Virus record (IMG/VR): IMGVR_UViG_3300011114_000961
Location: 62,001 to 125,970 of that record
Reading direction: 5' to 3' (one strand)
DNA length: 63,970 nt
DNA from: an uncultured virus (IMG/VR IMGVR_UViG_3300011114_000961)
Taxonomy: Duplodnaviria; Heunggongvirae; Uroviricota; Caudoviricetes
Positions within the stretch are counted from its first letter, which is position 1, and each line of letters begins with the position of its first letter. Under the pieces are notes generated by a model. The model saw only the letters and a program-made list of their open reading frames with translations. It made no database searches and was not told the origin of the DNA. Shown piece after piece: positions 1 through 63,970 of this stretch. Position numbers and translations under genes: made by a program.

Positions 1-255
1 GAAGAAAAGATGTTTTTTTATGACGGGTGTGCGTTGGTAGGCAATCCAAAACGATTCAAAACTGTTGCCACATACGCCAATGGCGATGCCATGGCCATCA
101 TGCAGGGCCGCATAGGCCTGATAGGCTGTCACCCCGAAAGTGAAAAGTTCTGGTACAACGGCTGGAGTTGGATGAAACCGCACTGGCATGAACGGCGCCA
201 TCATCAATTGCTGCTGAGCTTTGTGAATCAACTGGTCAAACAACCTGTGTATTGA
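1..255 (+). CDS. C-terminal part of a class I glutamine-amidotransferase-like (BPL_N-like) protein, 5'-truncated by the window
   Basis: ORF with GCHPE motif near the C-terminus; frame open to the window edge. Confidence 0.5.
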   Translation, partial: EEKMFFYDGCALVGNPKRFKTVATYANGDAMAIMQGRIGLIGCHPESEKFWYNGWSWMKPHWHERRHHQLLLSFVNQLVKQPVY

Positions 256-296
256 TACTGTAATGCTGTTGTAACAATCATCTTTGTAAATACAGC

Positions 297-1061
297 ATGG
301 AGAAAACATATCGCAGTATCTTTATCTCCGATGTGCATCTTGGCACAAGGGATTGTCAAGCAGACCGACTCAACAATTTCCTCAAACACAACACCTGTGA
401 CACTTTATACCTTGTGGGAGATATAATTGATGCCTGGAGAATCCAACAAAACAAATGGCGCTGGAAACAAAGCCACACTAATGTGGTCCGTCGTGTTCTC
501 GGTCATGCTAAACGCGGCACTCGTGTTGTTTATATTGCAGGTAATCACGACGAATTTTTAAGACCCATGATTCCATATGGGTTCAGTTTTGGCCTGGTTG
601 AGATACACAATCAAACGGAACATATAGGTGCAGACGGTCGACATTATCTTGTGGTACACGGAGACTTGTTTGACGGTATAACTAGATTGGCACCTTGGAT
701 AAGTTTTTTAGGAGACAAAGCATATGATGTCATTTTATCAGTTAATAGCAAATTCAATTGGCTACGCCATCGCATGGGTTTTGGGTACTTTAGTCTTAGT
801 CAATATCTCAAAGCAAGAGTAAAGAAAGCAGTAGATTTTATATTCCACTTTGAAAAGAATCTTGCCGCTTACTGTAAGAAACGCGGATATGATGGGGTTA
901 TCTGCGGCCACATACACCATGCCGAGATCAAAGATATAGATGGTGTTCGATACATGAACGACGGCGACTGGGTGGAATCATGCACAGCACTGGTTGAACA
1001 TCACGACGGTCGTTGGGAAATCATCACATGGACCCGGGAGAAGGACAATGAAATTAAGTGA
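297..1061 (+). CDS. Calcineurin-like metallophosphoesterase, UDP-2,3-diacylglucosamine hydrolase (LpxH)-like
   Basis: SDVHLG, GDIID, GNHD, HGD and GHIH metal-binding motifs. Confidence 0.85.
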   Translation: MEKTYRSIFISDVHLGTRDCQADRLNNFLKHNTCDTLYLVGDIIDAWRIQQNKWRWKQSHTNVVRRVLGHAKRGTRVVYIAGNHDEFLRPMIPYGFSFGLVEIHNQTEHIGADGRHYLVVHGDLFDGITRLAPWISFLGDKAYDVILSVNSKFNWLRHRMGFGYFSLSQYLKARVKKAVDFIFHFEKNLAAYCKKRGYDGVICGHIHHAEIKDIDGVRYMNDGDWVESCTALVEHHDGRWEIITWTREKDNEIK

Positions 1062-1758
1062 TAAAATTACCATAGTTGTGCCTTGCAAGAATGAAGAAAA
1101 TTATATTCATCATTTGTTAGATTCATTACGCTCACAAAACATAGGTGATACTAGAGTCATTATTGCTGATTGTTCTACGGATAACACCAGACAAGTTATA
1201 CGTGATAACAGTTGGGAATTGAATGTTGAGATCATTGAGGGAGGACCTGTTTCAGTGGCCAAGAACAATGGGGCAAGATTAGTTACTACTCCCTACATCT
1301 TATTCATTGACGCTGATGTTCGTTTTTTTAAATACGATGTGATCCATGATGCTGTCAATAAAATTGAATCAATGAACCTTGATCTTGTTGGATTGAACAT
1401 CAAGTGCTATGACAATGACATAAGAGCAAAGTTTGGGTTTACTATTTTTAACACTATAAATCACACATTGAAATATTTCTCACCATTTGCCGTTGGTGCT
1501 TTTATGCTCACACGTAGGGATCGATTTGAAGAATATGGCGGATTTCCCGAACAGCTGACCACAAGCGAAGACTACTTTTTGTCTAGAAAGTACAGTCCAA
1601 GAAAGTTTAGAATTGTCCGACATCATCTTGGCCAAGATTCACGCAGGTTTAAAAAAATGGGCTACATGGGCATGGCCCGATACTTGGTTAAGAATTTTAT
1701 CAATCGCAATAATAAAACATACTGGGACAGTTTAGATAATAGCAAATATTGGACGTAA
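1048..1758 (+). CDS. Glycosyltransferase family 2
   Basis: IVVPCKNEE, DCSTD, FIDAD (DxD) and SED motifs; ATG at 1048 after AGGA. Confidence 0.9.
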   Translation: MKLSDKITIVVPCKNEENYIHHLLDSLRSQNIGDTRVIIADCSTDNTRQVIRDNSWELNVEIIEGGPVSVAKNNGARLVTTPYILFIDADVRFFKYDVIHDAVNKIESMNLDLVGLNIKCYDNDIRAKFGFTIFNTINHTLKYFSPFAVGAFMLTRRDRFEEYGGFPEQLTTSEDYFLSRKYSPRKFRIVRHHLGQDSRRFKKMGYMGMARYLVKNFINRNNKTYWDSLDNSKYWT

Positions 1759-1834
1759 TATTAGTGTAACGGTAATGTCTTTAAATACTTGTGTGCCATG
1801 GTGGCACAAACCCAATAACCCAAAGGAGCAACCC

Positions 1835-2767
1835 ATGAGATTTGAAGACCTAGCCTTACGCCTGCAAGCAGTTGAAGCCAAATTGGCCACACTGACCGGC
1901 ACCACAATTGACACAGTAGCACCTGCTACCATTGACCAACTTGACATGAGATTGACTGCTGTTGAATCCCAGGTCAACCAAATGATTGCTGAAAAGACTC
2001 AAAGCCACATTGAAGCTATTGTTGCAGCACCAGCCGATGCTGCCCCTGTCACAGTTGAACAAGTGGTTGCACTATCGCCCAGCGCAGAAGTGCCAGCAGC
2101 AGCCGACATTGTGACTGATGTTGTTGCAGCACACGTGGAAGCAGATCCAGTGGATCACCCAGAAGTTGCTGACATTATTGCTGCCGCAGTTGCCGCAGTT
2201 GTTACCGCACAGCCAGAAGTTGTTATTGACCCAGTGGCCATCACTGAAGCTATCATAGCCGCAGTTGCTGACGCACCGCTGCCTGTGTCCGTAGGACATG
2301 TTGTAGCAAATCAAAATATCTGTGCGCCAGGCAATGAGCGAGTATGGTTGTATCAAGGCAACATGAGTGCTGCACAGTGGGAAGATACGCTGTTGATCAC
2401 TAGTGGTTACACCTGGTTTGCTCCAGAAGCAGACGTGACTTCTGGCATTGTTACCAGTGGTGACAGTCACGATGGAATCTATCACATTAGTGTGGCTGAT
2501 GCAGGTGGTACCGCTGTTATTCCAGCTTCGGGCAAAGTATACACTTTCTATCCACCAGCTGCTGCGCCAGCACCAGAAGTGGTACAGCAAGTGGTTGACG
2601 CAGTTATTGATATTATTGCTGCTGCAACAGGTGTTGAACAAGTTGCTGCCGAAGTGGTTCAACAAGTCGAAGAAGCAATTGCCACATCTGCTGACCCAGA
2701 ACTGGATGCCATTGAAGCCCGTCTAGATGCTGTTGAAATCAAGGTTAACGGCCTATTGGGCAAGTGA
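1835..2767 (+). CDS. Ala/Val/Pro-rich acidic hypothetical protein with coiled-coil ends
   Basis: AAGGAG RBS before ATG 1835; RLxAVE helices at both termini. Confidence 0.7.
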   Translation: MRFEDLALRLQAVEAKLATLTGTTIDTVAPATIDQLDMRLTAVESQVNQMIAEKTQSHIEAIVAAPADAAPVTVEQVVALSPSAEVPAAADIVTDVVAAHVEADPVDHPEVADIIAAAVAAVVTAQPEVVIDPVAITEAIIAAVADAPLPVSVGHVVANQNICAPGNERVWLYQGNMSAAQWEDTLLITSGYTWFAPEADVTSGIVTSGDSHDGIYHISVADAGGTAVIPASGKVYTFYPPAAAPAPEVVQQVVDAVIDIIAAATGVEQVAAEVVQQVEEAIATSADPELDAIEARLDAVEIKVNGLLGK

Positions 2768-2836
2768 TTGTCTGGGTAAAACCCCATTTAAACCGACCTC
2801 AAGATTGAGAGGCTGCTGGAACTCGTAACCAGCACT

Positions 2837-2860
2837 AAGAGCCGCAAGGCTCTTTTTTTT
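2837..2860 (+). terminator. Intrinsic terminator
   Basis: aagagcc-gcaa-ggctctt followed by a T run. Confidence 0.85.
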
Positions 2861-2875
2861 GGTAAATAAAACATC

Positions 2876-4861
2876 ATGATCATCAACGATTTTTTTACCA
2901 ACCCCAAAAGATCTGCACGCAATGTGACAGAAAACTCGCAAAGAGTTGACTCACTTGTCACTGACGCATTACGAGTGATGCAAGGTCCAACAGTGAGTGA
3001 CGCTGTGCTGGCACTAAAGCGAGTGTTGGGAGACAGAGAATACAACGGCCGCCGCGGCTTTTATAGTTTTTACGTTGATCAAATTCTTGACATGTATGGT
3101 CAGCAGAATTTAGCGGAAGACGCCAATGAGTTGCCACCTGGCAGTCTAGGATCAATGCCCACTACAGATTATGTCAAGAACATGTATTCAACTGCTGCTG
3201 AACGCGGCATGGCTGCTCCTGATCCGGCCGCAGTTAAAAATTCAATGGCTTTGAATCCCAAAGGCGATGTGGATGTGTCTGGAACTTTTAACAAAGGCAT
3301 GAAAGCATTTCAAAATCCTGAACTTACAAAAAATCTCAACGCACTCACAAAGCTGGTAGGTCGAGCAGAAACTGATTATATCAATCATCCAGTGGCAACA
3401 GGAACAGGCAATGAAACGCCCCAAATGCACACAACACCGTTGACACAAAAACCCAATTACTTAGACAGCAGGCCAGCGACAGGAACTGGCAAAGAAACTC
3501 CTAGACTAGACACACGCCCAGCAACAGCCAACCCCAATGCCAATTATGATAACATGATGCAGCCCATGGAAACCGCCGATGCTTATCCTTCTCCTGCTGA
3601 TGTTGCTGGGTCGATGTCCAACAACACCGATGATGGCCCGGATATCATGAAAAATTGGGACCGCTTTGGCAAAAACCTCAAGCCTGGTCAGGAAATAAAA
3701 CCGCTGGACAGTGAAGAAGAAGCAGCCGTAAGAAACCACATCAACCGTTGGCAAACAAAGATGAACAATCTACCAGACCCATTTGCGGCGCCAACCGTTT
3801 ATAAGGGTGCCAATGGCGAAGAATTTTCAGTACCCAACACAGGCGGCAGTAATAGTAACACAGAATACCCACCGCCAAGTGTGATATTGCCAGCAGGGCA
3901 AGTCAATGGCGAGTATAGCAAAAAAGCTGGAGATGGTGCATCTGGTGCAGCAGCTGACCCAAGCAATCCTAACAGACTGCCTGCCGGCACTACGTGGCAA
4001 TATGTAATAAATCCAGCGTACCGCCAGTCTGAACCAGCAGCTAACTCAGTGCCAGCAGGCAACGCAGTATCATCCACTGGTAAAACACAGCCAGTGCGTA
4101 TGAGCATGACCATGGGCAACGGTGCCGGTGATAATGGCGAAATCACTGGTGGAAGTAAAGGTCGCATTGATCAAGCCACAATAGATCGTGCTAGAGCATG
4201 GGCAGCAAAACAAAATGCACCGGCGGCCGGTGGTACAACCGCATCAAAAACAACAGCACCATTGTGGCAAGACATAGCTCAAGCAAATAAAATAGCCAAT
4301 CCTGATCGTATCTATCCTGGGCAGCAAATCAAACTGCCCAATGGTACTTTTGCTGTGGTTGACAAAGGAGATACCTTGTCAGGTATTGCGAATCGATATC
4401 GTCAAGGTGGATATAATGCCGGAACACCTGCCAGTCAGCCAAGGAAAACTTCAGTAAAAGAAACTGACACGGGTGACACCATGGATGACGGATTCAAATG
4501 GGGCAGTGCAACCATGCCCATGCAGGATGGCTCCACGATGCAATACCATGCACCAACCAATTCTTACAAACAGGCAACGCCGCCTACTCGCCCAGATCTA
4601 AACACAAACATAAGCACAATCTCACGTGATACCACCGCAGCCAAAAACGGTCAGGCCAACCGTAACTACAGCGATGTTACTATAGCGACAAATCCTGCGA
4701 CCGGCACCGGAGATTACATGCACAAGCAGGATGTGAATGGTACACCCACAACAACATTTCAAAAGAATGTCCCTGCAGCCGAACTGGCCAAAATGCAATC
4801 ACAGCATTTTAACGAAGATATCAATCGCATGCAAAATTTAGCTGGCATCCGCAAAAAATAA
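2876..4861 (+). CDS. Low-complexity putative virion protein with LysM domain
   Basis: WQDIAQANKIANPDRIYPGQQIKLP...VDKGDTLSGIA LysM motif; TAAATA upstream. Confidence 0.75.
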   Translation: MIINDFFTNPKRSARNVTENSQRVDSLVTDALRVMQGPTVSDAVLALKRVLGDREYNGRRGFYSFYVDQILDMYGQQNLAEDANELPPGSLGSMPTTDYVKNMYSTAAERGMAAPDPAAVKNSMALNPKGDVDVSGTFNKGMKAFQNPELTKNLNALTKLVGRAETDYINHPVATGTGNETPQMHTTPLTQKPNYLDSRPATGTGKETPRLDTRPATANPNANYDNMMQPMETADAYPSPADVAGSMSNNTDDGPDIMKNWDRFGKNLKPGQEIKPLDSEEEAAVRNHINRWQTKMNNLPDPFAAPTVYKGANGEEFSVPNTGGSNSNTEYPPPSVILPAGQVNGEYSKKAGDGASGAAADPSNPNRLPAGTTWQYVINPAYRQSEPAANSVPAGNAVSSTGKTQPVRMSMTMGNGAGDNGEITGGSKGRIDQATIDRARAWAAKQNAPAAGGTTASKTTAPLWQDIAQANKIANPDRIYPGQQIKLPNGTFAVVDKGDTLSGIANRYRQGGYNAGTPASQPRKTSVKETDTGDTMDDGFKWGSATMPMQDGSTMQYHAPTNSYKQATPPTRPDLNTNISTISRDTTAAKNGQANRNYSDVTIATNPATGTGDYMHKQDVNGTPTTTFQKNVPAAELAKMQSQHFNEDINRMQNLAGIRKK

Positions 4862-4916
4862 AAACCACTCAATCCACGCGGCATACATAATGTATGCCGT
4901 TTTTTATGACCCAATC

Positions 4917-5738
4917 ATGATTGATATTGTTACAGTGGTATTTGAGCCAGAACTGTCAGTTCTGCAAGCCCAGGCACACAGCATTGATCTCTACTGCCAA
5001 GACATAGGAATAAAGAATATCTATGTCATAGTCAATGACTCAGACACAGTGGCCAGTCAGATTGATACTGCCTGGTGGGGCAGTCTCCAACATTGTGTGA
5101 CTGTGTTGCCATGCAGAGCATTCTCTGCTGAGTTGGTTGACAATGGCTGGGTCAGCCAACAAGTGCTCAAAATATTGGGCGCTGCCACAAGTTACAACAC
5201 CTGGTGCATGGCACTGGATGCCAAAACACTGTTTGTAAAATCATTAAAATTGACTGATGTCATGGACAGTCAAGGCCGTCCACGTACTGGTAAGTTAGAA
5301 ATATACCCAGTGTTTGAATCCAGTAGAATCAAAGTAAGCAAGTTGTTTGAAGTTGATGTGACAACACAATTAGGTCCCGGCGGCGTGCCATTTCTGTTCA
5401 ATACACAAATGACTCGCGCCATGATTGTTGATATAGAACACCGTACCAATCAGTCATTCCCTGCATGGTTTCAACAACAAGGCTCAGTGACTGAATTCAT
5501 CTTGTATTCAGGATACTTGGAATCCAAGCACATGATGGATGTGTTGTACAACACTGATCAAGTTGGCCTGCAACCGTGCAATCTATGTCACAGCGAAGTT
5601 GCAGCATTTGATAGAAAATTTATTGAAATGTCACACAGTTCGACAGTAAGCATACATCGCAATGCCTGGTCCAGGCTGTTGCCTGATCAACAACAACAAT
5701 ATCAGTCATTCCTTAGCCAGCGAGGTATTACTTTATGA
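4917..5738 (+). CDS. DUF6492-like putative nucleotide-diphospho-sugar transferase
   Basis: GWVSQQVLK, LDAK and TEFILY motifs; paralog of 8092-8970. Confidence 0.55.
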   Translation: MIDIVTVVFEPELSVLQAQAHSIDLYCQDIGIKNIYVIVNDSDTVASQIDTAWWGSLQHCVTVLPCRAFSAELVDNGWVSQQVLKILGAATSYNTWCMALDAKTLFVKSLKLTDVMDSQGRPRTGKLEIYPVFESSRIKVSKLFEVDVTTQLGPGGVPFLFNTQMTRAMIVDIEHRTNQSFPAWFQQQGSVTEFILYSGYLESKHMMDVLYNTDQVGLQPCNLCHSEVAAFDRKFIEMSHSSTVSIHRNAWSRLLPDQQQQYQSFLSQRGITL

Positions 5739-6265
5739 AAGCACTTTGCTTGGTTGCTCATCCAGACGACTGTGTGATATTTGCCTACAGTTATATTCAC
5801 AACCATCCTGAACATGCTTGGACCATTGCATATTTAACTTATACAGAATCAGATCCACGTGGCGCAGAGATGTCAGCATTTTGGCGTCGTCGGGGCATTG
5901 ACACTGTGTTTCTTGGCTTTGAAGATCACTGGCACGATCAGGAACAACAACAGTTTACTCGGTGGGATCACCAATCGGCCCTGGTCAAATGTTGGGAACT
6001 GGCCAAACAATATGCGCTGGTTCTCACACATGATCAACACGGTGACTATGGTCACATACATCACCAACTGGTGCATGACAGCGTTCGACGCCATTGCAAT
6101 CTAGTGACATTTGCGCCGCACGGGCAAGGCACAACAACATTGAGAGTGGCACCAGGAACATACAGTCTAGACGAATTGCCATGTCATGGCAACATTATTG
6201 CAGGCTTTCACGTGGCCGAGCACAAAAACAGTTACACAGAACCACAACAGGAGATATCACCATGA
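5735..6265 (+). CDS. PIG-L/LmbE-family deacetylase
   Basis: AHPDD and GDYGHIHH motifs. Confidence 0.85.
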   Translation: MKALCLVAHPDDCVIFAYSYIHNHPEHAWTIAYLTYTESDPRGAEMSAFWRRRGIDTVFLGFEDHWHDQEQQQFTRWDHQSALVKCWELAKQYALVLTHDQHGDYGHIHHQLVHDSVRRHCNLVTFAPHGQGTTTLRVAPGTYSLDELPCHGNIIAGFHVAEHKNSYTEPQQEISP

Positions 6266-7062
6266 AACTAATGGTAGCAGGATGCAGCTTCAGTGCTGTG
6301 AGTAAAACATTACCAGGCACAGCCTGGAGCGAACGATTGGCGCAGAAACTAGGATGGGATCTAGTAAATCTAGCACGCCAAGGTTGCAGCAACGGCGGCA
6401 TACGCATACAGATAGATGAGATTCGTCGGCAACGGCCAGATCTAGCCATCATTGGCCCCACGTTCTGGGACCGTATGGAAATACCTGCTGACTCTGCACC
6501 GTATGACTGGAACCGAGCACCAAGCACAGGAGAAAATCCTCCATTGGAGCAACATCTTCAAAATAGAAAACTAGGCAATGGCTATCGTAGAGAAGATGGC
6601 ATACGCAATGTCAACTACGGCACAGAATCGTCAAACATGATATGTGAAACCATATTCACCTTGGCCGAAAATTACGAGCATCCGTATCGAATGGGTCGCA
6701 TAACCAAGCAAGCTCAAATAGGTATCAGACATTGGATTGACAGCATTTATGACAATGCGTGGAAAAAACAACAAGATGAATGGATCATACGGGAAGGCAT
6801 ACTCATGATGTTCCTGGATGGCATAAAGTTCATAGTGCTACCAAACTTGTTGTGGCCATTTGACCCAGACAATCAGTCGCTATGGCGAGATGCATTTCCT
6901 GCTATCATACCCGATCATTATATCAACTTGAACGAATCACTGCAGGCCATCTGCGGTAACAATCCGTTTGAAGGTGAGGATCCAGGTTATCATTCCAGCC
7001 CGGCTGGGCAACAGATCATAGCTGACAATTTCTATCAGCACTGGATCACTCACTTCAAGTGA
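6262..7062 (+). CDS. SGNH-like hypothetical protein
   Basis: N-terminal GCSF, NLARQGCSN, C-terminal DPGYH. Confidence 0.6.
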   Translation: MKLMVAGCSFSAVSKTLPGTAWSERLAQKLGWDLVNLARQGCSNGGIRIQIDEIRRQRPDLAIIGPTFWDRMEIPADSAPYDWNRAPSTGENPPLEQHLQNRKLGNGYRREDGIRNVNYGTESSNMICETIFTLAENYEHPYRMGRITKQAQIGIRHWIDSIYDNAWKKQQDEWIIREGILMMFLDGIKFIVLPNLLWPFDPDNQSLWRDAFPAIIPDHYINLNESLQAICGNNPFEGEDPGYHSSPAGQQIIADNFYQHWITHFK

Positions 7063-8111
7063 TCAACCACAAAATTCTGTAGCTCTTGACGTTTTTCTTG
7101 TTCAAGAGCATACAGTCTGTGGTGGTTGTGATCCAGCCTGGGTTGCAGTTTTTTCAGCAGAACCGGTAAGTCTTGATTGCACAATGATTTTACCTGTTCA
7201 AATGCACAGCCCCAACGTGTTATATCATCGGGCTCTGAGTCGTAGGTTTCATCTATTACATCGCCAAATGTTTCAAAACCCCAGTCTCTATAGTGCTGCA
7301 AAAATCCCTGTATGCCAAACACCACAAACAATCTACGTGCCTGTAGGCATTTGGCAATTTTTTCTGCTGACAAAAACACACGACCTTGTGCCAGTGTTTC
7401 GCATACCACACTAAACCAAGTTCTATTGTAGATCTCCCAGGGCACCAGCCCACTGACTGAATTGTCCATGTCTTTTTTGACTTCCCACGCAGGGTCAAGA
7501 TTGGCGCTCACGTAAGGATACTGTAAAACAGTGTTGTCAAACAGTCGAGCCACACGTTCAGGAGTCTGATCAATCCAGTGACCCACAAATAAATCACGAT
7601 AGGTCACGATGTTCTGTTCCAACAGGTTAGATTTTTGCAAGCTCAGCATGACAAAATCTCTGTGTTCACGTCGGGCTCCCAACAAACATTCAAATGCAAA
7701 TGGACGTTCTAGGGGGAAATCTTCTCGGGGCGGATTCCATCGCAAGAAATTAAAACTCCAGGCTGGTCGATAGATCACTCTTGGGTCATGTGGCTCATCC
7801 AACCATACACCTGCTGTGTGCAACAACCAGTTGCTGATACCTGTAGTTTCTATCCAAGCAATCAGTTCAGTTTTTGAATGCCATTCAATGTCAGTAAACA
7901 ACACCAGGTCAAATTTGTGCAACGGAAATTGCATGTACTCGGGTCGATAATCAAACTTGTTGGGTAAACTGTAAAAAACTGGCATCACAGCTATTTTGTG
8001 AGGCTGGCTCAATGCTGTGTCAAGGTCTACAATTTGATCATACCCAAACCCCCATTCAATGGCTTGATATCCTGGAGAGAATACTTGAAGTTTATCGGGC
8101 CAGGCGCTCAC
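7050..8111 (-). CDS. Hypothetical protein, possible glycosyltransferase-like (related to 15372-16343)
   Basis: Long ORF, probable GTG start overlapping the upstream gene; SVVCET..AEKIAK..GFETF..IDETYD motif. Confidence 0.55.
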   Translation of the reverse strand: MSAWPDKLQVFSPGYQAIEWGFGYDQIVDLDTALSQPHKIAVMPVFYSLPNKFDYRPEYMQFPLHKFDLVLFTDIEWHSKTELIAWIETTGISNWLLHTAGVWLDEPHDPRVIYRPAWSFNFLRWNPPREDFPLERPFAFECLLGARREHRDFVMLSLQKSNLLEQNIVTYRDLFVGHWIDQTPERVARLFDNTVLQYPYVSANLDPAWEVKKDMDNSVSGLVPWEIYNRTWFSVVCETLAQGRVFLSAEKIAKCLQARRLFVVFGIQGFLQHYRDWGFETFGDVIDETYDSEPDDITRWGCAFEQVKSLCNQDLPVLLKKLQPRLDHNHHRLYALEQEKRQELQNFVVDHLK

Positions 8112-8970
8112 GTATCTTGTCCATGTAGTATTCAAACTGGGGAATCTCTTTTTTATCCCAGTCATATTGCAAACTAAATCTAAGGTCAGGCACAGCATCA
8201 CACACAGCAGTATGATATGTGGGATCAAAGTCGCCAATCTTTTCCATGCTATCGTAGTGATAGCGTCGTTGGAATTCCATGGTGATGTCATTGCGACTCA
8301 TGGCCCAGTTGCCAATGAACTCGTACTCCGAGAACCAGCGTATGAGCTCGCCGTTGCCCCAGGGCGGTACGGTGGGCTCAGGTGGACATGAATCAATCAT
8401 GGCATCCAGCCATTTCTTTTTGTGTTTGTCTTCTAGAAATTTCACAAGGTCGTTGAAGTCTTTCTTGAGCACAGGCACAAACTCACTGATAAAGCAATGC
8501 GGTGTCAGTCGTTCAAAGCCCAGTGCATTTTTGATACTTTCGTAATAGCCCCAACTGTGGCGTTCATTTTCCAACACCATGAAGTTGAGCCGGCCATCTT
8601 TAAAGGGTTCATAGTCTTTGATCAACAAGCAATCGCAGTCATGCATGATCATGAGATCATAATCCAACATGTCTAAAAAAGCAAACTTGATGGCCTGCTG
8701 GCGCAACCAGTATGTTCTGTAGTCCCCGTCAAACACCCAGTTGTTGACTTCGGGGTATAGTCTATAAATTTCTGAATCTGGTGCGTAGTCAAATTTTGAT
8801 GTATCTACGCCGTACTGTTCGAACACAGTCCAAAGTTCATCTTTGGGCACAGGGCTGGCAATACAGGTTCTATCCACACCAATAAGGTGCCGGGTAAACT
8901 CTGGTTGCAAACTCATGATTGCGTGTGGCACGCGATAGCGTGCTAGATATAAAATTTTTGCTGATGTCAT
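8092..8970 (-). CDS. DUF6492-like putative sugar transferase
   Basis: WLRQQAIK, HDCD (DxD) and FSEYE motifs. Confidence 0.55.
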   Translation of the reverse strand: MTSAKILYLARYRVPHAIMSLQPEFTRHLIGVDRTCIASPVPKDELWTVFEQYGVDTSKFDYAPDSEIYRLYPEVNNWVFDGDYRTYWLRQQAIKFAFLDMLDYDLMIMHDCDCLLIKDYEPFKDGRLNFMVLENERHSWGYYESIKNALGFERLTPHCFISEFVPVLKKDFNDLVKFLEDKHKKKWLDAMIDSCPPEPTVPPWGNGELIRWFSEYEFIGNWAMSRNDITMEFQRRYHYDSMEKIGDFDPTYHTAVCDAVPDLRFSLQYDWDKKEIPQFEYYMDKIRERLAR

Positions 8971-9006
8971 AATATGTTCCTAAATTGATATGATAAGGCC
9001 ATGCAT

Positions 9007-10047
9007 TCATACACGATTACATGTAGTTATGCATTGATATGTTCGGCCTTGACTGATACTGTCTTTGGCCCAGGACTGTTCAATGGATTCAAACCATTCC
9101 AGGCAATGCTCCAGTGTGTGTTCCAATGCATTGTTTTGTTGCACCATGGGTGCCAGTTCTTTGTTGCCTGGATAATTCATCGTTTTTGGATAGAACCCCA
9201 AATAGCAACAAGGATACACAGATCCATCTGCTGCTATGTATATCTCTCTGTTCATTTTGTGTGTGCATTGCAAATTCAATGTGGTGGAATCTTTTTCGCT
9301 GCGGAATGTGCGTGAATCATACCATGTGATATGACTTTCCAACATGGGCTGCACATCCGGAGCTGGACCAACAGGTTCGCCGATATGATGGCTGAATGTT
9401 TGATCTCGATTGAACACTGGCCCGCGATCACGGCCATCATATATGTTTTCAAATCTAGCAAATCCCATCACGCGAGATAATTTCTCGCATGCATCTTGTT
9501 GATGGCGATTGTGATCAAATGGCGCAAATCTCCATTCTGCATGCCCACCTGCGTTGATAAACGCCTGGGCATTTGCTATTATTTTGTGCCAGTCTGTGTC
9601 CTGCCTGTACAGATGATGGGTGTCAGCCAGGCCATCTAATGCAAATCCTATTGAGACTCCGGGACGGGCCAATCTTGCCCACCAATCTGGAGTTCTGGTA
9701 CTGCCATTGGTATTGATACGAACATTAACTCCGTGCTCTACCAGATACTCCACAATCTCTGCACCATCTTTTGCGTTGGAAAAATCGCCAAGATTGCCAT
9801 TGAAATTGATGCCTTGAAAGTTGTAGTTGATCGGAACTCTTCCATTCACTGGCGGGTCTGATCTCATGATTCCAGTCAATATTGCAGGTGTGAGTATTTT
9901 TTTGAAATCAGCAAGGCCGAGTTCGCACACAGGATATCCCGAATTGTAGTCAATACCTCGATAGTTTCGCATGCACATGGGGCAACGAGCGTTGCATCTT
10001 GTGGTGAGTTCAATTTGAATCTGCCGCACGTCAACTAATTTAAGCAT
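9007..10047 (-). CDS. Radical SAM protein with SPASM/twitch domain
   Basis: CNARCPMC (CxxxCxxC); C-terminal DGSVYPCC and CITTC. Confidence 0.9.
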   Translation of the reverse strand: MLKLVDVRQIQIELTTRCNARCPMCMRNYRGIDYNSGYPVCELGLADFKKILTPAILTGIMRSDPPVNGRVPINYNFQGINFNGNLGDFSNAKDGAEIVEYLVEHGVNVRINTNGSTRTPDWWARLARPGVSIGFALDGLADTHHLYRQDTDWHKIIANAQAFINAGGHAEWRFAPFDHNRHQQDACEKLSRVMGFARFENIYDGRDRGPVFNRDQTFSHHIGEPVGPAPDVQPMLESHITWYDSRTFRSEKDSTTLNLQCTHKMNREIYIAADGSVYPCCYLGFYPKTMNYPGNKELAPMVQQNNALEHTLEHCLEWFESIEQSWAKDSISQGRTYQCITTCNRV

Positions 10048-10084
10048 ATAGATATTTATAGGTGCATATTTTGCTAAATAAATT

Positions 10085-10384
10085 ATGGAGCCTAAATTCA
10101 TACAATTTACTGTTGATGTCAGTGCCAAACGGTATCCGGGTGCTAATCTGCGATATCGAGCATACGTCAATGACGAATTGTTCACTGAGCGCAATTGGAT
10201 CTGGACTGACACTTATCTTGAAGAAACACATCAGATCATGGCACCCACGGGCACATATCCCATACGTTACGAAACAGTGGACCGAGAAGCAGGGCGCATA
10301 CGTGTGACCAATTTTCGTGTGATTGACGGTCCAGGTGTCATCGTTGGTGTGGGCAGTGACGAAGTTTCGTTGAGGATATTTTAA
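10085..10384 (+). CDS. Hypothetical protein
   Basis: 99-aa ORF after TAAATA, coupled to the next gene. Confidence 0.7.
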   Translation: MEPKFIQFTVDVSAKRYPGANLRYRAYVNDELFTERNWIWTDTYLEETHQIMAPTGTYPIRYETVDREAGRIRVTNFRVIDGPGVIVGVGSDEVSLRIF

Positions 10385-11502
10385 TGAGATCAAAAGAATT
10401 TATTACAGAAGCAATCAATCCAGATTGTTTTAATCCAGCATTTAATGACACACAAATTTTTGACGGGTTGACATATCGGGCCACGGTGGAAGAAGAATAC
10501 GGCAAGCCAGTGCTCACAGTCAAAGTGCTGGATGACAACTTTCAACAAGCAGGTCTTGCCAAATTCAAACCAAGCAAAGCAGGCGTGGTATCCTTGATCA
10601 CCAGTTTCCGTCCTGAATATCAAGGTCAAGGTCTAGCACGTAACATCTATGCCTATGTGCGAGCCCTGGGCAACACCATTGTGCCAAGCAGAAATCAATT
10701 GCCAGCCGGCCGAGCCATGTGGGATGCATGGAAAAAGTCCGGCGATGCCAATCATTTGATGCGCGATGTGGCTGAAGTTGCCCCTCCAGGCGCCAAAGCC
10801 GAACGCATGGTCAAACACATTAAACAGGGTTATGCCCGGGATGGCAAGCTGACTCCTCAAGAAAAATCTATTGCTTTTGCCACAGCATGGAAAGCACACA
10901 ATGCTGGCCGAGTGGAAGAGCAAGGTGTGGCGGAAAACAATCATTGGCATGCGGCCGGTGTGGCGGATGCTCGCCGTGATGTCAAACAAAATCCCAACAG
11001 AAAAGTTAAAACACTCAACCCACGCACACAGTTGAAAACCATGCAAGACAAGCAAGCACGACATCCCGAAGAAGTAGAACAATACTCACTGGGTTACAGA
11101 AGCATCAATCCTGCAGAAAGCATCTGCAGCTTGGAGGAAGCTCATGAGATATTTGATGATTTTGAACAGGCCATGGCCGAACGTGGACTTACCGAAGATG
11201 CATTTGACACAGTGACAGATGAACAGATTGTTCGCGAAACTGCTGCTTGGCGACGCAAAGCAGGCAAGAGCGCCAAGGGCGGATTGAATCGCAAAGGTGT
11301 TGCCAGCTATCGCAGAGAACATCCCGGCAGTCATTTGCAGATGGCAGTGACCACCAAGCCTTCAAAACTCAAGCCTGGATCAAAAGCAGCCAAACGTCGC
11401 AAGAGTTTCTGCGCTAGAATGAGTGGTGTGGACGGTCCAATGAAGAAACCCAATGGCAAACCCACACGCAAGGCGCTGGCACTGAGGAAGTGGAACTGCT
11501 GA
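10384..11502 (+). CDS. Modular putative internal virion protein (GNAT-like N-terminal module, basic DUF6321-like C-terminal module)
   Basis: MRSKEFITE start; PEYQGQGLA acetyl-CoA-binding-like motif; AWRRKAGK..GGLNRKG..RRKSFCARM..LRKWNC module. Confidence 0.65.
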   Translation: MRSKEFITEAINPDCFNPAFNDTQIFDGLTYRATVEEEYGKPVLTVKVLDDNFQQAGLAKFKPSKAGVVSLITSFRPEYQGQGLARNIYAYVRALGNTIVPSRNQLPAGRAMWDAWKKSGDANHLMRDVAEVAPPGAKAERMVKHIKQGYARDGKLTPQEKSIAFATAWKAHNAGRVEEQGVAENNHWHAAGVADARRDVKQNPNRKVKTLNPRTQLKTMQDKQARHPEEVEQYSLGYRSINPAESICSLEEAHEIFDDFEQAMAERGLTEDAFDTVTDEQIVRETAAWRRKAGKSAKGGLNRKGVASYRREHPGSHLQMAVTTKPSKLKPGSKAAKRRKSFCARMSGVDGPMKKPNGKPTRKALALRKWNC

Positions 11503-11981
11503 TGCGAGCCCAAGAATTTGTCCGTGAAGGATTGACTTCTTTTTTAGCAAAAGCATTTAAAGCAGGTGAACCGGCTGTGGCCAAGGCAGCAACCAGGATA
11601 GAACCTGCTGTTAAAAATATTGTTGTGACGCCGCCTACTAGCTCATCAATGCTTACTGGACGAGTGCCTGCAAAACCTGAGGATATAACTCATGCTTACA
11701 GAAACATGAGCCCTGCAGAGCTACAACATGCACAGACAACTGGGTATTTTCAAGCCAATCCCAATCCTGGAAAAACACCGGGTTGGTCTCCAGATCAGAA
11801 ATTTTGGTCTTCAGGAGATGCTGAAGGACATTTTGGACGAGACTGGAAAAATGCAAGCGATAATGCCAAAGTACGTGTGCCTGTAGATAAAGTACCCAGC
11901 GACACAGCAGTCAATGCCGGCCATGCTGAAGTTTTTAATAAGGAAACAGGTGAATGGTCACCTGTTTTGATCAAACCATGA
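11502..11981 (+). CDS. Putative internal virion protein
   Basis: Starts MRAQEFVRE; ATG overlaps the upstream TGA. Confidence 0.6.
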   Translation: MRAQEFVREGLTSFLAKAFKAGEPAVAKAATRIEPAVKNIVVTPPTSSSMLTGRVPAKPEDITHAYRNMSPAELQHAQTTGYFQANPNPGKTPGWSPDQKFWSSGDAEGHFGRDWKNASDNAKVRVPVDKVPSDTAVNAGHAEVFNKETGEWSPVLIKP

Positions 11982-12202
11982 GAGCCAAAGAATTCATAAT
12001 GGAAGATGGTGCCAGTGCAGGCGGCACTTCAAGTGGCAGTATAGCACCAGTAAGCATGGGCATGGGCATGCAAACAAGATCAGGTGGATCCATGCTTTCT
12101 GGTAAATATATCACGGACTCGGACCCTACTCCGAATACTCCAAAAGAATACAAAAGGACCCAGCATGCTCGCAGACAGTTTAAAAATTCTCCTAGCAAGT
12201 AA
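11978..12202 (+). CDS. Small putative internal virion protein
   Basis: Starts MRAKEFIME; ATGA coupling. Confidence 0.6.
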   Translation: MRAKEFIMEDGASAGGTSSGSIAPVSMGMGMQTRSGGSMLSGKYITDSDPTPNTPKEYKRTQHARRQFKNSPSK

Positions 12203-12605
12203 TTTTGCTTACTACATCAAGGCCCACGGTTTTCACTGGAATGTGGAAGGGCCAGACTTTGGAGAGCTGCATACATTCTTTCAGGGCATTTACGAAGATG
12301 CTTATTCGGCCATTGATCCCACTGCAGAATACATACGCTACCTGGGCGAATACTCTCCAGCCAGTTTTGAACGTTTCACAGAACTCACACAGATTGCAGG
12401 ACAGACAAAAATTCCACGTGCTCGACTCATGCTGGAGGAACTGCATGCCAACAATGATCAGATGCTTGATATTCTCAACAGTTGCTTTGCTGCTGCCACC
12501 GAAGAAAACGAGCAAGGTATCGCCAACTTTATAGCAGAACGACTCAGTGCTCACGGCAAGTATCGTTGGCAATTGTTAAGTTATTTAAAAGTTGAACGGG
12601 CATGA
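12165..12605 (+). CDS. dps: Dps/ferritin-like DNA protection protein
   Basis: KAHGFHWNVEGPDFGELH signature; AEYIR; HGKYRWQL. Confidence 0.93.
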   Translation: MLADSLKILLASNFAYYIKAHGFHWNVEGPDFGELHTFFQGIYEDAYSAIDPTAEYIRYLGEYSPASFERFTELTQIAGQTKIPRARLMLEELHANNDQMLDILNSCFAAATEENEQGIANFIAERLSAHGKYRWQLLSYLKVERA

Positions 12606-13489
12606 GCAACGACATAAGACACATACTGGACCGGCTGGCCACTGTGGAAGGACGCCTGTCCCCTGCACAACAGAAAGTTCCGCAACTGCCTGCATTGTTC
12701 AAACCCAAGCATATTCGTGTGTTGGGCAGCCAAACAGATCCTGCTGATCCCATGGATGGATACATGGTGGGCGAGCGACGCGGCACTGCTTTGGAAGAAG
12801 CCATGGCTGAGATTGAAGAAGACATGGTCAGTCGAGTCAAAAAAGATCTCACACAATATCTTGACCACTTGGAAAAGAAAGGTCGTGTCAGCAACGAACT
12901 AAAAAACAAAGCCTTGGACGCAATAGAGCACGGCGAAGTTGAAGAAGCTGGTGCAATGTCTGTTGGTGCCAAAGCACTTGGAAAAAGTCTGCCAGTGATT
13001 GGTGCTGGATTACAAGCACAAGATGCTATAAACAGAGCAAATCTAGGCGACTACGTTGGTGCAGGTATTTCTGGTGCAGGAATATATCCACCGTTGAGTT
13101 TTCCTAGCATGGCTGTGCAGGCCGCAAGAGACAAGTACAAAACTGGCAGTTGGTTGCCCGACGATGAACAAATTACAAACGCTGCAAAAGGTATTCCGGC
13201 GCCGCCGTCACCTGCAGAGTTGCAAGCAGCTGAGCAGTCAAAAAAAGCAGGGATCAATCCCAATACGTTATTGCCAGTAAAAGAAAATGCACCAGTTAGA
13301 ACCTACGCTATGGAAAATGGCAAAACATTGGAATGCTGGGGTGACGAACAAAACGGATTTGAAATACGTCATGCGGGTCGCAGCTTGCCCACACGGTTCC
13401 CAAACCTTGAACATGCTGATATAGCAGTGAGACTGTTTCAGAATCGTCAACCTGCGGATTCAAATCAAGATTACTTAGAAGAAAAATAA
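12602..13489 (+). CDS. Hypothetical modular protein (probable virion)
   Basis: 295-aa ORF, ATGA-coupled to dps. Confidence 0.65.
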   Translation: MSNDIRHILDRLATVEGRLSPAQQKVPQLPALFKPKHIRVLGSQTDPADPMDGYMVGERRGTALEEAMAEIEEDMVSRVKKDLTQYLDHLEKKGRVSNELKNKALDAIEHGEVEEAGAMSVGAKALGKSLPVIGAGLQAQDAINRANLGDYVGAGISGAGIYPPLSFPSMAVQAARDKYKTGSWLPDDEQITNAAKGIPAPPSPAELQAAEQSKKAGINPNTLLPVKENAPVRTYAMENGKTLECWGDEQNGFEIRHAGRSLPTRFPNLEHADIAVRLFQNRQPADSNQDYLEEK

Positions 13490-13490
13490 A

Positions 13491-14948
13491 ATGATCTTAG
13501 AAAATTTCTTTGCAGTGAATGAAACATCAATGTCACCTAGGTCACCTGCATTGGCATTACCCAAGGCACCACAAGCACCAGCAGCACCCACATTAGAAGA
13601 AGAAGATCGGTCTATAGATCCAGATTTGGTAAATCAAATCTATCTCAACAATCAAGACATAATTGGTAACAATCCAAATCTTATCAAACCCGGACAAGTT
13701 TTGAGTTTGCCCGATGGCTCAAGTTATGCAGTACAACGCGGTGATAATTTATCCAAAATAGCTAAAAAAATACAAACGCCGTCTGTTGCTCCAGTAGTTG
13801 CTGTGCCTGCTCAAGTACCAATGGGCACCCACAGTACTGACAGAGATCCGGTGTCTGGATCGCCTAATTGGAAAGATCCAAATCCTATTGCAAACCCCAA
13901 AGTACAAGTTTGGCCAAATGCTGGAAATCTACCGCCAGCTGTTGCTCCGGTTGCTGCACCATCTTTAGTAGATAAATTAAAACGAGTTGCATCGGGCGAG
14001 TTTGTTTCTAATGTATTTCCTGAACTAACTCCCAAAGGTAGTCGGGCTGTGCCTCCATCTGTTATGCCCAGCAGCCCAGCACCGGCGGCACGATCAGCGG
14101 CAGCAGCGCCGGAAATGGTGCCTGCTGCAGATTCTATGGCACCCGGCGAAGAGATTGTCACTGCCAAAAAACCAAAACCCCCGGTGGTGCTGCCCAAGCA
14201 TGTGGTCACCCCCACACCATCGCAGCCTAACGTTATACAACGTATAGAAAAAGGTGCTGCAGACAAAGCCGGTCAGGTAGGTAATTGGCTAGCAGGTTTA
14301 GTAAAAAAACGTGAATCAGGTGATGATTATGACATCGGGCATCATTATGCTCCCGGTACTGGATCGGCAGGGCCAGACAATAGAAAAACCACAGCATGGG
14401 GTGCATACGGGTTGACCAATGCTGCAATCTTAGCTGCACGTGGCGAAGATGCCACCTTGCAAAAGCCACTGAAACAATGGACACCTGAAGACCAGGACCG
14501 TGCATTTAATATTGTCAATGATAAAAATTTAAAACGCATGGATCAATTGGGGGTAGACATCAATAAACACCCCGAAGCACCAAGTATTGCTATATTTCTA
14601 GGAGCCGACGGTGCAGCAAAATATTACAAAACTGGCAAGTTCAATCAAGATACCATGGATGCCAATGGCGGTGAAGAAGGTGTTAAAAAAATTATTGCAC
14701 AACGTACCAAAGATTCCCTTGCTGCACTAGAAAAACAAAAGAAACAACGAGTCAAAGAAACTGTGAACACTGTCAACACCATGTTAAAAACAGCCAGCAC
14801 AGCAGACGACGTGCGACACATTCGGAACTACATTGATCGTCAATACACACGTCATGGCATGCTGGACGAAGTGGCATTTGCTCAACGCAGTCACTTGGTA
14901 GAACGAGTGATTGAGATTACCGACCAACGCCGACTATTGTCCAAATGA
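13491..14948 (+). CDS. LysM plus lysozyme/transglycosylase-like putative virion protein
   Basis: NPNLIKPGQVLSLP..VQRGDNLSKIA (LysM); RESG...TAWGAYGL resembling the lysozyme-fold E-S-G...A-G-Y motif. Confidence 0.65.
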   Translation: MILENFFAVNETSMSPRSPALALPKAPQAPAAPTLEEEDRSIDPDLVNQIYLNNQDIIGNNPNLIKPGQVLSLPDGSSYAVQRGDNLSKIAKKIQTPSVAPVVAVPAQVPMGTHSTDRDPVSGSPNWKDPNPIANPKVQVWPNAGNLPPAVAPVAAPSLVDKLKRVASGEFVSNVFPELTPKGSRAVPPSVMPSSPAPAARSAAAAPEMVPAADSMAPGEEIVTAKKPKPPVVLPKHVVTPTPSQPNVIQRIEKGAADKAGQVGNWLAGLVKKRESGDDYDIGHHYAPGTGSAGPDNRKTTAWGAYGLTNAAILAARGEDATLQKPLKQWTPEDQDRAFNIVNDKNLKRMDQLGVDINKHPEAPSIAIFLGADGAAKYYKTGKFNQDTMDANGGEEGVKKIIAQRTKDSLAALEKQKKQRVKETVNTVNTMLKTASTADDVRHIRNYIDRQYTRHGMLDEVAFAQRSHLVERVIEITDQRRLLSK

Positions 14949-14949
14949 A

Positions 14950-15041
14950 CACACCTTAGGACCGGTACCTTGTTACCGAAGTGTGGGGCGGCTGCTGCCC
15001 GGAGAAGAGCCATTCGCTACGGCAACTCTCCAAAGTGAGCA
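14950..15041 (+). ncRNA. Candidate structured RNA (three hairpins plus possible pseudoknot)
   Basis: cacac/gtgtg enclosing cggta/taccg; gggc/gccc; ggaga/tctcc; loop ttcgct complementary to downstream agtgag. Confidence 0.45.
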
Positions 15042-15049
15042 CATTTCAA

Positions 15050-15078
15050 TTGACTTTGCCTGCAACATCAACTATACT
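15050..15078 (+). promoter_or_regulatory. Sigma70-type promoter
   Basis: TTGACT-N17-TATACT. Confidence 0.7.
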
Positions 15079-15099
15079 TGCATTTTATTAGGAGACATT

Positions 15100-15360
15100 A
15101 TGTCAGACAAATCTTTCAACGGCGATCAAAAAATCAAACTTGTACAAATCATCAACGAAGGCATGCAGGTCATGCACGAAATTGATACCTTGCAAGGCGG
15201 CCTCAACGACACCATCAAGGCCATTGCTGAAGAATTGGAAATCAAACCAGCGGTACTAAAGAAAGCTATCAAACTGGCACACAAAGCTGAATTTGGCAAG
15301 GCCAAACAAGATCACGAACTGCTGGAAACTATTTTGGAAACAGTAGGCAAAACTCTTTAA
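15100..15360 (+). CDS. Small dsDNA-binding protein (T4 DsbA/GapR-like)
   Basis: 86-aa helical protein with IKAIAEELEIKPAVLKKAIKLAHK pattern; AGGAG RBS. Confidence 0.6.
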   Translation: MSDKSFNGDQKIKLVQIINEGMQVMHEIDTLQGGLNDTIKAIAEELEIKPAVLKKAIKLAHKAEFGKAKQDHELLETILETVGKTL

Positions 15361-15371
15361 TTATACTCGGT

Positions 15372-16343
15372 ATGATAACTCCCGATCCTATTTTTTCATA
15401 TCTAGTAGTTGGTCGGTCATTGTTTACAATAGCTGATCAAATAAATAAAAAATTAAGTGCATCACATAATGATAGAAAATTATTATATGTATGGGGAGGT
15501 GACGGTCTTGAACTTGACAAGTTTTTTAATAGTGACTACTCTAAGAAACTGATAATAACCAATAATGTTGTTAAATGTTTGCCTGAACAACAAAAACATA
15601 TACACACTGTTAATCCTGTCTTTTATGGAATGTATTTTTTTAATTTTCCCGACAGTTCAGTAAAGATAGAAAAAGACTTCAATTGTTTTGTTAATAGATA
15701 TGACATTTTCCGACAAAGCTGGATTTATCAATTGATTCGACATGAGTTGTTTGATCGAGGATTCATATCGTTTAACGGTGAAATGAACAACAACAGAGTT
15801 CCCAGCCAGGAGTTTGTAGGATTATCACCATCGCAAGGATTTGAGTTAGGATTTCAAAAATACAATTCAATATTTGAGAAAGAACACAACATTATTAAGA
15901 ATCAAATACCATACAAAAATTTCAATGACACAGGTGATTTGACCAATGTAGTTTTGGCTTCAAAATTTAGTATTGTATTAGAAACATTTTTTCATGATAA
16001 TAAAATTATTACCTACAGTGAAAAAACATTTAGATGTTTGCAACTGCCCCGGCCCTGGGTTCTTTTTTCTAGCCAATTTGCAATAGACAACCTGCGTACA
16101 TTAGGGTTTGATGTGCTGGATGATTTGGTAGACCACAGCTATGACTGTATTGCCGACACTGTTCAACGGCAACTGGCCATAATAGACCAGTGTAAATTAT
16201 TAGTTAACCAACCATTGAATCTACAACGCACACAACAGGCTGCTGATCAGAACAAATCTCTACTAGAATCTATGAAAAAAAACTGGTTGATAAATATTCA
16301 GACTGACTTTGATATTGCATACGAAAAGTTATTAACGTTATGA
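15372..16343 (+). CDS. AT-rich hypothetical protein, possible glycosyltransferase-like
   Basis: SIVLET..SEKTFR..GFDV..VDHSYD motif shared with 7050-8111. Confidence 0.55.
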   Translation: MITPDPIFSYLVVGRSLFTIADQINKKLSASHNDRKLLYVWGGDGLELDKFFNSDYSKKLIITNNVVKCLPEQQKHIHTVNPVFYGMYFFNFPDSSVKIEKDFNCFVNRYDIFRQSWIYQLIRHELFDRGFISFNGEMNNNRVPSQEFVGLSPSQGFELGFQKYNSIFEKEHNIIKNQIPYKNFNDTGDLTNVVLASKFSIVLETFFHDNKIITYSEKTFRCLQLPRPWVLFSSQFAIDNLRTLGFDVLDDLVDHSYDCIADTVQRQLAIIDQCKLLVNQPLNLQRTQQAADQNKSLLESMKKNWLINIQTDFDIAYEKLLTL

Positions 16344-16579
16344 GCCGATTAAAAAAGCATTTAGAGGAAACAAATTGGAGTTATTGGCAACATCTTAGGC
16401 ATTCTGTTGAGATTGGCAATAAACTGATCCATACAGCATTCATGGGGTATATCCATGGATTGTTTCCTTGGTTCTGGGCAAATAAAGGCCCTATTGCAAT
16501 TTATAAAATTTATAAAAATATGAGGCGTTTGCCACATGTTCGACGACTTATCGAAAACGAAGATCAAAATCAATCATGA
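16340..16579 (+). CDS. Small hypothetical protein (DUF6356-like)
   Basis: HLEETNWSYWQH...IHGLFPW pattern. Confidence 0.55.
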   Translation: MSRLKKHLEETNWSYWQHLRHSVEIGNKLIHTAFMGYIHGLFPWFWANKGPIAIYKIYKNMRRLPHVRRLIENEDQNQS

Positions 16580-17154
16580 GTAAAATAGTTTTAGTAGGGT
16601 TTCCGGAAGCAACTATAACCAATGATATTTTTAATTTGATTTGTAATGACAATCTCAATGTCACTATACTGCATCCTGATAAATTTTTAAATGACGAATT
16701 TGAAAAAACAGATAAATTTGCTGTCACTGTGACTAGAGATATACTCTTACGAAAACAAATTATTAATAAATTTGATCAAGATAATTTACAAAGAGCTACA
16801 TTCATACACAAAAGTTGCGTAGTTGATCCTAACTCAACAATTGGGGATGGCACTATTATGTCTCAATTTGTATCAGTACTATATCAATCAACAATAGGTA
16901 AGGATTGTTTGATTGCTCCATATTGTATGATAGCACATAAATCTGTAGTCGGGCAAGGAACCATGTTGATGCCTGGATCAATGATTGCTGGTTCAACCAC
17001 CGTTGGTAAATTTTGTATTTTAGGATTGCGTAGCAGTATCATCGACAACGTCAATATATGTGATGATGTCCAGCTGGGTGCTGGTGCGCTGATAACAAAA
17101 AATATTTTACTGCCCGGACACTATGTTGGAGCACCAGCCCGAAAAGTCAGTTGA
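16576..17154 (+). CDS. Hexapeptide-repeat sugar acetyltransferase (NeuD/PglD-like)
   Basis: Left-handed beta-helix repeats (IGDGT, IGKDC, VGQGT, VGKFC, LGAGA); terminal GAPAR. Confidence 0.85.
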   Translation: MSKIVLVGFPEATITNDIFNLICNDNLNVTILHPDKFLNDEFEKTDKFAVTVTRDILLRKQIINKFDQDNLQRATFIHKSCVVDPNSTIGDGTIMSQFVSVLYQSTIGKDCLIAPYCMIAHKSVVGQGTMLMPGSMIAGSTTVGKFCILGLRSSIIDNVNICDDVQLGAGALITKNILLPGHYVGAPARKVS

Positions 17155-17179
17155 CTTTCAGGCACATACTTGTTATACT
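17151..17179 (+). promoter_or_regulatory. Sigma70-type promoter of the DNA polymerase gene
   Basis: TTGACT-N17-TATACT with extended -10 TG. Confidence 0.7.
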
Positions 17180-17239
17180 AGGTTGAGTCGCTCACATCAC
17201 GAGCATGAATCACGGCCCACCGGCCATAAACGGAGAACA

Positions 17240-19900
17240 ATGAGTTATATTGATGCGTTATTTGATCGTGAGCACGATCGCATACATGTGGTTGAACGCC
17301 GCAATGGTCAAAGGCAATACCGAGAGTATCCTGCCAATTACATATTTTACTACGATGATCCTCGCGGCAAGTTCCGTAGCATATACGGCACACCTGTGAG
17401 CAGATTCAGCACAAGGAACAACAAAGAATTCCGCAAGGAAGTACGTGTGCAATCAGGCAAGCATCTTTACGAAAGTGATATCAATCCTATTTTTAGATGC
17501 CTTGAAGAAAATTACAAAGACCAAGACGCTCCTGAACTGCACACAGCATTCTTTGACATTGAAGTTGCATTTGACAAAGATCGCGGATTCTCCCCAGTGG
17601 ACGATCCGTTCAACCCTATCACAGCTATATCTGTGTACCTGGACTGGATGGATCAACTGATCACACTAGCAGTACCACCAGCAGGACTAAGCTGGGCTAC
17701 TGCACATGAACTTGTGGCTGATTTTGAAAACACCATATTGTTTGACAACGAAGCTGACATGATCAAAACATTCCTGGATGTGATTGACGATGCGGATGTG
17801 CTCACTGGCTGGAACAGTGAAGGCTATGACATACCATACACTGTTAATCGTTGCACTCGTGTGCTCAGCAAAGATGACACACGCAAGTTTTGTTTGTGGG
17901 GACAGTTTCCCAAGCCCAGAATGTTTGAACGATATGGTGCAGAGAATCAAACTTATGATTTGATCGGCCGTGTGCATATGGACTATATGCAACTGTATCG
18001 CAAGTACACCTATGAAGAACGACACAGCTACAGCTTGGATGCCATTGGCGAACACGAACTGGGTGAACGCAAAACACAGTTTGAAGGCACCTTGGATCAG
18101 TTGTACAATCAACATTTTAAAAAGTTTATTGAATACAATCGTCAAGATACCATGCTGGTCAATAAACTGGACAAAAAGTTGCGATTCTTGGAATTGGCCA
18201 GCGAGCTGGCACATGCCAATACTGTGCTGTTGCAGACCACAATGGGTGCAGTGGCCGTGACCGAACAGGCCATCATCAACGAAGCACACGAGCGTGGCAT
18301 GGTTGTGCCCAATCGCAAACAACGACTGGTAGATGAAGATACCCAAGCAGCAGGTGCTTATGTTGCATATCCCAAAAAAGGCATACACAAGTGGGTGGCA
18401 TCTGTGGACATAAACAGTTTGTATCCCACTGCTATTCGTGCCATGAACATGGGTCCAGAAACTGTGGTAGGGCAATTGAAACAACACATGACCGATCGTA
18501 TCATCAAAGAACGCATGGCCAAGGGTGATAGTTTTGCAGCAGCATGGGAAGGTTTGTTTGCCAGCTTGGAATACACCGCAGTGATGGAACAAAAACCCGG
18601 CACTGAGATCACCATTGAATGGGAAACTGGTGAGGAAACTGTGCATGGTGCAGCAGAAGTTTGGCACATGATCTTCAACAGCAATCGTCCATGGATACTC
18701 ACTGCTAATGGTACTATTCTCACATATGAGAAGAAAGGTATCATTCCAGGCTTGCTAGAACGTTGGTACAGTGAACGGCAAGAAATGCAGGCCAAGAAGA
18801 AACAAGCAAAAGATGCCAAAGAAATTGCATTCTGGGACAAGCGTCAGTTGGTCAAGAAGATCAACTTGAACAGTTTGTACGGTGCTATTCTCAATCCGCA
18901 TTGCAGATTCTTTGACAAACGCATTGGACAGAGCACCACGCTGACAGGTAGAAGCATTGCCAAGCACATGGATGCATATATCAATGAATGCATCACTGGT
19001 GAGTACGATCACATGGGTGCGGCAATCATATACGGCGACACTGACAGTTGTTATTTCAGTGCTTGGCCTGTGTTGGAAAAAGAAGTTGCAGACGGTCGCA
19101 TGGAGTGGAGCAAAGAAACTGCCATTGCATTGTATGACAGCGTGGCTGAACAAGTGAATGAAAGTTTTCCTGGCTTTATGGAACAGTCATTCCATTGCCC
19201 ACGAGACATGGGCGGCCTAATCAAAGCCGGTAGAGAAATGGTAGCAGACCGCACTTTGTTTATCACAAAGAAACGCTATGCTGTAAACATCATTGACCTG
19301 GAAGGCAAACGACTGGATGTCAATGGCAAAACTGGCAAGATCAAAGCCACTGGTCTGGATCTCAAAAGATCAGACACTCCCAAAGTCATCCAAGACTTTC
19401 TCAGTAACATCTTGACTGAGGTACTGGCAGGTGCAGATCGTGATCAAATAATTGAAAAGATTCGCGAATTCAAATATATTTTCAAAGAGCGGCCAGGCTG
19501 GGAAAAAGGATCTCCCAAACGTGTGAACAACTTGACCAAGTACGGCAAAGAAGAAGAACGGCAGGGCAAAGCCAACATGCCTGGACATGTGCGAGCTGCA
19601 TTGAACTGGAATAATCTACGCAGGATGAACTCAGACAATTACAGTATGCAAATTGTAGATGGCATGAAGACCATTGTGTGCAAACTAAAAAGCAATGCAC
19701 TTGGATGGACTAGCATTGGTTATCCCACAGATGAAATGCACTTGCCACAGTGGTTTAAAGACTTGCCATTTGACGACGGAGTGATGGAGGCCACTGTGGT
19801 GGATCAAAAAATTGACAACCTGTTGGGTGTGTTGAATTGGAATCTTGCCAGTGCTACCAACACAGAAAACACATTTACTAGTTTATTTTCTTTCGAATGA
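17240..19900 (+). CDS. Family B DNA polymerase with 3'-5' exonuclease domain
   Basis: FFDIE and GWNSEGYD (exo), DINSLYP, KINLNSLYG, YGDTDS, KKRY motifs. Confidence 0.97.
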   Translation: MSYIDALFDREHDRIHVVERRNGQRQYREYPANYIFYYDDPRGKFRSIYGTPVSRFSTRNNKEFRKEVRVQSGKHLYESDINPIFRCLEENYKDQDAPELHTAFFDIEVAFDKDRGFSPVDDPFNPITAISVYLDWMDQLITLAVPPAGLSWATAHELVADFENTILFDNEADMIKTFLDVIDDADVLTGWNSEGYDIPYTVNRCTRVLSKDDTRKFCLWGQFPKPRMFERYGAENQTYDLIGRVHMDYMQLYRKYTYEERHSYSLDAIGEHELGERKTQFEGTLDQLYNQHFKKFIEYNRQDTMLVNKLDKKLRFLELASELAHANTVLLQTTMGAVAVTEQAIINEAHERGMVVPNRKQRLVDEDTQAAGAYVAYPKKGIHKWVASVDINSLYPTAIRAMNMGPETVVGQLKQHMTDRIIKERMAKGDSFAAAWEGLFASLEYTAVMEQKPGTEITIEWETGEETVHGAAEVWHMIFNSNRPWILTANGTILTYEKKGIIPGLLERWYSERQEMQAKKKQAKDAKEIAFWDKRQLVKKINLNSLYGAILNPHCRFFDKRIGQSTTLTGRSIAKHMDAYINECITGEYDHMGAAIIYGDTDSCYFSAWPVLEKEVADGRMEWSKETAIALYDSVAEQVNESFPGFMEQSFHCPRDMGGLIKAGREMVADRTLFITKKRYAVNIIDLEGKRLDVNGKTGKIKATGLDLKRSDTPKVIQDFLSNILTEVLAGADRDQIIEKIREFKYIFKERPGWEKGSPKRVNNLTKYGKEEERQGKANMPGHVRAALNWNNLRRMNSDNYSMQIVDGMKTIVCKLKSNALGWTSIGYPTDEMHLPQWFKDLPFDDGVMEATVVDQKIDNLLGVLNWNLASATNTENTFTSLFSFE

Positions 19901-20838
19901 ATCTCAGCCAGATAGTCCAATTTAAAAATTTGATAGACAGTCTAAAGCCTGATCCTGCAGGCACTGACGCTGTACGGCATTTTGAAAATCTGTTGTATCA
20001 TGCCAGCAGTAATATAGAACTTCGAATAGAATCTGACATCAAGAATCTTGAGAACGATTTTGGATCAATACAACAATCTGTCAAGTCTTTTAGGCAATCC
20101 TTTGCCAACCTATCTAAGTCGCTACAGCAACTGATTGAATCTCAAGATCAAAGCATGTACAATCACAGCATGCGAGTATACCAGGAAGAATTTTCACAAG
20201 ATACAGTGGCTCACATACTGGATCGCAAGCTGTTGATTGATACTGAGAGTGAGACCATAATGCGAGCCAGATTAAAAAATTGTGGGGATTGGCGACTGCC
20301 CGGCATGATCATAAGACCCAGAACAGAAGACTATATCAATGATATGGTAGCATTGGATCCATTGTATCTGGTGGATCATGACATGGAACTGCTTAGACCA
20401 TCAATGGAACAGTATCTTCCTGAGTACCAGCGACGATTACGTGCATACACCATAAACGATTATGCCCAGCGCCCTATATTTAAAAATTTCCCCAAAGGCC
20501 AATTTGGTGTGATTTTTGCTTACAATTACTTTAACTTTAAACCATTATCGGTTATCAATGACTACTTGGCCGAGCTGTTTCAATTGTTGCGGCCTGGCGG
20601 CATATTGATTTTTACCTACAACAACTGTGACCGATGGCACAGTGTATCGTTTGCTGAAAAGAACTACATGTGTTACACACCCGGAATACGAGTATGCAGT
20701 CTAGCACGTGAGCAAGGATACACAGTGAACTTTGAACACAACGGATTGCTGGATGCCAGCTGGATAGAATTACGAAAGCCTGGCCACTTGACCAGTATAA
20801 AAGGCGGCCAGTCGTTGGCCAAAATAGTTGCAGGATAG
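19897..20838 (+). CDS. Protein with C-terminal class I SAM methyltransferase-like domain
   Basis: FGVIFAYNYF..LLRPGGILIF motif; N-terminal coiled coil. Confidence 0.55.
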   Translation: MNLSQIVQFKNLIDSLKPDPAGTDAVRHFENLLYHASSNIELRIESDIKNLENDFGSIQQSVKSFRQSFANLSKSLQQLIESQDQSMYNHSMRVYQEEFSQDTVAHILDRKLLIDTESETIMRARLKNCGDWRLPGMIIRPRTEDYINDMVALDPLYLVDHDMELLRPSMEQYLPEYQRRLRAYTINDYAQRPIFKNFPKGQFGVIFAYNYFNFKPLSVINDYLAELFQLLRPGGILIFTYNNCDRWHSVSFAEKNYMCYTPGIRVCSLAREQGYTVNFEHNGLLDASWIELRKPGHLTSIKGGQSLAKIVAG

Positions 20839-20879
20839 TAAAAAAACCTATATACTATACACAATACAAGGAGATTAGT

Positions 20880-21602
20880 ATGAAAGATTATTTGTTAGAT
20901 TTAGTTGAACACACATATGACCTGGGCTGTATCAGCTTGGTCAAGATCGTTGGTACCGATGCTGCTACCAGCATGAGTGGATTGGCTGAGGATTTAAGCG
21001 TGGTTGTGCAAGCGGATTTTAAAAATCCTGTGGCCGACTTTATTGGCACGTTTGGCATGCCCAATCTTGGCAAACTCAAAACTTTGATCAACTTGCAGGA
21101 ATACCGTGAAGATGCCACATTGGCCATTACCAAGCGAGCCGATGGCGAACCAGATGGCATCAACTTTGAAAACAAAGCTGGTGACTTCCGCAATACCTAT
21201 CGCTTTATGGCCAGTACAATTGTGAATGACAAACTCAAAACTGCCAAGTTCAAAGGTGCAACATGGCATGTGGAATTTGAACCTACCAATGCTGCTATAC
21301 AGCGATTGAAATGGCAGATGACTGCCAATGCTGAAGAACCCAACTTCACGGTGAAGATTGAAAACGGTGATTTGAAATTGTTCTTTGGTGATCACTCCAC
21401 GCATGCTGGTAACTTTGTGTTCCATCCTGGAGTCAAAGGCACACTCAAACGTGCATGGGCTTGGCCTGCTGCACAGGTACACAGTATCTTGAGCTTGACC
21501 GGAGACAAGATCATGCGTATCAGCGATGACGGTGCTGCACAGATCACTGTGGATTCAGGCATTGCAGTTTACAACTACATCTTGCCAGCACAATCAAAAT
21601 GA
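20880..21602 (+). CDS. Putative sliding clamp (gp45/PCNA-like)
   Basis: 240-aa alpha/beta protein near the polymerase, ending YNYILPA; strong RBS. Confidence 0.6.
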   Translation: MKDYLLDLVEHTYDLGCISLVKIVGTDAATSMSGLAEDLSVVVQADFKNPVADFIGTFGMPNLGKLKTLINLQEYREDATLAITKRADGEPDGINFENKAGDFRNTYRFMASTIVNDKLKTAKFKGATWHVEFEPTNAAIQRLKWQMTANAEEPNFTVKIENGDLKLFFGDHSTHAGNFVFHPGVKGTLKRAWAWPAAQVHSILSLTGDKIMRISDDGAAQITVDSGIAVYNYILPAQSK

Positions 21603-21946
21603 TCAAAGGCTTAATGGGCACTGGCGCAGTAATGGTCAGTGGCGGCGATACTATTGTGCCGTATATCGATATGCGGACGGAAACTCCCATGCAAGGTATA
21701 ATCCGTGTATGGGGTACGGAGATGCAGGTTTATGACGGTTCTAGTTGGAAGCCGTTATTATCAAGTTATGCCACTGTGAAATTGACTCCTGACGCTGAAG
21801 AATTGATCAACTGGGCACGGCAAAAACGTGATGAAGAATCGAGACTGAAAACACTAGCTGAAAAACATCCCACTGTAGCTGATGCTGTTGGTGCGGTTGA
21901 GCAGGCAAAGACAAACTTAAAAATAATTACAGAATTGGTGTCATGA
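21599..21946 (+). CDS. Hypothetical protein
   Basis: Translationally coupled 115-aa ORF. Confidence 0.65.
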   Translation: MIKGLMGTGAVMVSGGDTIVPYIDMRTETPMQGIIRVWGTEMQVYDGSSWKPLLSSYATVKLTPDAEELINWARQKRDEESRLKTLAEKHPTVADAVGAVEQAKTNLKIITELVS

Positions 21947-23502
21947 CTCAAGATCTAATCCAAGACAATCTCACTGCCAAACAGAATGACTATGCTGTGT
22001 TCTTGCCGGCCATATCCGGCTTTTACGCCACCTTTGTGGGCAAGCAACGAGATCCAGTAAATGGACCTTATGTGGATCCTGCACGTATGCCCGCAGGAAT
22101 ACCAGACATGGAACAACTGAACTGGCTCAACAGTCAAAAAGCATTGTTTCCCTACAAGTGGAGCCTGTATTCAGGTGGGCATGCTAACCTGGATCTCAAC
22201 AAGCAAGACTGGTCAGAAGACATGGTTCGCAGTCGTGAGCCAGGCACGTTCATGCTGGGCGACTCAGGTGGATTCCAGATCGCCAAGGGTCTGTGGGAAG
22301 GTGACTGGAAAGCCAACTCGGGCTGTGCCAAAGCACAAAAGAAACGTGAGGCAATTCTCAATTGGCTAGACAATGTTTCTGATTATTGCATGACACTTGA
22401 TATTCCAACCTGGGTCATACACGATAAAAAAGCCAGCCGGGCCTGCCAGATCACCACGCTGCAAGAAGCAGTGGATGCAACCAAGTTCAACAACGAATAC
22501 TTCATGCGGCATCGCAAAGGTGTTCGCAATGGTGGCACCAAGATTTTGAATGTGTTGCAAGGCGACAATCATACCAGTGCCGATGCTTGGTATGAGGAGA
22601 TGAAACACTTTTGTGATCCTGCTGTGTATCCTGACACACACTTTGATGGGTGGAGTATGGGCGGGCAGAACATGTGCGATGTACATCTTGTGCTCCGACG
22701 TCTAGTCACTTTGCGCTATGACAATCTCTTGCAAGAAGGCGTGCATGATTGGATGCACTTCTTGGGCACAAGCAAATTGGAATGGGCTGTGCTGTTGACT
22801 GCCATCCAACGTGCAGTAAGAAAGCATGTGAATCCTGCTTTTACCATCAGCTTTGATTGCGCCAGTCCGTTCTTGGCCACTGCCAATGGGCAGGTGTATC
22901 ATGAAATTGATACCACACACAACAGCAAATGGTCTTATAGGATGAGTCCCATTGCTGACGACAAGAAATACAGCACAGACACACGCCCGTATGGACAGGC
23001 TGTGGTGGCAGATGGATTGGTCAATCACTTTGATGAGAGCCCTATCAGTCGCCACCTGACCATGAAGGACATCTGTATCTACAAGCCTGGTGATCTAAAC
23101 AAGATTGGCAAAGAAGGCAAGACATCGTGGGATAGTTTCTCATATGCACTGCTGATGGGTCACAATGTGTGGACACACTTGGAGTCAGTACAACGTGCCA
23201 ATCGTGAATATGATTCTGGCACCAAATGGCCGCGCATGCTGTGGAATGAAAAGGGTGATCATGCTCGATTCCATGACATTGTGGAAGCTATCTTTGCTGC
23301 GCCGACCAAGCAAGACAGCATGGACATCATCGAGCACTACAGCAACTACTGGATGGATGTGGTGGGCACACGCGGCTTCAAAGGCAAAAAGGCCATGAAT
23401 GCAAGAACTCAATTCAATGCATTGTTTGACATGGTAGAGGTTGACACTGACCCTGACGATCTCGGCACAACAAAATTGGAACAACTGGAGCAATCAGTTT
23501 GA
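21943..23502 (+). CDS. dpdA: tRNA-guanine transglycosylase-fold protein, probable DNA deazaguanine transglycosylase (DpdA-like)
   Basis: DSGGFQ, LDIP, NVLQG, HFLG, SFD and HN motifs of the TGT fold; clustered with folE/queD/queE. Confidence 0.75.
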   Translation: MTQDLIQDNLTAKQNDYAVFLPAISGFYATFVGKQRDPVNGPYVDPARMPAGIPDMEQLNWLNSQKALFPYKWSLYSGGHANLDLNKQDWSEDMVRSREPGTFMLGDSGGFQIAKGLWEGDWKANSGCAKAQKKREAILNWLDNVSDYCMTLDIPTWVIHDKKASRACQITTLQEAVDATKFNNEYFMRHRKGVRNGGTKILNVLQGDNHTSADAWYEEMKHFCDPAVYPDTHFDGWSMGGQNMCDVHLVLRRLVTLRYDNLLQEGVHDWMHFLGTSKLEWAVLLTAIQRAVRKHVNPAFTISFDCASPFLATANGQVYHEIDTTHNSKWSYRMSPIADDKKYSTDTRPYGQAVVADGLVNHFDESPISRHLTMKDICIYKPGDLNKIGKEGKTSWDSFSYALLMGHNVWTHLESVQRANREYDSGTKWPRMLWNEKGDHARFHDIVEAIFAAPTKQDSMDIIEHYSNYWMDVVGTRGFKGKKAMNARTQFNALFDMVEVDTDPDDLGTTKLEQLEQSV

Positions 23503-24206
23503 AACGATTTATTGCTTTGCATTTTATACCAGGGGCAGCGGGGAATTTTCTTTCCCGGTGCATAAATTTACTAGACGACACTTATGTGTGGTCTAACGGA
23601 AAAAATATACCAAACACGTTGGAAGAAAAACTGGACCTATTGACTTATAAAGATCAATCCAGGTATATTACCTGGATTGATTTTGAGGGTGCGATCAAGG
23701 AGTACGATGTTGTGAAACCACACTGGGACATAGGCCCCAATGGCAATGGGGTTTCGATCAAGCATCCTGCCCCAGCGAATAATATTAAAAATATTACCGG
23801 TAAAGATGACACCGCAGTTAACATTTTTATAGATCATGAAAATAATTTAGATTGGGTCATATTGAATGGGGAGTACAAACATTCTTTCCAAACTTTCAAA
23901 AATTTCGAAAACGGTTTTGATTTGAAGAATGATCCATCAGTTTATAAAATTAGTCTTGCTAGTATTATCAACGGTTACCAAAAATTCTTACCAGAATTTA
24001 TTAAGTTGGCCGCATTCATAGATAGAACAGTAACTCAAGATATAGAAATTGCGTTGCATATTTTGTATGAGGAATGGCAGAAAACGGTGTTGCAAGGACC
24101 TGAGTTCGAAGAAAAAAGAAATAGAGCTGCTAAAATTTTTAGAAAAATAGTTGACGATTTTGAAAGAGACAACCAACATCAAGAAATACAACACAATCAA
24201 GGTTGA
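23499..24206 (+). CDS. AT-rich hypothetical protein (sulfotransferase/P-loop-like N-terminus)
   Basis: PGAAGNFL N-terminal motif. Confidence 0.5.
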   Translation: MKRFIALHFIPGAAGNFLSRCINLLDDTYVWSNGKNIPNTLEEKLDLLTYKDQSRYITWIDFEGAIKEYDVVKPHWDIGPNGNGVSIKHPAPANNIKNITGKDDTAVNIFIDHENNLDWVILNGEYKHSFQTFKNFENGFDLKNDPSVYKISLASIINGYQKFLPEFIKLAAFIDRTVTQDIEIALHILYEEWQKTVLQGPEFEEKRNRAAKIFRKIVDDFERDNQHQEIQHNQG

Positions 24207-24266
24207 CACAGACTACCAAGATCAGTTAAACTTACAAGCATTACAACAACTTGAACAGGATCAGAT

Positions 24267-24773
24267 ATGAACCGAGAAGGTCACGAGAATACTGCATTCT
24301 TTACCGGCACAGAAGTAGAACACACACCTGCATTGGGCAAAAAAACATTGTTTGTGGTAGGCGTTCAATCAGAGGATGATATCGCTGCTTATATACAAGG
24401 TTGCGAGCACATTTACTTTGGTGCCAACCAGAGTTTTCCAAACATTGACACTAACGACTATGTGAAGTGGACACAATGGGAAAATATGATTTTACCCTTT
24501 TTACAAAAAGGATATCTGTGTACGTTAGATATTGATGTCAAATGCGTAGAAGGCTTGTTGGAATCCTGCCTGACTGAAGATCACAACTTTATTCCAATGA
24601 TATCAGTCAAGCTACCATATATCAAATTGTTGGGCTACAATGCCACACTCAAACTAGACGACCGAGATTTTGCTGCAACCAATCCAGGTGTTTGGTGTCA
24701 CAGCATACATGATTTACAAAACCGAGACCATTTCACTGACTGGTCTAAATATACCAAGGACGAAACATTATGA
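24267..24773 (+). CDS. Hypothetical protein of the deazaguanine cluster
   Basis: 168-aa ORF after a TTGACA promoter-like site, coupled to the QueD paralog. Confidence 0.65.
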   Translation: MNREGHENTAFFTGTEVEHTPALGKKTLFVVGVQSEDDIAAYIQGCEHIYFGANQSFPNIDTNDYVKWTQWENMILPFLQKGYLCTLDIDVKCVEGLLESCLTEDHNFIPMISVKLPYIKLLGYNATLKLDDRDFAATNPGVWCHSIHDLQNRDHFTDWSKYTKDETL

Positions 24774-25222
24774 ACGAACGCGATCATGCACTTGTAGAAA
24801 CACGACAACGTATCAAGGATCGTGCTGTACGCACAATTTTTGTACGGTTCCAAAAAGAAGGCATTCATTGTTATCCAGCAGCAGCCACAGATCCTGCATT
24901 GGCCACAGGTGATGAGTATGATGTGAGCTTTTTGGCCAGTCCACACAGACACATATTTCACTTTGAAGTGACCATACAAGTATTCCACAACGATCGTGAC
25001 ATTGAATTCATTCAGTTCAAACGCTGGCTAGAAAATCTCTATGCTGGCGGCACACTTGAACTCAATTACAAGAGTTGTGAAATGATCAGCGATGAACTTT
25101 ACGATCAAATCGCTGCAAGATATCCAGACCGTGCTGTATGGATCAACGTATCCGAAGATGGTGAGAACGGCGCTGTAATACAATACAATCTCACTTATCC
25201 TGCTCAATCAATTAAAATCTAA
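24770..25222 (+). CDS. T-fold QueD paralog, DpdL-like (putative CDG decarboxylase)
   Basis: LASPHRHIF matches LxxxHRHxF; SCE and VSEDGENG T-fold motifs. Confidence 0.65.
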   Translation: MNERDHALVETRQRIKDRAVRTIFVRFQKEGIHCYPAAATDPALATGDEYDVSFLASPHRHIFHFEVTIQVFHNDRDIEFIQFKRWLENLYAGGTLELNYKSCEMISDELYDQIAARYPDRAVWINVSEDGENGAVIQYNLTYPAQSIKI

Positions 25223-25233
25223 TAGGAAATAAC

Positions 25234-25458
25234 ATGGCAAAAATTGCATTCCGTACCAACCCTCACGTTGCTGAGATCTTCAACCACCTTGAACAATACG
25301 AAGAGTTTTGCAAAGACTATGGATATCGCTACAACGAAGCGGATCTATACAACTTCAAAAGTTATGCTTGGCAACAGTTCACCAAGTATGCCCAAGGCAA
25401 GAATGCCAAGAACATGTGGTGGGAAGATGCACGTAGATTGGCCGGGCATCGTGCATGA
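25234..25458 (+). CDS. Hypothetical protein
   Basis: 74-aa ORF with AGGA RBS. Confidence 0.65.
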   Translation: MAKIAFRTNPHVAEIFNHLEQYEEFCKDYGYRYNEADLYNFKSYAWQQFTKYAQGKNAKNMWWEDARRLAGHRA

Positions 25459-26327
25459 TTCATGTGTTTTTTGTTCCCGGAATGTTTGGAACTACAATAG
25501 AATATGTACTAAGAACATTTACCAAAGAGCATGATTCTATCAATGGAGTCATTCTTGCCGACGGGAGCATGCACAGCTATTCTAAAGAACTGCATATCTA
25601 CCAACAAAACTTGTTGGACAATTTAAAAAAAATACAACATGATTCGATAACCACTCCTATATATCCTTTTAAAACTCTGCACCTACCTGAAATATTAGAT
25701 TATTACAAGTTGTACATTGACAAACAAAGTCGATCAATTTTGATTCATGCCAGCAATTTAAGATCCGCAGAACTTAATATATTATTTCAATACTATAAAA
25801 TTTGTGTGGGATTAGAGTGCGGCCTGGGAATTTTTTGTGACAGCAACACTCATAACATAATCCAGTGGAACCCGGCGTACAAAAGCTGGAAGGAAATGCA
25901 GCCTTGGGAACTCCGAGAATGGTTCAGTTTGTTTTATGCAGAATGGGTGCAAGAATGGATACAATCACAAAATCAGGTATCCGGCGACTTTCTGAAAATT
26001 GTCAACACAGACCTGTTGTATGATACAGAGTCAACATTTATTAAAATGATTGACCATTGCGGTCTTACATTAGATGGCAATCTTGGGTCCTTTGCCACAA
26101 AATGGCAACTGGCCCAACAATATATTCTGGATGAATTCAACTTGTTAGATCAGATTGTTGAATCAACAATCAATCAACAAGAATTTTCTTGGCAATCCAT
26201 CCATGTCATAGCTGAGGCCATAGTTCAACAACGACTGCGAACACATGGGTATGAGATACGCTGTGATAGGTTAAATATCTTTCCAACAGATTCTAAAACT
26301 CTTTACAACTTACTAGAAAAATGTTAA
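25455..26327 (+). CDS. Hypothetical protein (sulfotransferase-like N-terminus)
   Basis: PGMFGTTI motif; AT-rich. Confidence 0.5.
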   Translation: MIHVFFVPGMFGTTIEYVLRTFTKEHDSINGVILADGSMHSYSKELHIYQQNLLDNLKKIQHDSITTPIYPFKTLHLPEILDYYKLYIDKQSRSILIHASNLRSAELNILFQYYKICVGLECGLGIFCDSNTHNIIQWNPAYKSWKEMQPWELREWFSLFYAEWVQEWIQSQNQVSGDFLKIVNTDLLYDTESTFIKMIDHCGLTLDGNLGSFATKWQLAQQYILDEFNLLDQIVESTINQQEFSWQSIHVIAEAIVQQRLRTHGYEIRCDRLNIFPTDSKTLYNLLEKC

Positions 26328-26349
26328 ACTTCAACAAAGGATTGTTACA

Positions 26350-27552
26350 ATGAGAAAATTATTTTACATGGGTTTGGAAAGCTACGAGGCTCGGTATACA
26401 TTACAACTCACTGAGTGGAACCGGCGTGTGTTTGACCGTCGAGGACTTGACGTGGTATATGTGCCTGGACTCACCCTAGACAACAGCCAAAAGATTGTGG
26501 TTGGTCAAGTACTGGATGCACACGGCCGCAGTTACTTTGGTATGAGTCAAATGATGAATCTGGTGAGACTCATGCAACAAGGCAAAGTCACCAGCGAAGA
26601 TGTAATCTATTTTGAAGACATGTTCCAGCCAGGTATTGAAAGTTTGCCATATATCATGGACCAGGTGCCTGCAGAATTACGTCCACAGGTATGGGTACGT
26701 TGCCTGGCACAAGCCATTGATCCTGACGACTTTGTACATGTTTGGGGCATGGCAGGTTGGATGAGCACATACGAAAAAATGGTCAACCAGTTTGTGACAG
26801 GCGTGTTGGCTACCAACGAAGAAATGGTTGCTCACATGCGTATTGCGGGATGGACCGCTCCTATCTACAACATCTCCGGTCTTGCGTTTGGCAAAGAAGA
26901 AGTGCTGGAACGCATTGGTGGCGCAGGCAACGTTCGACCATTTGGGGCGCGCCCAAGACGTGTGGGTTTTGCAGCAAGATTTGATCAAGAAAAGCAACCG
27001 GGCTTTTTTATGGATCTGATTGACATGTATGGCGAACTCACAAGCGAACCATGTGAGTTTGTGATCTACAGCGGTGGTGAGTTACGCAGCAACAACCCAG
27101 AGTATGTGACTCGTGCTCGCAGGATGGAAGCAGCCGGACAGTTGAAAATTTACGACAACATTACAAAAAATGATTACTACGCTCACCTCAATAACACTCG
27201 TGTGTTGTTTAATTGTGCTTTACAAGACTGGGTCTCTAACACAGTTTCCGAGGCTGACACTCTTGGCTGTAATGTGCTTTATCCTGCCTATCGTAGTTTC
27301 CCCGAAACTTTCTCAAACGATCCCAACAGGCTTTACGTTCCTTGGTCAATAGATGATGCCTATCACAAACTGCAAAATCTCTTGCGTGATCCGCATCACA
27401 ACATGGGATTGATCAGTGACTGGAACAACGGCACAGTGGATCGTGTGGTGGACATATTGCAGGGCACAGGAGAACAATGGAATCGTGCTGGCAACAGATA
27501 TCGTGATCATGTGGCCCACGAAAAATATCAAGTGGTAAAGATTGAATCATGA
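26350..27552 (+). CDS. GT-B glycosyltransferase (GT4-like)
   Basis: FAARFDQEKQP and QDWVSNTVSEA motifs. Confidence 0.75.
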   Translation: MRKLFYMGLESYEARYTLQLTEWNRRVFDRRGLDVVYVPGLTLDNSQKIVVGQVLDAHGRSYFGMSQMMNLVRLMQQGKVTSEDVIYFEDMFQPGIESLPYIMDQVPAELRPQVWVRCLAQAIDPDDFVHVWGMAGWMSTYEKMVNQFVTGVLATNEEMVAHMRIAGWTAPIYNISGLAFGKEEVLERIGGAGNVRPFGARPRRVGFAARFDQEKQPGFFMDLIDMYGELTSEPCEFVIYSGGELRSNNPEYVTRARRMEAAGQLKIYDNITKNDYYAHLNNTRVLFNCALQDWVSNTVSEADTLGCNVLYPAYRSFPETFSNDPNRLYVPWSIDDAYHKLQNLLRDPHHNMGLISDWNNGTVDRVVDILQGTGEQWNRAGNRYRDHVAHEKYQVVKIES

Positions 27553-28493
27553 AAGTAGTGGTCACTGGTTCGGCCGGTTACATCGGTGGGCAAATTGCAC
27601 TGGCATTGAAAGATGCCGGGCACGAGGTCCTGGGTATTGATCGCAGACCGTGCCCGTCGCATCTCAAAGAAGTATTCAATCAGTTTGTGCTGGCCGACTT
27701 TGACAGTGACACAGCTGGTAAAAAATTGATACAATTTGTTCCTGATGCCATTATCCATTGTGCTGGCACAAGCCTAGTAGGCCCCAGTATTAAATATCCA
27801 TCTGACTACTATCACAATAATGTTATTAAGACCATCCACATGTTGGATCTTGTACTTGCTGCTTTGCCCAAGACCAGATTTATCTTCAGTTCAAGTGCAG
27901 CAGTATATGGTGAGCCCACTATGACTCCGTGTGCTGAAACGGATCCTTGCGAACCGTTGAGTCCGTACGGTGAAAGCAAGCGCATGATTGAACAGGTGCT
28001 GGCCAGTTATCATCGGGCGTATAAACTAGACTATGTAGCATTTCGATATTTCAATGCCTGCGGTGCCGACAGCCAGGCACGCCATGGCAGTGAACCTGGT
28101 GGTACACATATCATTTCGCGGGTGTTAGAAAGCATTAGAGATCGACAAGAATTTGTGCTCAACGGTATTGACTATCCTACCAATGATGGTACTTGTGTGC
28201 GAGACTATGTGCATGTGGAAGACATTGCTGCTGCACATGTTGCAGCATTGGATGCCAAGGTATCTGCTGGTGTGTATAATCTTGGCAGCAACCAAGGTGT
28301 GAGTAATTTAGAAATTATTGACGCTGCACAACGAATCACAAAACAAATTTTGAATTTTAGATCAGGGCCTAAACGTGCCGGAGATCCAGCTGTGTTGACA
28401 GCAAGTTCAGATAAATTTGATCAGTACGGTCATTGGCAAAAATACACATTGGATAATATGATACAACATTCTTGGAACTGGTATGTTCGATAA
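27549..28493 (+). CDS. galE: UDP-glucose 4-epimerase
   Basis: TGSAGYIG, FSSSAAVYG, YGESK, RYFNACG, DGTCVRDYVHV motifs. Confidence 0.92.
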   Translation: MKVVVTGSAGYIGGQIALALKDAGHEVLGIDRRPCPSHLKEVFNQFVLADFDSDTAGKKLIQFVPDAIIHCAGTSLVGPSIKYPSDYYHNNVIKTIHMLDLVLAALPKTRFIFSSSAAVYGEPTMTPCAETDPCEPLSPYGESKRMIEQVLASYHRAYKLDYVAFRYFNACGADSQARHGSEPGGTHIISRVLESIRDRQEFVLNGIDYPTNDGTCVRDYVHVEDIAAAHVAALDAKVSAGVYNLGSNQGVSNLEIIDAAQRITKQILNFRSGPKRAGDPAVLTASSDKFDQYGHWQKYTLDNMIQHSWNWYVR

Positions 28494-29073
28494 AATTTTT
28501 GAGTTTGAAAAAGCACTGGCCAAATTCACTGGTGCACCTTATGCAATCATGACTGATTGCTGCACCCATGCAATTGAACTGTGCTTGCGTTATGATCGGG
28601 TACGCGGTCTTAAAATGACTCCTTACACCTATCTCAGCATACCAATGACCATGCACAAATTGGGCATTGACTATGTGTACATGGACGAACCTGAACAAAC
28701 TTGGACAGGCGAATATAACTTTGTGTATACCAGAGTATGGGACAGCGCCAGGCGCTTGGAAGCTGGCATGTATCAAGCTGGACAGATGCAATGCGTGAGT
28801 TTCGGACATACAAAACCTTTACAAATAGGCCATGGCGGTGCTATACTGTTAGATAACAAGAAAGCATACAATACCATGATAAAACAACGTTATGATGGTC
28901 GCGATCTAAATACTGTGCCCTGGCAGTCACAAAAAACTTTCCAGATAGGATATCATTACAAACCTTCAATTGAAGATGCAGTACGTGGATTGGAATTGTT
29001 GGAACAATATCAATCTCAAGAGCCTGTGTTTGTGCCGTATCCAGATTTAAGAACCATAACCATCGAACTATAA
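28483..29073 (+). CDS. Compact DegT/DnrJ/EryC1-family PLP aminotransferase-like protein
   Basis: CTHAIEL, DSA, SFGHTKPLQIGHGG motifs. Confidence 0.8.
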   Translation: MFDKIFEFEKALAKFTGAPYAIMTDCCTHAIELCLRYDRVRGLKMTPYTYLSIPMTMHKLGIDYVYMDEPEQTWTGEYNFVYTRVWDSARRLEAGMYQAGQMQCVSFGHTKPLQIGHGGAILLDNKKAYNTMIKQRYDGRDLNTVPWQSQKTFQIGYHYKPSIEDAVRGLELLEQYQSQEPVFVPYPDLRTITIEL

Positions 29074-29074
29074 C

Positions 29075-29863
29075 ATGACCGACTTTGTACCTGATCCACT
29101 ACTGACTCCTCAAGACCAAGAATTCGTTCCTATGGAACAAAAACTATATGTAAAAAAAGAACCAGGTACCACTGGCAAATATCTCAGTGCCGCATTGCGC
29201 GATCGAATGAAAACAGATGGCAAGAGATTCTGGGCCGGCGATAACATCTCAGACTACGTAAGTGAATCAGCTAAGGAACACTTGATCAATGAAGCCGCAG
29301 AAGCATTTGAAAAAGTGCTGGACGCACTGCTGATTGATCGTGAAAATGATCCAAACAGTAAGGGCACTGCTCGACGTTTGGCCAAGATGTATTACAACGA
29401 GATAATGGCAGGACGATATGAACCAGCACCAGACGCAACAGCATTTCCAAACGATTCGCAGGACCGATATGAAGGCATGTTGGTGGTGCGTAGCGAGTTA
29501 CGTAGTATGTGCAGTCACCATCATCAGCCTGTTAGTGGTGTTGCCTACATTGGAATTATCGCTGCACAAAAACTTATTGGGTTGTCTAAGTATACTCGTA
29601 TTGCTCAGTGGTGCGCTAGGCGCGGTACTTTGCAGGAAGAACTCTGCAACGACATTGCCAGAGAAATAATGAAGGCAACTGACGCAGAAGATGTGGCCGT
29701 GTATGTACAAGCCATTCATGGCTGCTGTGAGAATCGTGGTATCATGGCACATTCAAGTCTCACACAGACCACTGTGCTCAAAGGTGCATTCCAGACTGAT
29801 CAAAGCACAAAGAAAGAGTTCTTTGACAATATCAAACTACAACAAGAATTTGCACCAAGATAA
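29075..29863 (+). CDS. folE: GTP cyclohydrolase I
   Basis: SMCSHH, IGLSKYTR, LQE, HGCCENRG motifs. Confidence 0.95.
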   Translation: MTDFVPDPLLTPQDQEFVPMEQKLYVKKEPGTTGKYLSAALRDRMKTDGKRFWAGDNISDYVSESAKEHLINEAAEAFEKVLDALLIDRENDPNSKGTARRLAKMYYNEIMAGRYEPAPDATAFPNDSQDRYEGMLVVRSELRSMCSHHHQPVSGVAYIGIIAAQKLIGLSKYTRIAQWCARRGTLQEELCNDIAREIMKATDAEDVAVYVQAIHGCCENRGIMAHSSLTQTTVLKGAFQTDQSTKKEFFDNIKLQQEFAPR

Positions 29864-29953
29864 ATCTTTTCAAAAGAGACAAAATTGGTAGGTTGACTCA
29901 AAATTATGTTTCAGTTATAATGTCTAGTATCACTAATCAATTTAGATTACATT

Positions 29954-31234
29954 ATGAAACAGATTTTTATTTTGTTAACTATACTGTTATCCGCGTGTGG
30001 TGGCGGCGGTGACGGAACAGCAAGCAATAACTCAATTCCTAGTCCAGTGCCTAGCCAAACTGCTGTGATCAATACTGCTAACAAAGTGATGGCTTATCAA
30101 AACGAAAACAGTGTGAGCCATTCATTCAATGTTGCAGTGGCTGATTTGAACGGAGATGGATTAGAGGATGTTGTGGTCACTGGATGGGCGGTGATGCCTG
30201 CAGGTTGGTCTGGTGTTCGTAATGCTAACGTGCCTGTAAAAATTCTCATACAACAAGAAAATGGCACGTTATTAGATCGCACGGATGCACTGCTGGGATC
30301 AAATAATATGATTGCTGGCGCACAACGAATTCTCATTGAGGATTTTGATAATGATGGCCGACCGGATATTTTTGTTGGTGGGTTTCAGGATGTGCCCAGC
30401 CGGTCGGCCACCAGTGTGATGTTTTGGAACAATGGATCAACATGGACTCGACAGGACTTTACAGAATCTGTATGGGCACATGCAGCATGTGCAGGAGATT
30501 TGCGAGGCACTGGCCGCAAAGATATTGTGATGGGCGCAAATGGAACCAGCCCCAATACCATTTTGGTAAACAACGGGTCAAGGTCATTCACGGTAAATCA
30601 CTCGCTTACCAACACACCCATCAGCAGCGCCGGTGCATGCAGCATTGTCAAAGATTCAACTACCGGAAACATTGGTATTATCACAACCGATGTTGCCACC
30701 GAAGGGAATTACAGTGCTTATGTGAGAGTGTTTGATTCAAACATGAATTATATTACCACTCGTGGATTACCCGGCAGTGAAGAACGAGACAATATGAATC
30801 TCACTCACGATATAGTTAGTGTAGTGATTGTTGACATAGATAAAGATGGTGACCAGGATGTGGTATTGCTTGACAATGGCAATTTTAGATCCACAACTCC
30901 AACTGGTAAATTTACGGTGTTGGTCAATCAGGGCAATTTTAACTTTGTTGATCAAACCAACACATACTTTCCTTCACAAACAAATGATTTTGCTTTTGCA
31001 ATGTATTCTCGTGTGGTTGATGCTGGTTCAAAAATATCTCTAATCGTTGGCGATGGTAAGGCTGCGCCAGCAGCAATATTATGGAAGCAAGATACTGTAT
31101 CATTTAGTAAAACATCAACTGATTTATCAATGCAATATTTGACATTGTACAAAACCCGTAACAATAGTTACAAAGTGCTAATGTACGAAAATCTCATCCT
31201 GGGTCAATACACTTTTTATACGAAAGATTTATAA
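29954..31234 (+). CDS. Lipoprotein with FG-GAP/VCBS repeats
   Basis: Lipobox LSAC after a hydrophobic signal; DLNGDGLED, DFDNDGRPD, DIDKDGDQD repeats; own promoter. Confidence 0.8.
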   Translation: MKQIFILLTILLSACGGGGDGTASNNSIPSPVPSQTAVINTANKVMAYQNENSVSHSFNVAVADLNGDGLEDVVVTGWAVMPAGWSGVRNANVPVKILIQQENGTLLDRTDALLGSNNMIAGAQRILIEDFDNDGRPDIFVGGFQDVPSRSATSVMFWNNGSTWTRQDFTESVWAHAACAGDLRGTGRKDIVMGANGTSPNTILVNNGSRSFTVNHSLTNTPISSAGACSIVKDSTTGNIGIITTDVATEGNYSAYVRVFDSNMNYITTRGLPGSEERDNMNLTHDIVSVVIVDIDKDGDQDVVLLDNGNFRSTTPTGKFTVLVNQGNFNFVDQTNTYFPSQTNDFAFAMYSRVVDAGSKISLIVGDGKAAPAAILWKQDTVSFSKTSTDLSMQYLTLYKTRNNSYKVLMYENLILGQYTFYTKDL

Positions 31235-31626
31235 TGGATTTAGCAGAAGCACAACAAACAGGCATAGCACCGTGGGATCAACATCTTAAAGACCTCAGTG
31301 ATTTTCACGTCACCGTGTTTCAAGATCGTTATCCAGTCGCACCGGGACATTTGCTGTTCGTACCAAACTACAATACTCTCACAGTGATCAATGATGCATT
31401 TGAAAGTGCATTACGATATGGCGAAAGAATGGTGAGACAGGGAGAATATGATGGATACAATATTGGTTTTAATTCTGGCACCGCTGCTGGTCAGACTGTG
31501 ATGTATCCACACATACATTTGATCCCTCGGCGGCACGGTGAGTGTACTGATCCAATAGGTGGTGGGCGTGGGGTCATACCTGGGCAGGCCAACTACAAAA
31601 CAGATGGCTATAAACAGCCAGACTAA
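31234..31626 (+). CDS. HIT-family nucleotide hydrolase
   Basis: PGHLLFVP and AGQTVMYPHIHLIPR motifs. Confidence 0.9.
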   Translation: MDLAEAQQTGIAPWDQHLKDLSDFHVTVFQDRYPVAPGHLLFVPNYNTLTVINDAFESALRYGERMVRQGEYDGYNIGFNSGTAAGQTVMYPHIHLIPRRHGECTDPIGGGRGVIPGQANYKTDGYKQPD

Positions 31627-31707
31627 ATATCCATACATCGGCCTATCGGCATCGTCCCGCTATACAAACTCCGCCGCCTATGCTATAATCTAACATAGGA
31701 GAAAATC

Positions 31708-32190
31708 ATGGCAAAGAAATATTTTTCAACAAAAACTTACAGGCAAATTGGCCCTGTGGCCTATCGTCAATGGCGTGCGGATAGTCATTGCAATCTCATA
31801 CATGGTTACGCAATGAGCTTTCACTTCGAATTTGAAGCAGACACCCTGGACGCACGTAACTGGGTCACTGACTTTGGTGGACTGAAACCGCTCAAAGAAA
31901 AACTAGAAGAATGGTTTGACCATACTTTGTTAGTGGCACAAGATGATCCCATGCGTGAGCACCTGTTGGAACTGGGTCGCTTGAAACTGGCCAAGATTAC
32001 TGAAGTAGAACGCACTGGTTGTGAAGGCATTGCTGACTTTTTGTATGAATACATTAACACTATCTTCTTGCCCAACTGCGGCAGCGAAGAAGCCCGACGT
32101 GTGTGGTGTACCAGAGTAGAAGTTCGTGAAACAGATTCAAACATGGCAGGACGTCAAGGACACAGAGAGGACCATGAATTCAATGACTGA
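31708..32190 (+). CDS. queD: 6-carboxytetrahydropterin synthase
   Basis: CNLIHGY, DFGGLK, FDH, VRET motifs. Confidence 0.88.
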   Translation: MAKKYFSTKTYRQIGPVAYRQWRADSHCNLIHGYAMSFHFEFEADTLDARNWVTDFGGLKPLKEKLEEWFDHTLLVAQDDPMREHLLELGRLKLAKITEVERTGCEGIADFLYEYINTIFLPNCGSEEARRVWCTRVEVRETDSNMAGRQGHREDHEFND

Positions 32191-33043
32191 ACATCGTTAT
32201 AACATAGCCATGCTATTGGCCACTCGTGGCCGCACTGCCAGTCTAGACCGCAGCATACGCAGTCTAGTAGAACTGGCAGATGATCCTAAAAAATTGCAAT
32301 TGATGTTTGCATTTGACAAGGACGATGAAATAGGCACAAGTTTTTTTAAAGAAACATTGCAGCCTTGGTTAGATTCTCAATCAGTCACCTACGTGGCCAT
32401 GCGGTTTGATCGGTTAGGCTATGTGAATCTGCACAAATACAACAATGCATTGGCCAAGCTGTCTGACAGCGAATGGTTGATGATCTGGAATGATGATGCT
32501 GTGATGCAAACCAAAGGATGGGACAGTGTGATCATGAGCTACACAGATCCGCATTTGAAATTGTTGGGCTTCTGTACTCATAACATGCATCCTTACAGCA
32601 TCTTTCCCACTATACCTCGTGCTTGGTTTGATTTGTTGGGTTATATCTCTCCGCACAGCACACAAGATGGGTGGGTGAGTCAACAAGCATACCTGTTGGA
32701 TATCTATCACAGAATTCCAGTTGATGTGTTACACGATCGATTTGATCTTACTGGCAACAACGGGGATGCCACTTTCTTGGACCGACATATTTTAGAAGGC
32801 AAACCACTGGATCCAAATGATTTCCATAGTTTACCAAATCTTCAAATACGTCAAGGTGACTGTGCCAAATTGGCCATGTACATGCAAGAGCATGGGCAGA
32901 GTACTGAATATTTCGAAAATGTGTTTAAAGGTACTCAAGAGCCGTGGCAGCGACTGCTAGAAAACGACCCTAACAATCAAATGAAACAATTTAACAATCC
33001 ACACTTTGGCAAACCGGCGACTGCAGAATCAATAAGTACATGA
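32183..33043 (+). CDS. GT-A glycosyltransferase (GT2-like), paralog 1
   Basis: LLATRGR and WNDD motifs; collinear with 35068-35913. Confidence 0.75.
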   Translation: MTEHRYNIAMLLATRGRTASLDRSIRSLVELADDPKKLQLMFAFDKDDEIGTSFFKETLQPWLDSQSVTYVAMRFDRLGYVNLHKYNNALAKLSDSEWLMIWNDDAVMQTKGWDSVIMSYTDPHLKLLGFCTHNMHPYSIFPTIPRAWFDLLGYISPHSTQDGWVSQQAYLLDIYHRIPVDVLHDRFDLTGNNGDATFLDRHILEGKPLDPNDFHSLPNLQIRQGDCAKLAMYMQEHGQSTEYFENVFKGTQEPWQRLLENDPNNQMKQFNNPHFGKPATAESIST

Positions 33044-35040
33044 TGAAACATAAAATTGCCTGGGTCCAACCCAATTTCCAACAAGGTCCCAAAGAGTTCA
33101 ATGCGTATTACCTGCCCTACTCAGCTGGTGTAGTATGGAGTTACAGTCTAGCTGACCCAGAGATCCGCGAACGATTTGAAGCCACTGATTGGATCTGGCG
33201 CAGAGATGCCATAGAACCATTGGCACAGCGTCTAGCACAAAATCAAATTGTGACTTTCAGCACCTACGTATGGAATCATCGGTACAATTATGCACTGGCC
33301 AAACGAATCAAAGAAATAAATCCTGCTGTGTTGACTGTGTTTGGTGGCCCCGAAGTTGCAATTACCGATCCTGACTTGTTTGTGAAAGAACCTTTTATAG
33401 ATCTCGTGATCTGCTACGAAGGAGAAATAACTTTCAAAAATGTGCTACAGCATTTTGAAACCAAAGATTGGGAAAATGTATCCGGTGTGTTGATCAACAG
33501 AGATGGTCGAGCAGTAAAGACACAAGATGCCAAACGCATTGAATCATTAGAAGAAGTGCCAAGTCCGTACTTGGCAGGCATCTTTGATCAAATGATAGCC
33601 GAACATCCTGACGTGACATGGCAAGGTACTTTGGAAACCAATCGTGGATGCCCATTTGCTTGCACATTTTGTGACTGGGGCAGTCTGACCTATAACAAGG
33701 TCAAGAAGTTCGAACTAGAACGTGTGTTTGAGGAACTGGAATGGATGGCCAAACACAACTTTGACTGGATCTCAATTACAGATGCCAACTTTGGTATGTT
33801 CCCCGAACGTGATGGCATGATTGCAGACAAGATCATTGAGATGCAAGAAAAGTACGGATCTCCGAGAACATTCAGTGTGGCCTGGGCTAAAAATCAAAAG
33901 AAAGAAGTCATAGACATTGTGAAGAAATTGTTGGACGCACGTGGCTTCAACCAAGGCCTGACACTGAGTGTACAAAGTTTAGATTTGGATGTGCTGGAAA
34001 ACATTCGTCGAAAAAACATGGAGATGAACAAGTTAGAAGAAGTGTTTGAGCTGTGCGACCAGCGCAACATTCCTGCCTACACAGAACTCATACTTGGTTT
34101 GCCCGGAGAGTCACTGGAATCATGGAAGAAAAACTTCTATGCATTGTATGATTTGAATCAGCACACTGGTATCACTGTGTTCCAGGCACAGTTGTTGGAA
34201 AACGCCGAAATGAACTTGTTGCAAAAGAAACTGTTCAAGATCACCAGTCAACCTGTTACTGATTACTTTGCCGGCAGTTACAGTGTGGAACACATTGAAG
34301 AAAGCATTGATGTCATAACAGGCACCAAAGATATGCCTACCCCAGTGATGTTGGATGCACAGATCTTTTCGTGGTTCCAGACCACATTCCATATCAATGG
34401 ATTTGCTACTCTGGTTGCTAGATTCATCAACAAGTACAAAGGCCTAAGTTACAACGACTACTATGAAGATTTATTTGCGTACTTTCTGACCAACGATTGG
34501 TTAAAAAAGGAAGAAGCTGAGGCAAGGCAATATTTCTCCAACTGGATGACCACTGGTCGAATTAACCATCCCAAGATTGGTGTGGAGATACACGGTTGGA
34601 ATATCATTCATAGAACCAGTATGAACATGCATCAAGAAGATCGTGTGGATGAACTGTATGATTTCTTGGAAATATTTTTACAACGTTACGACTTACCCAA
34701 AGATTTGTTGGCCAGTTTGATGAAGCTGCAAAGAGGTTACTACATCAAATACAACGACAGAAATCAATATCCAATGAATCTTGAATTGGACTATAATATT
34801 TGGGATTATTTGAGTTTCAACCAAGCTCTACAGAAGACTGCCACAACATATCGCTTGGACTTTCCAGAAGACAAAACCATGAGCCGCAATCGATTTTTGG
34901 AGTTGTTTTATTTTGCAAGACGCAGAAATTTTGGCAAAGCCACAGTGGATTTGGTAGGAGTTGAAAATCTCAAAGGTACACATCGCGGTGCTGGTGCTGC
35001 CAAAGCACAAGGTACTTTTTCTATTAAAAAAACGTATTAA
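33040..35040 (+). CDS. B12-binding radical SAM protein
   Basis: FSTYVWN..GGPE..EGE cobalamin-binding domain; RGCPFACTFC; LILGLPGE. Confidence 0.92.
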   Translation: MMKHKIAWVQPNFQQGPKEFNAYYLPYSAGVVWSYSLADPEIRERFEATDWIWRRDAIEPLAQRLAQNQIVTFSTYVWNHRYNYALAKRIKEINPAVLTVFGGPEVAITDPDLFVKEPFIDLVICYEGEITFKNVLQHFETKDWENVSGVLINRDGRAVKTQDAKRIESLEEVPSPYLAGIFDQMIAEHPDVTWQGTLETNRGCPFACTFCDWGSLTYNKVKKFELERVFEELEWMAKHNFDWISITDANFGMFPERDGMIADKIIEMQEKYGSPRTFSVAWAKNQKKEVIDIVKKLLDARGFNQGLTLSVQSLDLDVLENIRRKNMEMNKLEEVFELCDQRNIPAYTELILGLPGESLESWKKNFYALYDLNQHTGITVFQAQLLENAEMNLLQKKLFKITSQPVTDYFAGSYSVEHIEESIDVITGTKDMPTPVMLDAQIFSWFQTTFHINGFATLVARFINKYKGLSYNDYYEDLFAYFLTNDWLKKEEAEARQYFSNWMTTGRINHPKIGVEIHGWNIIHRTSMNMHQEDRVDELYDFLEIFLQRYDLPKDLLASLMKLQRGYYIKYNDRNQYPMNLELDYNIWDYLSFNQALQKTATTYRLDFPEDKTMSRNRFLELFYFARRRNFGKATVDLVGVENLKGTHRGAGAAKAQGTFSIKKTY

Positions 35041-35067
35041 CTGTATAAAATAATTGTGAGAGAATTT

Positions 35068-35913
35068 ATGGATACTGAATTCAAGTATGATATCAGTGTG
35101 CTGTTGCCCACACGAGGGCGTACTACTGCACTGAGACGAAGTGTACAATCACTGTACGACAATGCAGCTGACCCAAAGTCAATATACTTAATGCTGGGTT
35201 TTGATCAGGACGATGCTGTGGGCACAGACTATTTTTATACCAGTTTGAAACCCTGGTTGGATTCTATCAAAGCCAACTACACCGCAATGAAATTTGAACC
35301 CATGGGGTATATTCGACTGAACGAATATGTGAATGCAATGGCACGCATGGTCAAATCTCGTTGGTATATCATTTGGAATGACGATGCTGTGATGCAGACG
35401 CCTGCATGGGATAGTGAAATTATGAAACATGAAGGTAAATTCAAACTGTTGGCATTCTGCACACACAATTTACATCCTTACAGTATTTTTCCCATTGTGC
35501 CACGCAAGTGGCTGGAATTGTTGGGATATCTTTGCCCGCATCAAATTTCTGATGCATGGCTGAGTCAACAGGCCTACATACTAGATGTGTTTGAACGCAT
35601 ACCTGTTGATGTGGCACATGAACGTTACGATCTCACTGGAAAAAATCAAGACGCTACTTTCAACAACAGACCCATGCTGGAAGGCAATCCCAAAGACCCT
35701 AGAGATTTTTTATACGCGGATGTGATAGAACTACGATATAGCGATTGTAGGAAAATTGCTGCATACATGGAAAGTATAGGAATGAGCACTGAGTTTTTTA
35801 AAAACGTACTTAGAGGCACACAAGACCCCTGGGAAAAACTCAAGATCAATGACGTAAATCATCAACAATCACAATGGAGCATGGAGATCAAACGATCTAT
35901 CATGGAAGGATAA
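35068..35913 (+). CDS. GT-A glycosyltransferase (GT2-like), paralog 2
   Basis: LLPTRGR, WNDD, HPYSIFP motifs. Confidence 0.75.
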   Translation: MDTEFKYDISVLLPTRGRTTALRRSVQSLYDNAADPKSIYLMLGFDQDDAVGTDYFYTSLKPWLDSIKANYTAMKFEPMGYIRLNEYVNAMARMVKSRWYIIWNDDAVMQTPAWDSEIMKHEGKFKLLAFCTHNLHPYSIFPIVPRKWLELLGYLCPHQISDAWLSQQAYILDVFERIPVDVAHERYDLTGKNQDATFNNRPMLEGNPKDPRDFLYADVIELRYSDCRKIAAYMESIGMSTEFFKNVLRGTQDPWEKLKINDVNHQQSQWSMEIKRSIMEG

Positions 35914-35916
35914 TCA

Positions 35917-36699
35917 ATGAACGACCAAACACTTGAACAGCGTATCATACGCTACTGGGACAATCAACCTTGTAATATTTTACATGGCACCAGCGAAGTA
36001 GGAACATTGGAATTTTATCAACAGGTATCTGAACGCAGATATCGAGTGGAGTCACACATAAGAGAATTTGCCAGCTTTCATCTTTGGCAAGGCAAACGTG
36101 TGTTAGAGATTGGCTGTGGCATAGGAACAGATGCTGCTGAATTTGCCCGATACGGTGCAGATTATACTGCTATTGACATTAGCCCGCGCACGGTAAAATT
36201 AGCTCAAGAACGATTCAAAGTTGAAGGGCTGGATGGAAACTTTGTGTGCGGCGATGCCAGTGATGCTGCGGTATACCAAGGCCTGGGCCAGTTTGATTTG
36301 GTTTACAGTTGCGGAGTCATGCATCACTTTCCACGGATTGATGATATGATACAAAATGCATATGACGTGTTGGTGCCTCACGGCGAATTTAGATTTTTGG
36401 TATACGCCAAAAACAGCTGGAAGTACAGCATGATTCGTAAAGGTCTCGATCAATTTGAAGCACAAAATGGTTGCCCGTATGCCAAGGCCTACACCAATGA
36501 AGAAGTGTATGCATTGTTGGGCGACCGTTTTCATATTGAGCGTTTGCGCCAGGCACATTGTTTCATGTACGATGTGCCGGCTTACAAACAAGGTAGATAT
36601 GAATTGGAACCTTGGTTTGAGGCCATGCCGGCTGACATGCGAGATGCCATCAAAGAATATCTTGGGTGGCACCTTCTGGTCAAAGCTCGGAAAACATGA
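35917..36699 (+). CDS. Class I SAM-dependent methyltransferase
   Basis: VLEIGCGIG, IDIS, FDLVYSCGVMHH motifs. Confidence 0.92.
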   Translation: MNDQTLEQRIIRYWDNQPCNILHGTSEVGTLEFYQQVSERRYRVESHIREFASFHLWQGKRVLEIGCGIGTDAAEFARYGADYTAIDISPRTVKLAQERFKVEGLDGNFVCGDASDAAVYQGLGQFDLVYSCGVMHHFPRIDDMIQNAYDVLVPHGEFRFLVYAKNSWKYSMIRKGLDQFEAQNGCPYAKAYTNEEVYALLGDRFHIERLRQAHCFMYDVPAYKQGRYELEPWFEAMPADMRDAIKEYLGWHLLVKARKT

Positions 36700-37403
36700 G
36701 CCGATTATTTGCATTTGGTTGTAGTTTTACCAACTATCGTTGGCCTACTTGGGTGGATTGTTTAGAGCCTGAGTTTGATCACACACAAAATTGGGGACAG
36801 GCCGGTGGCGGCAATCACTACATATTCAATTCAGTAATGGAATGTGATCAACGCAATACTTTTGGTCCAGGTGACACTGTGGTTGTGTGTTGGACCAGTA
36901 TAGATCGTGAAGATAGATATGTAGACAATCGCTGGCATACACCGGGAAATGCATATTTTGCCAAAACGGTGTATCATCCAGAATATATTCGTTCACATAT
37001 TGATGAGCGAGGATTTTTAATACGAGATTTAGCATATATCAAAGCTGTTAAAACATTGTTAGAATCACGTCCAGGAGTTGACTGGAAATTTTTAAGCATG
37101 GTTGAACTCATGGCAAGACCCAATGACGACGATGATGTGAGTCAATATCGTGATGTCATGCGACTTTACAGCAATGTGCTAGATTGCATTTTACCCGGAT
37201 ACGATAAAACAGTTTTTAAAAACAACTGGCCCAAACCCGGACCTGATCCGCACCCCAGTCCTGAAGAACATTTGGCTTACTTAGATGCAGTGTTACCAGG
37301 ATGGGTGACAAAATCTGAAACTCGTGTTAAAATGCACAAAGTCAGTATCAATCTAAATAAAGATCCAAACTACTCAGGAATGACCAAGGTAACAAGATTA
37401 TGA
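36696..37403 (+). CDS. SGNH-like hypothetical protein
   Basis: GCSFT, NWGQAGGGN, DPHP motifs. Confidence 0.6.
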   Translation: MSRLFAFGCSFTNYRWPTWVDCLEPEFDHTQNWGQAGGGNHYIFNSVMECDQRNTFGPGDTVVVCWTSIDREDRYVDNRWHTPGNAYFAKTVYHPEYIRSHIDERGFLIRDLAYIKAVKTLLESRPGVDWKFLSMVELMARPNDDDDVSQYRDVMRLYSNVLDCILPGYDKTVFKNNWPKPGPDPHPSPEEHLAYLDAVLPGWVTKSETRVKMHKVSINLNKDPNYSGMTKVTRL

Positions 37404-38251
37404 GCAAAATTAAAATAGCAGAACTATTCTACAGCATACAAGGCGAAGGCCGCTACATGGGTGTGCCCAGTGTGTTCTTACGTACATTTGGCTGCAACTT
37501 TAAATGTGCAGGCTTTGGAATGCCACGCGGAAAATTGAGTGATGAAGCAGAATTCATTGATCCTACAAAATTTCGTACATACAATGAATTGCCATTAGTA
37601 AGCACAGGCTGTGACAGTTACGCCAGCTGGGATCCACGTTTCAAAGACCTAAGTCCAATGCTGACTACAGATGCCATTGTAGAACGTATTATAGAAATAC
37701 TTCCGCATGGCGAGTGGCGCGATGAGCATTTGGTTATCACCGGAGGCGAACCATTGCTGGGATGGCAGAAACAATTTCCAGACTTGCTGAAACATCCCAA
37801 GATGAAAGGTCTTAAAGAAATTACATTTGAGACAAATGGCACTCAAAAACTAACAACTGAATTCAAACAATACCTGCATACATGGAAATATCATGATGAT
37901 ATTGACTTTTGTAGAGACGTTACATTTAGTGTGAGTGCCAAATTACCATGCAGCGGAGAGCTGTGGTCGGATGCTATCAAACCTGAATGTGTATTCGAGT
38001 ATGAAGAGTATGGCACAGCATATTTGAAGTTTGTTATTGCCACAGAACAAGACTTTGTGGATGCTGAACGTGCCATTGTTGAATATCGTAATGCTGGATT
38101 TACAGGACACGTTTATCTAATGCCAGTGGGCGGTGTAGAAAGTGTTTATGCAATGAACAATCGTAATGTAGCACTGTTGGCAATGAAACATGGATTACGA
38201 TACAGTGACCGACTACAAGTTCCATTGTTTAAAAACGAATGGGGCACCTGA
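37400..38251 (+). CDS. queE: 7-carboxy-7-deazaguanine synthase
   Basis: ELFYSIQGEG, RTFGCNFKC...CD, TGGEP, ETNGT motifs. Confidence 0.92.
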   Translation: MSKIKIAELFYSIQGEGRYMGVPSVFLRTFGCNFKCAGFGMPRGKLSDEAEFIDPTKFRTYNELPLVSTGCDSYASWDPRFKDLSPMLTTDAIVERIIEILPHGEWRDEHLVITGGEPLLGWQKQFPDLLKHPKMKGLKEITFETNGTQKLTTEFKQYLHTWKYHDDIDFCRDVTFSVSAKLPCSGELWSDAIKPECVFEYEEYGTAYLKFVIATEQDFVDAERAIVEYRNAGFTGHVYLMPVGGVESVYAMNNRNVALLAMKHGLRYSDRLQVPLFKNEWGT

Positions 38252-38255
38252 CAGA

Positions 38256-38729
38256 GTGACTGACAAATCAAATCTAATCAAAGGACGCAACAGCTACGAT
38301 AGCACCAGTACAGGAGCACTTGTTCCATTCTTAAACAGGAATGTGACTCCTTATGCTACTGAAAGCAGTGGTCCCAAGTTTGATTTGATCCCTGTCACTG
38401 AGCAGAAGGATCTCATGATCAATCATGCCAGGATGTATGCCCAGCAAGAGTATGATCGCATAATGGCTTTGGTACATGTGCTAGAAGATCAAGCCCAGCA
38501 GATCAAACGCAGATTAGAGATAACAGATGCGGTACACGGTGCAGAGTTCCAATTCAAACTGGTAATGGGTAGATGTTATTGGTTGGTGTGGGAGAAAAGG
38601 CGAGAAAAAATGTTGCTGGTGCCTACTGGGCCAAATGGTTGGAGTAGCGCCGCGCCAGAAGATTATGAGTATGTGGCACAGGTAAAATACATGGGCGACC
38701 ATACTTGGATGGAAATAAAAGAGGATTGA
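38256..38729 (+). CDS. Hypothetical protein (DUF2452-like)
   Basis: TPY..PKF, coiled coil, DHTW terminal motif; probable GTG start. Confidence 0.55.
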   Translation: MTDKSNLIKGRNSYDSTSTGALVPFLNRNVTPYATESSGPKFDLIPVTEQKDLMINHARMYAQQEYDRIMALVHVLEDQAQQIKRRLEITDAVHGAEFQFKLVMGRCYWLVWEKRREKMLLVPTGPNGWSSAAPEDYEYVAQVKYMGDHTWMEIKED

Positions 38730-38730
38730 T

Positions 38731-39141
38731 ATGGGATTACTTGATATTTTTCGAAAAAAAGCAACACTGGCACCTGAGCCAAAAGTAGCACCAGCTGCAC
38801 CTAAAGTTCGAGCGCCCAGGGAAGAATCCAAGTCTGCTAAACAACTGGCTACCGAAGCCAACGAGCCGTATGTGGCTGTGTTGCGTATGGATGTGGATCC
38901 CAACAACCTGCATCAAGGTGCGTTCGAACTAGACTGGAATGAGATCTTTGTGGCGCGATTGGTCAAGGCAGGTTACATGATCAAAAAAGATGATGCCGAT
39001 TCTGACATAGTGGACCGTTGGTTCCAAAATGTATGTAGACATGTGGTCATGGAGACCTGGGAACAAGAACAAGCTATCAAGAATTCTGGAGTGTATGTAC
39101 AGTCAAGAAACATCGGCGATGGCCGCAGCGAGATAAGTTGA
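38731..39141 (+). CDS. Hypothetical phage protein
   Basis: 136-aa ORF with GAGG RBS; FELDWN motif. Confidence 0.7.
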   Translation: MGLLDIFRKKATLAPEPKVAPAAPKVRAPREESKSAKQLATEANEPYVAVLRMDVDPNNLHQGAFELDWNEIFVARLVKAGYMIKKDDADSDIVDRWFQNVCRHVVMETWEQEQAIKNSGVYVQSRNIGDGRSEIS

Positions 39142-39389
39142 TGCAAGGACTAGCGCCTCCAAAGACCATAAAGATCTACCAACTGTTGAAAATGTCAACC
39201 AATAAAAGTTTGTATATTTTATCTGTTGGCACCAACACTGGTACTACTGCTGTTGGCACAGGTATGTATACGACACTGCAAGAAGCTGAGTACAGCCGTA
39301 CATTAGAGATTCTTAGAGACACCGATAGTGCATACAATTCTTATCACATCTTTGAACTAGAATTTCCCAACCCAATATACAAAGAATGA
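39141..39389 (+). CDS. Hypothetical protein
   Basis: Coupled short ORF. Confidence 0.55.
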   Translation: MQGLAPPKTIKIYQLLKMSTNKSLYILSVGTNTGTTAVGTGMYTTLQEAEYSRTLEILRDTDSAYNSYHIFELEFPNPIYKE

Positions 39390-39862
39390 TATTCAATCAC
39401 ATTAAACAACTCAAGTCTGAAGGCAAGCGCATAGGCATCACGTTCTCAACTTTTGACATGCTGCATGCCGGGCATATTGCCATGCTGAGTGAAGCTAAAA
39501 ATCATTGTGACTACTTGATTGCAGGCTTGCAGACTGATCCTACTATAGATCGCCCGGATACCAAAAATCATCCTGTACAGAGCGTGGTGGAACGACAAAT
39601 ACAATTGGCTGCATGTCGTTATGTAGACGAAGTTGTGGTGTATCAAACTGAACAAGATCTTATTGACCTGTTGTTGATCCTGCCTGTGGATGTACGTATC
39701 TTGGGTGTGGAATATTGTGACAAAGATTTCACTGGTCGAGATGAAGGTTCCCGAAGAGGCATTGAACTGGTATTTAATGGTCGTGATCATTCATTCTCTA
39801 GTTCAAGCCTGCGTCGACGTGTGGCGGCGGCCGAGAGTCACAAAGTGTTGTCACAAAAATGA
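39386..39862 (+). CDS. Cytidylyltransferase (TagD/RfaE-like)
   Basis: TFDMLHAGH (HxGH) and SSSSLR motifs. Confidence 0.9.
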   Translation: MIFNHIKQLKSEGKRIGITFSTFDMLHAGHIAMLSEAKNHCDYLIAGLQTDPTIDRPDTKNHPVQSVVERQIQLAACRYVDEVVVYQTEQDLIDLLLILPVDVRILGVEYCDKDFTGRDEGSRRGIELVFNGRDHSFSSSSLRRRVAAAESHKVLSQK

Positions 39863-40590
39863 TATTGTACATCAATGGCGACAGCCACGCAGCTGGCGCC
39901 GAAGCTGAAGTATCGTATGGCTGGGCTGAGGATGACGGTCGCTTCTGGGGACAAGGAAAGCATCCACATCCTGACAACGAAGCGGTAAGTTTTGGTGCCG
40001 AACTGGCTCGATTGCTGGGCTGCGAACGAATCAATCAAAGCCAATCTGGCGGTAGTAATGCTCGAATTTACCGAACAACTGTTGAATGGGTGCAATCCAA
40101 TCCTGACCTGTTGGCAGATACATTCATGCTGATACAATGGAGCACCTGGGAAAGACAAGAATGGTTTCATGATGGCACATGGTATCAAGTGAATGCATCA
40201 GGTGTGGATCATGTGCCAGCTGAACTGGAACAGCGATATCGTCAATATATCATTGACATAGACTATGGTGCCTGCACCAGAGCCAGTCACGACATGGCAT
40301 GGAAATTGCATCAGTATCTCTCCAGAAAAGGTGTAAAGCATCTGTTCTTCAATGGCAACAGCACATTCAGTGATTTGGCTCAAGACCCCAAAGTTTGGAA
40401 CCACTGTTATTTAGATCCATACAATGCCCAATCAAGCTACGATCATGTGCTCAAAAACAACGGATTTGACTATGTAAATCCAAAATCTTATCATTTTGGC
40501 AAACAAGCCCATTGCTTTTGGGGCAAATATCTGTTACAATACATCAAACAGCACCAACTATTGGACCTTGATGAAATACCTACTGATTGA
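39859..40590 (+). CDS. SGNH-like hypothetical protein
   Basis: NGDSH, NQSQSGGSN, C-terminal YH...H. Confidence 0.6.
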   Translation: MILYINGDSHAAGAEAEVSYGWAEDDGRFWGQGKHPHPDNEAVSFGAELARLLGCERINQSQSGGSNARIYRTTVEWVQSNPDLLADTFMLIQWSTWERQEWFHDGTWYQVNASGVDHVPAELEQRYRQYIIDIDYGACTRASHDMAWKLHQYLSRKGVKHLFFNGNSTFSDLAQDPKVWNHCYLDPYNAQSSYDHVLKNNGFDYVNPKSYHFGKQAHCFWGKYLLQYIKQHQLLDLDEIPTD

Positions 40591-41593
40591 CACAGCCAAC
40601 ATGTTTTTCCGAGCACGGCACAGTGCTCACCGTGCATCAGACTCGTGGACCAAACTGGGGTTTGCATTGCATGTGACACTGATGGCAGTAAACAAAGTGG
40701 CTCGCAGATTTGATGCTGATCATGTGGTATTTGCACTAGAAGGTCGCAGCTGGCGCAAAGACCATTACAAGCCATACAAGGCCAATCGTGCTGTGGCACG
40801 TGGCAAAATGACCGAGATCGAAGCTGAGGAAGACAAGCTGTTTTGGGAAACCTACGATGAGCTGACACAATACCTCGGCAACAAGACCAATTGCAGTGTA
40901 ATACGTCATGCCCAGGCCGAAGCAGATGATGTGATTGCGCGATGGATTGCCTTGCACCCTCAGGACGAACACATAGTGGTCAGTTCGGACACTGATTTTG
41001 TGCAACTGATCGCGCCCAATGTCCAGCAGTTCAATGGCATCACAGACGAACTGATCACACTAGAAGGCATATTTGATGCCAAGGGCAATGCTGTCAAAGA
41101 TAAAAAAACCAAACAGCCAAAGACCATCCCTGATCCAGCCTGGCTGCTGTTTGAGAAGTGCATGCGTGGCGACAGCTCAGACAATGTGTTTAGTGCATAT
41201 CCAGGAGTTCGTGAAAAAGGCACAAAGAACAAAGTTGGTCTCCGTGAAGCGTTTGCTGATCGAGACAAACGCGGATATTCTTGGAACAATCTCATGCTCC
41301 AACGTTGGACCGACCACGAAGGTGCTGAACATCGTGTGCTAGACGATTACGAACGCAATCGCACCTTGATCGATCTTACTGCTCAACCTGATGAGATCAA
41401 ACTGTTGGTAGACACAGCCATCCGTGAACAGATCAGTCACAAGGATGTAGGCCAAGTGGGCACACACTTCTTGCGATTTTGCGGCAAATACGATTTGGTC
41501 AAACTCAGCGAATCTGCAGACAGTATTGGTCGCTGGTTGAACAAAACATACACAGGAGAACTAGATGATATTAGCAATGCCAGTAATAGCTGA
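40571..41593 (+). CDS. rnh: T4 RNase H-like 5'-3' exonuclease / flap endonuclease
   Basis: LLID, YKANR, EADD, SSDTDFVQL, GDSSDNV motifs. Confidence 0.9.
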   Translation: MKYLLIDTANMFFRARHSAHRASDSWTKLGFALHVTLMAVNKVARRFDADHVVFALEGRSWRKDHYKPYKANRAVARGKMTEIEAEEDKLFWETYDELTQYLGNKTNCSVIRHAQAEADDVIARWIALHPQDEHIVVSSDTDFVQLIAPNVQQFNGITDELITLEGIFDAKGNAVKDKKTKQPKTIPDPAWLLFEKCMRGDSSDNVFSAYPGVREKGTKNKVGLREAFADRDKRGYSWNNLMLQRWTDHEGAEHRVLDDYERNRTLIDLTAQPDEIKLLVDTAIREQISHKDVGQVGTHFLRFCGKYDLVKLSESADSIGRWLNKTYTGELDDISNASNS

Positions 41594-42008
41594 CCGCTAT
41601 TGGATACTTAAAAAAGACAATCTCAAGGTTGGGCAAATTGAAGCACAGGACGATGGTTATACTGTTAAAATCAGCAACACAGTAAAAAAATACAAGACCA
41701 TCAAGATGATGGATCGAGACATTGAGTTTGTACCGGCTGTTGAAATCCGACCCAATCCTGAAAATCAAGTGTACGGATACGATACTGGACAAAAAGTATT
41801 CAATGCCATGTGGGACATACAACATCGACTGCCGTTGTTCACACAAGAAGAAAACAGCAAGAGTTGGTTTGCTGCCGGATGGTACTATGTCAAAAAACAT
41901 CGAGCCTGGAAGATGGTACAAAATCCCAAACTGATCACACTACAACGATACAGCTATCAAGGCCCGTATCACAACAAAGAAGAAGCTGTTGCCAAAGGAA
42001 CACCATGA
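41565..42008 (+). CDS. Hypothetical phage protein
   Basis: 147-aa ORF with AGGAG RBS. Confidence 0.7.
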   Translation: MILAMPVIADRYWILKKDNLKVGQIEAQDDGYTVKISNTVKKYKTIKMMDRDIEFVPAVEIRPNPENQVYGYDTGQKVFNAMWDIQHRLPLFTQEENSKSWFAAGWYYVKKHRAWKMVQNPKLITLQRYSYQGPYHNKEEAVAKGTP

Positions 42009-42367
42009 CTACCAATGTATTTAAAGACCAAGAAAAATTCATGCTGGCCTGCGACCAAAGTGTCACAGGAGATCAAGCACAATTTGACATGTACATCGAG
42101 TTGATTGCAGAAGAGTTTGAAGAACTACAAGATGCTGACACTGATGTAGACACACTGGATGCCTTGATTGACATCCTGGTTGTCACAATTGGTGCCATAC
42201 ACAGCATGGGTGCTGATGGCGAGCGCGCCTGGATCGAAGTCATGCGTAGTAACTTTGCCAAAATTGATCATGACTCCGGCAAAGTACGCAAACGTGAAGA
42301 TGGCAAAGTGCTCAAGCCTGACGGTTGGAAACCACCCGAACTAGAACAATTTTTGAGAAAGAACTAG
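42005..42367 (+). CDS. MazG/PRA-PH-like NTP pyrophosphohydrolase
   Basis: EEFEEL..DALID..SNFAK..DGKVLKP motifs. Confidence 0.85.
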   Translation: MTTNVFKDQEKFMLACDQSVTGDQAQFDMYIELIAEEFEELQDADTDVDTLDALIDILVVTIGAIHSMGADGERAWIEVMRSNFAKIDHDSGKVRKREDGKVLKPDGWKPPELEQFLRKN

Positions 42368-42368
42368 T

Positions 42369-42581
42369 ATGAGCTTGCACATAAATCGTTTTGTAGACAG
42401 TATCAAAGCACACGAATCACGCAATCAACGTGATTTCACTATGACCATGAGAGATGCCAAAGATCTGCATGCAGACATAACCAAACTGCTGCTGACTTTG
42501 GACGCCATGCGATCTCCTGCTGCTGGCAAAAACGAAGCTGTTTCGATAGAACTTGATGGTGGAAGTTTTAAATCTACATAG
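42369..42581 (+). CDS. Hypothetical protein
   Basis: 70-aa ORF ending DGGSF. Confidence 0.65.
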   Translation: MSLHINRFVDSIKAHESRNQRDFTMTMRDAKDLHADITKLLLTLDAMRSPAAGKNEAVSIELDGGSFKST

Positions 42582-42601
42582 ATTATGTGATAAATAATGC
42601 T

Positions 42602-42898
42602 ATGAGCAGGCCACGTCCACAGGTGTTGATTGAACACACCAACAAAGTAACTTACAAAACAGAACAAGTTTTAGCAAGTGAAGGAGTGTGGGCAGTGTTT
42701 TATGATGCCAAACCCATCAATCTCAAAACCAGTCACATGCTCACACAGTACCCTGGGCCCAAGTACAAAAAGGTAAGTTTTAGCAACCCAGGACATGCTA
42801 AAAATTTGTCCCGCAAGCTGAACACTCAATTTAAAACTGACAAGTTCACGGTGGTCTTGCTAACTCAGGGGTCACAAGTATACCCCGATGTCAAATAA
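42602..42898 (+). CDS. Hypothetical protein
   Basis: ORF starting MSRPRP after TAAATA. Confidence 0.7.
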   Translation: MSRPRPQVLIEHTNKVTYKTEQVLASEGVWAVFYDAKPINLKTSHMLTQYPGPKYKKVSFSNPGHAKNLSRKLNTQFKTDKFTVVLLTQGSQVYPDVK

Positions 42899-43265
42899 AC
42901 TTTACTACACTCGGCAACTGCTGCGACAACTGCCCGATGATGACCGGCCAACCGAAGATGGGGCCTTGAAAGAATGGTGGCAAGATATTCGAGAAGACAG
43001 TGGGTTACGATTGAGTTGGGAAGGACACGCAATCATGATCCAACTGGAAATAGAATCTTGGTCATTTGACACTGATTTTGAAATAGGGCCGGGACAGTTG
43101 ATATTGTTGAACAACAAACTCACTTGTCCATATTTTATCATAATGGGCAAAAAAATGCTGTCTAAAAAACAACCTCAAATAATAATGTATGGCAGCCAGG
43201 AAGCTACCATGTATGCATTGTACGGTGATTTGAAACGGTTTTTGAAATACCTAAAGACTACATAA
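42888..43265 (+). CDS. Hypothetical protein
   Basis: 125-aa ORF. Confidence 0.65.
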   Translation: MSNKLYYTRQLLRQLPDDDRPTEDGALKEWWQDIREDSGLRLSWEGHAIMIQLEIESWSFDTDFEIGPGQLILLNNKLTCPYFIIMGKKMLSKKQPQIIMYGSQEATMYALYGDLKRFLKYLKTT

Positions 43266-43317
43266 AGAGCTAAAAATCAATTGACCATAAATAGTTTTCC
43301 TGCTATACTATAGCTTA

Positions 43318-43394
43318 GGGACCTTAGCTCATTAGGTTAGAGCAAGCGACTCATAATCGCTGGGTGGAGTGTTCGAATCACTCAGGTCCCACCA
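43318..43394 (+). tRNA. tRNA with CAT anticodon (Ile2 or elongator Met)
   Basis: Cloverleaf GGGACCT/AGGTCCC, CT-CAT-AA loop, encoded CCA; TTGACC-N17-TATACT upstream. Confidence 0.9.
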
Positions 43395-43399
43395 AACAA

Positions 43400-43474
43400 C
43401 TGGCGTTCGTATAATGGATAATACAGGGGATTTCTACTCCCTAAATAGCAGTTCGATTCTGTTACGCCGGACCA
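43400..43474 (+). tRNA. tRNA-Arg(TCT)
   Basis: Cloverleaf, loop TT-TCT-AC, TTCGATT T-loop, CCA. Confidence 0.85.
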
Positions 43475-43479
43475 GATTT

Positions 43480-43869
43480 ATGAAAAAAAACACAGTTGAC
43501 TATGACCTAGAGCAGGACATTCAAACATGTACCTGGATGTTGCAAAAAGTGCGAGACAGTGAGAACTACGCACAGAATCTTTATGCAGCCATGTGCAACA
43601 ATGTGTTTCAAAAAAACGAAGTATGGTCCTTGCTGAAAAATGAATACTGGTCATGCTCATGGCGCAGTGCCGGCGGCTTGATCTCCCGCTTGCGAAATGA
43701 AGGCGATTACATGGACTGGTACTGCTCAGGCATAGGAGATGGACTGGGCAATGGTGATGCTGACGGAACCAAAGGCTATGTGGGCGAAAGCGTGGTCACT
43801 GACGAAATACGGCAGGATCTGTTTGCCATCGGCTGGATGGTGCAACCATACGATGAAGAAGTTAGCTAA
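43480..43869 (+). CDS. Hypothetical phage protein
   Basis: YAQNLYAAMCNN..SCSWRSAG..DYMDWYCSG pattern. Confidence 0.75.
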   Translation: MKKNTVDYDLEQDIQTCTWMLQKVRDSENYAQNLYAAMCNNVFQKNEVWSLLKNEYWSCSWRSAGGLISRLRNEGDYMDWYCSGIGDGLGNGDADGTKGYVGESVVTDEIRQDLFAIGWMVQPYDEEVS

Positions 43870-43892
43870 ATATTTTTTTAAGAGGTAACACT

Positions 43893-43988
43893 ATGGCAAC
43901 ACGTAAAACAACAACCCCGCGACCCAAGAGCTTGAAAACCATGGCCAAACGAGCTGCTAAGGCCTATGTGCGTAAGCGCAGCAAGTAA
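43893..43988 (+). CDS. 31-aa highly basic peptide (absent from the ORF track)
   Basis: GAGGT RBS; MATRKTTTPRPKSLKTMAKRAAKAYVRKRSK. Confidence 0.65.
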   Translation: MATRKTTTPRPKSLKTMAKRAAKAYVRKRSK

Positions 43989-43993
43989 TTGCG

Positions 43994-44185
43994 ATGATAG
44001 TACGACTAGCAAACAAAATTGGTCAAGCACATGGACGTTTCTTCATGTGGTTGGGCAAGAAAGCAGAATCGAATCCTTGGTGGGCAGTGGCACTAACTGT
44101 GTGGGCGTTGTATGAAATTGGTGAACACATCGCAGGGCCGGTGATGGCCATTATGTATGCCACAGGGCACTTGGTTATCCAATGA
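43994..44185 (+). CDS. Small membrane protein
   Basis: 63-aa ORF with a hydrophobic segment. Confidence 0.55.
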   Translation: MIVRLANKIGQAHGRFFMWLGKKAESNPWWAVALTVWALYEIGEHIAGPVMAIMYATGHLVIQ

Positions 44186-44235
44186 TGTCAACTAAATGCA
44201 TATCTTGTGCGTTATATATGTATAGGAGATAAGTT

Positions 44236-44541
44236 ATGAAAAAAGTATTATTGGTAATTGCATTACTAGCAGCAACCGCAGCCCAAGCACAATGGCGTCA
44301 TGATCATCGACATTGGGACAACCGACCTGTTATTGTTGAACAAAGAAATGACTGGATTGGCCCATTGATCATTGGTGGTATTGCTGGAGCAGTAATTGCC
44401 AATGCTAACCAGCCACAACCAGTTGTGGTTCAACGTGAGCAAGTGATTGTACCACAACCCCAGACCATTTGCACAGCGTGGAGAGAAATTCAGATGCCGG
44501 ATGGTCAGATTTACCGTGAGCGTAATTGCTATCAACGATAA
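44236..44541 (+). CDS. Secreted/membrane small protein
   Basis: AGGAG RBS, signal peptide, glycine-zipper-like helix. Confidence 0.75.
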   Translation: MKKVLLVIALLAATAAQAQWRHDHRHWDNRPVIVEQRNDWIGPLIIGGIAGAVIANANQPQPVVVQREQVIVPQPQTICTAWREIQMPDGQIYRERNCYQR

Positions 44542-44549
44542 ATAAAAGT

Positions 44550-44840
44550 TATTGCTGTATGAAGCAAAGAGAAAAGTGTTCTGGACGCGGGTTCGACTCC
44601 CGCCAGGTCCACCAAAAGAACTTTTGCATTAGCCACACCAGAAATGCAGTATGTGGGGGAATGTTAGTCGATAGTTCTTTTGATGGGCCTGCCCTGGTTT
44701 CGACAGAGTAAAGAGTAACAGAGTGGACAGCACAAGAGCAACCTTGTAAAAAGAAGAAAATCTATAAACGCAAACGACGAACTGTTCGCATTAGCAGCCT
44801 AAACGCCGCTTAGGGTAAGACATACCTCGTAACAGAAATT
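44550..44840 (+). ncRNA. ssrA: Circularly permuted (two-piece) tmRNA; tag (A)ANDELFALAA
   Basis: T-arm plus CAGGTCC-A-CCA (ends 44614) precedes GGGCCTG (44685), giving a G3.U70 acceptor stem; tag ORF 44770-44802; outer ends approximate. Confidence 0.92.
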
Positions 44841-44841
44841 C

Positions 44842-44868
44842 AGAACCCGCTTTGGCGGGTTTCTTTTT
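44842..44868 (+). terminator. Intrinsic terminator after tmRNA
   Basis: aacccgc-tttg-gcgggtt plus T-rich tail. Confidence 0.85.
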
Positions 44869-45094
44869 GGCTTGTGTCAACGTGATGCTGGGCTACCGCG
44901 TTATATATGTATGCAAGACAAAAAACAACTTGATGACTATGAAACAAAAGCGGATAAAACCGAACCGTTTCAGGAACAGTATTTTCCCACCAGTTATGAT
45001 TGGAGACAATCCAATTGTGATGAGAGGCGCAGTACACCATGTCGTCGAACTGACAATGTCCGGCATAAATTTCATTAACCTAAAGGAACTCTAA

Positions 45095-45325
45095 ATGAAA
45101 ACCATCGCTACTGTTATCGCTACTTTGGTAGCAACTGCTGCTTTTGCCACCGAGCCTGCCAAGACTGCCGCACCTGCTGCCAGTGCCGCTGCACCTGCTG
45201 CTGCTGCAAAATGTGATCCTGCTAAAGACAAGACTTGCAAGGTAGAAGCCAAGGCAACGCCTGTCAAAAGTGAAGCACCTGCTGCCAAGGTCGAAACAAA
45301 AACAGCTGAGCCTGCAAAGAAGTAA
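45095..45325 (+). CDS. Secreted Ala/Lys/Pro-rich small protein
   Basis: AAGGA RBS, signal peptide ending AFA, Cys pair. Confidence 0.75.
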   Translation: MKTIATVIATLVATAAFATEPAKTAAPAASAAAPAAAAKCDPAKDKTCKVEAKATPVKSEAPAAKVETKTAEPAKK

Positions 45326-45567
45326 TCCAGACGAAATAGACGACAGCGACGATGATGGATATAACGATATTGATCTTCATGTGGCATATCGTCGTCCCAG
45401 TCTAATACCATGCAATGATCAATGTCATGACCACGATCAAGATGAATTGTCTGACCATGTGTTAGTTAGACTGGCTGTGGCCCGAGCCAAGGCATTGCAG
45501 GTCTTGACCAGAAAGGTTGCTTAGGCAACCTTTTTTGTTTATAATAAGTATTAAAGGACAACTCAAC

Positions 45568-45975
45568 ATGATTGACTGTATGATTTTAGGCGACAGCATT
45601 GCTGTAGGTACACATCAGTTCAGACCCGAATGCGTGGCCCATGCTCGTGGAGGTATCAACAGCTGGCAGTGGCGCAAAGAATATCTAGAACAAGATCAAG
45701 GTAACAATCTTGTGGCCGAAACAGTGATAATCAGCTTGGGATCCAATGATCATCGGGGCGTAAAAACTCTAGAAGAAATATCAAGAATACGATTGGCAGT
45801 AAGAGCCAAACGAGTATTTTGGATATTGCCGGCTATCAACCCTGATATACAAGCCCGTATACGGGAAGTTGCTGCTGGGTTTGGAGATACTGTTTTAGAA
45901 ATCAACAGATTACAACCTGATGGTATTCATCCCAGTTGGGCAGGCTACAAAAACATTGCCGAAAGAACAAAATAA
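45568..45975 (+). CDS. SGNH/GDSL hydrolase
   Basis: GDSIA, LGSND, DGIHP blocks. Confidence 0.85.
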   Translation: MIDCMILGDSIAVGTHQFRPECVAHARGGINSWQWRKEYLEQDQGNNLVAETVIISLGSNDHRGVKTLEEISRIRLAVRAKRVFWILPAINPDIQARIREVAAGFGDTVLEINRLQPDGIHPSWAGYKNIAERTK

Positions 45976-46220
45976 TGGGCAAGCAAACTGAATACTTTGA
46001 CAGCATTGGCTATCGACCCAAGTACTGGATCGGCGATCGTGTGTTTGGCCACTGGAACAAAATACCATTTGTGGGCAGTGTGGGCAACGACACTGTGATT
46101 GACAACACTGGCCCACGAATCTCAATACATTTAGATTTGCCAATTCAATTTGAACAAAAGATTCACCGCATCATAGTGGTCCGTCACAAAGATATAAAAA
46201 AACTGGTTCCAATGGATTAG
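45975..46220 (+). CDS. Hypothetical protein
   Basis: Coupled 81-aa ORF. Confidence 0.65.
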   Translation: MGKQTEYFDSIGYRPKYWIGDRVFGHWNKIPFVGSVGNDTVIDNTGPRISIHLDLPIQFEQKIHRIIVVRHKDIKKLVPMD

Positions 46221-46231
46221 TAAATAACAGT

Positions 46232-46423
46232 ATGAAAATTGACACAGCATACAACAATCAACTGCACAGGCTTCAAGACGTAAAACACGTGGACCAACAG
46301 CATCAGGAAAAAGTACAAGAAGCTGCTCGAGCAAAATTTCAACACCAGGTCGAAGAAGCCCATCGCATCGAAATCAATCGTCGCATGAATCGTCCAGGGC
46401 AAAACATTGATAAAATGGCCTAA
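46232..46423 (+). CDS. Hypothetical protein
   Basis: 63-aa ORF after TAAATA, ending GQNIDKMA. Confidence 0.6.
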   Translation: MKIDTAYNNQLHRLQDVKHVDQQHQEKVQEAARAKFQHQVEEAHRIEINRRMNRPGQNIDKMA

Positions 46424-46492
46424 CGTCGTGACACATTCACTTGCCCAGAATGCGGTTGTGGTCGGGAAGATTACGAAGAAATAATTATCTGA
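46424..46492 (+). pseudogene. Rubredoxin C-terminal remnant
   Basis: Startless frame RRDTFTCPECGCGREDYEEIII*, resembling the rubredoxin CPxCG..K.DF half. Confidence 0.55.
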
Positions 46493-46545
46493 TGAAAATT
46501 GCCGAAAACAATTGCTTTTTTGTCAATAGGCATATATAATACACT

Positions 46546-46644
46546 ATGATTATGCAACAAGCCCAACTGTCCCGAGAGATACCCTCACTCAACTATGCGA
46601 GTGAGGCGCTGGATTATGACTTCAGCGGGCCTAGTGATATTTGA
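46546..46644 (+). CDS. Putative leaderless leader peptide 1 (32 aa)
   Basis: TTGCTT-N17-TATAAT ends 5 nt before the ATG; followed by a terminator. Confidence 0.6.
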   Translation: MIMQQAQLSREIPSLNYASEALDYDFSGPSDI

Positions 46645-46662
46645 TACTACACAAATTTCACG

Positions 46663-46693
46663 AAAGACCCGCCAACTAGGCGGGTTTTTTTTT
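46663..46693 (+). terminator. Intrinsic terminator / attenuator 1
   Basis: acccgcc-aacta-ggcgggt plus T run. Confidence 0.85.
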
Positions 46694-46698
46694 GGTGG

Positions 46699-46824
46699 TT
46701 GACCACTAATTGCCCAACTGCTACAATAGCGGCAAGTAGGGAAAAACAGCAAGATTTGTAAAGTCCTTCCAAATTGTAGGGCTTTACAAAACCGGTTGAC
46801 CAGTATCGCACTTGGTGTTATACT
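46699..46824 (+). promoter_or_regulatory. Tandem sigma70-type promoters in front of the RNA island
   Basis: TTGACC-N17-TACAAT (46699) and TTGACC-N17-TATACT (46796), both with extended -10 TG. Confidence 0.75.
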
Positions 46825-46919
46825 AGAGACTAGTTAGAAAGCAGCACAGTGCATCGACACAGTGCAGCAAGTTCGTTAAAAATTTGATTTTGTATAGTGT
46901 ACTCAGATTCAGTTCTGAG

Positions 46920-47157
46920 CACTATATGTAAACACAATTATACAGGTTACCTACATCGTTAGGTGAGTGATAGGATTATGGGTTTGAGCCCCGCCGTGGC
47001 TGGCTACTCCTCCACTTACAAGATGCTGAATCAGTGGCTTAGGCCATGAAGATGAGGAAGACGAAACAGGTAGGCAGTAATGACGGCGATTGGTCTAATC
47101 ATAGCTAGATTAGATTTTATCAGCAAAGTTCCTGTATAATTGTGTTTTCATATAGTG
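46920..47157 (+). repeat. Conserved-stem RNA cassette 1
   Basis: 27-nt inverted repeat with one mismatch (cactatatgtaaacacaattatacagg / cctgtataattgtgttttcatatagtg). Confidence 0.8.
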
Positions 47158-47163
47158 AATCAT

Positions 47164-47238
47164 GGAGCATTCGTCTATCGGTTAGGACAGTGGGTTTTCA
47201 GTCCACTAAGAGCGGTTCGACTCCGCTATGCTCTACCA
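47164..47238 (+). tRNA. tRNA-Glu(TTC)
   Basis: Cloverleaf, TT-TTC-AG loop, CCA. Confidence 0.9.
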
Positions 47239-47280
47239 AGTTATGGAGAAGCGGGTGCTGCGGCATCTGTTATCCACCAA

Positions 47281-47466
47281 GTTTTGTAAGTGTAGATGTA
47301 GTGAAAGTAAGGCGTCGAAAACCTTATGAGGCAACGGTTCGAGTCCGGCAACATGGCAACTGCTAAGTAGCTACTATTACTACGTACCTCTATCCTGTCC
47401 GCGGCTTCACAGAAAATACAGGTAGAATGGTAGCAATGAGTGAGGTGCTGCTACTTACAAATTCAA
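47281..47466 (+). ncRNA. Unassigned structured RNA, copy A
   Basis: Shares terminal and internal motifs with 48282-48504; closing stem tttgtaagt/acttacaaa. Confidence 0.65.
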
Positions 47467-47475
47467 TTTATATGG

Positions 47476-47560
47476 TATTATATAAAAACACATTTTGCTT
47501 TGGATGCGTGACAACTTTGTCGGATGCGTAGGGCTTACTAAAGTGTGTTCCTATATGGTA
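47476..47560 (+). repeat. Conserved-stem RNA cassette 2
   Basis: tattatata-aa-aacacatttt / aaagtgtgtt-cc-tatatggta. Confidence 0.75.
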
Positions 47561-47609
47561 ATGTTATCTGCAGGTAGCATCCGTGCTGGGGAGTAATTGC
47601 CCTCAGGAA

Positions 47610-47677
47610 CTCGCGGTCTTCTAGTGGTTAGGATGCCCTTAGTGGGTGATGCAGGTTCGAATCCTGTCCGCAATGAG
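47610..47677 (+). other. tRNA-like element with shortened anticodon arm and no CCA
   Basis: D-loop AGTGGTTA and T-arm gcagg-ttcgaat-cctgt; anticodon hairpin only gccc-ttagt-gggt. Confidence 0.55.
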
Positions 47678-47680
47678 TTT

Positions 47681-47795
47681 GCCATATAAGAACATACTCC
47701 AGGTTGGGTTAGATTCGCGGTCTAACTATTTGGGTCTGTAGTGTAGCCCTCCAAAACTACACGTGACTAAGATACGTAGTGTGTTCCTATATGGT
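47681..47795 (+). repeat. Conserved-stem RNA cassette 3
   Basis: gccatata-ag-aacatact / agtgtgtt-cc-tatatggt. Confidence 0.75.
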
Positions 47796-47989
47796 AAGAA
47801 TCCCGTTACTACTTTCGTTAAAGTAGCGTTTGACTAGCGATAGAGGTCCGGTGGCAGAAGACCGTTAGCGGAGCAATCCTGAATCTGATAGGCAGTTATC
47901 TTTCTGCACACAGATACCAGATAAAAAAGATGGACAGAGTAACCGCTCAATCAAGGGCTGGTGTGGAAACCAGTAGCTTGTCCTTATTT

Positions 47990-48064
47990 GGTCTCAAAGT
48001 GTTCATGGACGCACACAACACTGTCACTGTTGAAGAAGGGGATCGTTACCCCTTGAGACCGCCA
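47990..48064 (+). tRNA. tRNA-Asp(GTC), atypical T-loop
   Basis: GGTCTCA/TGAGACC-G-CCA; CT-GTC-AC loop; T-loop ATCGTTA. Confidence 0.85.
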
Positions 48065-48110
48065 AGTTATGGAGAAGCGGATGCTACGGCATCTGTTATC
48101 CACCTTTTAT

Positions 48111-48183
48111 GTGTGAGAGCCGGATTAGTGACGGTGCTGATGTATGTCAGTGAAAGGGTGAGCGAACCCACCCCCACACACCA
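48111..48183 (+). other. Degenerate tRNA-like element ending ACCA
   Basis: Acceptor 6/7 paired, D-stem gccg/cggt, non-canonical anticodon and T loops. Confidence 0.5.
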
Positions 48184-48189
48184 AGTTAT

Positions 48190-48281
48190 CTCTGAGTAGA
48201 CGAATCGGTAAAGTCGTCCTTACTAGTAGGTCAAAAAGGTTCCAAAAACCTTGGTGGTTCAATTCCACTCTCAGAGGCCCA
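48190..48281 (+). other. Degenerate type II tRNA-like element (Leu-like; CTA/TAG in the loop)
   Basis: CTCTGAG/CTCAGAG acceptor, ggtgg-ttcaatt-ccact T-arm, long variable arm, irregular anticodon arm. Confidence 0.55.
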
Positions 48282-48504
48282 GTTTTGTAAGTGTCAGCAA
48301 GAGAAAGTCACGCTATACTGTATTCTTCGAAGGTACTTTATAGTAGAAGGTTAATGGGTTCAACTCCCACCCGCGGGCAACTGCGGAGGTCTGCAACGGA
48401 GACTGTACTGGACCTGTATCCCAAGTGACGTACCGAACCCCGCTCGAGCTTGTTAATTCGGGGGAATGGTAGCAATAGTGTGGTGCTACTACTTGCAAAT
48501 TCAA
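48282..48504 (+). ncRNA. Unassigned structured RNA, copy B
   Basis: Paralog of 47281-47466. Confidence 0.65.
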
Positions 48505-48509
48505 TATCA

Positions 48510-48585
48510 GCCCCGGTGATGTAACGGTAGCCATGTTGGTCTTAGAAACCAAATTCTGGGAGTTCGAGTCTCCCCTGGGGCACCA
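48510..48585 (+). tRNA. tRNA-Leu(TAG), short variable loop
   Basis: Cloverleaf, CT-TAG-AA loop, A73-CCA. Confidence 0.85.
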
Positions 48586-48594
48586 ATCAAAAAA

Positions 48595-48679
48595 GCGAGT
48601 GTGGCGTAATGGTAGCCGCATCAGACTTAAAATCTGAGGTCGTAATGGCGTGCCGGTTCGAGTCCGGCCACTCGTACCA
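48595..48679 (+). tRNA. tRNA-Leu(TAA)
   Basis: Type II cloverleaf, CT-TAA-AA loop, CCA. Confidence 0.92.
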
Positions 48680-48684
48680 ATTCA

Positions 48685-48776
48685 GGAAGATGATGCAGCG
48701 GGGATGGTCCTGCGACTGGCCTTGAAAACCAGGTTCTCTTAACAGGGATGGGGTTCGACTCCTCCGTCTTCCGCCA
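48685..48776 (+). tRNA. tRNA-Ser(TGA) with 8/4 acceptor/T-stem fold
   Basis: GGAAGATG/CGTCTTCC 8-bp acceptor, 4-bp T-stem, long variable arm, G73-CCA. Confidence 0.85.
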
Positions 48777-48835
48777 ATTTTACCAAAATCAGTTGACCAC
48801 TAAAAACAATGGTGTTATACTAGATAAATACATGC

Positions 48836-48914
48836 AGCGGAGTGGGGGAGTTCGGTCGTCCCCGGAAGTCTCATAAGCTTCAGATCGGTGGTTCAAATCC
48901 ATCCTCCGCATCCA
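48836..48914 (+). tRNA. tRNA-Met(CAT), initiator-like
   Basis: CT-CAT-AA loop, 1:72 mismatch, TTCAAAT T-loop; promoter TTGACC-N17-TATACT at 48793. Confidence 0.8.
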
Positions 48915-48995
48915 TTTTAACCTGTGTTGTATAAATACAACACAAGATATTTTAAGAGGTTGACTTCTTAAGATATATAACGTATAATTGATACT

Positions 48996-49121
48996 ATGAA
49001 AACGCAAATCTGTTCACTGTTGATTAAACCCATGCATCAGGCAAGTACCTGGGCGCGTGGCTATGGTCGCGTGAATACATTTCCAGGAGCCCGCGGGTCC
49101 TTGAGGAGTCATATACTGTAA
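48996..49121 (+). CDS. Putative leaderless leader peptide 2 (41 aa)
   Basis: TTGACT-N17-TATAAT (48960-48988) ends 7 nt before the ATG; followed by a terminator. Confidence 0.65.
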   Translation: MKTQICSLLIKPMHQASTWARGYGRVNTFPGARGSLRSHIL

Positions 49122-49142
49122 CAAGTATCAAGACATACCCAA

Positions 49143-49176
49143 AAGGACCCCGGAACTAAAAACTCCGGGGTTTTTC
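49143..49176 (+). terminator. Intrinsic terminator / attenuator 2
   Basis: accccgga-actaaaaac-tccggggt plus T run. Confidence 0.85.
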
Positions 49177-49400
49177 ATTTTGTAGAGTTGAATAGTGTGA
49201 ATAGGTAACGTGGACCTAGCCTGCACTTAAAACATGGGCAAACGGGCGGCCTCGGGGATGGCTTGTGTTCTTGTACATAAAAAAATCCGAGCGTATTAAA
49301 ACAGATTGCGTATCCGTTGCTGGTCGCTTGACAGAAATGTTATTCCCACAGCATACATTCTGTTTTAATACACACATTCGCAAGAGTGTGGAACAATTTT

Positions 49401-49483
49401 GGGGACATGGCAGGTGGTCGATTGCGACAGACTGTAAATCTGTTCTTAATAGCGCGGTGGTTCGAATCCATCTGTCTCCACCA
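49401..49483 (+). tRNA. tRNA-Tyr(GTA)
   Basis: Cloverleaf, CT-GTA-AA loop, CCA. Confidence 0.9.
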
Positions 49484-49587
49484 GTTATTGTATAGAGAGC
49501 TTCGATTACGGCACCTCTATACAAAACAACATAGAAGGCGTAATCCTAGTCTGCCCAGTAGCAGAGCGTCTATGTTGTGTTTTTTTC

Positions 49588-49663
49588 GGGGGATTGGTAT
49601 ACTTGGCTAACACACCTGGTTTGCAACCAGGAGCAAACGGTTCGAATCCGTTATCCTCCACCA
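49588..49663 (+). tRNA. tRNA-Ala(TGC)
   Basis: G3.U70 pair, TT-TGC-AA loop, CCA. Confidence 0.92.
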
Positions 49664-49670
49664 GTTTTGT

Positions 49671-49744
49671 TGGGACATTGTGTAATGGTAGCACAACAGA
49701 CTTTGACTCTGTTAGCCTAGGTTCGATCCCTAGTGTCCCTGCCA
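49671..49744 (+). tRNA. tRNA-Gln(TTG)
   Basis: Cloverleaf, CT-TTG-AC loop, CCA. Confidence 0.92.
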
Positions 49745-49745
49745 A

Positions 49746-49821
49746 GCAACTTTAGCTGATGTGGTCATAGCGGCGGCCTGAAGAGCCGTTGAAGTAGGTT
49801 CGATTCCTACAGGTTGCACCA
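49746..49821 (+). tRNA. tRNA-Phe(GAA)
   Basis: Cloverleaf, CT-GAA-GA loop, CCA. Confidence 0.9.
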
Positions 49822-49828
49822 ACAACAT

Positions 49829-49906
49829 GTAGCGGTGGCAGAGTGGCCCAATGCATGGGATTGCAAATCCCAAAAACCGTGAGTTCAAATCTCACCCGCT
49901 ACTCCA
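49829..49906 (+). tRNA. tRNA-Cys(GCA)
   Basis: TT-GCA-AA loop, U73-CCA. Confidence 0.92.
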
Positions 49907-49955
49907 AGTCAAGTCCATACAGCCCTTTGACGGCTTCGTCCCTGGACAGTTTTTT

Positions 49956-50032
49956 ACCGCCTTGGCTCAATTGGATAGAGCACTGGATTACGAATCCGGG
50001 GGTTGGGAGTTCGAATCTCTCAGGTGGTACCA
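49956..50032 (+). tRNA. tRNA-Arg(ACG)
   Basis: TT-ACG-AA loop, CCA. Confidence 0.92.
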
Positions 50033-50042
50033 TTTGTTATAT

Positions 50043-50119
50043 GGTGTCTGTCGCCAAGTGGTTAAGGCCTCGGGTTGTGATTCCGACATGCGTGGGTTCG
50101 ATCCCCATCAGACACCCCA
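50043..50119 (+). tRNA. tRNA-His(GTG)
   Basis: G-1:C73 pair, TT-GTG-AT loop, CCA. Confidence 0.92.
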
Positions 50120-50124
50120 GTTTT

Positions 50125-50199
50125 GGTTGTGTGACGTAGATGGATGCGTACCGCCCTCATAAGGCGAGGAGGTTGGATCGATGCCAACCACAACCACCA
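50125..50199 (+). tRNA. tRNA-Met(CAT), atypical T-loop
   Basis: GGTTGTG/CACAACC acceptor, CT-CAT-AA loop, T-loop ATCGATG. Confidence 0.8.
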
Positions 50200-50202
50200 T
50201 GT

Positions 50203-50276
50203 GTATCCATAGTGTAATGGCAGCATCGCGGTCTCCAAAACCGTCAGTCTAGGTTCGAGTCCTAGTGGGTACGCCA
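50203..50276 (+). tRNA. tRNA-Trp(CCA)
   Basis: CT-CCA-AA loop, G73-CCA. Confidence 0.92.
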
Positions 50277-50316
50277 AGTTTTTTATATGCTGTCGATACA
50301 GCATAAGTATTTTCAC

Positions 50317-50406
50317 GGAACGGTCCTATAATGGTATTAGAGCAGATTGCTAATCTGTCGCTCGGCGTAATCCGGGTTCTGAGTTCGAGTCTCAGTCGTT
50401 CCGCCA
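50317..50406 (+). tRNA. tRNA-Ser(GCT)
   Basis: TT-GCT-AA loop, long variable arm, G73-CCA. Confidence 0.9.
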
Positions 50407-50413
50407 AGTTTAT

Positions 50414-50489
50414 TCCTCAGTAGCACAGCGGTAGTTGCACTTGACTGTTAATCAAGATGTCCGTGGTTCGATCCCACGCTGAGGAGCCA
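50414..50489 (+). tRNA. tRNA-Asn(GTT)
   Basis: CT-GTT-AA loop, G73-CCA. Confidence 0.93.
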
Positions 50490-50508
50490 ATTTAATTTAG
50501 GAAACAAA

Positions 50509-50673
50509 ATGTCATCATTTAACACAAGCAACGATCCCATGAAGCATCACAGTGGCAAACCCAGACTGGGACCGCTGAATGTTGCTCAACTCACCAAGAT
50601 GTTGGAGAGTGCCAGGCCCAAGCACCGAGCCAAGATTCAACGTGCTATAGACAAAAGATCAAAGACATCCTAA
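50509..50673 (+). CDS. 54-aa basic hypothetical protein (absent from the ORF track)
   Basis: AGGAAA RBS; MSSFNTSNDPMKHHSGKPRLGPLNVAQL... Confidence 0.6.
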   Translation: MSSFNTSNDPMKHHSGKPRLGPLNVAQLTKMLESARPKHRAKIQRAIDKRSKTS

Positions 50674-50680
50674 CAATCAC

Positions 50681-50754
50681 GCCCTACTAGTACAATGGCA
50701 GTACACTGGTTTTGTAATCCTGTGATGGCAGTTCGATTCTGTCGTGGGGCACCA
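50681..50754 (+). tRNA. tRNA-Thr(TGT)
   Basis: TT-TGT-AA loop, CCA. Confidence 0.88.
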
Positions 50755-50773
50755 ATTTTTCAAAGGAGAACGT

Positions 50774-51034
50774 ATGGAACGATACAAACAACTAGTTCGC
50801 ATCCAGCGTTGTATCCTGGGCGAAGTAGATCACGAAGTAACTGTTCGCAATATTGACGGCAACTATCACTGCCGTGTGTATGTCAACGGTGAACTCAATC
50901 AAGAAGCAGTATGCTTGAACAAGCGTGACATCAGTTACACTTGCCGTAGTATGTTGCGGTGGGAAGACAAGTGCGGCAACTTTAGCGAATTTGCTACTGC
51001 GGCTCGAGCTCGACTCAACAAAGAACACATTTAA
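50774..51034 (+). CDS. Hypothetical protein
   Basis: AAGGAG RBS, 86 aa. Confidence 0.7.
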   Translation: MERYKQLVRIQRCILGEVDHEVTVRNIDGNYHCRVYVNGELNQEAVCLNKRDISYTCRSMLRWEDKCGNFSEFATAARARLNKEHI

Positions 51035-51128
51035 AAGGAAACATGACATGAAACGTGCTAAACGCTAGTGTCAATCCAGATCCCATGTAGGTCCGGGTTG
51101 GCACGTGAAAGACAATTTTACATACCAA

Positions 51129-51203
51129 CCCTCTAAGATGTTAAGGCAGCATGCCGGACTCTTAATCCGTGACGTCCGAGTTCAAATCTCGGTAGAGGGA
51201 CCA
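51129..51203 (+). tRNA. tRNA-Lys(CTT)
   Basis: CCCTCTA/TAGAGGG acceptor, CT-CTT-AA loop, CCA. Confidence 0.88.
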
Positions 51204-51207
51204 ACAT

Positions 51208-51283
51208 GGGATCGTGGTGAAATGGTTATCACAGCGGACTTTTAATCCGCCAGTTCCCGGTTCGAATCCGGGCGGTCCTACCA
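51208..51283 (+). tRNA. tRNA-Lys(TTT)
   Basis: CT-TTT-AA loop, CCA. Confidence 0.92.
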
Positions 51284-51364
51284 TATAAAAACACATTACC
51301 TAGTAGTAGCGGCGTACCCGTGAGCTATTAGTAGTCCTGCAGGCTAGTGTGTTTCTATATGGTA
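51279..51364 (+). repeat. Conserved-stem RNA cassette 4 (overlaps the tRNA-Lys CCA)
   Basis: taccatata-aa-aacacatta / tagtgtgtt-tc-tatatggta. Confidence 0.8.
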
Positions 51365-51410
51365 AAACTCAAGTTGACAAGGATCAACTTTGATGCTACA
51401 ATAAGATTTC

Positions 51411-52304
51411 AAGGGCGGTTTAACGTCCTATAAGCCAGCTTGCTGGTTTATGAAGAATAACTGTGGTGACACAGCCAAAGGAGGTATGCCTACATAACTC
51501 CGCTAGAGATAGTTCGTTTAAGCAAGCCTGCTCACTACCGTGAGGTAGCGATCACTGATAAGACCGGTGGTTGTAACAATGACGCTGGATGTTGTGGAAA
51601 GAACGTTGATTTACAAGCCCGCAAGGGGAACTTGAGTCGATGGAAAGTAACAGGTGGTGCTGACTTCACAACTAAACCAGTCCAGTTAATTAGTATGAGA
51701 AAGGGTAGCGTATTTGTCCGAGGGGTTGCACCCAAGGGCTCGTATGCAGTTTGAGTGGTTAGTGGGTCTGTCGAAAGGCGGGGACACACCGATCGCAAAA
51801 GACGACTGAGTAGTTCGCAAGACAAAAGGTACGTGGTGTGTTGTATTGTGTATTCCAAAAGAGTATGCAGCAACTGAGTCAGCACATCGCAGTAGGTTCA
51901 GTTATAGGCTAATGGTAGGCCGATTTCCTTTTAAGAAATAGACTGAAGGTTCAACTCCTTCTAACGATTAAAACGCAAAGACTGACTCGGTTGTATGTGA
52001 AAAGCATCTAATACTTGGCTCGCAAGAGAACCAAGTCTAATGAAGCTCGCAAGGTGACATTAGTTTATGCAGGAAGTTTCGTAAGGTGTTAGCGCACTTG
52101 AATGGCTCGCAAGGTCAACGGAATAGAAAGCGTAGAATAGCATACAGCGTCAAGACTACTGCCTGTCTCTAAACGGCGATGCTGACAGCAGACCAGGATA
52201 CCTAGAAATAGGGCCGGGTGGAAGTCGGAAGAAAGTATACTCGCAAGGTGTACAATAATGTCCGAGGTGTTGTTGGAGAGGATGTATTCTCAGTCCTTTC
52301 ACCA
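51411..52304 (+). ncRNA. Large ornate ncRNA, GOLLD-like, with embedded tRNA-Lys-like domain
   Basis: ~890 nt without a plausible ORF; own promoter TTGACA-N17-TACAAT (51374); about nine GNRA-type hairpins; ends pair (aagggc/gtcctt); lies inside a tRNA array. Confidence 0.75.
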
Positions 52305-52389
52305 TATGCAAACACATTAGATACCTTTTAGCATACGTTCGCACGGCGCTCTTGTATGTTAGATTACTTTTAGTGTGTTTCCATATGGT
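52301..52389 (+). repeat. Conserved-stem RNA cassette 5
   Basis: accatatg-ca-aacacattag / ttagtgtgtt-tc-catatggt. Confidence 0.8.
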
Positions 52390-52526
52390 TATCATATAAA
52401 TGCTTTCTGTAGTAGCTACACTGGAACAACACCAACCTTCACTAGCCCGCGGCGTGTGAAGAAGTGCCAGGAAGAGCAGGGCTACCGTGGATTCAAGCGC
52501 CGCAGAGAGCACCTATATATTATCAT

Positions 52527-52601
52527 GGCCGGTTAGCTCAGGGGGAGAGCATCGTCTTGATAAGGCGAGGGTCGATGGTTCGAAACCATCACCGGCTACC
52601 A
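52527..52601 (+). tRNA. tRNA-Ile(GAT)
   Basis: TT-GAT-AA loop, CCA. Confidence 0.92.
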
Positions 52602-52615
52602 AAAGACAGTTCATT

Positions 52616-53512
52616 ATGATTTATACATTAGGATGTAGTTTTACAAAATGGTATTGGCATACCTGGAGCGATTGGTTGAGCGAATATTCCACAGACACTG
52701 TTATCAACCTGGCCTGGCCCGGACGCAGCAATCAAACACAGTATTGGGAACTGTTGTCAAGATCAAAAGATATCACCCAGGACGATACTGTGATCATCAT
52801 GCTGAGTGGCAGCAATCGTGTCACAACATGGTACGACCAAGACTGGGTTGATCAGCACGATTGTCAAGGATTCTTTCCAGCTGCTGGAAGACTAGAATGC
52901 TCTCCAGTGCCCTGGCGCGGATTATATCGCACACACCCTGATCACGAAACAAGTCTTACACACATGATCGTGGATAATTTTTCTACCATATACCAAATCC
53001 AACATCTGTTGAATCAGATTGGGTGTCGTTATCACATGGTGTTTTGGCAAAATCCTTGGTTTGATGTTAGGCCTACTGTGACCATTGATTCCTGGAAATA
53101 TCGTTGGGATAGTTGCAATCAACTTTCCTCAATTGAATTGAACACTGCAAGTGAAATATTAAAGATTCCAGCAGTTTCCAATCTGTTGTCTCTTATTGAC
53201 TGGAACCGGTTTTTTATGCCACCAAAGGATCCACAGGATCCAAAATCTTATCAAGGACTATGGGAGTACAAGACTGCTCGGCAGTGTACACAAGAATATT
53301 TAGAATGTGTACACTCTGACCCACATCCCGATGCACTGATTCAGCATGATTTCTTAGTTGAAATAATACTAGGGCAGTCATTGGAAAACAACAGCACCCG
53401 GGCACGAGCACGAGACTTGGCCCTCCTGTGTTTGTCTCATGATGTAAAGATATCGTATCAAGACTTGATACCAATCTCAGCCCAAAACACTTTGAGAAAA
53501 ATTTACGAATGA
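52616..53512 (+). CDS. SGNH-like hypothetical protein
   Basis: GCSFT, NLAWPGRSN, DPHP motifs; paralog of 36696-37403. Confidence 0.65.
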   Translation: MIYTLGCSFTKWYWHTWSDWLSEYSTDTVINLAWPGRSNQTQYWELLSRSKDITQDDTVIIMLSGSNRVTTWYDQDWVDQHDCQGFFPAAGRLECSPVPWRGLYRTHPDHETSLTHMIVDNFSTIYQIQHLLNQIGCRYHMVFWQNPWFDVRPTVTIDSWKYRWDSCNQLSSIELNTASEILKIPAVSNLLSLIDWNRFFMPPKDPQDPKSYQGLWEYKTARQCTQEYLECVHSDPHPDALIQHDFLVEIILGQSLENNSTRARARDLALLCLSHDVKISYQDLIPISAQNTLRKIYE

Positions 53513-54420
53513 AAAACGTTTTGTTAATTGCATCATTTGGATCAGGGTCTACTTATTTTCAAAGAGCAGCCACTTTCTGGATTAGAGAACTGATACAACC
53601 TAATCTTGTCAATCCGCATGAATTGCTAAATGGAATAGGTGTTGGGGAGCAAGGCTATTTGATAAAAAAATGGGCCGACGTCAATACACAGAGTTTTGAT
53701 GAGTTGTCTGGGTTGTTGTCATCCAGTGCTAATCCTGTACTGGTGCGATTGGCCTATGACCATTGGCTGAATCGCAGCGAAACCAAATCACAACAAGAAT
53801 TATTTACAGAATACTTACGCAATAATTTCACAGTGTTTGGTAGCATACGAGACAATATTTTTGATTATGCATTGAGTTATGCTGTGCGACGCTGCACTGA
53901 CCGCCCGGCATCACAGCAGATCAACAACGTACACAGTGCCAAAGATCGTGTGCGCTTGTATGGAGATAAAAGATTTGAAGTTGACACAGATATTGTTATA
54001 CAACAATCACAACGATATCTCGACTATCGCAATTGGTTAAGTAACACATTTCCCGGATTTGTTCCGTTGTTGTACGAAGAGTTGTCAAGTGATATTGATG
54101 CAGTGCTGTGCCGATATTTTCCCACCCAACAAACAATCAAACAAAAATATGGCATCAGTATTGCCGAGTACACACAGTACCATTATGAGATTAGCAAAAA
54201 CATTGATCCAGAATTTGATGCAGACATGATTTCGGCCGTTGAGGCAATTGATAACACATTGTCAATCATGTGCAGTGATCAAGTCATGCTTGATACCATT
54301 CCTATCAAATCTACCACTCCGGCGGACAAGAGGCAGATTGTGATAAATTTTGTGCAGTGTGTTGATGCGTACAATCGCTGGGCTAGAGATAACAATCTAC
54401 CCGACTATTTGGAAAACTAA
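53509..54420 (+). CDS. Sulfotransferase-fold-like hypothetical protein
   Basis: GSGSTY, R..FDYALS, LLYEEL motifs. Confidence 0.55.
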   Translation: MKNVLLIASFGSGSTYFQRAATFWIRELIQPNLVNPHELLNGIGVGEQGYLIKKWADVNTQSFDELSGLLSSSANPVLVRLAYDHWLNRSETKSQQELFTEYLRNNFTVFGSIRDNIFDYALSYAVRRCTDRPASQQINNVHSAKDRVRLYGDKRFEVDTDIVIQQSQRYLDYRNWLSNTFPGFVPLLYEELSSDIDAVLCRYFPTQQTIKQKYGISIAEYTQYHYEISKNIDPEFDADMISAVEAIDNTLSIMCSDQVMLDTIPIKSTTPADKRQIVINFVQCVDAYNRWARDNNLPDYLEN

Positions 54421-54489
54421 TAATCAGATAGCAGTTGACAGGCAATATAAGTAAGTCTATAATGTAGATTGTCTAATATCAAAAAATAT

Positions 54490-54563
54490 GCGGGGTTCGT
54501 AAAATGGTATTACCTTAGCCTTCCAAGCTAAAGTCAGGAGTTCGATTCTCCTACCCCGCTCCA
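54490..54563 (+). tRNA. tRNA-Gly(TCC)
   Basis: CT-TCC-AA loop, U73-CCA; promoter TTGACA-N17-TATAAT at 54435. Confidence 0.92.
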
Positions 54564-54722
54564 GTTTTAGGGAGTTGGCTTCTGTACAGAAAGTCGTTAT
54601 GCCAACTTTAAACAACAAAGATCTCACGCACTCAACGATCGGAGAGGTTGTGCCCTAATTTTTACAAAGACTCTCCCTGACAGGCGGAGTATAATAGGAA
54701 AAGTTGTCTGTCACAAATTTTT

Positions 54723-54797
54723 GCCTGGTTAGCTCAGGGGGAGAGCATCTCGTTTACACCGAGAGGGTCCGCGGTTCGAAACCGTGACCAGGTACCA
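54723..54797 (+). tRNA. tRNA-Val(TAC)
   Basis: TT-TAC-AC loop, CCA. Confidence 0.92.
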
Positions 54798-55045
54798 TGA
54801 ATATGATTGAATACATAACAACATTTTTTGCCCTGTTCTGCATAGATATTTTTTACACATACTATCTAAGAGCAGTAGCAGATGGCCGGGCCATGCTTGC
54901 CAGCTCGTGGTCTGTGGTTGTTACTATTTTAGGAGCATTTGTGGTTATCAACTACACAACCGATCACATGTTACTGGTGCCAGCTGCATTGGGCGCATTC
55001 TGTGGCACGTTTGTGGGCATGAGATTGAAGAAGCAAGCAGAATAA
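54797..55045 (+). CDS. Small three-helix membrane protein
   Basis: Hydrophobic 82-aa ORF between tRNAs. Confidence 0.7.
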   Translation: MNMIEYITTFFALFCIDIFYTYYLRAVADGRAMLASSWSVVVTILGAFVVINYTTDHMLLVPAALGAFCGTFVGMRLKKQAE

Positions 55046-55047
55046 TT

Positions 55048-55124
55048 CGGAGTGTGGCGCAGTCTGGTAGCGCACCTGGTTTGGGACCAGGGGGTCCAAG
55101 GTTCGAATCCTTGTACTCCGACCA
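55048..55124 (+). tRNA. tRNA-Pro(TGG)
   Basis: C1:G72 pair, TT-TGG-GA loop, CCA. Confidence 0.93.
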
Positions 55125-55291
55125 AAGAGCAGCGTATGAGTTACATCATTCAGTATGAGTTGACAAGGTAGGTACCTAATCCTTGCAGCAGGCAATAGTA
55201 CATACATCAATGTAACAGGTGAGCAGTGATCTGCTTCGTAGGGGATACCTCAAAGATGTTCTCCACCAATTTTTTATAAGGAAGCAAGAGA

Positions 55292-55555
55292 ATGAAAGCA
55301 AGTCACATTTTGGTAAAAACACTCAACGAAGCGGTGTCACTGAAAAACAAACTAAATGAAGGTGCAAGTTTTGCCGACCTGGCACGAGCACACAGCACAT
55401 GCCCCAGTGGCGAACGCGGTGGAGACCTTGGCGAGTTTGGATCAGGACAGATGGTCCGACCATTTGAAGATGCCACCTTGGCAACTGCTGTGGGTTCAAT
55501 CAGCCAACCTGTGCAAACGCAGTTTGGTTACCATTTGATACATCGCACTGGTTAA
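55292..55555 (+). CDS. ppiC: Parvulin-type peptidyl-prolyl isomerase
   Basis: [33 protein letters not shown] motifs. Confidence 0.93.
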
Positions 55556-55560
55556 TACAT

Positions 55561-55652
55561 ACCAGCGAGACTTGGGAGTCAGAGAGGTCTTATAAGCCTT
55601 TTAGCGCCAGATTAGCGTTCTTGAGAGAGTTCGATCCTCTCCGCTGGTACCA
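55561..55652 (+). tRNA. Atypical tRNA with TAT anticodon (Ile), long variable arm, minimal D-arm
   Basis: ACCAGCG/CGCTGGT-A-CCA; gaggt-CT-TAT-AA-gcctt; T-arm gagag-ttcgatc-ctctc. Confidence 0.75.
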
Positions 55653-55656
55653 ATTT

Positions 55657-55731
55657 GGATGTGTAGCACAGTGGTAGTGCATCAGCTCGACATGCTGAGG
55701 GTCACAGGTTCGAGCCCTGTCTCATCCACCA
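55657..55731 (+). tRNA. tRNA-Val(GAC), C at position 33
   Basis: tcagc-TC-GAC-AT-gctga; CCA. Confidence 0.82.
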
Positions 55732-55738
55732 AGAATAT

Positions 55739-55817
55739 GCCCCGGTGGACAAATCTGGCAAAGTCGCTTCTCTCAAAAGGAAGAGTTCTGCGAGTTCGAC
55801 TCTCGCCCGGGGTACCA
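55739..55817 (+). tRNA. tRNA-Leu(CAA), short variable loop
   Basis: cttct-CT-CAA-AA-ggaag; A73-CCA. Confidence 0.85.
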
Positions 55818-55842
55818 AACAATTTAAAAGAAAGGACAAGCT

Positions 55843-56271
55843 ATGAGTGAATTTAATGTATTAGTAGGCAAGCGCATCAATGGCTTGTTCATAGGTAACG
55901 ACAAGTGGAGCCTGGTGTTTCGTGACATCTCTGGGCGTCGCTATCGTTTTGACACTGAAAATGACTGCTGCAATTCTGTATGGTTCAACCATGTGACTGG
56001 CGTAAATATCTTAGGCGAGGGCAACAGCTTTGACCTGTTGCGCGGGGTAGAAGTGCTGGCTGTGGAGGACAAGGGCTGGGGCGACAATCGCAGCGACGAA
56101 GATGGATGCGAAGTGGTACAAGATGCGTTCTGGACTATCCGCACCAACCGTGGCTACATTGACCTTGAAGTGCGTAACAGCCACAACGGTTATTATGGTG
56201 GTAGCGTAAGGTACAACAAAGAAGATTCAGGACGGTTAACTGATTTAGAATTGATCACCGAGGACTTCTAA
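55843..56271 (+). CDS. Hypothetical phage protein
   Basis: DCC and SHNGYYG motifs; AAGGA RBS. Confidence 0.75.
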   Translation: MSEFNVLVGKRINGLFIGNDKWSLVFRDISGRRYRFDTENDCCNSVWFNHVTGVNILGEGNSFDLLRGVEVLAVEDKGWGDNRSDEDGCEVVQDAFWTIRTNRGYIDLEVRNSHNGYYGGSVRYNKEDSGRLTDLELITEDF

Positions 56272-56285
56272 CCTAGAAGAAACTT

Positions 56286-56756
56286 ATGAAAAAATTAGAT
56301 TTAAAACAAGTGTCTGAATTTATTCAAGCACAAACACCAGAAACACGTATCTACATTGGTTGCGACAGTGAAAGAATCAAGATCGATGGTGAATGGTGGG
56401 CCGACTATGTGTTGGCCATTGTGGTACACATCAACGGCAACAACGGATGCAAACTGTTTGGTGAAGTACATCGCGAACGTGTGTACGACGCAAAGCCAGG
56501 CAAGCCAGCCATGCGTCTCATGACCGAAGTGTACAAGGTGTCCGAACTGTATCTCAAACTGGCCGACGTGCTGGAAGGTCGTGATGTTGAAGTACATCTT
56601 GACATCAACCCAGACGAAATGCACGGATCCAGCTGTGTTATTTCACAGGCCATTGGCTACATCAAAGGCACTTGCAACGTGATACCTTTTGTGAAGCCAC
56701 AGGCATTTGCTGCTTCGTATGCTGCTGACCGACTGAAAGGTTTGAAAGCAGCCTGA
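56286..56756 (+). CDS. RNase H-like YkuK-family protein
   Basis: IYIGCDS, RLMTEV, EVHLDIN, KP.AFAAS.AAD motifs. Confidence 0.85.
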   Translation: MKKLDLKQVSEFIQAQTPETRIYIGCDSERIKIDGEWWADYVLAIVVHINGNNGCKLFGEVHRERVYDAKPGKPAMRLMTEVYKVSELYLKLADVLEGRDVEVHLDINPDEMHGSSCVISQAIGYIKGTCNVIPFVKPQAFAASYAADRLKGLKAA

Positions 56757-57083
56757 CCAAAACAGTTGACAGCGTTGACTGTTTTGTGTAAAATAGTTTT
56801 TGTCAGTGCAAACTGGCAGGCAAGATCAGGATAGATTAGAACAGACAAACTGTTGGCTTCATGCCAGCATCGGCTTCCAAAGCTGAATTAACTCTGACCT
56901 CCAAGGCAACTTGGATCGTGCTTGTGTGAACCGGACATATTATAGACATTTGCACTTTGATAACCGGGCATACGCAGGCCACTGTGGATTGTGCATTGTA
57001 TTTTGAGCATTGCGAATTGCATAGTCTGTGACTTGATTCGGGTCTTGCCACCCTTGTTGTTTTATTGTTGAAAGAAAGAAATT

Positions 57084-57656
57084 ATGAAAATCAATCTACG
57101 CAAAGCCAATGCATTACAATTGGCCATCCAGGATGCATTAAAAGGCATCAAATTTGACACCGAAGTCAAAGTCAACGAATTCCAAATTGCCGAAGATGCA
57201 ATTGCAAAATTACGCCTAGATTTTGTGGCCAAACAAGATCGTCAGACCAGTTTGTTAAACAGCCTGTACGATATCCGCAAGTCTGTGAGCCGCGCCAATC
57301 ATCAGGCCAACATCAATGACAAGTTGGCAGATATTGCATCGCTTGAAAAGAAAATACAGTTTTATCTAGACATGTCTGGTAAAAGTGTTCGTGAAAGTGT
57401 AGAGGTTGTGGCTGGTAAATTAGAAAAACTTCGCAATCGCAAAGACGAAGGTCGCAGCCTGTACTACGGTCACGATTCCACAGTAGACACTTCTATATTC
57501 ACTGCCGAAGACCTGGCTGGTTTCCGAACTGCGGTTGTGCTAGGCAAGAAGAACAAACAAAAATTACAAGACGAATTGTTGGATCTCAATGTGCGTACCG
57601 AAATTGAGCTTGGGCAAGACATAGTCAATGTGTTGACTGCTGAAGGGTTATTGTAA
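57084..57656 (+). CDS. Coiled-coil hypothetical protein
   Basis: 190-aa helical ORF preceded by a long structured leader. Confidence 0.75.
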   Translation: MKINLRKANALQLAIQDALKGIKFDTEVKVNEFQIAEDAIAKLRLDFVAKQDRQTSLLNSLYDIRKSVSRANHQANINDKLADIASLEKKIQFYLDMSGKSVRESVEVVAGKLEKLRNRKDEGRSLYYGHDSTVDTSIFTAEDLAGFRTAVVLGKKNKQKLQDELLDLNVRTEIELGQDIVNVLTAEGLL

Positions 57657-57666
57657 TAGAAATTTT

Positions 57667-57741
57667 GCGGGATTAGCTCAGTGGTAGAGCGAAACGTTGC
57701 CAACGTTTAGGCCATCGGTTCGAACCCGATATTCCGCTCCA
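57667..57741 (+). tRNA. tRNA-Gly(GCC)
   Basis: TT-GCC-AA loop, U73-CCA. Confidence 0.93.
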
Positions 57742-57812
57742 GACAACACGGCCCTGCCCTCTGGCTTGTGACCTCTTTTAATGTCACTAGACACGGCAGG
57801 GTTTTTCTATTT

Positions 57813-57886
57813 GCTCCTATAGTTAAATGGCAGAACACATCCTTGGTAAGGATGAGATACAAGTTCGATTCTTGTTAGGAGCACCA
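57813..57886 (+). tRNA. tRNA-Thr(GGT)
   Basis: TT-GGT-AA loop, CCA. Confidence 0.92.
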
Positions 57887-57890
57887 ATCT

Positions 57891-57965
57891 CGGCCTTTGG
57901 TGAAATGGATATCATTCCGGGCTTCGAACCCGGAGGTGGGAGTTCGATCCTCTCAGGGCCGGCCA
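57891..57965 (+). tRNA. tRNA-Arg(TCG)
   Basis: CT-TCG-AA loop, CCA. Confidence 0.9.
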
Positions 57966-57967
57966 AT

Positions 57968-58042
57968 CTCGTTGTAGTTCAATGGATAGAACGGGGTCCT
58001 CCTAAGACTCAAATCCTGGTTCGATTCTGGGCAGCGAGACCA
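57968..58042 (+). tRNA. tRNA-Arg(CCT)
   Basis: CT-CCT-AA loop, CCA. Confidence 0.9.
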
Positions 58043-58077
58043 TTGACAACTAACTAAATCTGCTATATAATAGCATC

Positions 58078-58362
58078 ATGAGCACCGAACAAGACCGATT
58101 CAAACACTCTAAGCGTTTACTCAAAGACGAAAATGCTATTAAAAAACAAACCAAGATTGCCAAAGCTGCTGGCTCGGACATAAGCCAACCACATAAGTTT
58201 GCCAAGCAGCATGCCATGGATTGTGGCAATCCAAAGTGTTTGCTTTGTTCAAGAGAAAAAGTTTTTGGGGAGCCAACTATACAACAAAAGAGATTTGATC
58301 AAAACGTAGAAGACATCAGAGATCGACACAGCAACGGATTATCAACAAAGGATGAAGAATGA
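58078..58362 (+). CDS. Hypothetical basic protein with CxxxxCxxC motif
   Basis: ORF directly after TTGACA-N17-TATAAT. Confidence 0.7.
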   Translation: MSTEQDRFKHSKRLLKDENAIKKQTKIAKAAGSDISQPHKFAKQHAMDCGNPKCLLCSREKVFGEPTIQQKRFDQNVEDIRDRHSNGLSTKDEE

Positions 58363-58613
58363 ACGTACTACTTGAACGCACCGCCGGACTCACTAGCCAG
58401 GCCGCAGCACTTGCAATCGGCAGCCGATACAATCTGGTATTGATTGCTTCTAGACGCATGCGAGAACTCATGCGCGGCGATCCTGCCCAAGTGCCAACTC
58501 GTTATGGTCCTGCAGTCACAGCCCTGTTGGAGATCGAAGCAGGAAAAATCACAATGGATTATCTATACAAACAGCAAGACATTGCGCCGCGACGTCGATC
58601 AAAACACTATTGA
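58359..58613 (+). CDS. rpoZ: RNA polymerase omega subunit-like protein
   Basis: SRYNLVLIASRRMREL..G and AVTALLEIEAGKI match the omega signature. Confidence 0.8.
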   Translation: MNVLLERTAGLTSQAAALAIGSRYNLVLIASRRMRELMRGDPAQVPTRYGPAVTALLEIEAGKITMDYLYKQQDIAPRRRSKHY

Positions 58614-58666
58614 TTTTGGTTGACCAGTAATGTTCATTGTTGTATAATACACACAAAGAGGACATT

Positions 58667-59257
58667 ATGCCATCAGTATTTTTAGTATCAGACACACACT
58701 TTGGACACAAAGGTGTGTGCCATTTCACTCGCAACGACGGTGTGACCAAATTACGTCCTTGGGACACGCCTGAGGAAATGGACGAGGCCATGGTCAAGGC
58801 CTGGAACGAACGTGTCCGGCCCACAGACAAGGTATACCATTTAGGCGATGTTGTTATCAACCGCAAGTCCTTAGGTATCATGCGTAGGTTGAACGGTGAC
58901 AAAGTTTTGATCCGCGGTAATCATGACATCTTTCGAGATGATGAGTACCGTGAACACTTTCGCGAGTTACGTGCATACCATGTGATGAACGGAATGATCT
59001 TGAGTCACATACCCATCCACGAGGAATCGTTGGGTCGCTTTGGTGTGAACATTCACGGACACTTGCATGCCAACAGAGTAATGAAGGCAGGGCCTGCTGC
59101 TGGTGAATTTGTGACCAAGGTTGTTGATCCACGCTATCATTGTGTATGTGTAGAGCACACAGACTTTGCTCCTATCTTGTTTGAAGATGTGCAAAAACGC
59201 ATTGTTGAAGAAGGTGGGGAAATTGGATTTAGGAACGGTAATGGACCGACAATGTAA
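58667..59257 (+). CDS. Calcineurin-like metallophosphoesterase
   Basis: SDTHFGH, HLGD, GNHD, HGHLH motifs. Confidence 0.9.
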   Translation: MPSVFLVSDTHFGHKGVCHFTRNDGVTKLRPWDTPEEMDEAMVKAWNERVRPTDKVYHLGDVVINRKSLGIMRRLNGDKVLIRGNHDIFRDDEYREHFRELRAYHVMNGMILSHIPIHEESLGRFGVNIHGHLHANRVMKAGPAAGEFVTKVVDPRYHCVCVEHTDFAPILFEDVQKRIVEEGGEIGFRNGNGPTM

Positions 59258-59717
59258 ATTGTACGTTTTGGTTGGAGTGCCAGGTAGTGGAAAAAGTACC
59301 TGGCATTCTGATCAAACTTGGCTGCAAGAAGCTGCATACATTTCCACAGATCGTTATGTAGAAGAGTTTGCAAAAAGTGCAGGCAAGACCTACAGCGAAG
59401 TTTTCAAAGAAGTCATGCCCAAATGTGTGGAGCACATGACCGGCGATGTAGTGCATGCTCGTGAAGCCAGTCAAGATATTGTGTGGGATCAAACTTCGAC
59501 CACTGCGGCAAGTCGTCGAAAGAAGTTCAACATGTTGCCCGAGTACTATGCCATTGCTGTGGTATTCCGTACACCGCCGCGTGATGAATTGGATCGGCGA
59601 CTACAAAATCGATATGATTCTGGGAAAATAATCCCCGAAGCAGTAGTTGATCATATGATTGCCAATTGGGAAGAGCCCACTTTGGAAGAAGGATTTCGAG
59701 AAATTTGGTACATTTAA
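59241..59717 (+). CDS. P-loop kinase (polynucleotide-kinase/AAA_33-like)
   Basis: GVPGSGKST, ISTD, DQTS, RLQNR motifs. Confidence 0.85.
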   Translation: MDRQCKLYVLVGVPGSGKSTWHSDQTWLQEAAYISTDRYVEEFAKSAGKTYSEVFKEVMPKCVEHMTGDVVHAREASQDIVWDQTSTTAASRRKKFNMLPEYYAIAVVFRTPPRDELDRRLQNRYDSGKIIPEAVVDHMIANWEEPTLEEGFREIWYI

Positions 59718-59870
59718 ACGGGAGATTTTGTTGTGTAAAAACAACAGAATTTCCCGTATTTTTTTGCCCAAAATACCTGGATTTTGTTGCAAAAAACCCA
59801 CAATATTCTGGTTGACCGCTATTGCCCGAACTGCTATAATACACACATGTTCAGCAAAAAGGAGTTTCAA

Positions 59871-60143
59871 ATGGATATCACCGCAATTAACACTGCAATC
59901 ATCACTGGGTCATTTAGTAACGACCAACTGAGTTCCATTATTGATGCTGTGAAATATGCTCGCAGCCAGCTGACCAAGTCCAAAGTTCGCAGTTTTGCAG
60001 TGGGTGATCGTGTGAAGTTCACCAGCACCAAAAACGGTATCACTTACGTGGGCCAAGTGGAAAAAGTCAAGCTGAAATTTGTGCTGGTCAAGACGCCCGT
60101 GAATCGCTGGAATGTGCCTGCCAACATGCTGGAAGCCGTTTAA
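59871..60143 (+). CDS. Early hypothetical protein (SH3-like C-terminus)
   Basis: Promoter at 59812 and AAGGAG RBS. Confidence 0.75.
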   Translation: MDITAINTAIITGSFSNDQLSSIIDAVKYARSQLTKSKVRSFAVGDRVKFTSTKNGITYVGQVEKVKLKFVLVKTPVNRWNVPANMLEAV

Positions 60144-60202
60144 AACGGTTGACCGGTATTGTCCAAACTGCTATAATAAACACATCGCAACAAGGAGCTG
60201 AT

Positions 60203-60469
60203 ATGAAAGCATTGCAAGCATACATTGACCGTAAGAATCGCTGGAACGCCATTTTCAAAGGCGAGCAGTTTGAGATCCAAACTGCCCAAGGTCGCCAGCG
60301 TGTGGCTGACGCACTGGATGCAGACCTCAGCCCAGAGAACTTGACCTGCGATGGCGAACTATCTCGCGCAGAAGTTCAACACCGTCACAAGGTGTTGTCA
60401 ACGGCTGCACAAGAACTGCAGAAGTTGGATCCCAGCGTCAAGATCTACGAATTCTACACAGGAGAGTGA
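60203..60469 (+). CDS. Early hypothetical protein
   Basis: Promoter at 60149; LSPENLTCDGE motif. Confidence 0.75.
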   Translation: MKALQAYIDRKNRWNAIFKGEQFEIQTAQGRQRVADALDADLSPENLTCDGELSRAEVQHRHKVLSTAAQELQKLDPSVKIYEFYTGE

Positions 60470-60470
60470 T

Positions 60471-60683
60471 ATGAAAAATCTAATTGTGGCACTCACCGCA
60501 ATGGTAGTCAGCATTGTTACCTTGCTGTTCATCTCCTTCCTCCTAAGTTGGCCGGTGATGATCCTGTGGAATGAATGCTTAATGCCCGCAGTAACAGGCA
60601 TCCGAGAGATTGGTTGGATTCAGGCTTGGGGTATCAGCACCCTATGCGGCATCTTGTTCAAGACCACCATTACACAGAAATAA
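60471..60683 (+). CDS. Small membrane protein
   Basis: AGGAG RBS; two hydrophobic helices. Confidence 0.7.
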   Translation: MKNLIVALTAMVVSIVTLLFISFLLSWPVMILWNECLMPAVTGIREIGWIQAWGISTLCGILFKTTITQK

Positions 60684-60748
60684 ACAGTTGACTGGAAATT
60701 CACAGTCTGCTACAATAAACACATCGCAACATAACTAAGGAACATTTT

Positions 60749-61840
60749 ATGGCAGTTTCAGACGCACGTACAGTTACTTCTAATCAAGCTCGCAAGAGCC
60801 TGCTCAAAGCATTCAAAGTTCAACGTCCGTTGTTCTTGTGGGGCCCTCCGGGCATTGGCAAGAGCGAATTGGTTGAAGGTATCACTAACGAACTAGGCGG
60901 TCTCATGATTGACTTGCGCCTGGGACAAATGGAACCCACTGACATCCGTGGTATTCCGTTTTACAACAAGGACTCGGGCAAGATGGATTGGGCTCCTCCT
61001 GTGGAACTGCCCGATGAAGAAATGGCCAGTCAGTATCCTATTGTGGTCTTGTTCTTGGACGAGCTGAACAGTGCCGCGCCCAGTGTTCAGTCAGCGGCGT
61101 ATCAGTTGATTCTCAACCGTCGCATTGGCAAATATCGCTTGCCCAAGAATGTAGTGATGGTGGCTGCTGGCAACCGCGAAAGCGACAAAGGTGTAACGTT
61201 CCGTATGCCCACGCCACTGGCAAATCGTTTCTTGCATCAAGAGATGAAGGTGGACTTTTCTAGCTGGCAACAATGGGCTGTGCTCAACAACATCCACAAA
61301 GACGTTGTGGGTTACTTGAGTTTTGCCAAGCAAGACCTGTACGACTTTGATGCCAAGAGCTCAAGCCGTGCATTCGCTACTCCGCGTACCTGGACATTCG
61401 TTAGCGAATTGTTGGAAGATGACGACGGCGACGACGATACCATTACCAACTTGGTAGCAGGCACAGTCGGTGAAGGACTTGCAGTAAAGTTTATGGCACA
61501 CCGCAAGGTGGCAGGACGCATGCCCAAGCCTGAAGATATCTTGAGTGGCAAAGTCAAGGATTTGAATCTCAAAGAAGTCAGTGCCATGTACAGTCTGGTT
61601 ATTTCCATGTGCTACGAGCTGAAAGATGCAGTGGAGAAAAAAGTGGAACAGAAGAAGTTCCACGAAATGGCTGACAACTTCCTCAGCTACATGATGAATA
61701 ACTTTGAGACTGAGCTGACTGTGATGGGTGCTCGTATTGCGTTGACCACATACGACTTGCCATTTTTGCCAACCAAGATGAAACACTTTGATGAGTTTCA
61801 CAAACGATTTGGCAAATACATCCTGCAAAGCGGCAACTAA
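60749..61840 (+). CDS. MoxR-like AAA+ ATPase
   Basis: GPPGIGKS, LFLDELN, AAGN, LANRF, TPRTW motifs. Confidence 0.92.
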   Translation: MAVSDARTVTSNQARKSLLKAFKVQRPLFLWGPPGIGKSELVEGITNELGGLMIDLRLGQMEPTDIRGIPFYNKDSGKMDWAPPVELPDEEMASQYPIVVLFLDELNSAAPSVQSAAYQLILNRRIGKYRLPKNVVMVAAGNRESDKGVTFRMPTPLANRFLHQEMKVDFSSWQQWAVLNNIHKDVVGYLSFAKQDLYDFDAKSSSRAFATPRTWTFVSELLEDDDGDDDTITNLVAGTVGEGLAVKFMAHRKVAGRMPKPEDILSGKVKDLNLKEVSAMYSLVISMCYELKDAVEKKVEQKKFHEMADNFLSYMMNNFETELTVMGARIALTTYDLPFLPTKMKHFDEFHKRFGKYILQSGN

Positions 61841-61864
61841 AAAACGGGCCTCCGGGCCCGTTTT
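61841..61864 (+). terminator. Intrinsic terminator
   Basis: aaaacgggcc-tccg-ggcccgtttt. Confidence 0.85.
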
Positions 61865-61869
61865 CAATT

Positions 61870-62193
61870 ATGAAATACGAAATAATCAAATTGGATCGAC
61901 GCCATCGTCATTACAAGATTTACAAATACTCAATTGAGTTCAGTAAAGCGTCTTGGGCTAGCACTGGCACTGGCGCGTTGGACTTTGATCGTGCTCGTCG
62001 TTGGTTCAATACCAACTTTGGTTGGAGTCAAGAAGCAGAAGTGCAACAAAAGTTGGCTGGCCTGTCGCGGGTGCAGGACAACGATATAAACTTTCACTGG
62101 GCATTTACAACTCAATATAAAAATTATCGAATATATGTAAATTCGGACAAAGAACTGGCTTGGTTTCAATTGAGCCATGTCCGTGATGTATGA
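61870..62193 (+). CDS. Hypothetical protein
   Basis: 107-aa ORF ending LAWFQL; related to the next gene. Confidence 0.65.
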   Translation: MKYEIIKLDRRHRHYKIYKYSIEFSKASWASTGTGALDFDRARRWFNTNFGWSQEAEVQQKLAGLSRVQDNDINFHWAFTTQYKNYRIYVNSDKELAWFQLSHVRDV

Positions 62194-62483
62194 CAACAGA
62201 GAAAAAAATTGTAGTCAAGCCCAATCTTGTTATTTTTAATGATACTGACTATTGGGATAGCATATGGCAAAAGATATTATCTGAGTACGGATCTACAATT
62301 GCTATATCCTGGGTACTGAAACGTGAATTAGGTTTCACAATTCGAAATCATAATCAATGGATCACTGTCAATAAAAATCACCAAGGAGATGATATTGTTC
62401 CTAGAGGATATTTACAACACCAAATTCACCTAGACTTTTACAACGAGTCAGCATTATCTTGGTTCCAACTTAAATATCTCTAG
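62190..62483 (+). CDS. Hypothetical protein
   Basis: 97-aa ORF ending LSWFQLKYL. Confidence 0.65.
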   Translation: MTTEKKIVVKPNLVIFNDTDYWDSIWQKILSEYGSTIAISWVLKRELGFTIRNHNQWITVNKNHQGDDIVPRGYLQHQIHLDFYNESALSWFQLKYL

Positions 62484-62545
62484 TGCTGGTTGACCGGTAT
62501 TGGCACCAGTGCTATAATACACGTATGTCCAAAAAAGGAGTAGTC

Positions 62546-63850
62546 ATGCAATTTTTCAATCCCAATGTACTGTATGCCACAGCTGGCACCACCAATAACA
62601 AAAAAGAATCCGACAAGTACAAAAATCTACTTGGACCCACTGACCCTAAGATAGACAACGAGGTACGTGAGAAATTAGTCACAGCCCGTGTAGGTCTGTT
62701 GCTCAAGGCCAGTTTCTTTGGCAATCTTGCCACACGTTTGAAATTGGTCAATGCCGATGAATGGTGCGGTACTGCGGCAACAGATGGTCGTAATTTTTAT
62801 TACAACAGTCGCTTTATCAAAATGCTCAAGACCAAAGAGATTGAATTCTTGTTTGGTCACGAAGTGTTGCATTGTGTTTATGACCATTTTGGACGTCGTG
62901 GCGAACGCGATCCGCAGATTTGGAATATCGCTAACGACTTCTGTGTGAATGCAGATTTGGTCAAACACAAAGTAGGCGAGCTGATTACCACAGTGCCTGC
63001 ATTGTACGATGTCAAGTACGATGGCATGAGCTCAGAAGAAGTGTACGACGACTTGATGAAGAATGCTAAAAAGATCAACATGAGTGATCTCATTGACAAG
63101 ATGATCGACGAGCATTTGGATGGCGAAGGCGATGGCGAAGGTGAAGGCGACGGAGAAGGCGAAGGCAAAGGACGTCCTAAACTGAGTGAAGAAGAACGCA
63201 GAGCTATCCGCGATGAAATCAAAGAAGCCATGCTGGCGGCTGCTTCTACTGTGGATGGTGCTGGCAATATTCCTGCCGGTGTCAAGCGCATAATCCAAGA
63301 TCTCACTGAGCCCAAGATGAACTGGCGCGAACTGTTGCGTATGCAATTGGAGAGCACAATCAAGAGTGACTACACCTGGATGCGAGCCAGCCGTAAAGGT
63401 TGGCACATGGATGCTGTGATGCCTGGCATGAAGCTGGATCCCATGATTGATATTGCACTGTTTATCGACGCTTCGGGCTCAATGAACGAGAGCATGCTCA
63501 AGGATATCTTGAGCGAGACTGCTAGTATCATGGAATCGTTTCCTGCTTACAAAATCCATGTTGTGACATTCGATACCGAATGCTACAATCCGCAACAGTA
63601 TGATTCGGAGAATTTGGATGATATCCGAGATTACGAAGTACAAGGTGGTGGTGGTACTGATTTTGATGCAATTTTTAGATACCTAAAAGACAACGAGATC
63701 GAACCCAAACGCCTGGTTGTGTTTACTGACGGTTATCCCTGGGGCAGCTGGGGCGATGAGAACTATGCTGATACTGTTTGGATCTTGCACGGTACCACAA
63801 CCATTGTTCCGCCCTGGGGACAATATGCCTACTACGACGACGCTGAATAA
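62546..63850 (+). CDS. DUF2201-type metallopeptidase-VWA protein (MoxR partner)
   Basis: TAATDG, HEVLH (HExxH), DASGS MIDAS, GGGGTDF, FTDG motifs. Confidence 0.9.
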   Translation: MQFFNPNVLYATAGTTNNKKESDKYKNLLGPTDPKIDNEVREKLVTARVGLLLKASFFGNLATRLKLVNADEWCGTAATDGRNFYYNSRFIKMLKTKEIEFLFGHEVLHCVYDHFGRRGERDPQIWNIANDFCVNADLVKHKVGELITTVPALYDVKYDGMSSEEVYDDLMKNAKKINMSDLIDKMIDEHLDGEGDGEGEGDGEGEGKGRPKLSEEERRAIRDEIKEAMLAAASTVDGAGNIPAGVKRIIQDLTEPKMNWRELLRMQLESTIKSDYTWMRASRKGWHMDAVMPGMKLDPMIDIALFIDASGSMNESMLKDILSETASIMESFPAYKIHVVTFDTECYNPQQYDSENLDDIRDYEVQGGGGTDFDAIFRYLKDNEIEPKRLVVFTDGYPWGSWGDENYADTVWILHGTTTIVPPWGQYAYYDDAE

Positions 63851-63867
63851 TCAAAACAAATTTAGCC

Positions 63868-63906
63868 AAAACCTCCTAAGAAATTTATCTTAGGAGGTTT
63901 TCTTTT
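63868..63906 (+). terminator. Intrinsic terminator
   Basis: aaacctcctaaga-aattta-tcttaggaggttt plus T-rich tail. Confidence 0.85.
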
Positions 63907-63918
63907 GTAAATATCTAC

Positions 63919-63970
63919 ATGAACGACAAACAACTAACCATTGCTGACCTAGCGTCAATCAAAGTTATAC
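63919..63970 (+). CDS. N-terminus of a gene truncated by the window end
   Basis: TAAATA then ATG; MNDKQLTIADLASIKVI, open to the edge. Confidence 0.55.
   Translation, partial: MNDKQLTIADLASIKVI

What the first reader, a model, noticed from the sequence alone, without database searches (positions are those of the whole stretch)
46920..52389. Family of RNA cassettes: one conserved, covarying closing stem around unrelated cargo
Seen: five elements (46920-47157, 47476-47560, 47681-47795, 51279-51364, 52301-52389) share the near-consensus ACCATAT(A/G)-NN-AACACA...TGTGTT-YY-(T/C)ATATGGT. The two arms pair, with a mismatch at the same NN position. Position 8 covaries (G:C in copies 1 and 5, A:T in copies 2-4) and G.U substitutions are tolerated, which points to selection on an RNA helix. 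The interiors (about 45-185 nt) are unrelated but structured. Two copies begin on the ACCA end of the preceding RNA (tRNA-Lys, GOLLD-like RNA). A looser sixth element lies at 49293-49371. Inference: a shared processing or protein-loading handle (RNase III-like site or phage RNA-binding protein) releasing a panel of small RNAs, perhaps antisense or anti-defence decoys; cargos 1 and 3 contain anti-SD-like CTCCTCC/CCCTCC. Alternative: MITE-like insertions at RNA 3' ends.
Basis: partly seen in the sequence, partly recalled or inferred. Interest (0 to 1): 0.82.

Follow-up and report, generated by a model that had tools for sequence, protein, structure and literature searches.

The report
Cut-out RNA cassettes between phage tRNAs
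In the tRNA gene arrays of large uncultured phages, a conserved double-stranded stem grips the CCA tail of one RNA and encloses a swappable small RNA; its base pairs fit a cutting site for the host enzyme RNase III, which would free both the tRNAs and many undescribed small RNAs, but no cut has been observed.

Summary
The five stems are real. The sixth is a divergent member, and I found a seventh (52394-52518). They lie in the tRNA/GOLLD array of a jumbo phage. IMG/VR scans gave 376 unique copies in 251 loci from two distant phage groups; none matches Rfam. 282 start on the A of a CCA end (124 on tRNA-Lys UUU), and 100 end right before the next tRNA. G-U versus A-C counts (185:6) show an RNA helix on the tRNA strand. 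There are no target-site duplications, so these are not MITEs. Scored with a published E. coli RNase III pair matrix, one cutting register stands out (family-wise p about 0.009; antisense control 0.22), and the rare substitutions alone pick the same register. Predicted products: tRNA-CCA plus 4 nt, a cargo with an 11-bp stem, and the next tRNA with a 3-nt leader. Cargos form 202 clusters that move between tRNA slots. Anti-SD motifs are not enriched; T-loops are. Cleavage, host and cargo function are unshown. This scan reported the family before on other genomes (e1-5337218 and others). New here: the register test, copy 7, and a similar stem in cultured Vibrio phage 2.275.O.

The parts
46920..47157 (+). 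E1: 27-bp stem with a U.U mismatch around a cargo of about 200 nt. Family-register cuts after 46928 and 47150; its own best-scoring register lies deeper in the stem (46934/47144).
   Evidence: same cargo in L448, L438, L453
47164..47238 (+). tRNA-Glu(UUC), starting 10 nt after the paired end of E1 (47153)
47476..47560 (+). E2: stem with a 2x2 A.C loop and a 45-nt cargo; predicted cuts after 47484 and 47553 (score -22.9)
47607..47684 (+). Uncalled tRNA-like cloverleaf ending in GCCA; its last A is position 1 of E3
   Evidence: fold (z 0.06, so the fold alone is not significant); similar 3' ends precede elements in L084, L119, L233; missed by ARAGORN and Rfam
47681..47795 (+). E3: stem on the CCA of the tRNA-like RNA, 77-nt cargo; predicted cuts after 47688 and 47789 (score -22.1)
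   Evidence: cargo relatives in differing stems; 7 compensatory pairs among 3 sequences
49293..49371 (+). E6: divergent fully paired stem; poor fit at the family register (-28.7), best two pairs further in (-23.1)
   Evidence: its cargo lies in a canonical stem between tRNA-Lys and tRNA-Met in L023
51208..51283 (+). tRNA-Lys(UUU); A76 (51283) is position 1 of E4
51280..51363 (+). E4: canonical copy, 46-nt cargo; family-register cuts after 51287 and 51357 (-23.2); the register one pair outward scores -22.0
   Evidence: the same cargo follows tRNA-Thr or tRNA-Gln in L065, L069, L113
51833..52304 (+). GOLLD RNA (Rfam match 51833-52296); its 3' end folds as an 8-bp minihelix (52276-52300) followed by ACCA, on which E5 starts
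   Evidence: the same junction in L407, L409, L048
52301..52389 (+). E5: stem with a C.C mismatch and a 51-nt cargo without relatives in the loci held; predicted cuts after 52308 and 52383 (-22.1)
52394..52518 (+). E7 (new): divergent stem with a 2x2 A.C loop at positions 6/7 and a 93-nt cargo; predicted cuts after 52398 and 52515 (-24.2); tRNA-Ile starts at 52527
   Evidence: the same cargo in canonical stems in L422, L417, L381, L399; 10 compensatory pairs and 11 broken cells among 8 sequences

Best explanation
Each element is a spacer cassette in a polycistronic tRNA/ncRNA precursor. Its arms form a helix of about 19 bp that begins by pairing the CCA of the upstream RNA with UGG (shown by pairing counts). 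The host RNase III makes a staggered double cut just outside the central mismatch: after position 5 of the 5' arm and after position 4' of the 3' arm (inferred from fit to the E. coli matrix). This would leave the upstream tRNA with CCA plus 4 nt for exonuclease trimming. An abutting downstream tRNA would keep a 3-nt leader for RNase P. The cargo would come out as a small RNA closed by about 11 bp with a 2-nt 3' overhang (all inferred). Because arms and tRNAs are shared, cassettes can be exchanged between slots and phages by recombination (inferred from slot/cargo mixing). The cargos are a panel of structured small RNAs, about a tenth with a tRNA T-loop. Their most likely role is as decoys or ligands for host RNA-binding proteins rather than antisense RNAs (weak inference).
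For: Anchoring: 282 of 376 elements are preceded by CCA, and 202 start on A76 of a called tRNA; 100 end just before the next tRNA. Sequence-blind test: 264 of 1969 CCA-ending tRNAs start a 16-bp stem at A76, against 4 of 1969 at A76+40. 71 of 74 abutting non-His tRNAs begin GG, against 572 of 1930 overall. RNA strand: 185 G-U vs 6 A-C cells, 52 vs 6 without position 14. RNase III matrix (Altuvia 2018 Table S4): register 5 gave mean -24.2 with 75% of 289 elements at or above the paper's -25.5 cut-off; 0 of 2000 pair-order permutations reached it. On 201 cluster representatives, 92 of 10000 permutations reached it family-wise, against 2200 of 10000 for the antisense reading; minor variants alone also chose register 5, 0 of 1000. 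In that register the invariant A-U pairs fall on D and D', where A-U/U-A dominate; position 2 U-A falls on C'; the mismatch falls on B; U.G/U-A at 14/15 fall on J/K, like the UA/UG distal box of Pertzev 2006 (this mapping is my inference from the 11-bp geometry). 42 stems of other sequence that start on A76 lean to the same register (16 of 2000). The same scanner puts the E. coli 16S stem cut at +33 and about -115, the positions I recall as known. Two phage groups with DNA polymerases 56-86% and 29-38% identical to this one share the stem, and 0 of 30 records encode RNase III, dsRBD or TROVE, which points to a host factor.
Against: The host is unknown (searches gave nothing), and the matrix comes from E. 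coli. Register 5 is best for only 82 of 201 representatives (register 7: 49), and register 7 passes the cut-off in 61%. I had first expected register 7. In the window E1, E4 and E6 score best elsewhere. The two central pairs are U-A/A-U in most copies, where E. coli prefers G-C, and A.C at B occurs in only 4 of 85 E. coli sites. Positions 9-13 are more conserved than the matrix requires, though my retrieval patterns enforce part of that. The similar stem of Vibrio phage 2.275.O scores -39.2 at register 5. For the 42 other stems the result does not survive correction for 15 registers. The ungapped scanner did not return the 23S cut near the mature ends (expected position recalled). None of the 7 window copies abuts a downstream tRNA. 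Cargos alone fold only weakly better than shuffles (median z -0.47, n=195).
Confidence: 0.65

Rival explanations
1. The whole spacer is released by ordinary tRNA maturation (RNase P at the next tRNA, RNase E or exonucleases at CCA). The stem stays uncut and protects the small RNA or loads it on a sequence-specific phage or host protein.
For: 74 of 376 elements fill a spacer exactly from A76 to -1. The arm sequence is strongly conserved. 49 of 201 representatives prefer another register.
Against: C74/C75 pairing with the downstream GG is selected (71 of 74) and would hinder RNase P and exonucleases unless the helix is cut. The substitution spectrum follows RNase III rules. 0 of 30 records have dsRBD or TROVE. 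42 A76 stems have unrelated sequences.
Confidence: 0.2
2. The stem masks the CCA end to keep a reserve of tRNA-Lys(UUU) and other RNAs away from host tRNA-targeting defences until it is opened. Processing is secondary and the cargos are largely neutral.
For: 124 of 202 tRNA-anchored copies sit on tRNA-Lys(UUU), which I recall as a target of anticodon nucleases such as PrrC. 130 of 202 cargo clusters are singletons.
Against: The bias may be inherited synteny. Masking CCA does not shield the anticodon. Cargo families show compensatory changes (2-10 pairs per family). 94 of 376 copies are not on CCA.
Confidence: 0.1
3. MITE-like DNA elements with terminal inverted repeats that insert at tRNA 3' ends.
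For: Inverted ends, variable interior, the same cargo at different tRNAs (18 of 30 informative clusters), and 19 tandem neighbours.
Against: Flanking direct repeats are at chance level: 4-mers 30 of 376, 8-mers 0. Wobble asymmetry is on the tRNA strand. Position 6 is a fixed mismatch. 233 of 260 pattern hits lie within 300 nt of a tRNA. No transposase was found among 150 of the 167 ORFs called in the partial genome.
Confidence: 0.04

Closest known systems
RNase III processing stems: E. coli 16S rRNA leader/trailer helix and the five T7 early-transcript signals (PMC3867540, passages read; rules from PMC6212723 and PMC1540722)
   Same: A long helix that closes an unrelated RNA in a polycistronic precursor; fits the in vivo pair matrix in one register.
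   Different: It begins on the CCA of a tRNA, is repeated with one sequence in many copies, and carries interchangeable cargos. The ACAC/UGUG run it shares with the 16S stem lies in a different register relative to the cut.
Theta ribozymes of gut phages (PMC10879173, abstract and passages read)
   Same: An RNA element placed at phage tRNA 3' ends, proposed to process the trailer.
   Different: Theta RNAs are HDV-like self-cleaving ribozymes with a conserved core; here the core is free and only the closing helix is conserved.
tRNA-spacer sRNAs such as E. coli 3'ETS-leuZ (10.1101/2021.04.25.441314, passages read) and T4 RNAC/RNAD (PMC3014915, one passage)
   Same: Small RNAs cut from tRNA precursors; T4's are phage-encoded and of unknown role.
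   Different: 3'ETS-leuZ is made by RNase E and acts by base pairing; neither is described with a shared closing stem or a swappable panel.
Y RNAs / YrlA (recalled architecture; Rfam RF02553)
   Same: A conserved end-to-end stem with a variable, sometimes tRNA-like interior; found in tRNA clusters.
   Different: No Rfam Y RNA match on any element examined, and no TROVE gene in 30 carrier records.

Membership tests
RNase III double-cleavage substrate | Helix of at least 11 bp beyond the cut | tested here: met
   Positions 6-16 are paired on the inner side (position 16 in 254 of 290); only about 7-8 bp on the outer side
RNase III double-cleavage substrate | A-U/U-A at D and D' (no G-C antideterminant) | tested here: met
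   A-U in 201 of 201 representatives at both positions
RNase III double-cleavage substrate | Score at or above -25.5 on the Altuvia matrix in one register | tested here: met
   75% of 289; 146 of 201; 6 of 7 window copies at register 5, E6 failing
RNase III double-cleavage substrate | G-C/C-G preferred at the two central pairs | tested here: not met
   A' is U-A in 196 of 201; A is A-U in 143 and G-C in 35. This is a preference in E. coli, not a requirement
RNase III double-cleavage substrate | Distal box UA/UG | tested here: inconclusive
   U.G (132 of 201) and U-A (193 of 201) at J/K; I could not see the figures that fix the box position and orientation
RNase III double-cleavage substrate | Enzyme-dependent cuts with 2-nt 3' overhangs | not testable with these tools
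   Only contigs were available
MITE | Target-site duplication | tested here: not met
MITE | Strand-neutral terminal inverted repeats | tested here: not met
   G-U 185 vs A-C 6 on the tRNA strand; fixed mismatch
Y RNA (YrlA) | Match to the Rfam model and a linked Ro60 gene | tested here: not met
   one sub-threshold YrlA hit in L371 (831-945) lies outside the element
Theta / HDV-like ribozyme | Conserved double-pseudoknot catalytic core | tested here: not met
   No ribozyme family among the Rfam hits; 202 unrelated cargo clusters. Self-cleavage itself was not tested
Mini-III site (ACC^U) | Cut in the ACC register | tested here: not met
   Register 0 scores -31.4 and is not significant; the partner cut would fall inside an abutting downstream tRNA

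The most novel reading that the evidence does not exclude
Large phages run a modular small-RNA payload system. A standard RNase III socket, plugged onto tRNA CCA ends, lets them stack, swap and co-release hundreds of different structured RNAs, some of them tRNA-arm mimics, which act as a changing arsenal of decoys against host defence or RNA-binding proteins: an RNA-level analogue of gene-cassette arrays.
Probability: 0.3. Interest if true: 0.85.

Novelty: new variant of a known kind. Interest (0 to 1): 0.63.

Why it matters
How big phages mature 30 or more tRNAs from long precursors is little known. This gives a nucleotide-level prediction that can be tested with purified RNase III and in standard E. 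coli rnc strains. The stem also works as a tag for finding phage small RNAs: it yielded 202 cargo clusters; those checked (the window and 20 other loci) have no Rfam match. A short socket that releases any RNA with defined ends could serve as a multiplex RNA expression part.

Tried and rejected
RNA evidence: 24 RNA runs held at most 0.15 of the words. Four were laid, all contigs from mixed strains. One contig lies at 46950-47139 inside E1, but contig ends cannot show RNA ends and do not match the predicted 46928/47150; not used. GTDB pattern scan: 9 of 116 hits near tRNAs, with free positions paired 45-66%; used as a chance control; the tRNA-rich hits look like phage contigs in MAGs (inference). 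Antisense role: no excess match of 202 cargos to E. coli rRNA, antisense 10-mers or longer 24 vs 27.6; window cargos have no partner in their own genome beyond chance; GGA and anti-SD words are not enriched; 1 of 202 has an SD plus ORF. My first guess of a dyad at positions 6/7 ranked second. Cultured phages: BLAST of the region found only tRNA and GOLLD hits among the listed rows. A76 stems were 0 of 35 (BUDD), 0 of 25 (nt-1), 1 of 26 (bux), 1 of 1 (Phosso, imperfect) and 0 of 1 (XbC2). Of five cultured jumbo relatives scanned for the arm I followed up 9 regions, and only 2.275.O had a partner arm; the exact arm in 121Q lies in a CDS without one. In one search row L448 was given on the wrong strand; in the E6 alignment rows L127 and L185 are not homologous; both ignored. 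The promoter scan (13 vs 10.1 expected) is not significant.
Full report
Setting. The window is the second half of a 125,970-base virus record. Its DNA polymerase is closest to cultured jumbo phages Phosso (49.5%) and Atu_ph07 (46%), and the 100% identical RpoZ lies on a 308-kb contig, so the record is probably partial. ARAGORN tRNA/tmRNA genes from 43.3 to 58.0 kb, all on the + strand. Rfam adds GOLLD (51833-52296) and a permuted, betaproteobacterial-type tmRNA. No Rfam family overlaps any of the stems, even at E 10. A betaproteobacterial host is only a guess from the tmRNA.

Observation. The five elements exist and fold as stated. Numbering from the first A of ATAT as position 1, the pairs run from -3 to 16 with a mismatch at 6. 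E3, E4 and E5 start on the A of a CCA: of a tRNA-like RNA, of tRNA-Lys(UUU), and of a minihelix that ends GOLLD. E1 and E2 do not. The looser element at 49293-49371 and a new one at 52394-52518 have divergent arms, but their cargos occur inside canonical arms in other phages (1 locus for E6; 5 hits with 4 distinct flanks for E7).

The family. Of these 337 loci plus the window, 305 carry a called tRNA and could be oriented; the other 33 were left out. A relaxed search (5' arm with up to two changes, nearest good partner) gave 376 unique elements in 251 loci, most 60-150 nt long and 11 of 200-250 nt. 202 start on A76 of a called tRNA (Lys UUU 124, Gln 23, Glu 14), 282 follow a CCA, 100 end directly before the next tRNA (Met CAU 49, His 26), and 74 do both. 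The same pattern in GTDB genomes behaves like chance: 9 of 116 hits near a tRNA. Without using the motif, 264 of 1969 CCA-ending tRNAs start a long stem at A76, against 4 forty bases further on; the loci were chosen for the motif, so this measures anchoring, not frequency. 42 such stems have other sequences, and C74/C75 still pair with G in 29 and 32 of them. Among the 30 longest carrier records there are two groups, of 340-375 kb and of 150-175 kb, with polymerases 56-86% and 29-38% identical to this one.

It is an RNA helix. Among 290 elements, position 5 is A-U 215, G-C 44, U-A 23; position 14 is U.G 195, C-G 62, U-A 29; position 16 takes all pair types; position 6 is paired in only 73. G-U cells outnumber A-C cells 185 to 6 on the tRNA strand; my partner search counted G-U as a pair, a small bias in that direction. 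These are counts of related sequences, not a phylogeny-corrected test. Abutting non-His tRNAs start with GG in 71 of 74 cases against 30% of all tRNAs, so the CC:GG extension is selected. Flanking direct repeats are at chance level.

Mechanism test. I took the pair counts of 85 in vivo E. coli RNase III double-cut sites (PMC6212723: passages, section 27 and Supplementary Table S4 read) and scored the stems in 17 registers. Register 5 was best: mean -24.2, 75% of 289 at or above the paper's threshold, 0 of 2000 permutations of pair order. With one element per cargo cluster (201), the family-wise value was 92 of 10000 and the antisense reading gave 2200 of 10000. The consensus alone (7 of 3000) and the 431 minor-variant cells alone (0 of 1000) each picked register 5. 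The mismatch types seen at position 6 (A.C 208, C.A 29, U.U 27, C.C 11, one purine-purine of 376) are those the matrix shows at B. rRNA operons were excluded from that matrix, and the scanner placed the 16S cut at +33 and about -115; it missed the 23S site. Against: register 7 is a close second, only 82 of 201 representatives score best at 5, and the central pairs are A-U rich. Pertzev and Nicholson (PMC1540722: abstract, passages, figure legends) give the 11-bp minimum and the UA/UG distal box; placing it on positions 14/15 is my inference. No RNase III, dsRBD or TROVE gene was found in 30 records, 17 of them at least 90% complete, nor among 150 of 167 ORFs of this genome. So the enzyme would be the host's. 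The downstream steps (exonuclease trimming, RNase P) follow from general knowledge of tRNA maturation and were not tested.

Cargos. The 376 cargos fall into 202 clusters, 130 of them singletons. The Lys-to-Met slot holds 24 clusters in 27 elements, and 18 of 30 informative clusters sit behind two or more different tRNAs. In the five largest clusters 2-7 cargo pairs show compensatory change with few broken cells (structures predicted on the same alignments). Folding energy alone is only weakly unusual (median z -0.47). The T-loop word GGTTC occurs in 32 clusters against 9.8 expected, and GGTTCRA in 20. Anti-SD, GGA and rRNA-complementary words are not enriched. In the 20 loci scanned against Rfam no element matched a family. 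What the cargos do is open; protein decoys are my best guess, with low confidence.

Cultured relative. Vibrio phage 2.275.O has a 15-bp stem with the same inner arm at 189696-189782, ending one base before tRNA-Arg(UCU) and starting just after a TATAAT hexamer. It does not fit register 5 (-39.2; best -27.5 at register 10), so it is a lead, not a confirmation.

Prior work. Searches for GOLLD/tRNA/RNase III, phage tRNA-cluster structured RNA, RNase III with tRNA precursors, T4 rnaC/rnaD, and jumbo-phage tRNA-array hairpins (listings only) showed no description. The arm words were absent from the readable supplements of PMC10690425, but its files 1 and 2 could not be read. PMC12286853 passages do not mention a CCA end of GOLLD. 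The library lacks most subscription papers. Earlier notes of this scan describe the same family on other genomes and also lean to a processing mark; they are unchecked AI notes and no support. My RNase III idea was stated before I opened them.

Verdict. A real, widespread, uncatalogued phage RNA element. It most likely works like an RNase III processing stalk, used in a new way: anchored on CCA ends and carrying exchangeable small RNAs. Cleavage is predicted, not shown.

Noticed in passing
window 44600-44700: The spacer of the permuted tmRNA forms a stem (z -2.9) whose best RNase III register cuts right after the CCA (44614) and 2 nt before the mature 5' end (score -23.2).
   Followed up: partly
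window 47243-47281 and 48069-48104: Two 95% identical copies of a roughly 38-nt minihelix; the first ends in CCA. No Rfam match.
   Followed up: partly
window 47282-47467 and 48283-48505: Two related structured RNAs of about 200 nt with their own closing stem; related contigs are deep in lake RNA assemblies. Possibly the knotted RNA of earlier scan notes; not compared.
   Followed up: no
window 47466-47475: An orphan 3'-arm-like end (TATATGGT) directly before E2, perhaps a relic of a lost cassette.
   Followed up: no
window 47800-47985: A non-coding stretch between E3 and tRNA-Asp with very deep related contigs in two RNA runs; no Rfam match.
   Followed up: no
window 48189-48281 and 51898-51969: A tRNA with a CUA (amber) anticodon called by ARAGORN, and a tRNA-Lys embedded in the GOLLD match.
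   Followed up: no
window 46547-46693 and 48996-49180: Two short leader-ORF plus terminator arrangements heading parts of the array; the first has weak Phe/Trp-leader hits.
   Followed up: no
L054, L073, L086, L092, L153: Long stems that start at A76 and enclose a whole tRNA-His or tRNA-Met rather than a cargo.
   Followed up: no
L472:2697-2783 (MG592671.1): A similar stem just before tRNA-Arg in cultured Vibrio phage 2.275.O, which also has an annotated tRNA nucleotidyltransferase nearby.
   Followed up: partly
window 58359-58613; L123:19312-19530; window 29075-38251: The phage encodes an RNA polymerase omega subunit, IF-1, ClpP/ClpA-like proteins and queuosine-pathway-like genes (GTP cyclohydrolase, PTPS, radical SAM).
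   Followed up: no

Follow-up and report, generated by a model that had tools for sequence, protein, structure and literature searches.

A candidate translation-dependent attenuator at the head of a tRNA gene array in huge freshwater phages

A leader unit within a phage tRNA array

The window, the whole stretch of 63,970 nucleotides analyzed here, is the second half of a record of 125,970 bases from an uncultured virus. With a completeness rating of 36%, the record points to a phage of about 350 kb, and the DNA polymerase of this phage shows 46–50% amino acid identity with those of cultured jumbo phages (349–490 kb). Besides the tRNA and tmRNA genes listed in Table 1, the window also contains a GOLLD RNA, as identified by Rfam.

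Within the tRNA array lies a compact unit for which the earlier note had proposed a promoter, an ATG lacking a ribosome-binding site, a 41-codon ORF, two complementary 8-mers and an intrinsic terminator; the coordinates of every one of these elements were verified (Table 1). The ATG stands 7 nt past the −10 hexamer, which leaves no room for a ribosome-binding site, so that the mRNA is predicted to be leaderless. Leaderless initiation appears to be normal for this phage, as other genes of it also begin 6 nt past a −10 hexamer. The ORF encodes the peptide MKTQICSLLIKPMHQASTWARGYGRVNTFPGARGSLRSHIL. Within the ORF, GGGTCCTT (49095–49102) is the exact complement of AAGGACCC (49143–49150), and in the predicted fold of the window sequence the hairpin closed by these strands carries the stop codon in its apical loop. 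The terminator has a 9-nt loop (ACTAAAAAC, 49155–49163) and a dG of −12.7. This terminator was reported by the terminator scan for the minus strand only, because the scan has a loop limit of 8 nt. The transcript from 48995 to 49182 has a folding z-score of −3.24, which none of 200 shuffles (0/200) equaled.

On the plus strand, the interval 48988–50648 holds no promoter-like site at a threshold of 9/12 or better. The next sites scoring at least 10/12 past the leader are those at 51374 and 54435, which the earlier note had named as internal promoters limiting the reach of the unit; both sites were confirmed, and they do restrict what the leader unit can control. The gap between the terminator and the first tRNA gene contains a structured RNA of its own, in which 24 of 34 predicted pairs show compensatory changes (14 of 23 collected sequences) and for which an Rfam search gave no match at threshold. 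We considered a boxA/nut-like site here and dropped the idea because the stretch is base-paired and covarying. That this RNA belongs to the same control, for example by making polymerase resistant to later stops, is pure conjecture.

Contigs from RNA libraries span the leader and bridge the terminator (49016–49241, 49109–49260 and 49132–49259); such contigs show neither transcript ends nor levels, and the libraries may contain DNA. In three of four RNA runs, depth over 49013–49213 exceeded that over 49214–49414, a comparison to be read with the proviso that contig depth cannot rank the parts.

A paralogous unit, lead2, stands upstream of the first, and its ORF encodes MIMQQAQLSREIPSLNYASEALDYDFSGPSDI. 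Rfam leader models score below threshold there (25.7 versus 41 and 29.8 versus 55 bits at 46593–46693), and promoter-like sites of 10/12 follow directly at 46699 and 46796. This second unit is kept in eight further distinct relatives, with conserved ends and a diverged ORF body. It always precedes Glu, Tyr and Asp tRNA genes, and the residues E, Y and D occur in all nine of the nine leaders.

Table 1. Positions of the leader unit, its paralog and the neighboring RNA genes in the window
Feature	Position	Strand	Details
tRNA genes (34) and permuted tmRNA	43318–58042	+	all on the plus strand
lead2, paralogous unit	46512–46693	+	promoter TTGCTT-17-TATAAT
lead2 ORF, 32 codons	46546–46644	+	ATG 46546, predicted leaderless
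lead2 potential pairing	46625–46632 with 46665–46672	+	GCGGGCCT can pair with AGACCCGC, at the terminator foot
lead2 terminator	46668–46673 with 46679–46684	+	stem, followed by T9
tRNA-Glu	47164		upstream of leader
tRNA-Asp	47990		upstream of leader
Sigma-70-type promoter	48960–48988	+	TTGACT 48960–48965, spacer 17, TATAAT 48983–48988; 11/12
Leader ORF, 41 codons	48996–49121	+	TAA stop 49119–49121; predicted leaderless
Codons 1–29	48996–49082	+	zone where a stalled ribosome would keep GGGTCC free
Predicted antiterminator, 5′ strand	49091–49102	+	CCG-C-GGGTCCTT; P1 core GGGTCC 49095–49100
Predicted antiterminator hairpin, inner part	49103–49142	+	apical stem 49113–49117 with 49124–49128 (window fold)
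Predicted antiterminator, 3′ strand	49143–49153	+	AAGGACCC-CGG; overlaps terminator 5′ arm
Intrinsic terminator	49148–49181	+	stem CCCCGGA 49148–49154 with TCCGGGG 49164–49170; T-run from 49171
Conserved structured RNA	49205–49395	+	between terminator and first tRNA
tRNA array behind the leader	49401–58042	+	tRNA-Tyr first; tRNA scan
First tRNA block, 14 tRNAs	49401–51283	+	Tyr to Lys-TTT; no promoter of its own

Recurrence of the unit and its alternative RNA structures

Three distant relatives were reached through a protein encoded in the array, and one of them (L005) contains the same unit, with a diverged 46-codon ORF that uses all 20 amino acids and a terminator that differs from that of the window by three compensatory changes. 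Further members were collected with a pattern made up of AAGGACCC, the loop and the T-run only; the promoter, the reading frame, GGGTCC and the tRNA array were not specified. Scans of viral contigs returned 33 loci, or 40 with a looser version, and a still looser pattern gave at least 120 matches in metagenome contigs. Eighty of the metagenome matches were fetched, five of them too short upstream. The pooled viral and metagenome loci provide 102 distinct leader peptides, which fall into 46 clusters when grouped at 70% identity and into 15 when grouped at 50%.

The unit has a recurring anatomy: a sigma-70 promoter, an ATG, an ORF of 34–52 codons, GGGTCC, a hairpin bearing the stop codon, and AAGGACCC overlapping the terminator. 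In 90 of the 102 members, a promoter of at least 10/12 is found no more than 90 nt ahead of the ATG. Of the 102, 45 are predicted to be leaderless, with the ATG 4–12 nt past the −10 hexamer, and 45 have an A-rich 5′-UTR and an AAGGA-type motif. GGGTCC is found in 95 of the 102 leaders, and the stop codon (TAA in 98, TAG in 4) stands 18–32 nt ahead of AAGGACCC. The terminator loop, A[CT]TAAAAAC, is nearly invariant in the family.

What follows the unit is equally regular. Where at least 1200 nt of downstream sequence is available, a tRNA gene on the same strand is present at 64 of 65 loci, with no minus-strand tRNA genes, and the gap from the unit to the first tRNA measures 172–1004 nt. A promoter-like site of at least 10/12 is absent from this gap at 59 of 82 loci, the window among them, and present at 23. 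In 10 of 12 relatives examined, a Shine–Dalgarno-led ORF of 51–61 codons begins 11–27 nt past the T-run, too close for a promoter to intervene, so that read-through must occur. We found no convincing Pfam or PHROG family for this small post-terminator ORF.

The carriers are a family of huge freshwater phages. In a blastn search of 48700–49500 against 50,697 phage records, 140 records matched in tRNA parts only and none at 80% coverage. The 101-nt 3′ part matched nine records weakly; the best of these, Burkholderia phage BcepSaruman, was rejected, as its match is an ordinary terminator after a CDS. Among four cultured relatives chosen by DNA polymerase (Sinorhizobium phage Phosso, Agrobacterium phage Atu_ph07, Vibrio phage 2.275.O and Serratia phage BF), GGGTCC-N25–55-GGACCC occurs as a single match in one of the four. 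We take it to be a chance match, since the reversed control matches as often. The cultured phages of this collection, 50,697 records and the four polymerase relatives, thus include no carrier of the leader unit. A pattern search of a genome collection returned two matches. One is a typical family member on a 6.2-kb contig assigned to a Polynucleobacter MAG, which may be a weak hint at a Polynucleobacter host, a binning artifact being possible. The other, in Hymenobacter, was rejected as a chance terminator.

The same segment of RNA can enter two predicted structures. In an alignment of 28 of the 31 distinct sequences of the viral set (two near-duplicates and L064 were left out), all 196 of 196 cells of the terminator stem are paired, and three of its seven pairs show compensatory changes, at positions that were N in the search pattern. 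The competing structure, from GGGTCC to GGACCC, folds as an extended hairpin of about −25 kcal/mol, compared with about −11 kcal/mol for the terminator, and it is present in the full-length minimum free energy fold of 22 of 30 sequences. Its inner segment is also more stable than shuffled sequences (93 distinct sequences, mean z −3.0, 97% below −1). The stop codon lies inside this hairpin in all 93 of these sequences, and in 91 of them it occupies the 5′ strand or the loop.

The six core pairs of P1 are invariant and therefore uninformative for covariation. The seventh pair does vary: in the largest cluster (59 sequences, RNAalifold) it is G–C in 28, A–U in 28 and G–U in 2. Over the wider set, 85 of 98 sequences show a pair between the nucleotide just 5′ of GGGTCC and position 4 of the terminator 5′ arm (G–C 30, A–U 52, G–U 3), and the same position 4 pairs with its own terminator partner in 98 of 98. 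Such covariation of a single nucleotide with either of two partners is the hallmark of a switch, and it bears out the covarying pairing of antiterminator and terminator that the earlier note had expected. For the P2 helix the comparison is a close one, with 68.5% of cells paired on the MAFFT alignment versus 65.7% when the partner is shifted by one column.

The leader frame and the tRNA genes that follow it

The earlier note had further predicted that relatives would retain an open frame, with high diversity of amino acids and low conservation of the peptide. The frame is indeed retained. Over 28 sequences the ATG frame has 0 internal stops, compared with 91 and 66 in the other two frames, and it is kept in all 102 distinct leaders; the chance of a stop-free frame at leader length is 0.06–0.14 per sequence. 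Conservation of the peptide is low, as anticipated: dN/dS reaches 0.90 in the largest cluster, with about equal variability at all three codon positions (0.44, 0.39 and 0.40), and is 0.57 in the clade of the window and 0.41 in a third cluster. Frame-restoring indels occur among the leaders, which read GGGTCC itself in two frames, some encoding Gly-Ser there and others Arg/Trp-Val. To judge from these patterns, the peptide is almost without protein-like selection. Some constraint on peptide or RNA remains, given the conserved motifs YWS and NDRTPE and the values of 0.41–0.57 in two clusters.

What does appear to be maintained is the set of amino acids that the leader contains. In the window, the tRNA genes at 49401–58042 serve exactly the 18 amino acids found in the peptide, and the tRNA genes for Asp and Glu, the two residues that it lacks, lie upstream; this correspondence, first drawn in the earlier note, was verified. 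Taken alone, the count of 18 of 20 is unremarkable, as at least 18 different amino acids in 41 residues have P = 0.25 given the phage's own proteins. All 18, including the single Cys, occur already within codons 1–29 (P = 0.025). The unit of the window rises above chance because its whole architecture is conserved in relatives, and it is across the family that the mirror holds.

Diversity in the family is as high as had been predicted. All 20 amino acids occur in 58 of the 102 leaders and 19 in another 27, whereas the null expectation is a mean of about 17 and a probability of about 3% for all 20. When each cluster is reduced to a single representative, the mean is 19.1 versus a null of 16.7 (44 clusters, combined P = 4e-13), and with coarser clusters it is 18.8 versus 16.6 (13 clusters, P = 3e-4).

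This diversity follows the downstream tRNA genes. At 35 loci with at least 5 kb of downstream sequence, 538 of 548 amino acids with a downstream tRNA gene are present in the leader, compared with 9 of 19 whose tRNA gene is only upstream and 85 of 98 with no tRNA gene in the flank; in the viral set alone, 322 of 329 with a downstream tRNA are present versus 34 of 51. The mirror is thus one-sided, in that amino acids without a flanking tRNA gene are still mostly present. Permutation of leaders, in statistics that are partly corrected for shared descent, points the same way: among 20 cluster representatives, 17 of the 22 amino acids missing from leaders have no tRNA gene downstream versus 6.6 expected (P < 5e-5), and among 10 representatives, 8 of 13 versus 3.8 (P = 0.0145). 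The exceptions, in which a residue is missing despite a downstream tRNA, include Val in L064, L075 and L087 and Lys in L054/L074. In L054 and L074, where lead2 comes after the main unit, D and Y are missing from the main leader, and this placement removes four of the ten apparent exceptions.

How these residues are retained can be seen within clusters. When alignment columns were permuted for 60 sequences of the largest cluster, 79 ± 6 absences were expected, and 11 were observed. Single codons hop among alignment columns in that cluster, Cys over 16, Tyr over 11 and His over 10, which makes an unusually clean case of selection on the content of a peptide and not on its sequence. In the 17 sequences of the window's clade, C, F, H, N and R are maintained, but D, E and Y, with their tRNA genes upstream or behind lead2, are not. 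Tyr is missing from the leader in seven of seven sequences with an upstream tRNA-Tyr gene and present where that gene is downstream, as in the window. Glu is restricted to the tail of the ORF in 50 of 101 leaders.

Codon choice carries a smaller signal in the same direction. Leaders cover 396 of 449 downstream anticodons, versus 317 ± 8 for random codons and 380 ± 6 for synonymous reshuffling (P = 0.0025). The earlier note had singled out the rare codons ATA and AGG as matching tRNAs with anticodons TAT and CCT. The match stands, both tRNAs being present, but the two are codons 40 and 37, sited inside the antiterminator, where a stall should favor termination and not read-through.

Possible functions and relation to known attenuators

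All four comparative expectations attached to the attenuator interpretation, namely, a retained frame, diverse content, a loosely conserved peptide and covarying pairing, are borne out in this family, and the interpretation is supported to the extent that sequence comparison can support it. The anatomy and its conservation, the alternative pairing, the open frame free of peptide selection and the match between leaders and tRNA genes are results of computation. We consider it probable that the unit is a ribosome-dependent attenuator at the head of the tRNA array that senses tRNA supply.

In such an attenuator, the strong promoter would give rise to an RNA starting at or near the AUG of the 34–52-codon leader. 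With no ribosome in the right place, GGGUCC would pair with GGACCC in the more stable hairpin, which would occupy the first 3–6 nt of the terminator 5′ arm, and transcription would continue into the tRNA array. A ribosome following close behind polymerase would melt this hairpin while moving toward the stop codon at the tip, so that the terminator could form and transcription would end. Slow decoding anywhere in the first ~30 codons would then produce more read-through. As no anti-antiterminator (1:2-type) hairpin was identified in the unit, the untranslated default would also be read-through. We infer translation of the leader, coupling of ribosome and polymerase, which way the switch operates and what triggers it physiologically. 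The distance from stop codon to terminator stem, 20–34 nt, is of interest here. In E. coli, according to one study (PMC4824070), a ribosome bound at the stop codon no longer blocks a terminator at distances of more than 27 nt, a threshold that the range in our family straddles. Several observations count against the attenuator model: the promoter-like sites in 23 of 82 gaps and directly behind lead2 in the window, the confinement of Glu (50 of 101 leaders) and of codons ATA and AGG of the window to the ORF tail, where stalling should favor termination, the one-sidedness of the mirror and the residual constraint on peptide or RNA. The near-invariant terminator loop is not accounted for by the model.

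Because the leader holds at least one codon for each amino acid that has a downstream tRNA gene, an attenuator of this kind would be a feedback sensor of the supply of those tRNAs. A more elaborate version, which we put forward tentatively and at somewhat less than even confidence, is a modular feedback in cis, in which a “translation speedometer” stands before each tRNA sub-array and contains codons for all of the tRNAs that it controls, so that loss of any one tRNA would raise expression of the replacement genes. Such loss could come from decay of host tRNAs, from tRNA-cleaving defenses or from shut-off by the phage itself, and we infer a possible link to anticodon nucleases. Where Glu, Tyr and Asp tRNA genes stand behind a second attenuator, the first leader would no longer have to maintain those codons.

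Two other functions deserve consideration. First, the attenuator could report general translation capacity (ribosome availability, elongation rate or host shut-off) and not particular tRNAs, the broad composition being a by-product. The anatomy and the switch would be the same, any slowing of ribosomes would act alike, and the presence of most amino acids that have no nearby tRNA gene (85/98) is readily understood. This possibility nevertheless seems unlikely because it leaves three observations unexplained: the preservation of amino acids by hopping among alignment columns, the release of D, E and Y exactly where their tRNA genes are upstream or behind lead2, and the synonymous codon choice that favors downstream anticodons.

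Second, the unit could be a stand-alone small gene that acts in trans through its RNA, its protein or both, with the tRNA array transcribed from elsewhere. A strong promoter and a terminator do bound an RNA of about 180 nt with a significant fold, and the terminator loop and the flanking CAAACTTCAAGGACCC are conserved beyond the needs of a plain terminator. Promoter-like sites follow the unit at 23 of 82 loci, as they follow lead2 in the window, and attenuator-derived small RNAs with functions in trans are known (PMC6614838). We nevertheless regard a stand-alone gene as quite improbable. A dN/dS near 0.9 speaks against a functional protein, and a frame held open through frame-restoring indels, with 91 and 66 stops in the alternative frames, speaks against a purely non-coding RNA. 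Read-through is required by the position ahead of tRNA genes at 64 of 65 loci, by the Shine–Dalgarno-led genes 11–27 nt past the T-run and by the 59 of 82 gaps that have no promoter. Moreover, a covarying pairing that competes with the terminator would be purposeless. Finally, for the window alone one could entertain a chance resemblance, in which an intergenic region rich in tRNA genes happens to contain a promoter of the ordinary kind, a terminator and an ORF that is spurious; there, 18 of 20 amino acids has P = 0.25, and finding an 8-nt complement no more than 50 nt away is not unusual. Chance is refuted, however, by the retention of every element in 102 distinct viral and metagenome sequences, with the frame, GGGTCC, the promoter and the array all outside the search pattern.

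Why phages carry tRNA genes is debated, and the reasons put forward include codon usage, the degradation of host tRNAs and evasion of defenses that cleave tRNA. To our knowledge, essentially nothing is known about how phage tRNA genes are regulated. If the attenuator proposed here is real, phages would measure translation capacity and react to it. The element is about 230 nt long and has consensus sigma-70 promoters, so the question is directly testable.

The closest known relatives in design are the trp, his, leu, thr, phe and ilv attenuators, which share a short leader ORF placed ahead, followed by an intrinsic terminator and by an antiterminator that excludes it by occupying its 5′ arm. In these, as proposed here, the position of the ribosome selects the structure. 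The differences are equally plain. Attenuators of the trp/his type contain a run of a single codon and control biosynthetic enzymes, whereas the phage leaders sample 16–20 different amino acids each, contain no single-codon run for one sensed amino acid and have phage tRNA genes as putative targets. The phage unit also differs in its predicted leaderless start in half of the members, in the stop codon at the tip of the antiterminator and in that no 1:2-type hairpin was identified. Rfam models at 49074–49180 score far under the gathering threshold (Thr_leader 18 versus 55 bits, His_leader 16.7 versus 49). Thus, with no codon run, with tRNA genes as putative targets and with the Rfam models (Thr_leader, His_leader, Trp_leader and Phe_leader) unmatched, the unit is not a member of the trp/his leader families.

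T-box riboswitches set read-through by tRNA status, binding a single uncharged tRNA directly and without translation. The phage unit would share control of read-through by tRNA status and differ in needing an ORF, and the leader region has no Rfam match to a T-box.

Two further systems resemble parts of the unit. In mycobacteria, leaderless short ORFs encoding polycysteine are cysteine-responsive attenuators (bioRxiv 10.1101/834739). There, a leaderless short ORF beginning with a 5′-AUG serves as a translation-dependent sensor for downstream genes, as we propose for the phage leader, but the mycobacterial system responds to a single amino acid, by way of consecutive Cys codons, and controls a bacterial operon, whereas the phage leader has diverse codons and precedes tRNA genes. 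Coupling attenuation of the pyrBI type (PMC4824070) likewise makes the outcome depend on how close the ribosome is to RNA polymerase at the terminator. There, a close ribosome directly blocks the terminator hairpin; in the phage unit, by contrast, the ribosome is proposed to melt the antiterminator, with the stop codon 20–34 nt before the stem.

Our search of the full-text literature, which covered few subscription journals, found no description of an element of this kind. If the interpretation is correct, this would be the first known attenuator that controls tRNA genes and the first to sense many tRNA species simultaneously.

Conserved elements around the main-unit terminator

Across all family loci, the loop of the main-unit terminator (window 49155-49163) is near-invariant. 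Among 80 metagenome loci, taken from at least 120 matches to a search pattern that fixed only A..AAAA.. within this loop, its variants were ATTAAAAAC (54 loci), ACTAAAAAC (25), and ACTAAAAAT (1). The terminator flank CAAACTYCAAGGACCC is likewise conserved, and a plain terminator would not need such conservation of loop and flank.

The conserved structured RNA that follows (see table) also occurs in relatives, at family loci L053, L040, L060, L061, L076, L050, L073, L047, and L070, among others. It contains a hairpin with an AACGNGR loop, the motif CAAACGGGCGG, and a covarying long-range helix between GTATTAAAGCAT and ATGCTTTAATAC; compensatory changes occur at 24 of the 34 pairs predicted by RNAalifold, and Rfam gave no match. 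Ahead of this RNA, and starting 11-27 nt past the terminator, 10 relatives (L041, L078, L073, L052, L047, L058, L046, L051, L055, and L042) carry a small ORF (51-61 aa) that is SD-led and encodes the motif HTLT.EQ..KLI.DK.ERA..Y, and to which no Pfam or PHROG family was assigned. The window itself lacks this ORF.

Positions of the RNA and promoter features in the window
Feature	Position	Remarks
Permuted tmRNA, phage-encoded	44502-44893	Rfam betaproteobacterial tmRNA and permuted tmRNA models match
Second unit (promoter, leaderless ORF, terminator)	46512-46693	Upstream of tRNA-Glu and tRNA-Asp
Near-repeat, ~43 nt	47236-47278 and 48062-48104	
tRNA, anticodon CTA, 93 nt	48189-48281	ARAGORN: Pyl
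tRNA-like sequence with long arm	48685-48772	Rfam tRNA-Sec, 36.8 bits (below 47)
Conserved structured RNA	49205-49395	Immediately 5' of first tRNA
GOLLD RNA	51833-52296	Rfam, 202 bits
Three promoters, score 11-12 of 12	58043-58071, 59812-59840, 62490-62518	

tRNAs, tRNA-like sequences, and larger RNAs

The amber codon would be the target of the CTA-anticodon tRNA; the stop codons of the 102 family leaders are TAA in 98, TAG in 4, and TGA in none. ARAGORN called no tRNA at the long-arm tRNA-like sequence, whose anticodon loop, read by eye, suggests a Ser tRNA. At their 3' ends, tRNA-Glu and tRNA-Asp each overlap a copy of the near-repeat, which extends ~40 nt beyond the tRNA.

A tRNA-Lys (51898-51969) is embedded in the GOLLD RNA, and RNA-library contigs cover this region deeply over 51425-52027 (identity of at least 90%). 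Separately, contig depth in four RNA libraries reaches thousands at 47807-48007 and 48209-48409, far exceeding adjacent bins; these peaks may reflect either a conserved abundant RNA or look-alikes from other organisms. The tag encoded by the window tmRNA is ANDELFALAA, and that of one relative (locus L037) is ANDSQFALAA.

Promoters of probable leaderless mRNAs and the second unit

Each of the three additional promoters has the ATG of a longer ORF 6 nt downstream, and leaderless mRNAs appear to be common in the source phage. Two promoter-like sites (46699 and 46796) directly follow the second unit, which is paralogous to the main unit and whose terminator gives weak Rfam matches to Trp/Phe-leader.
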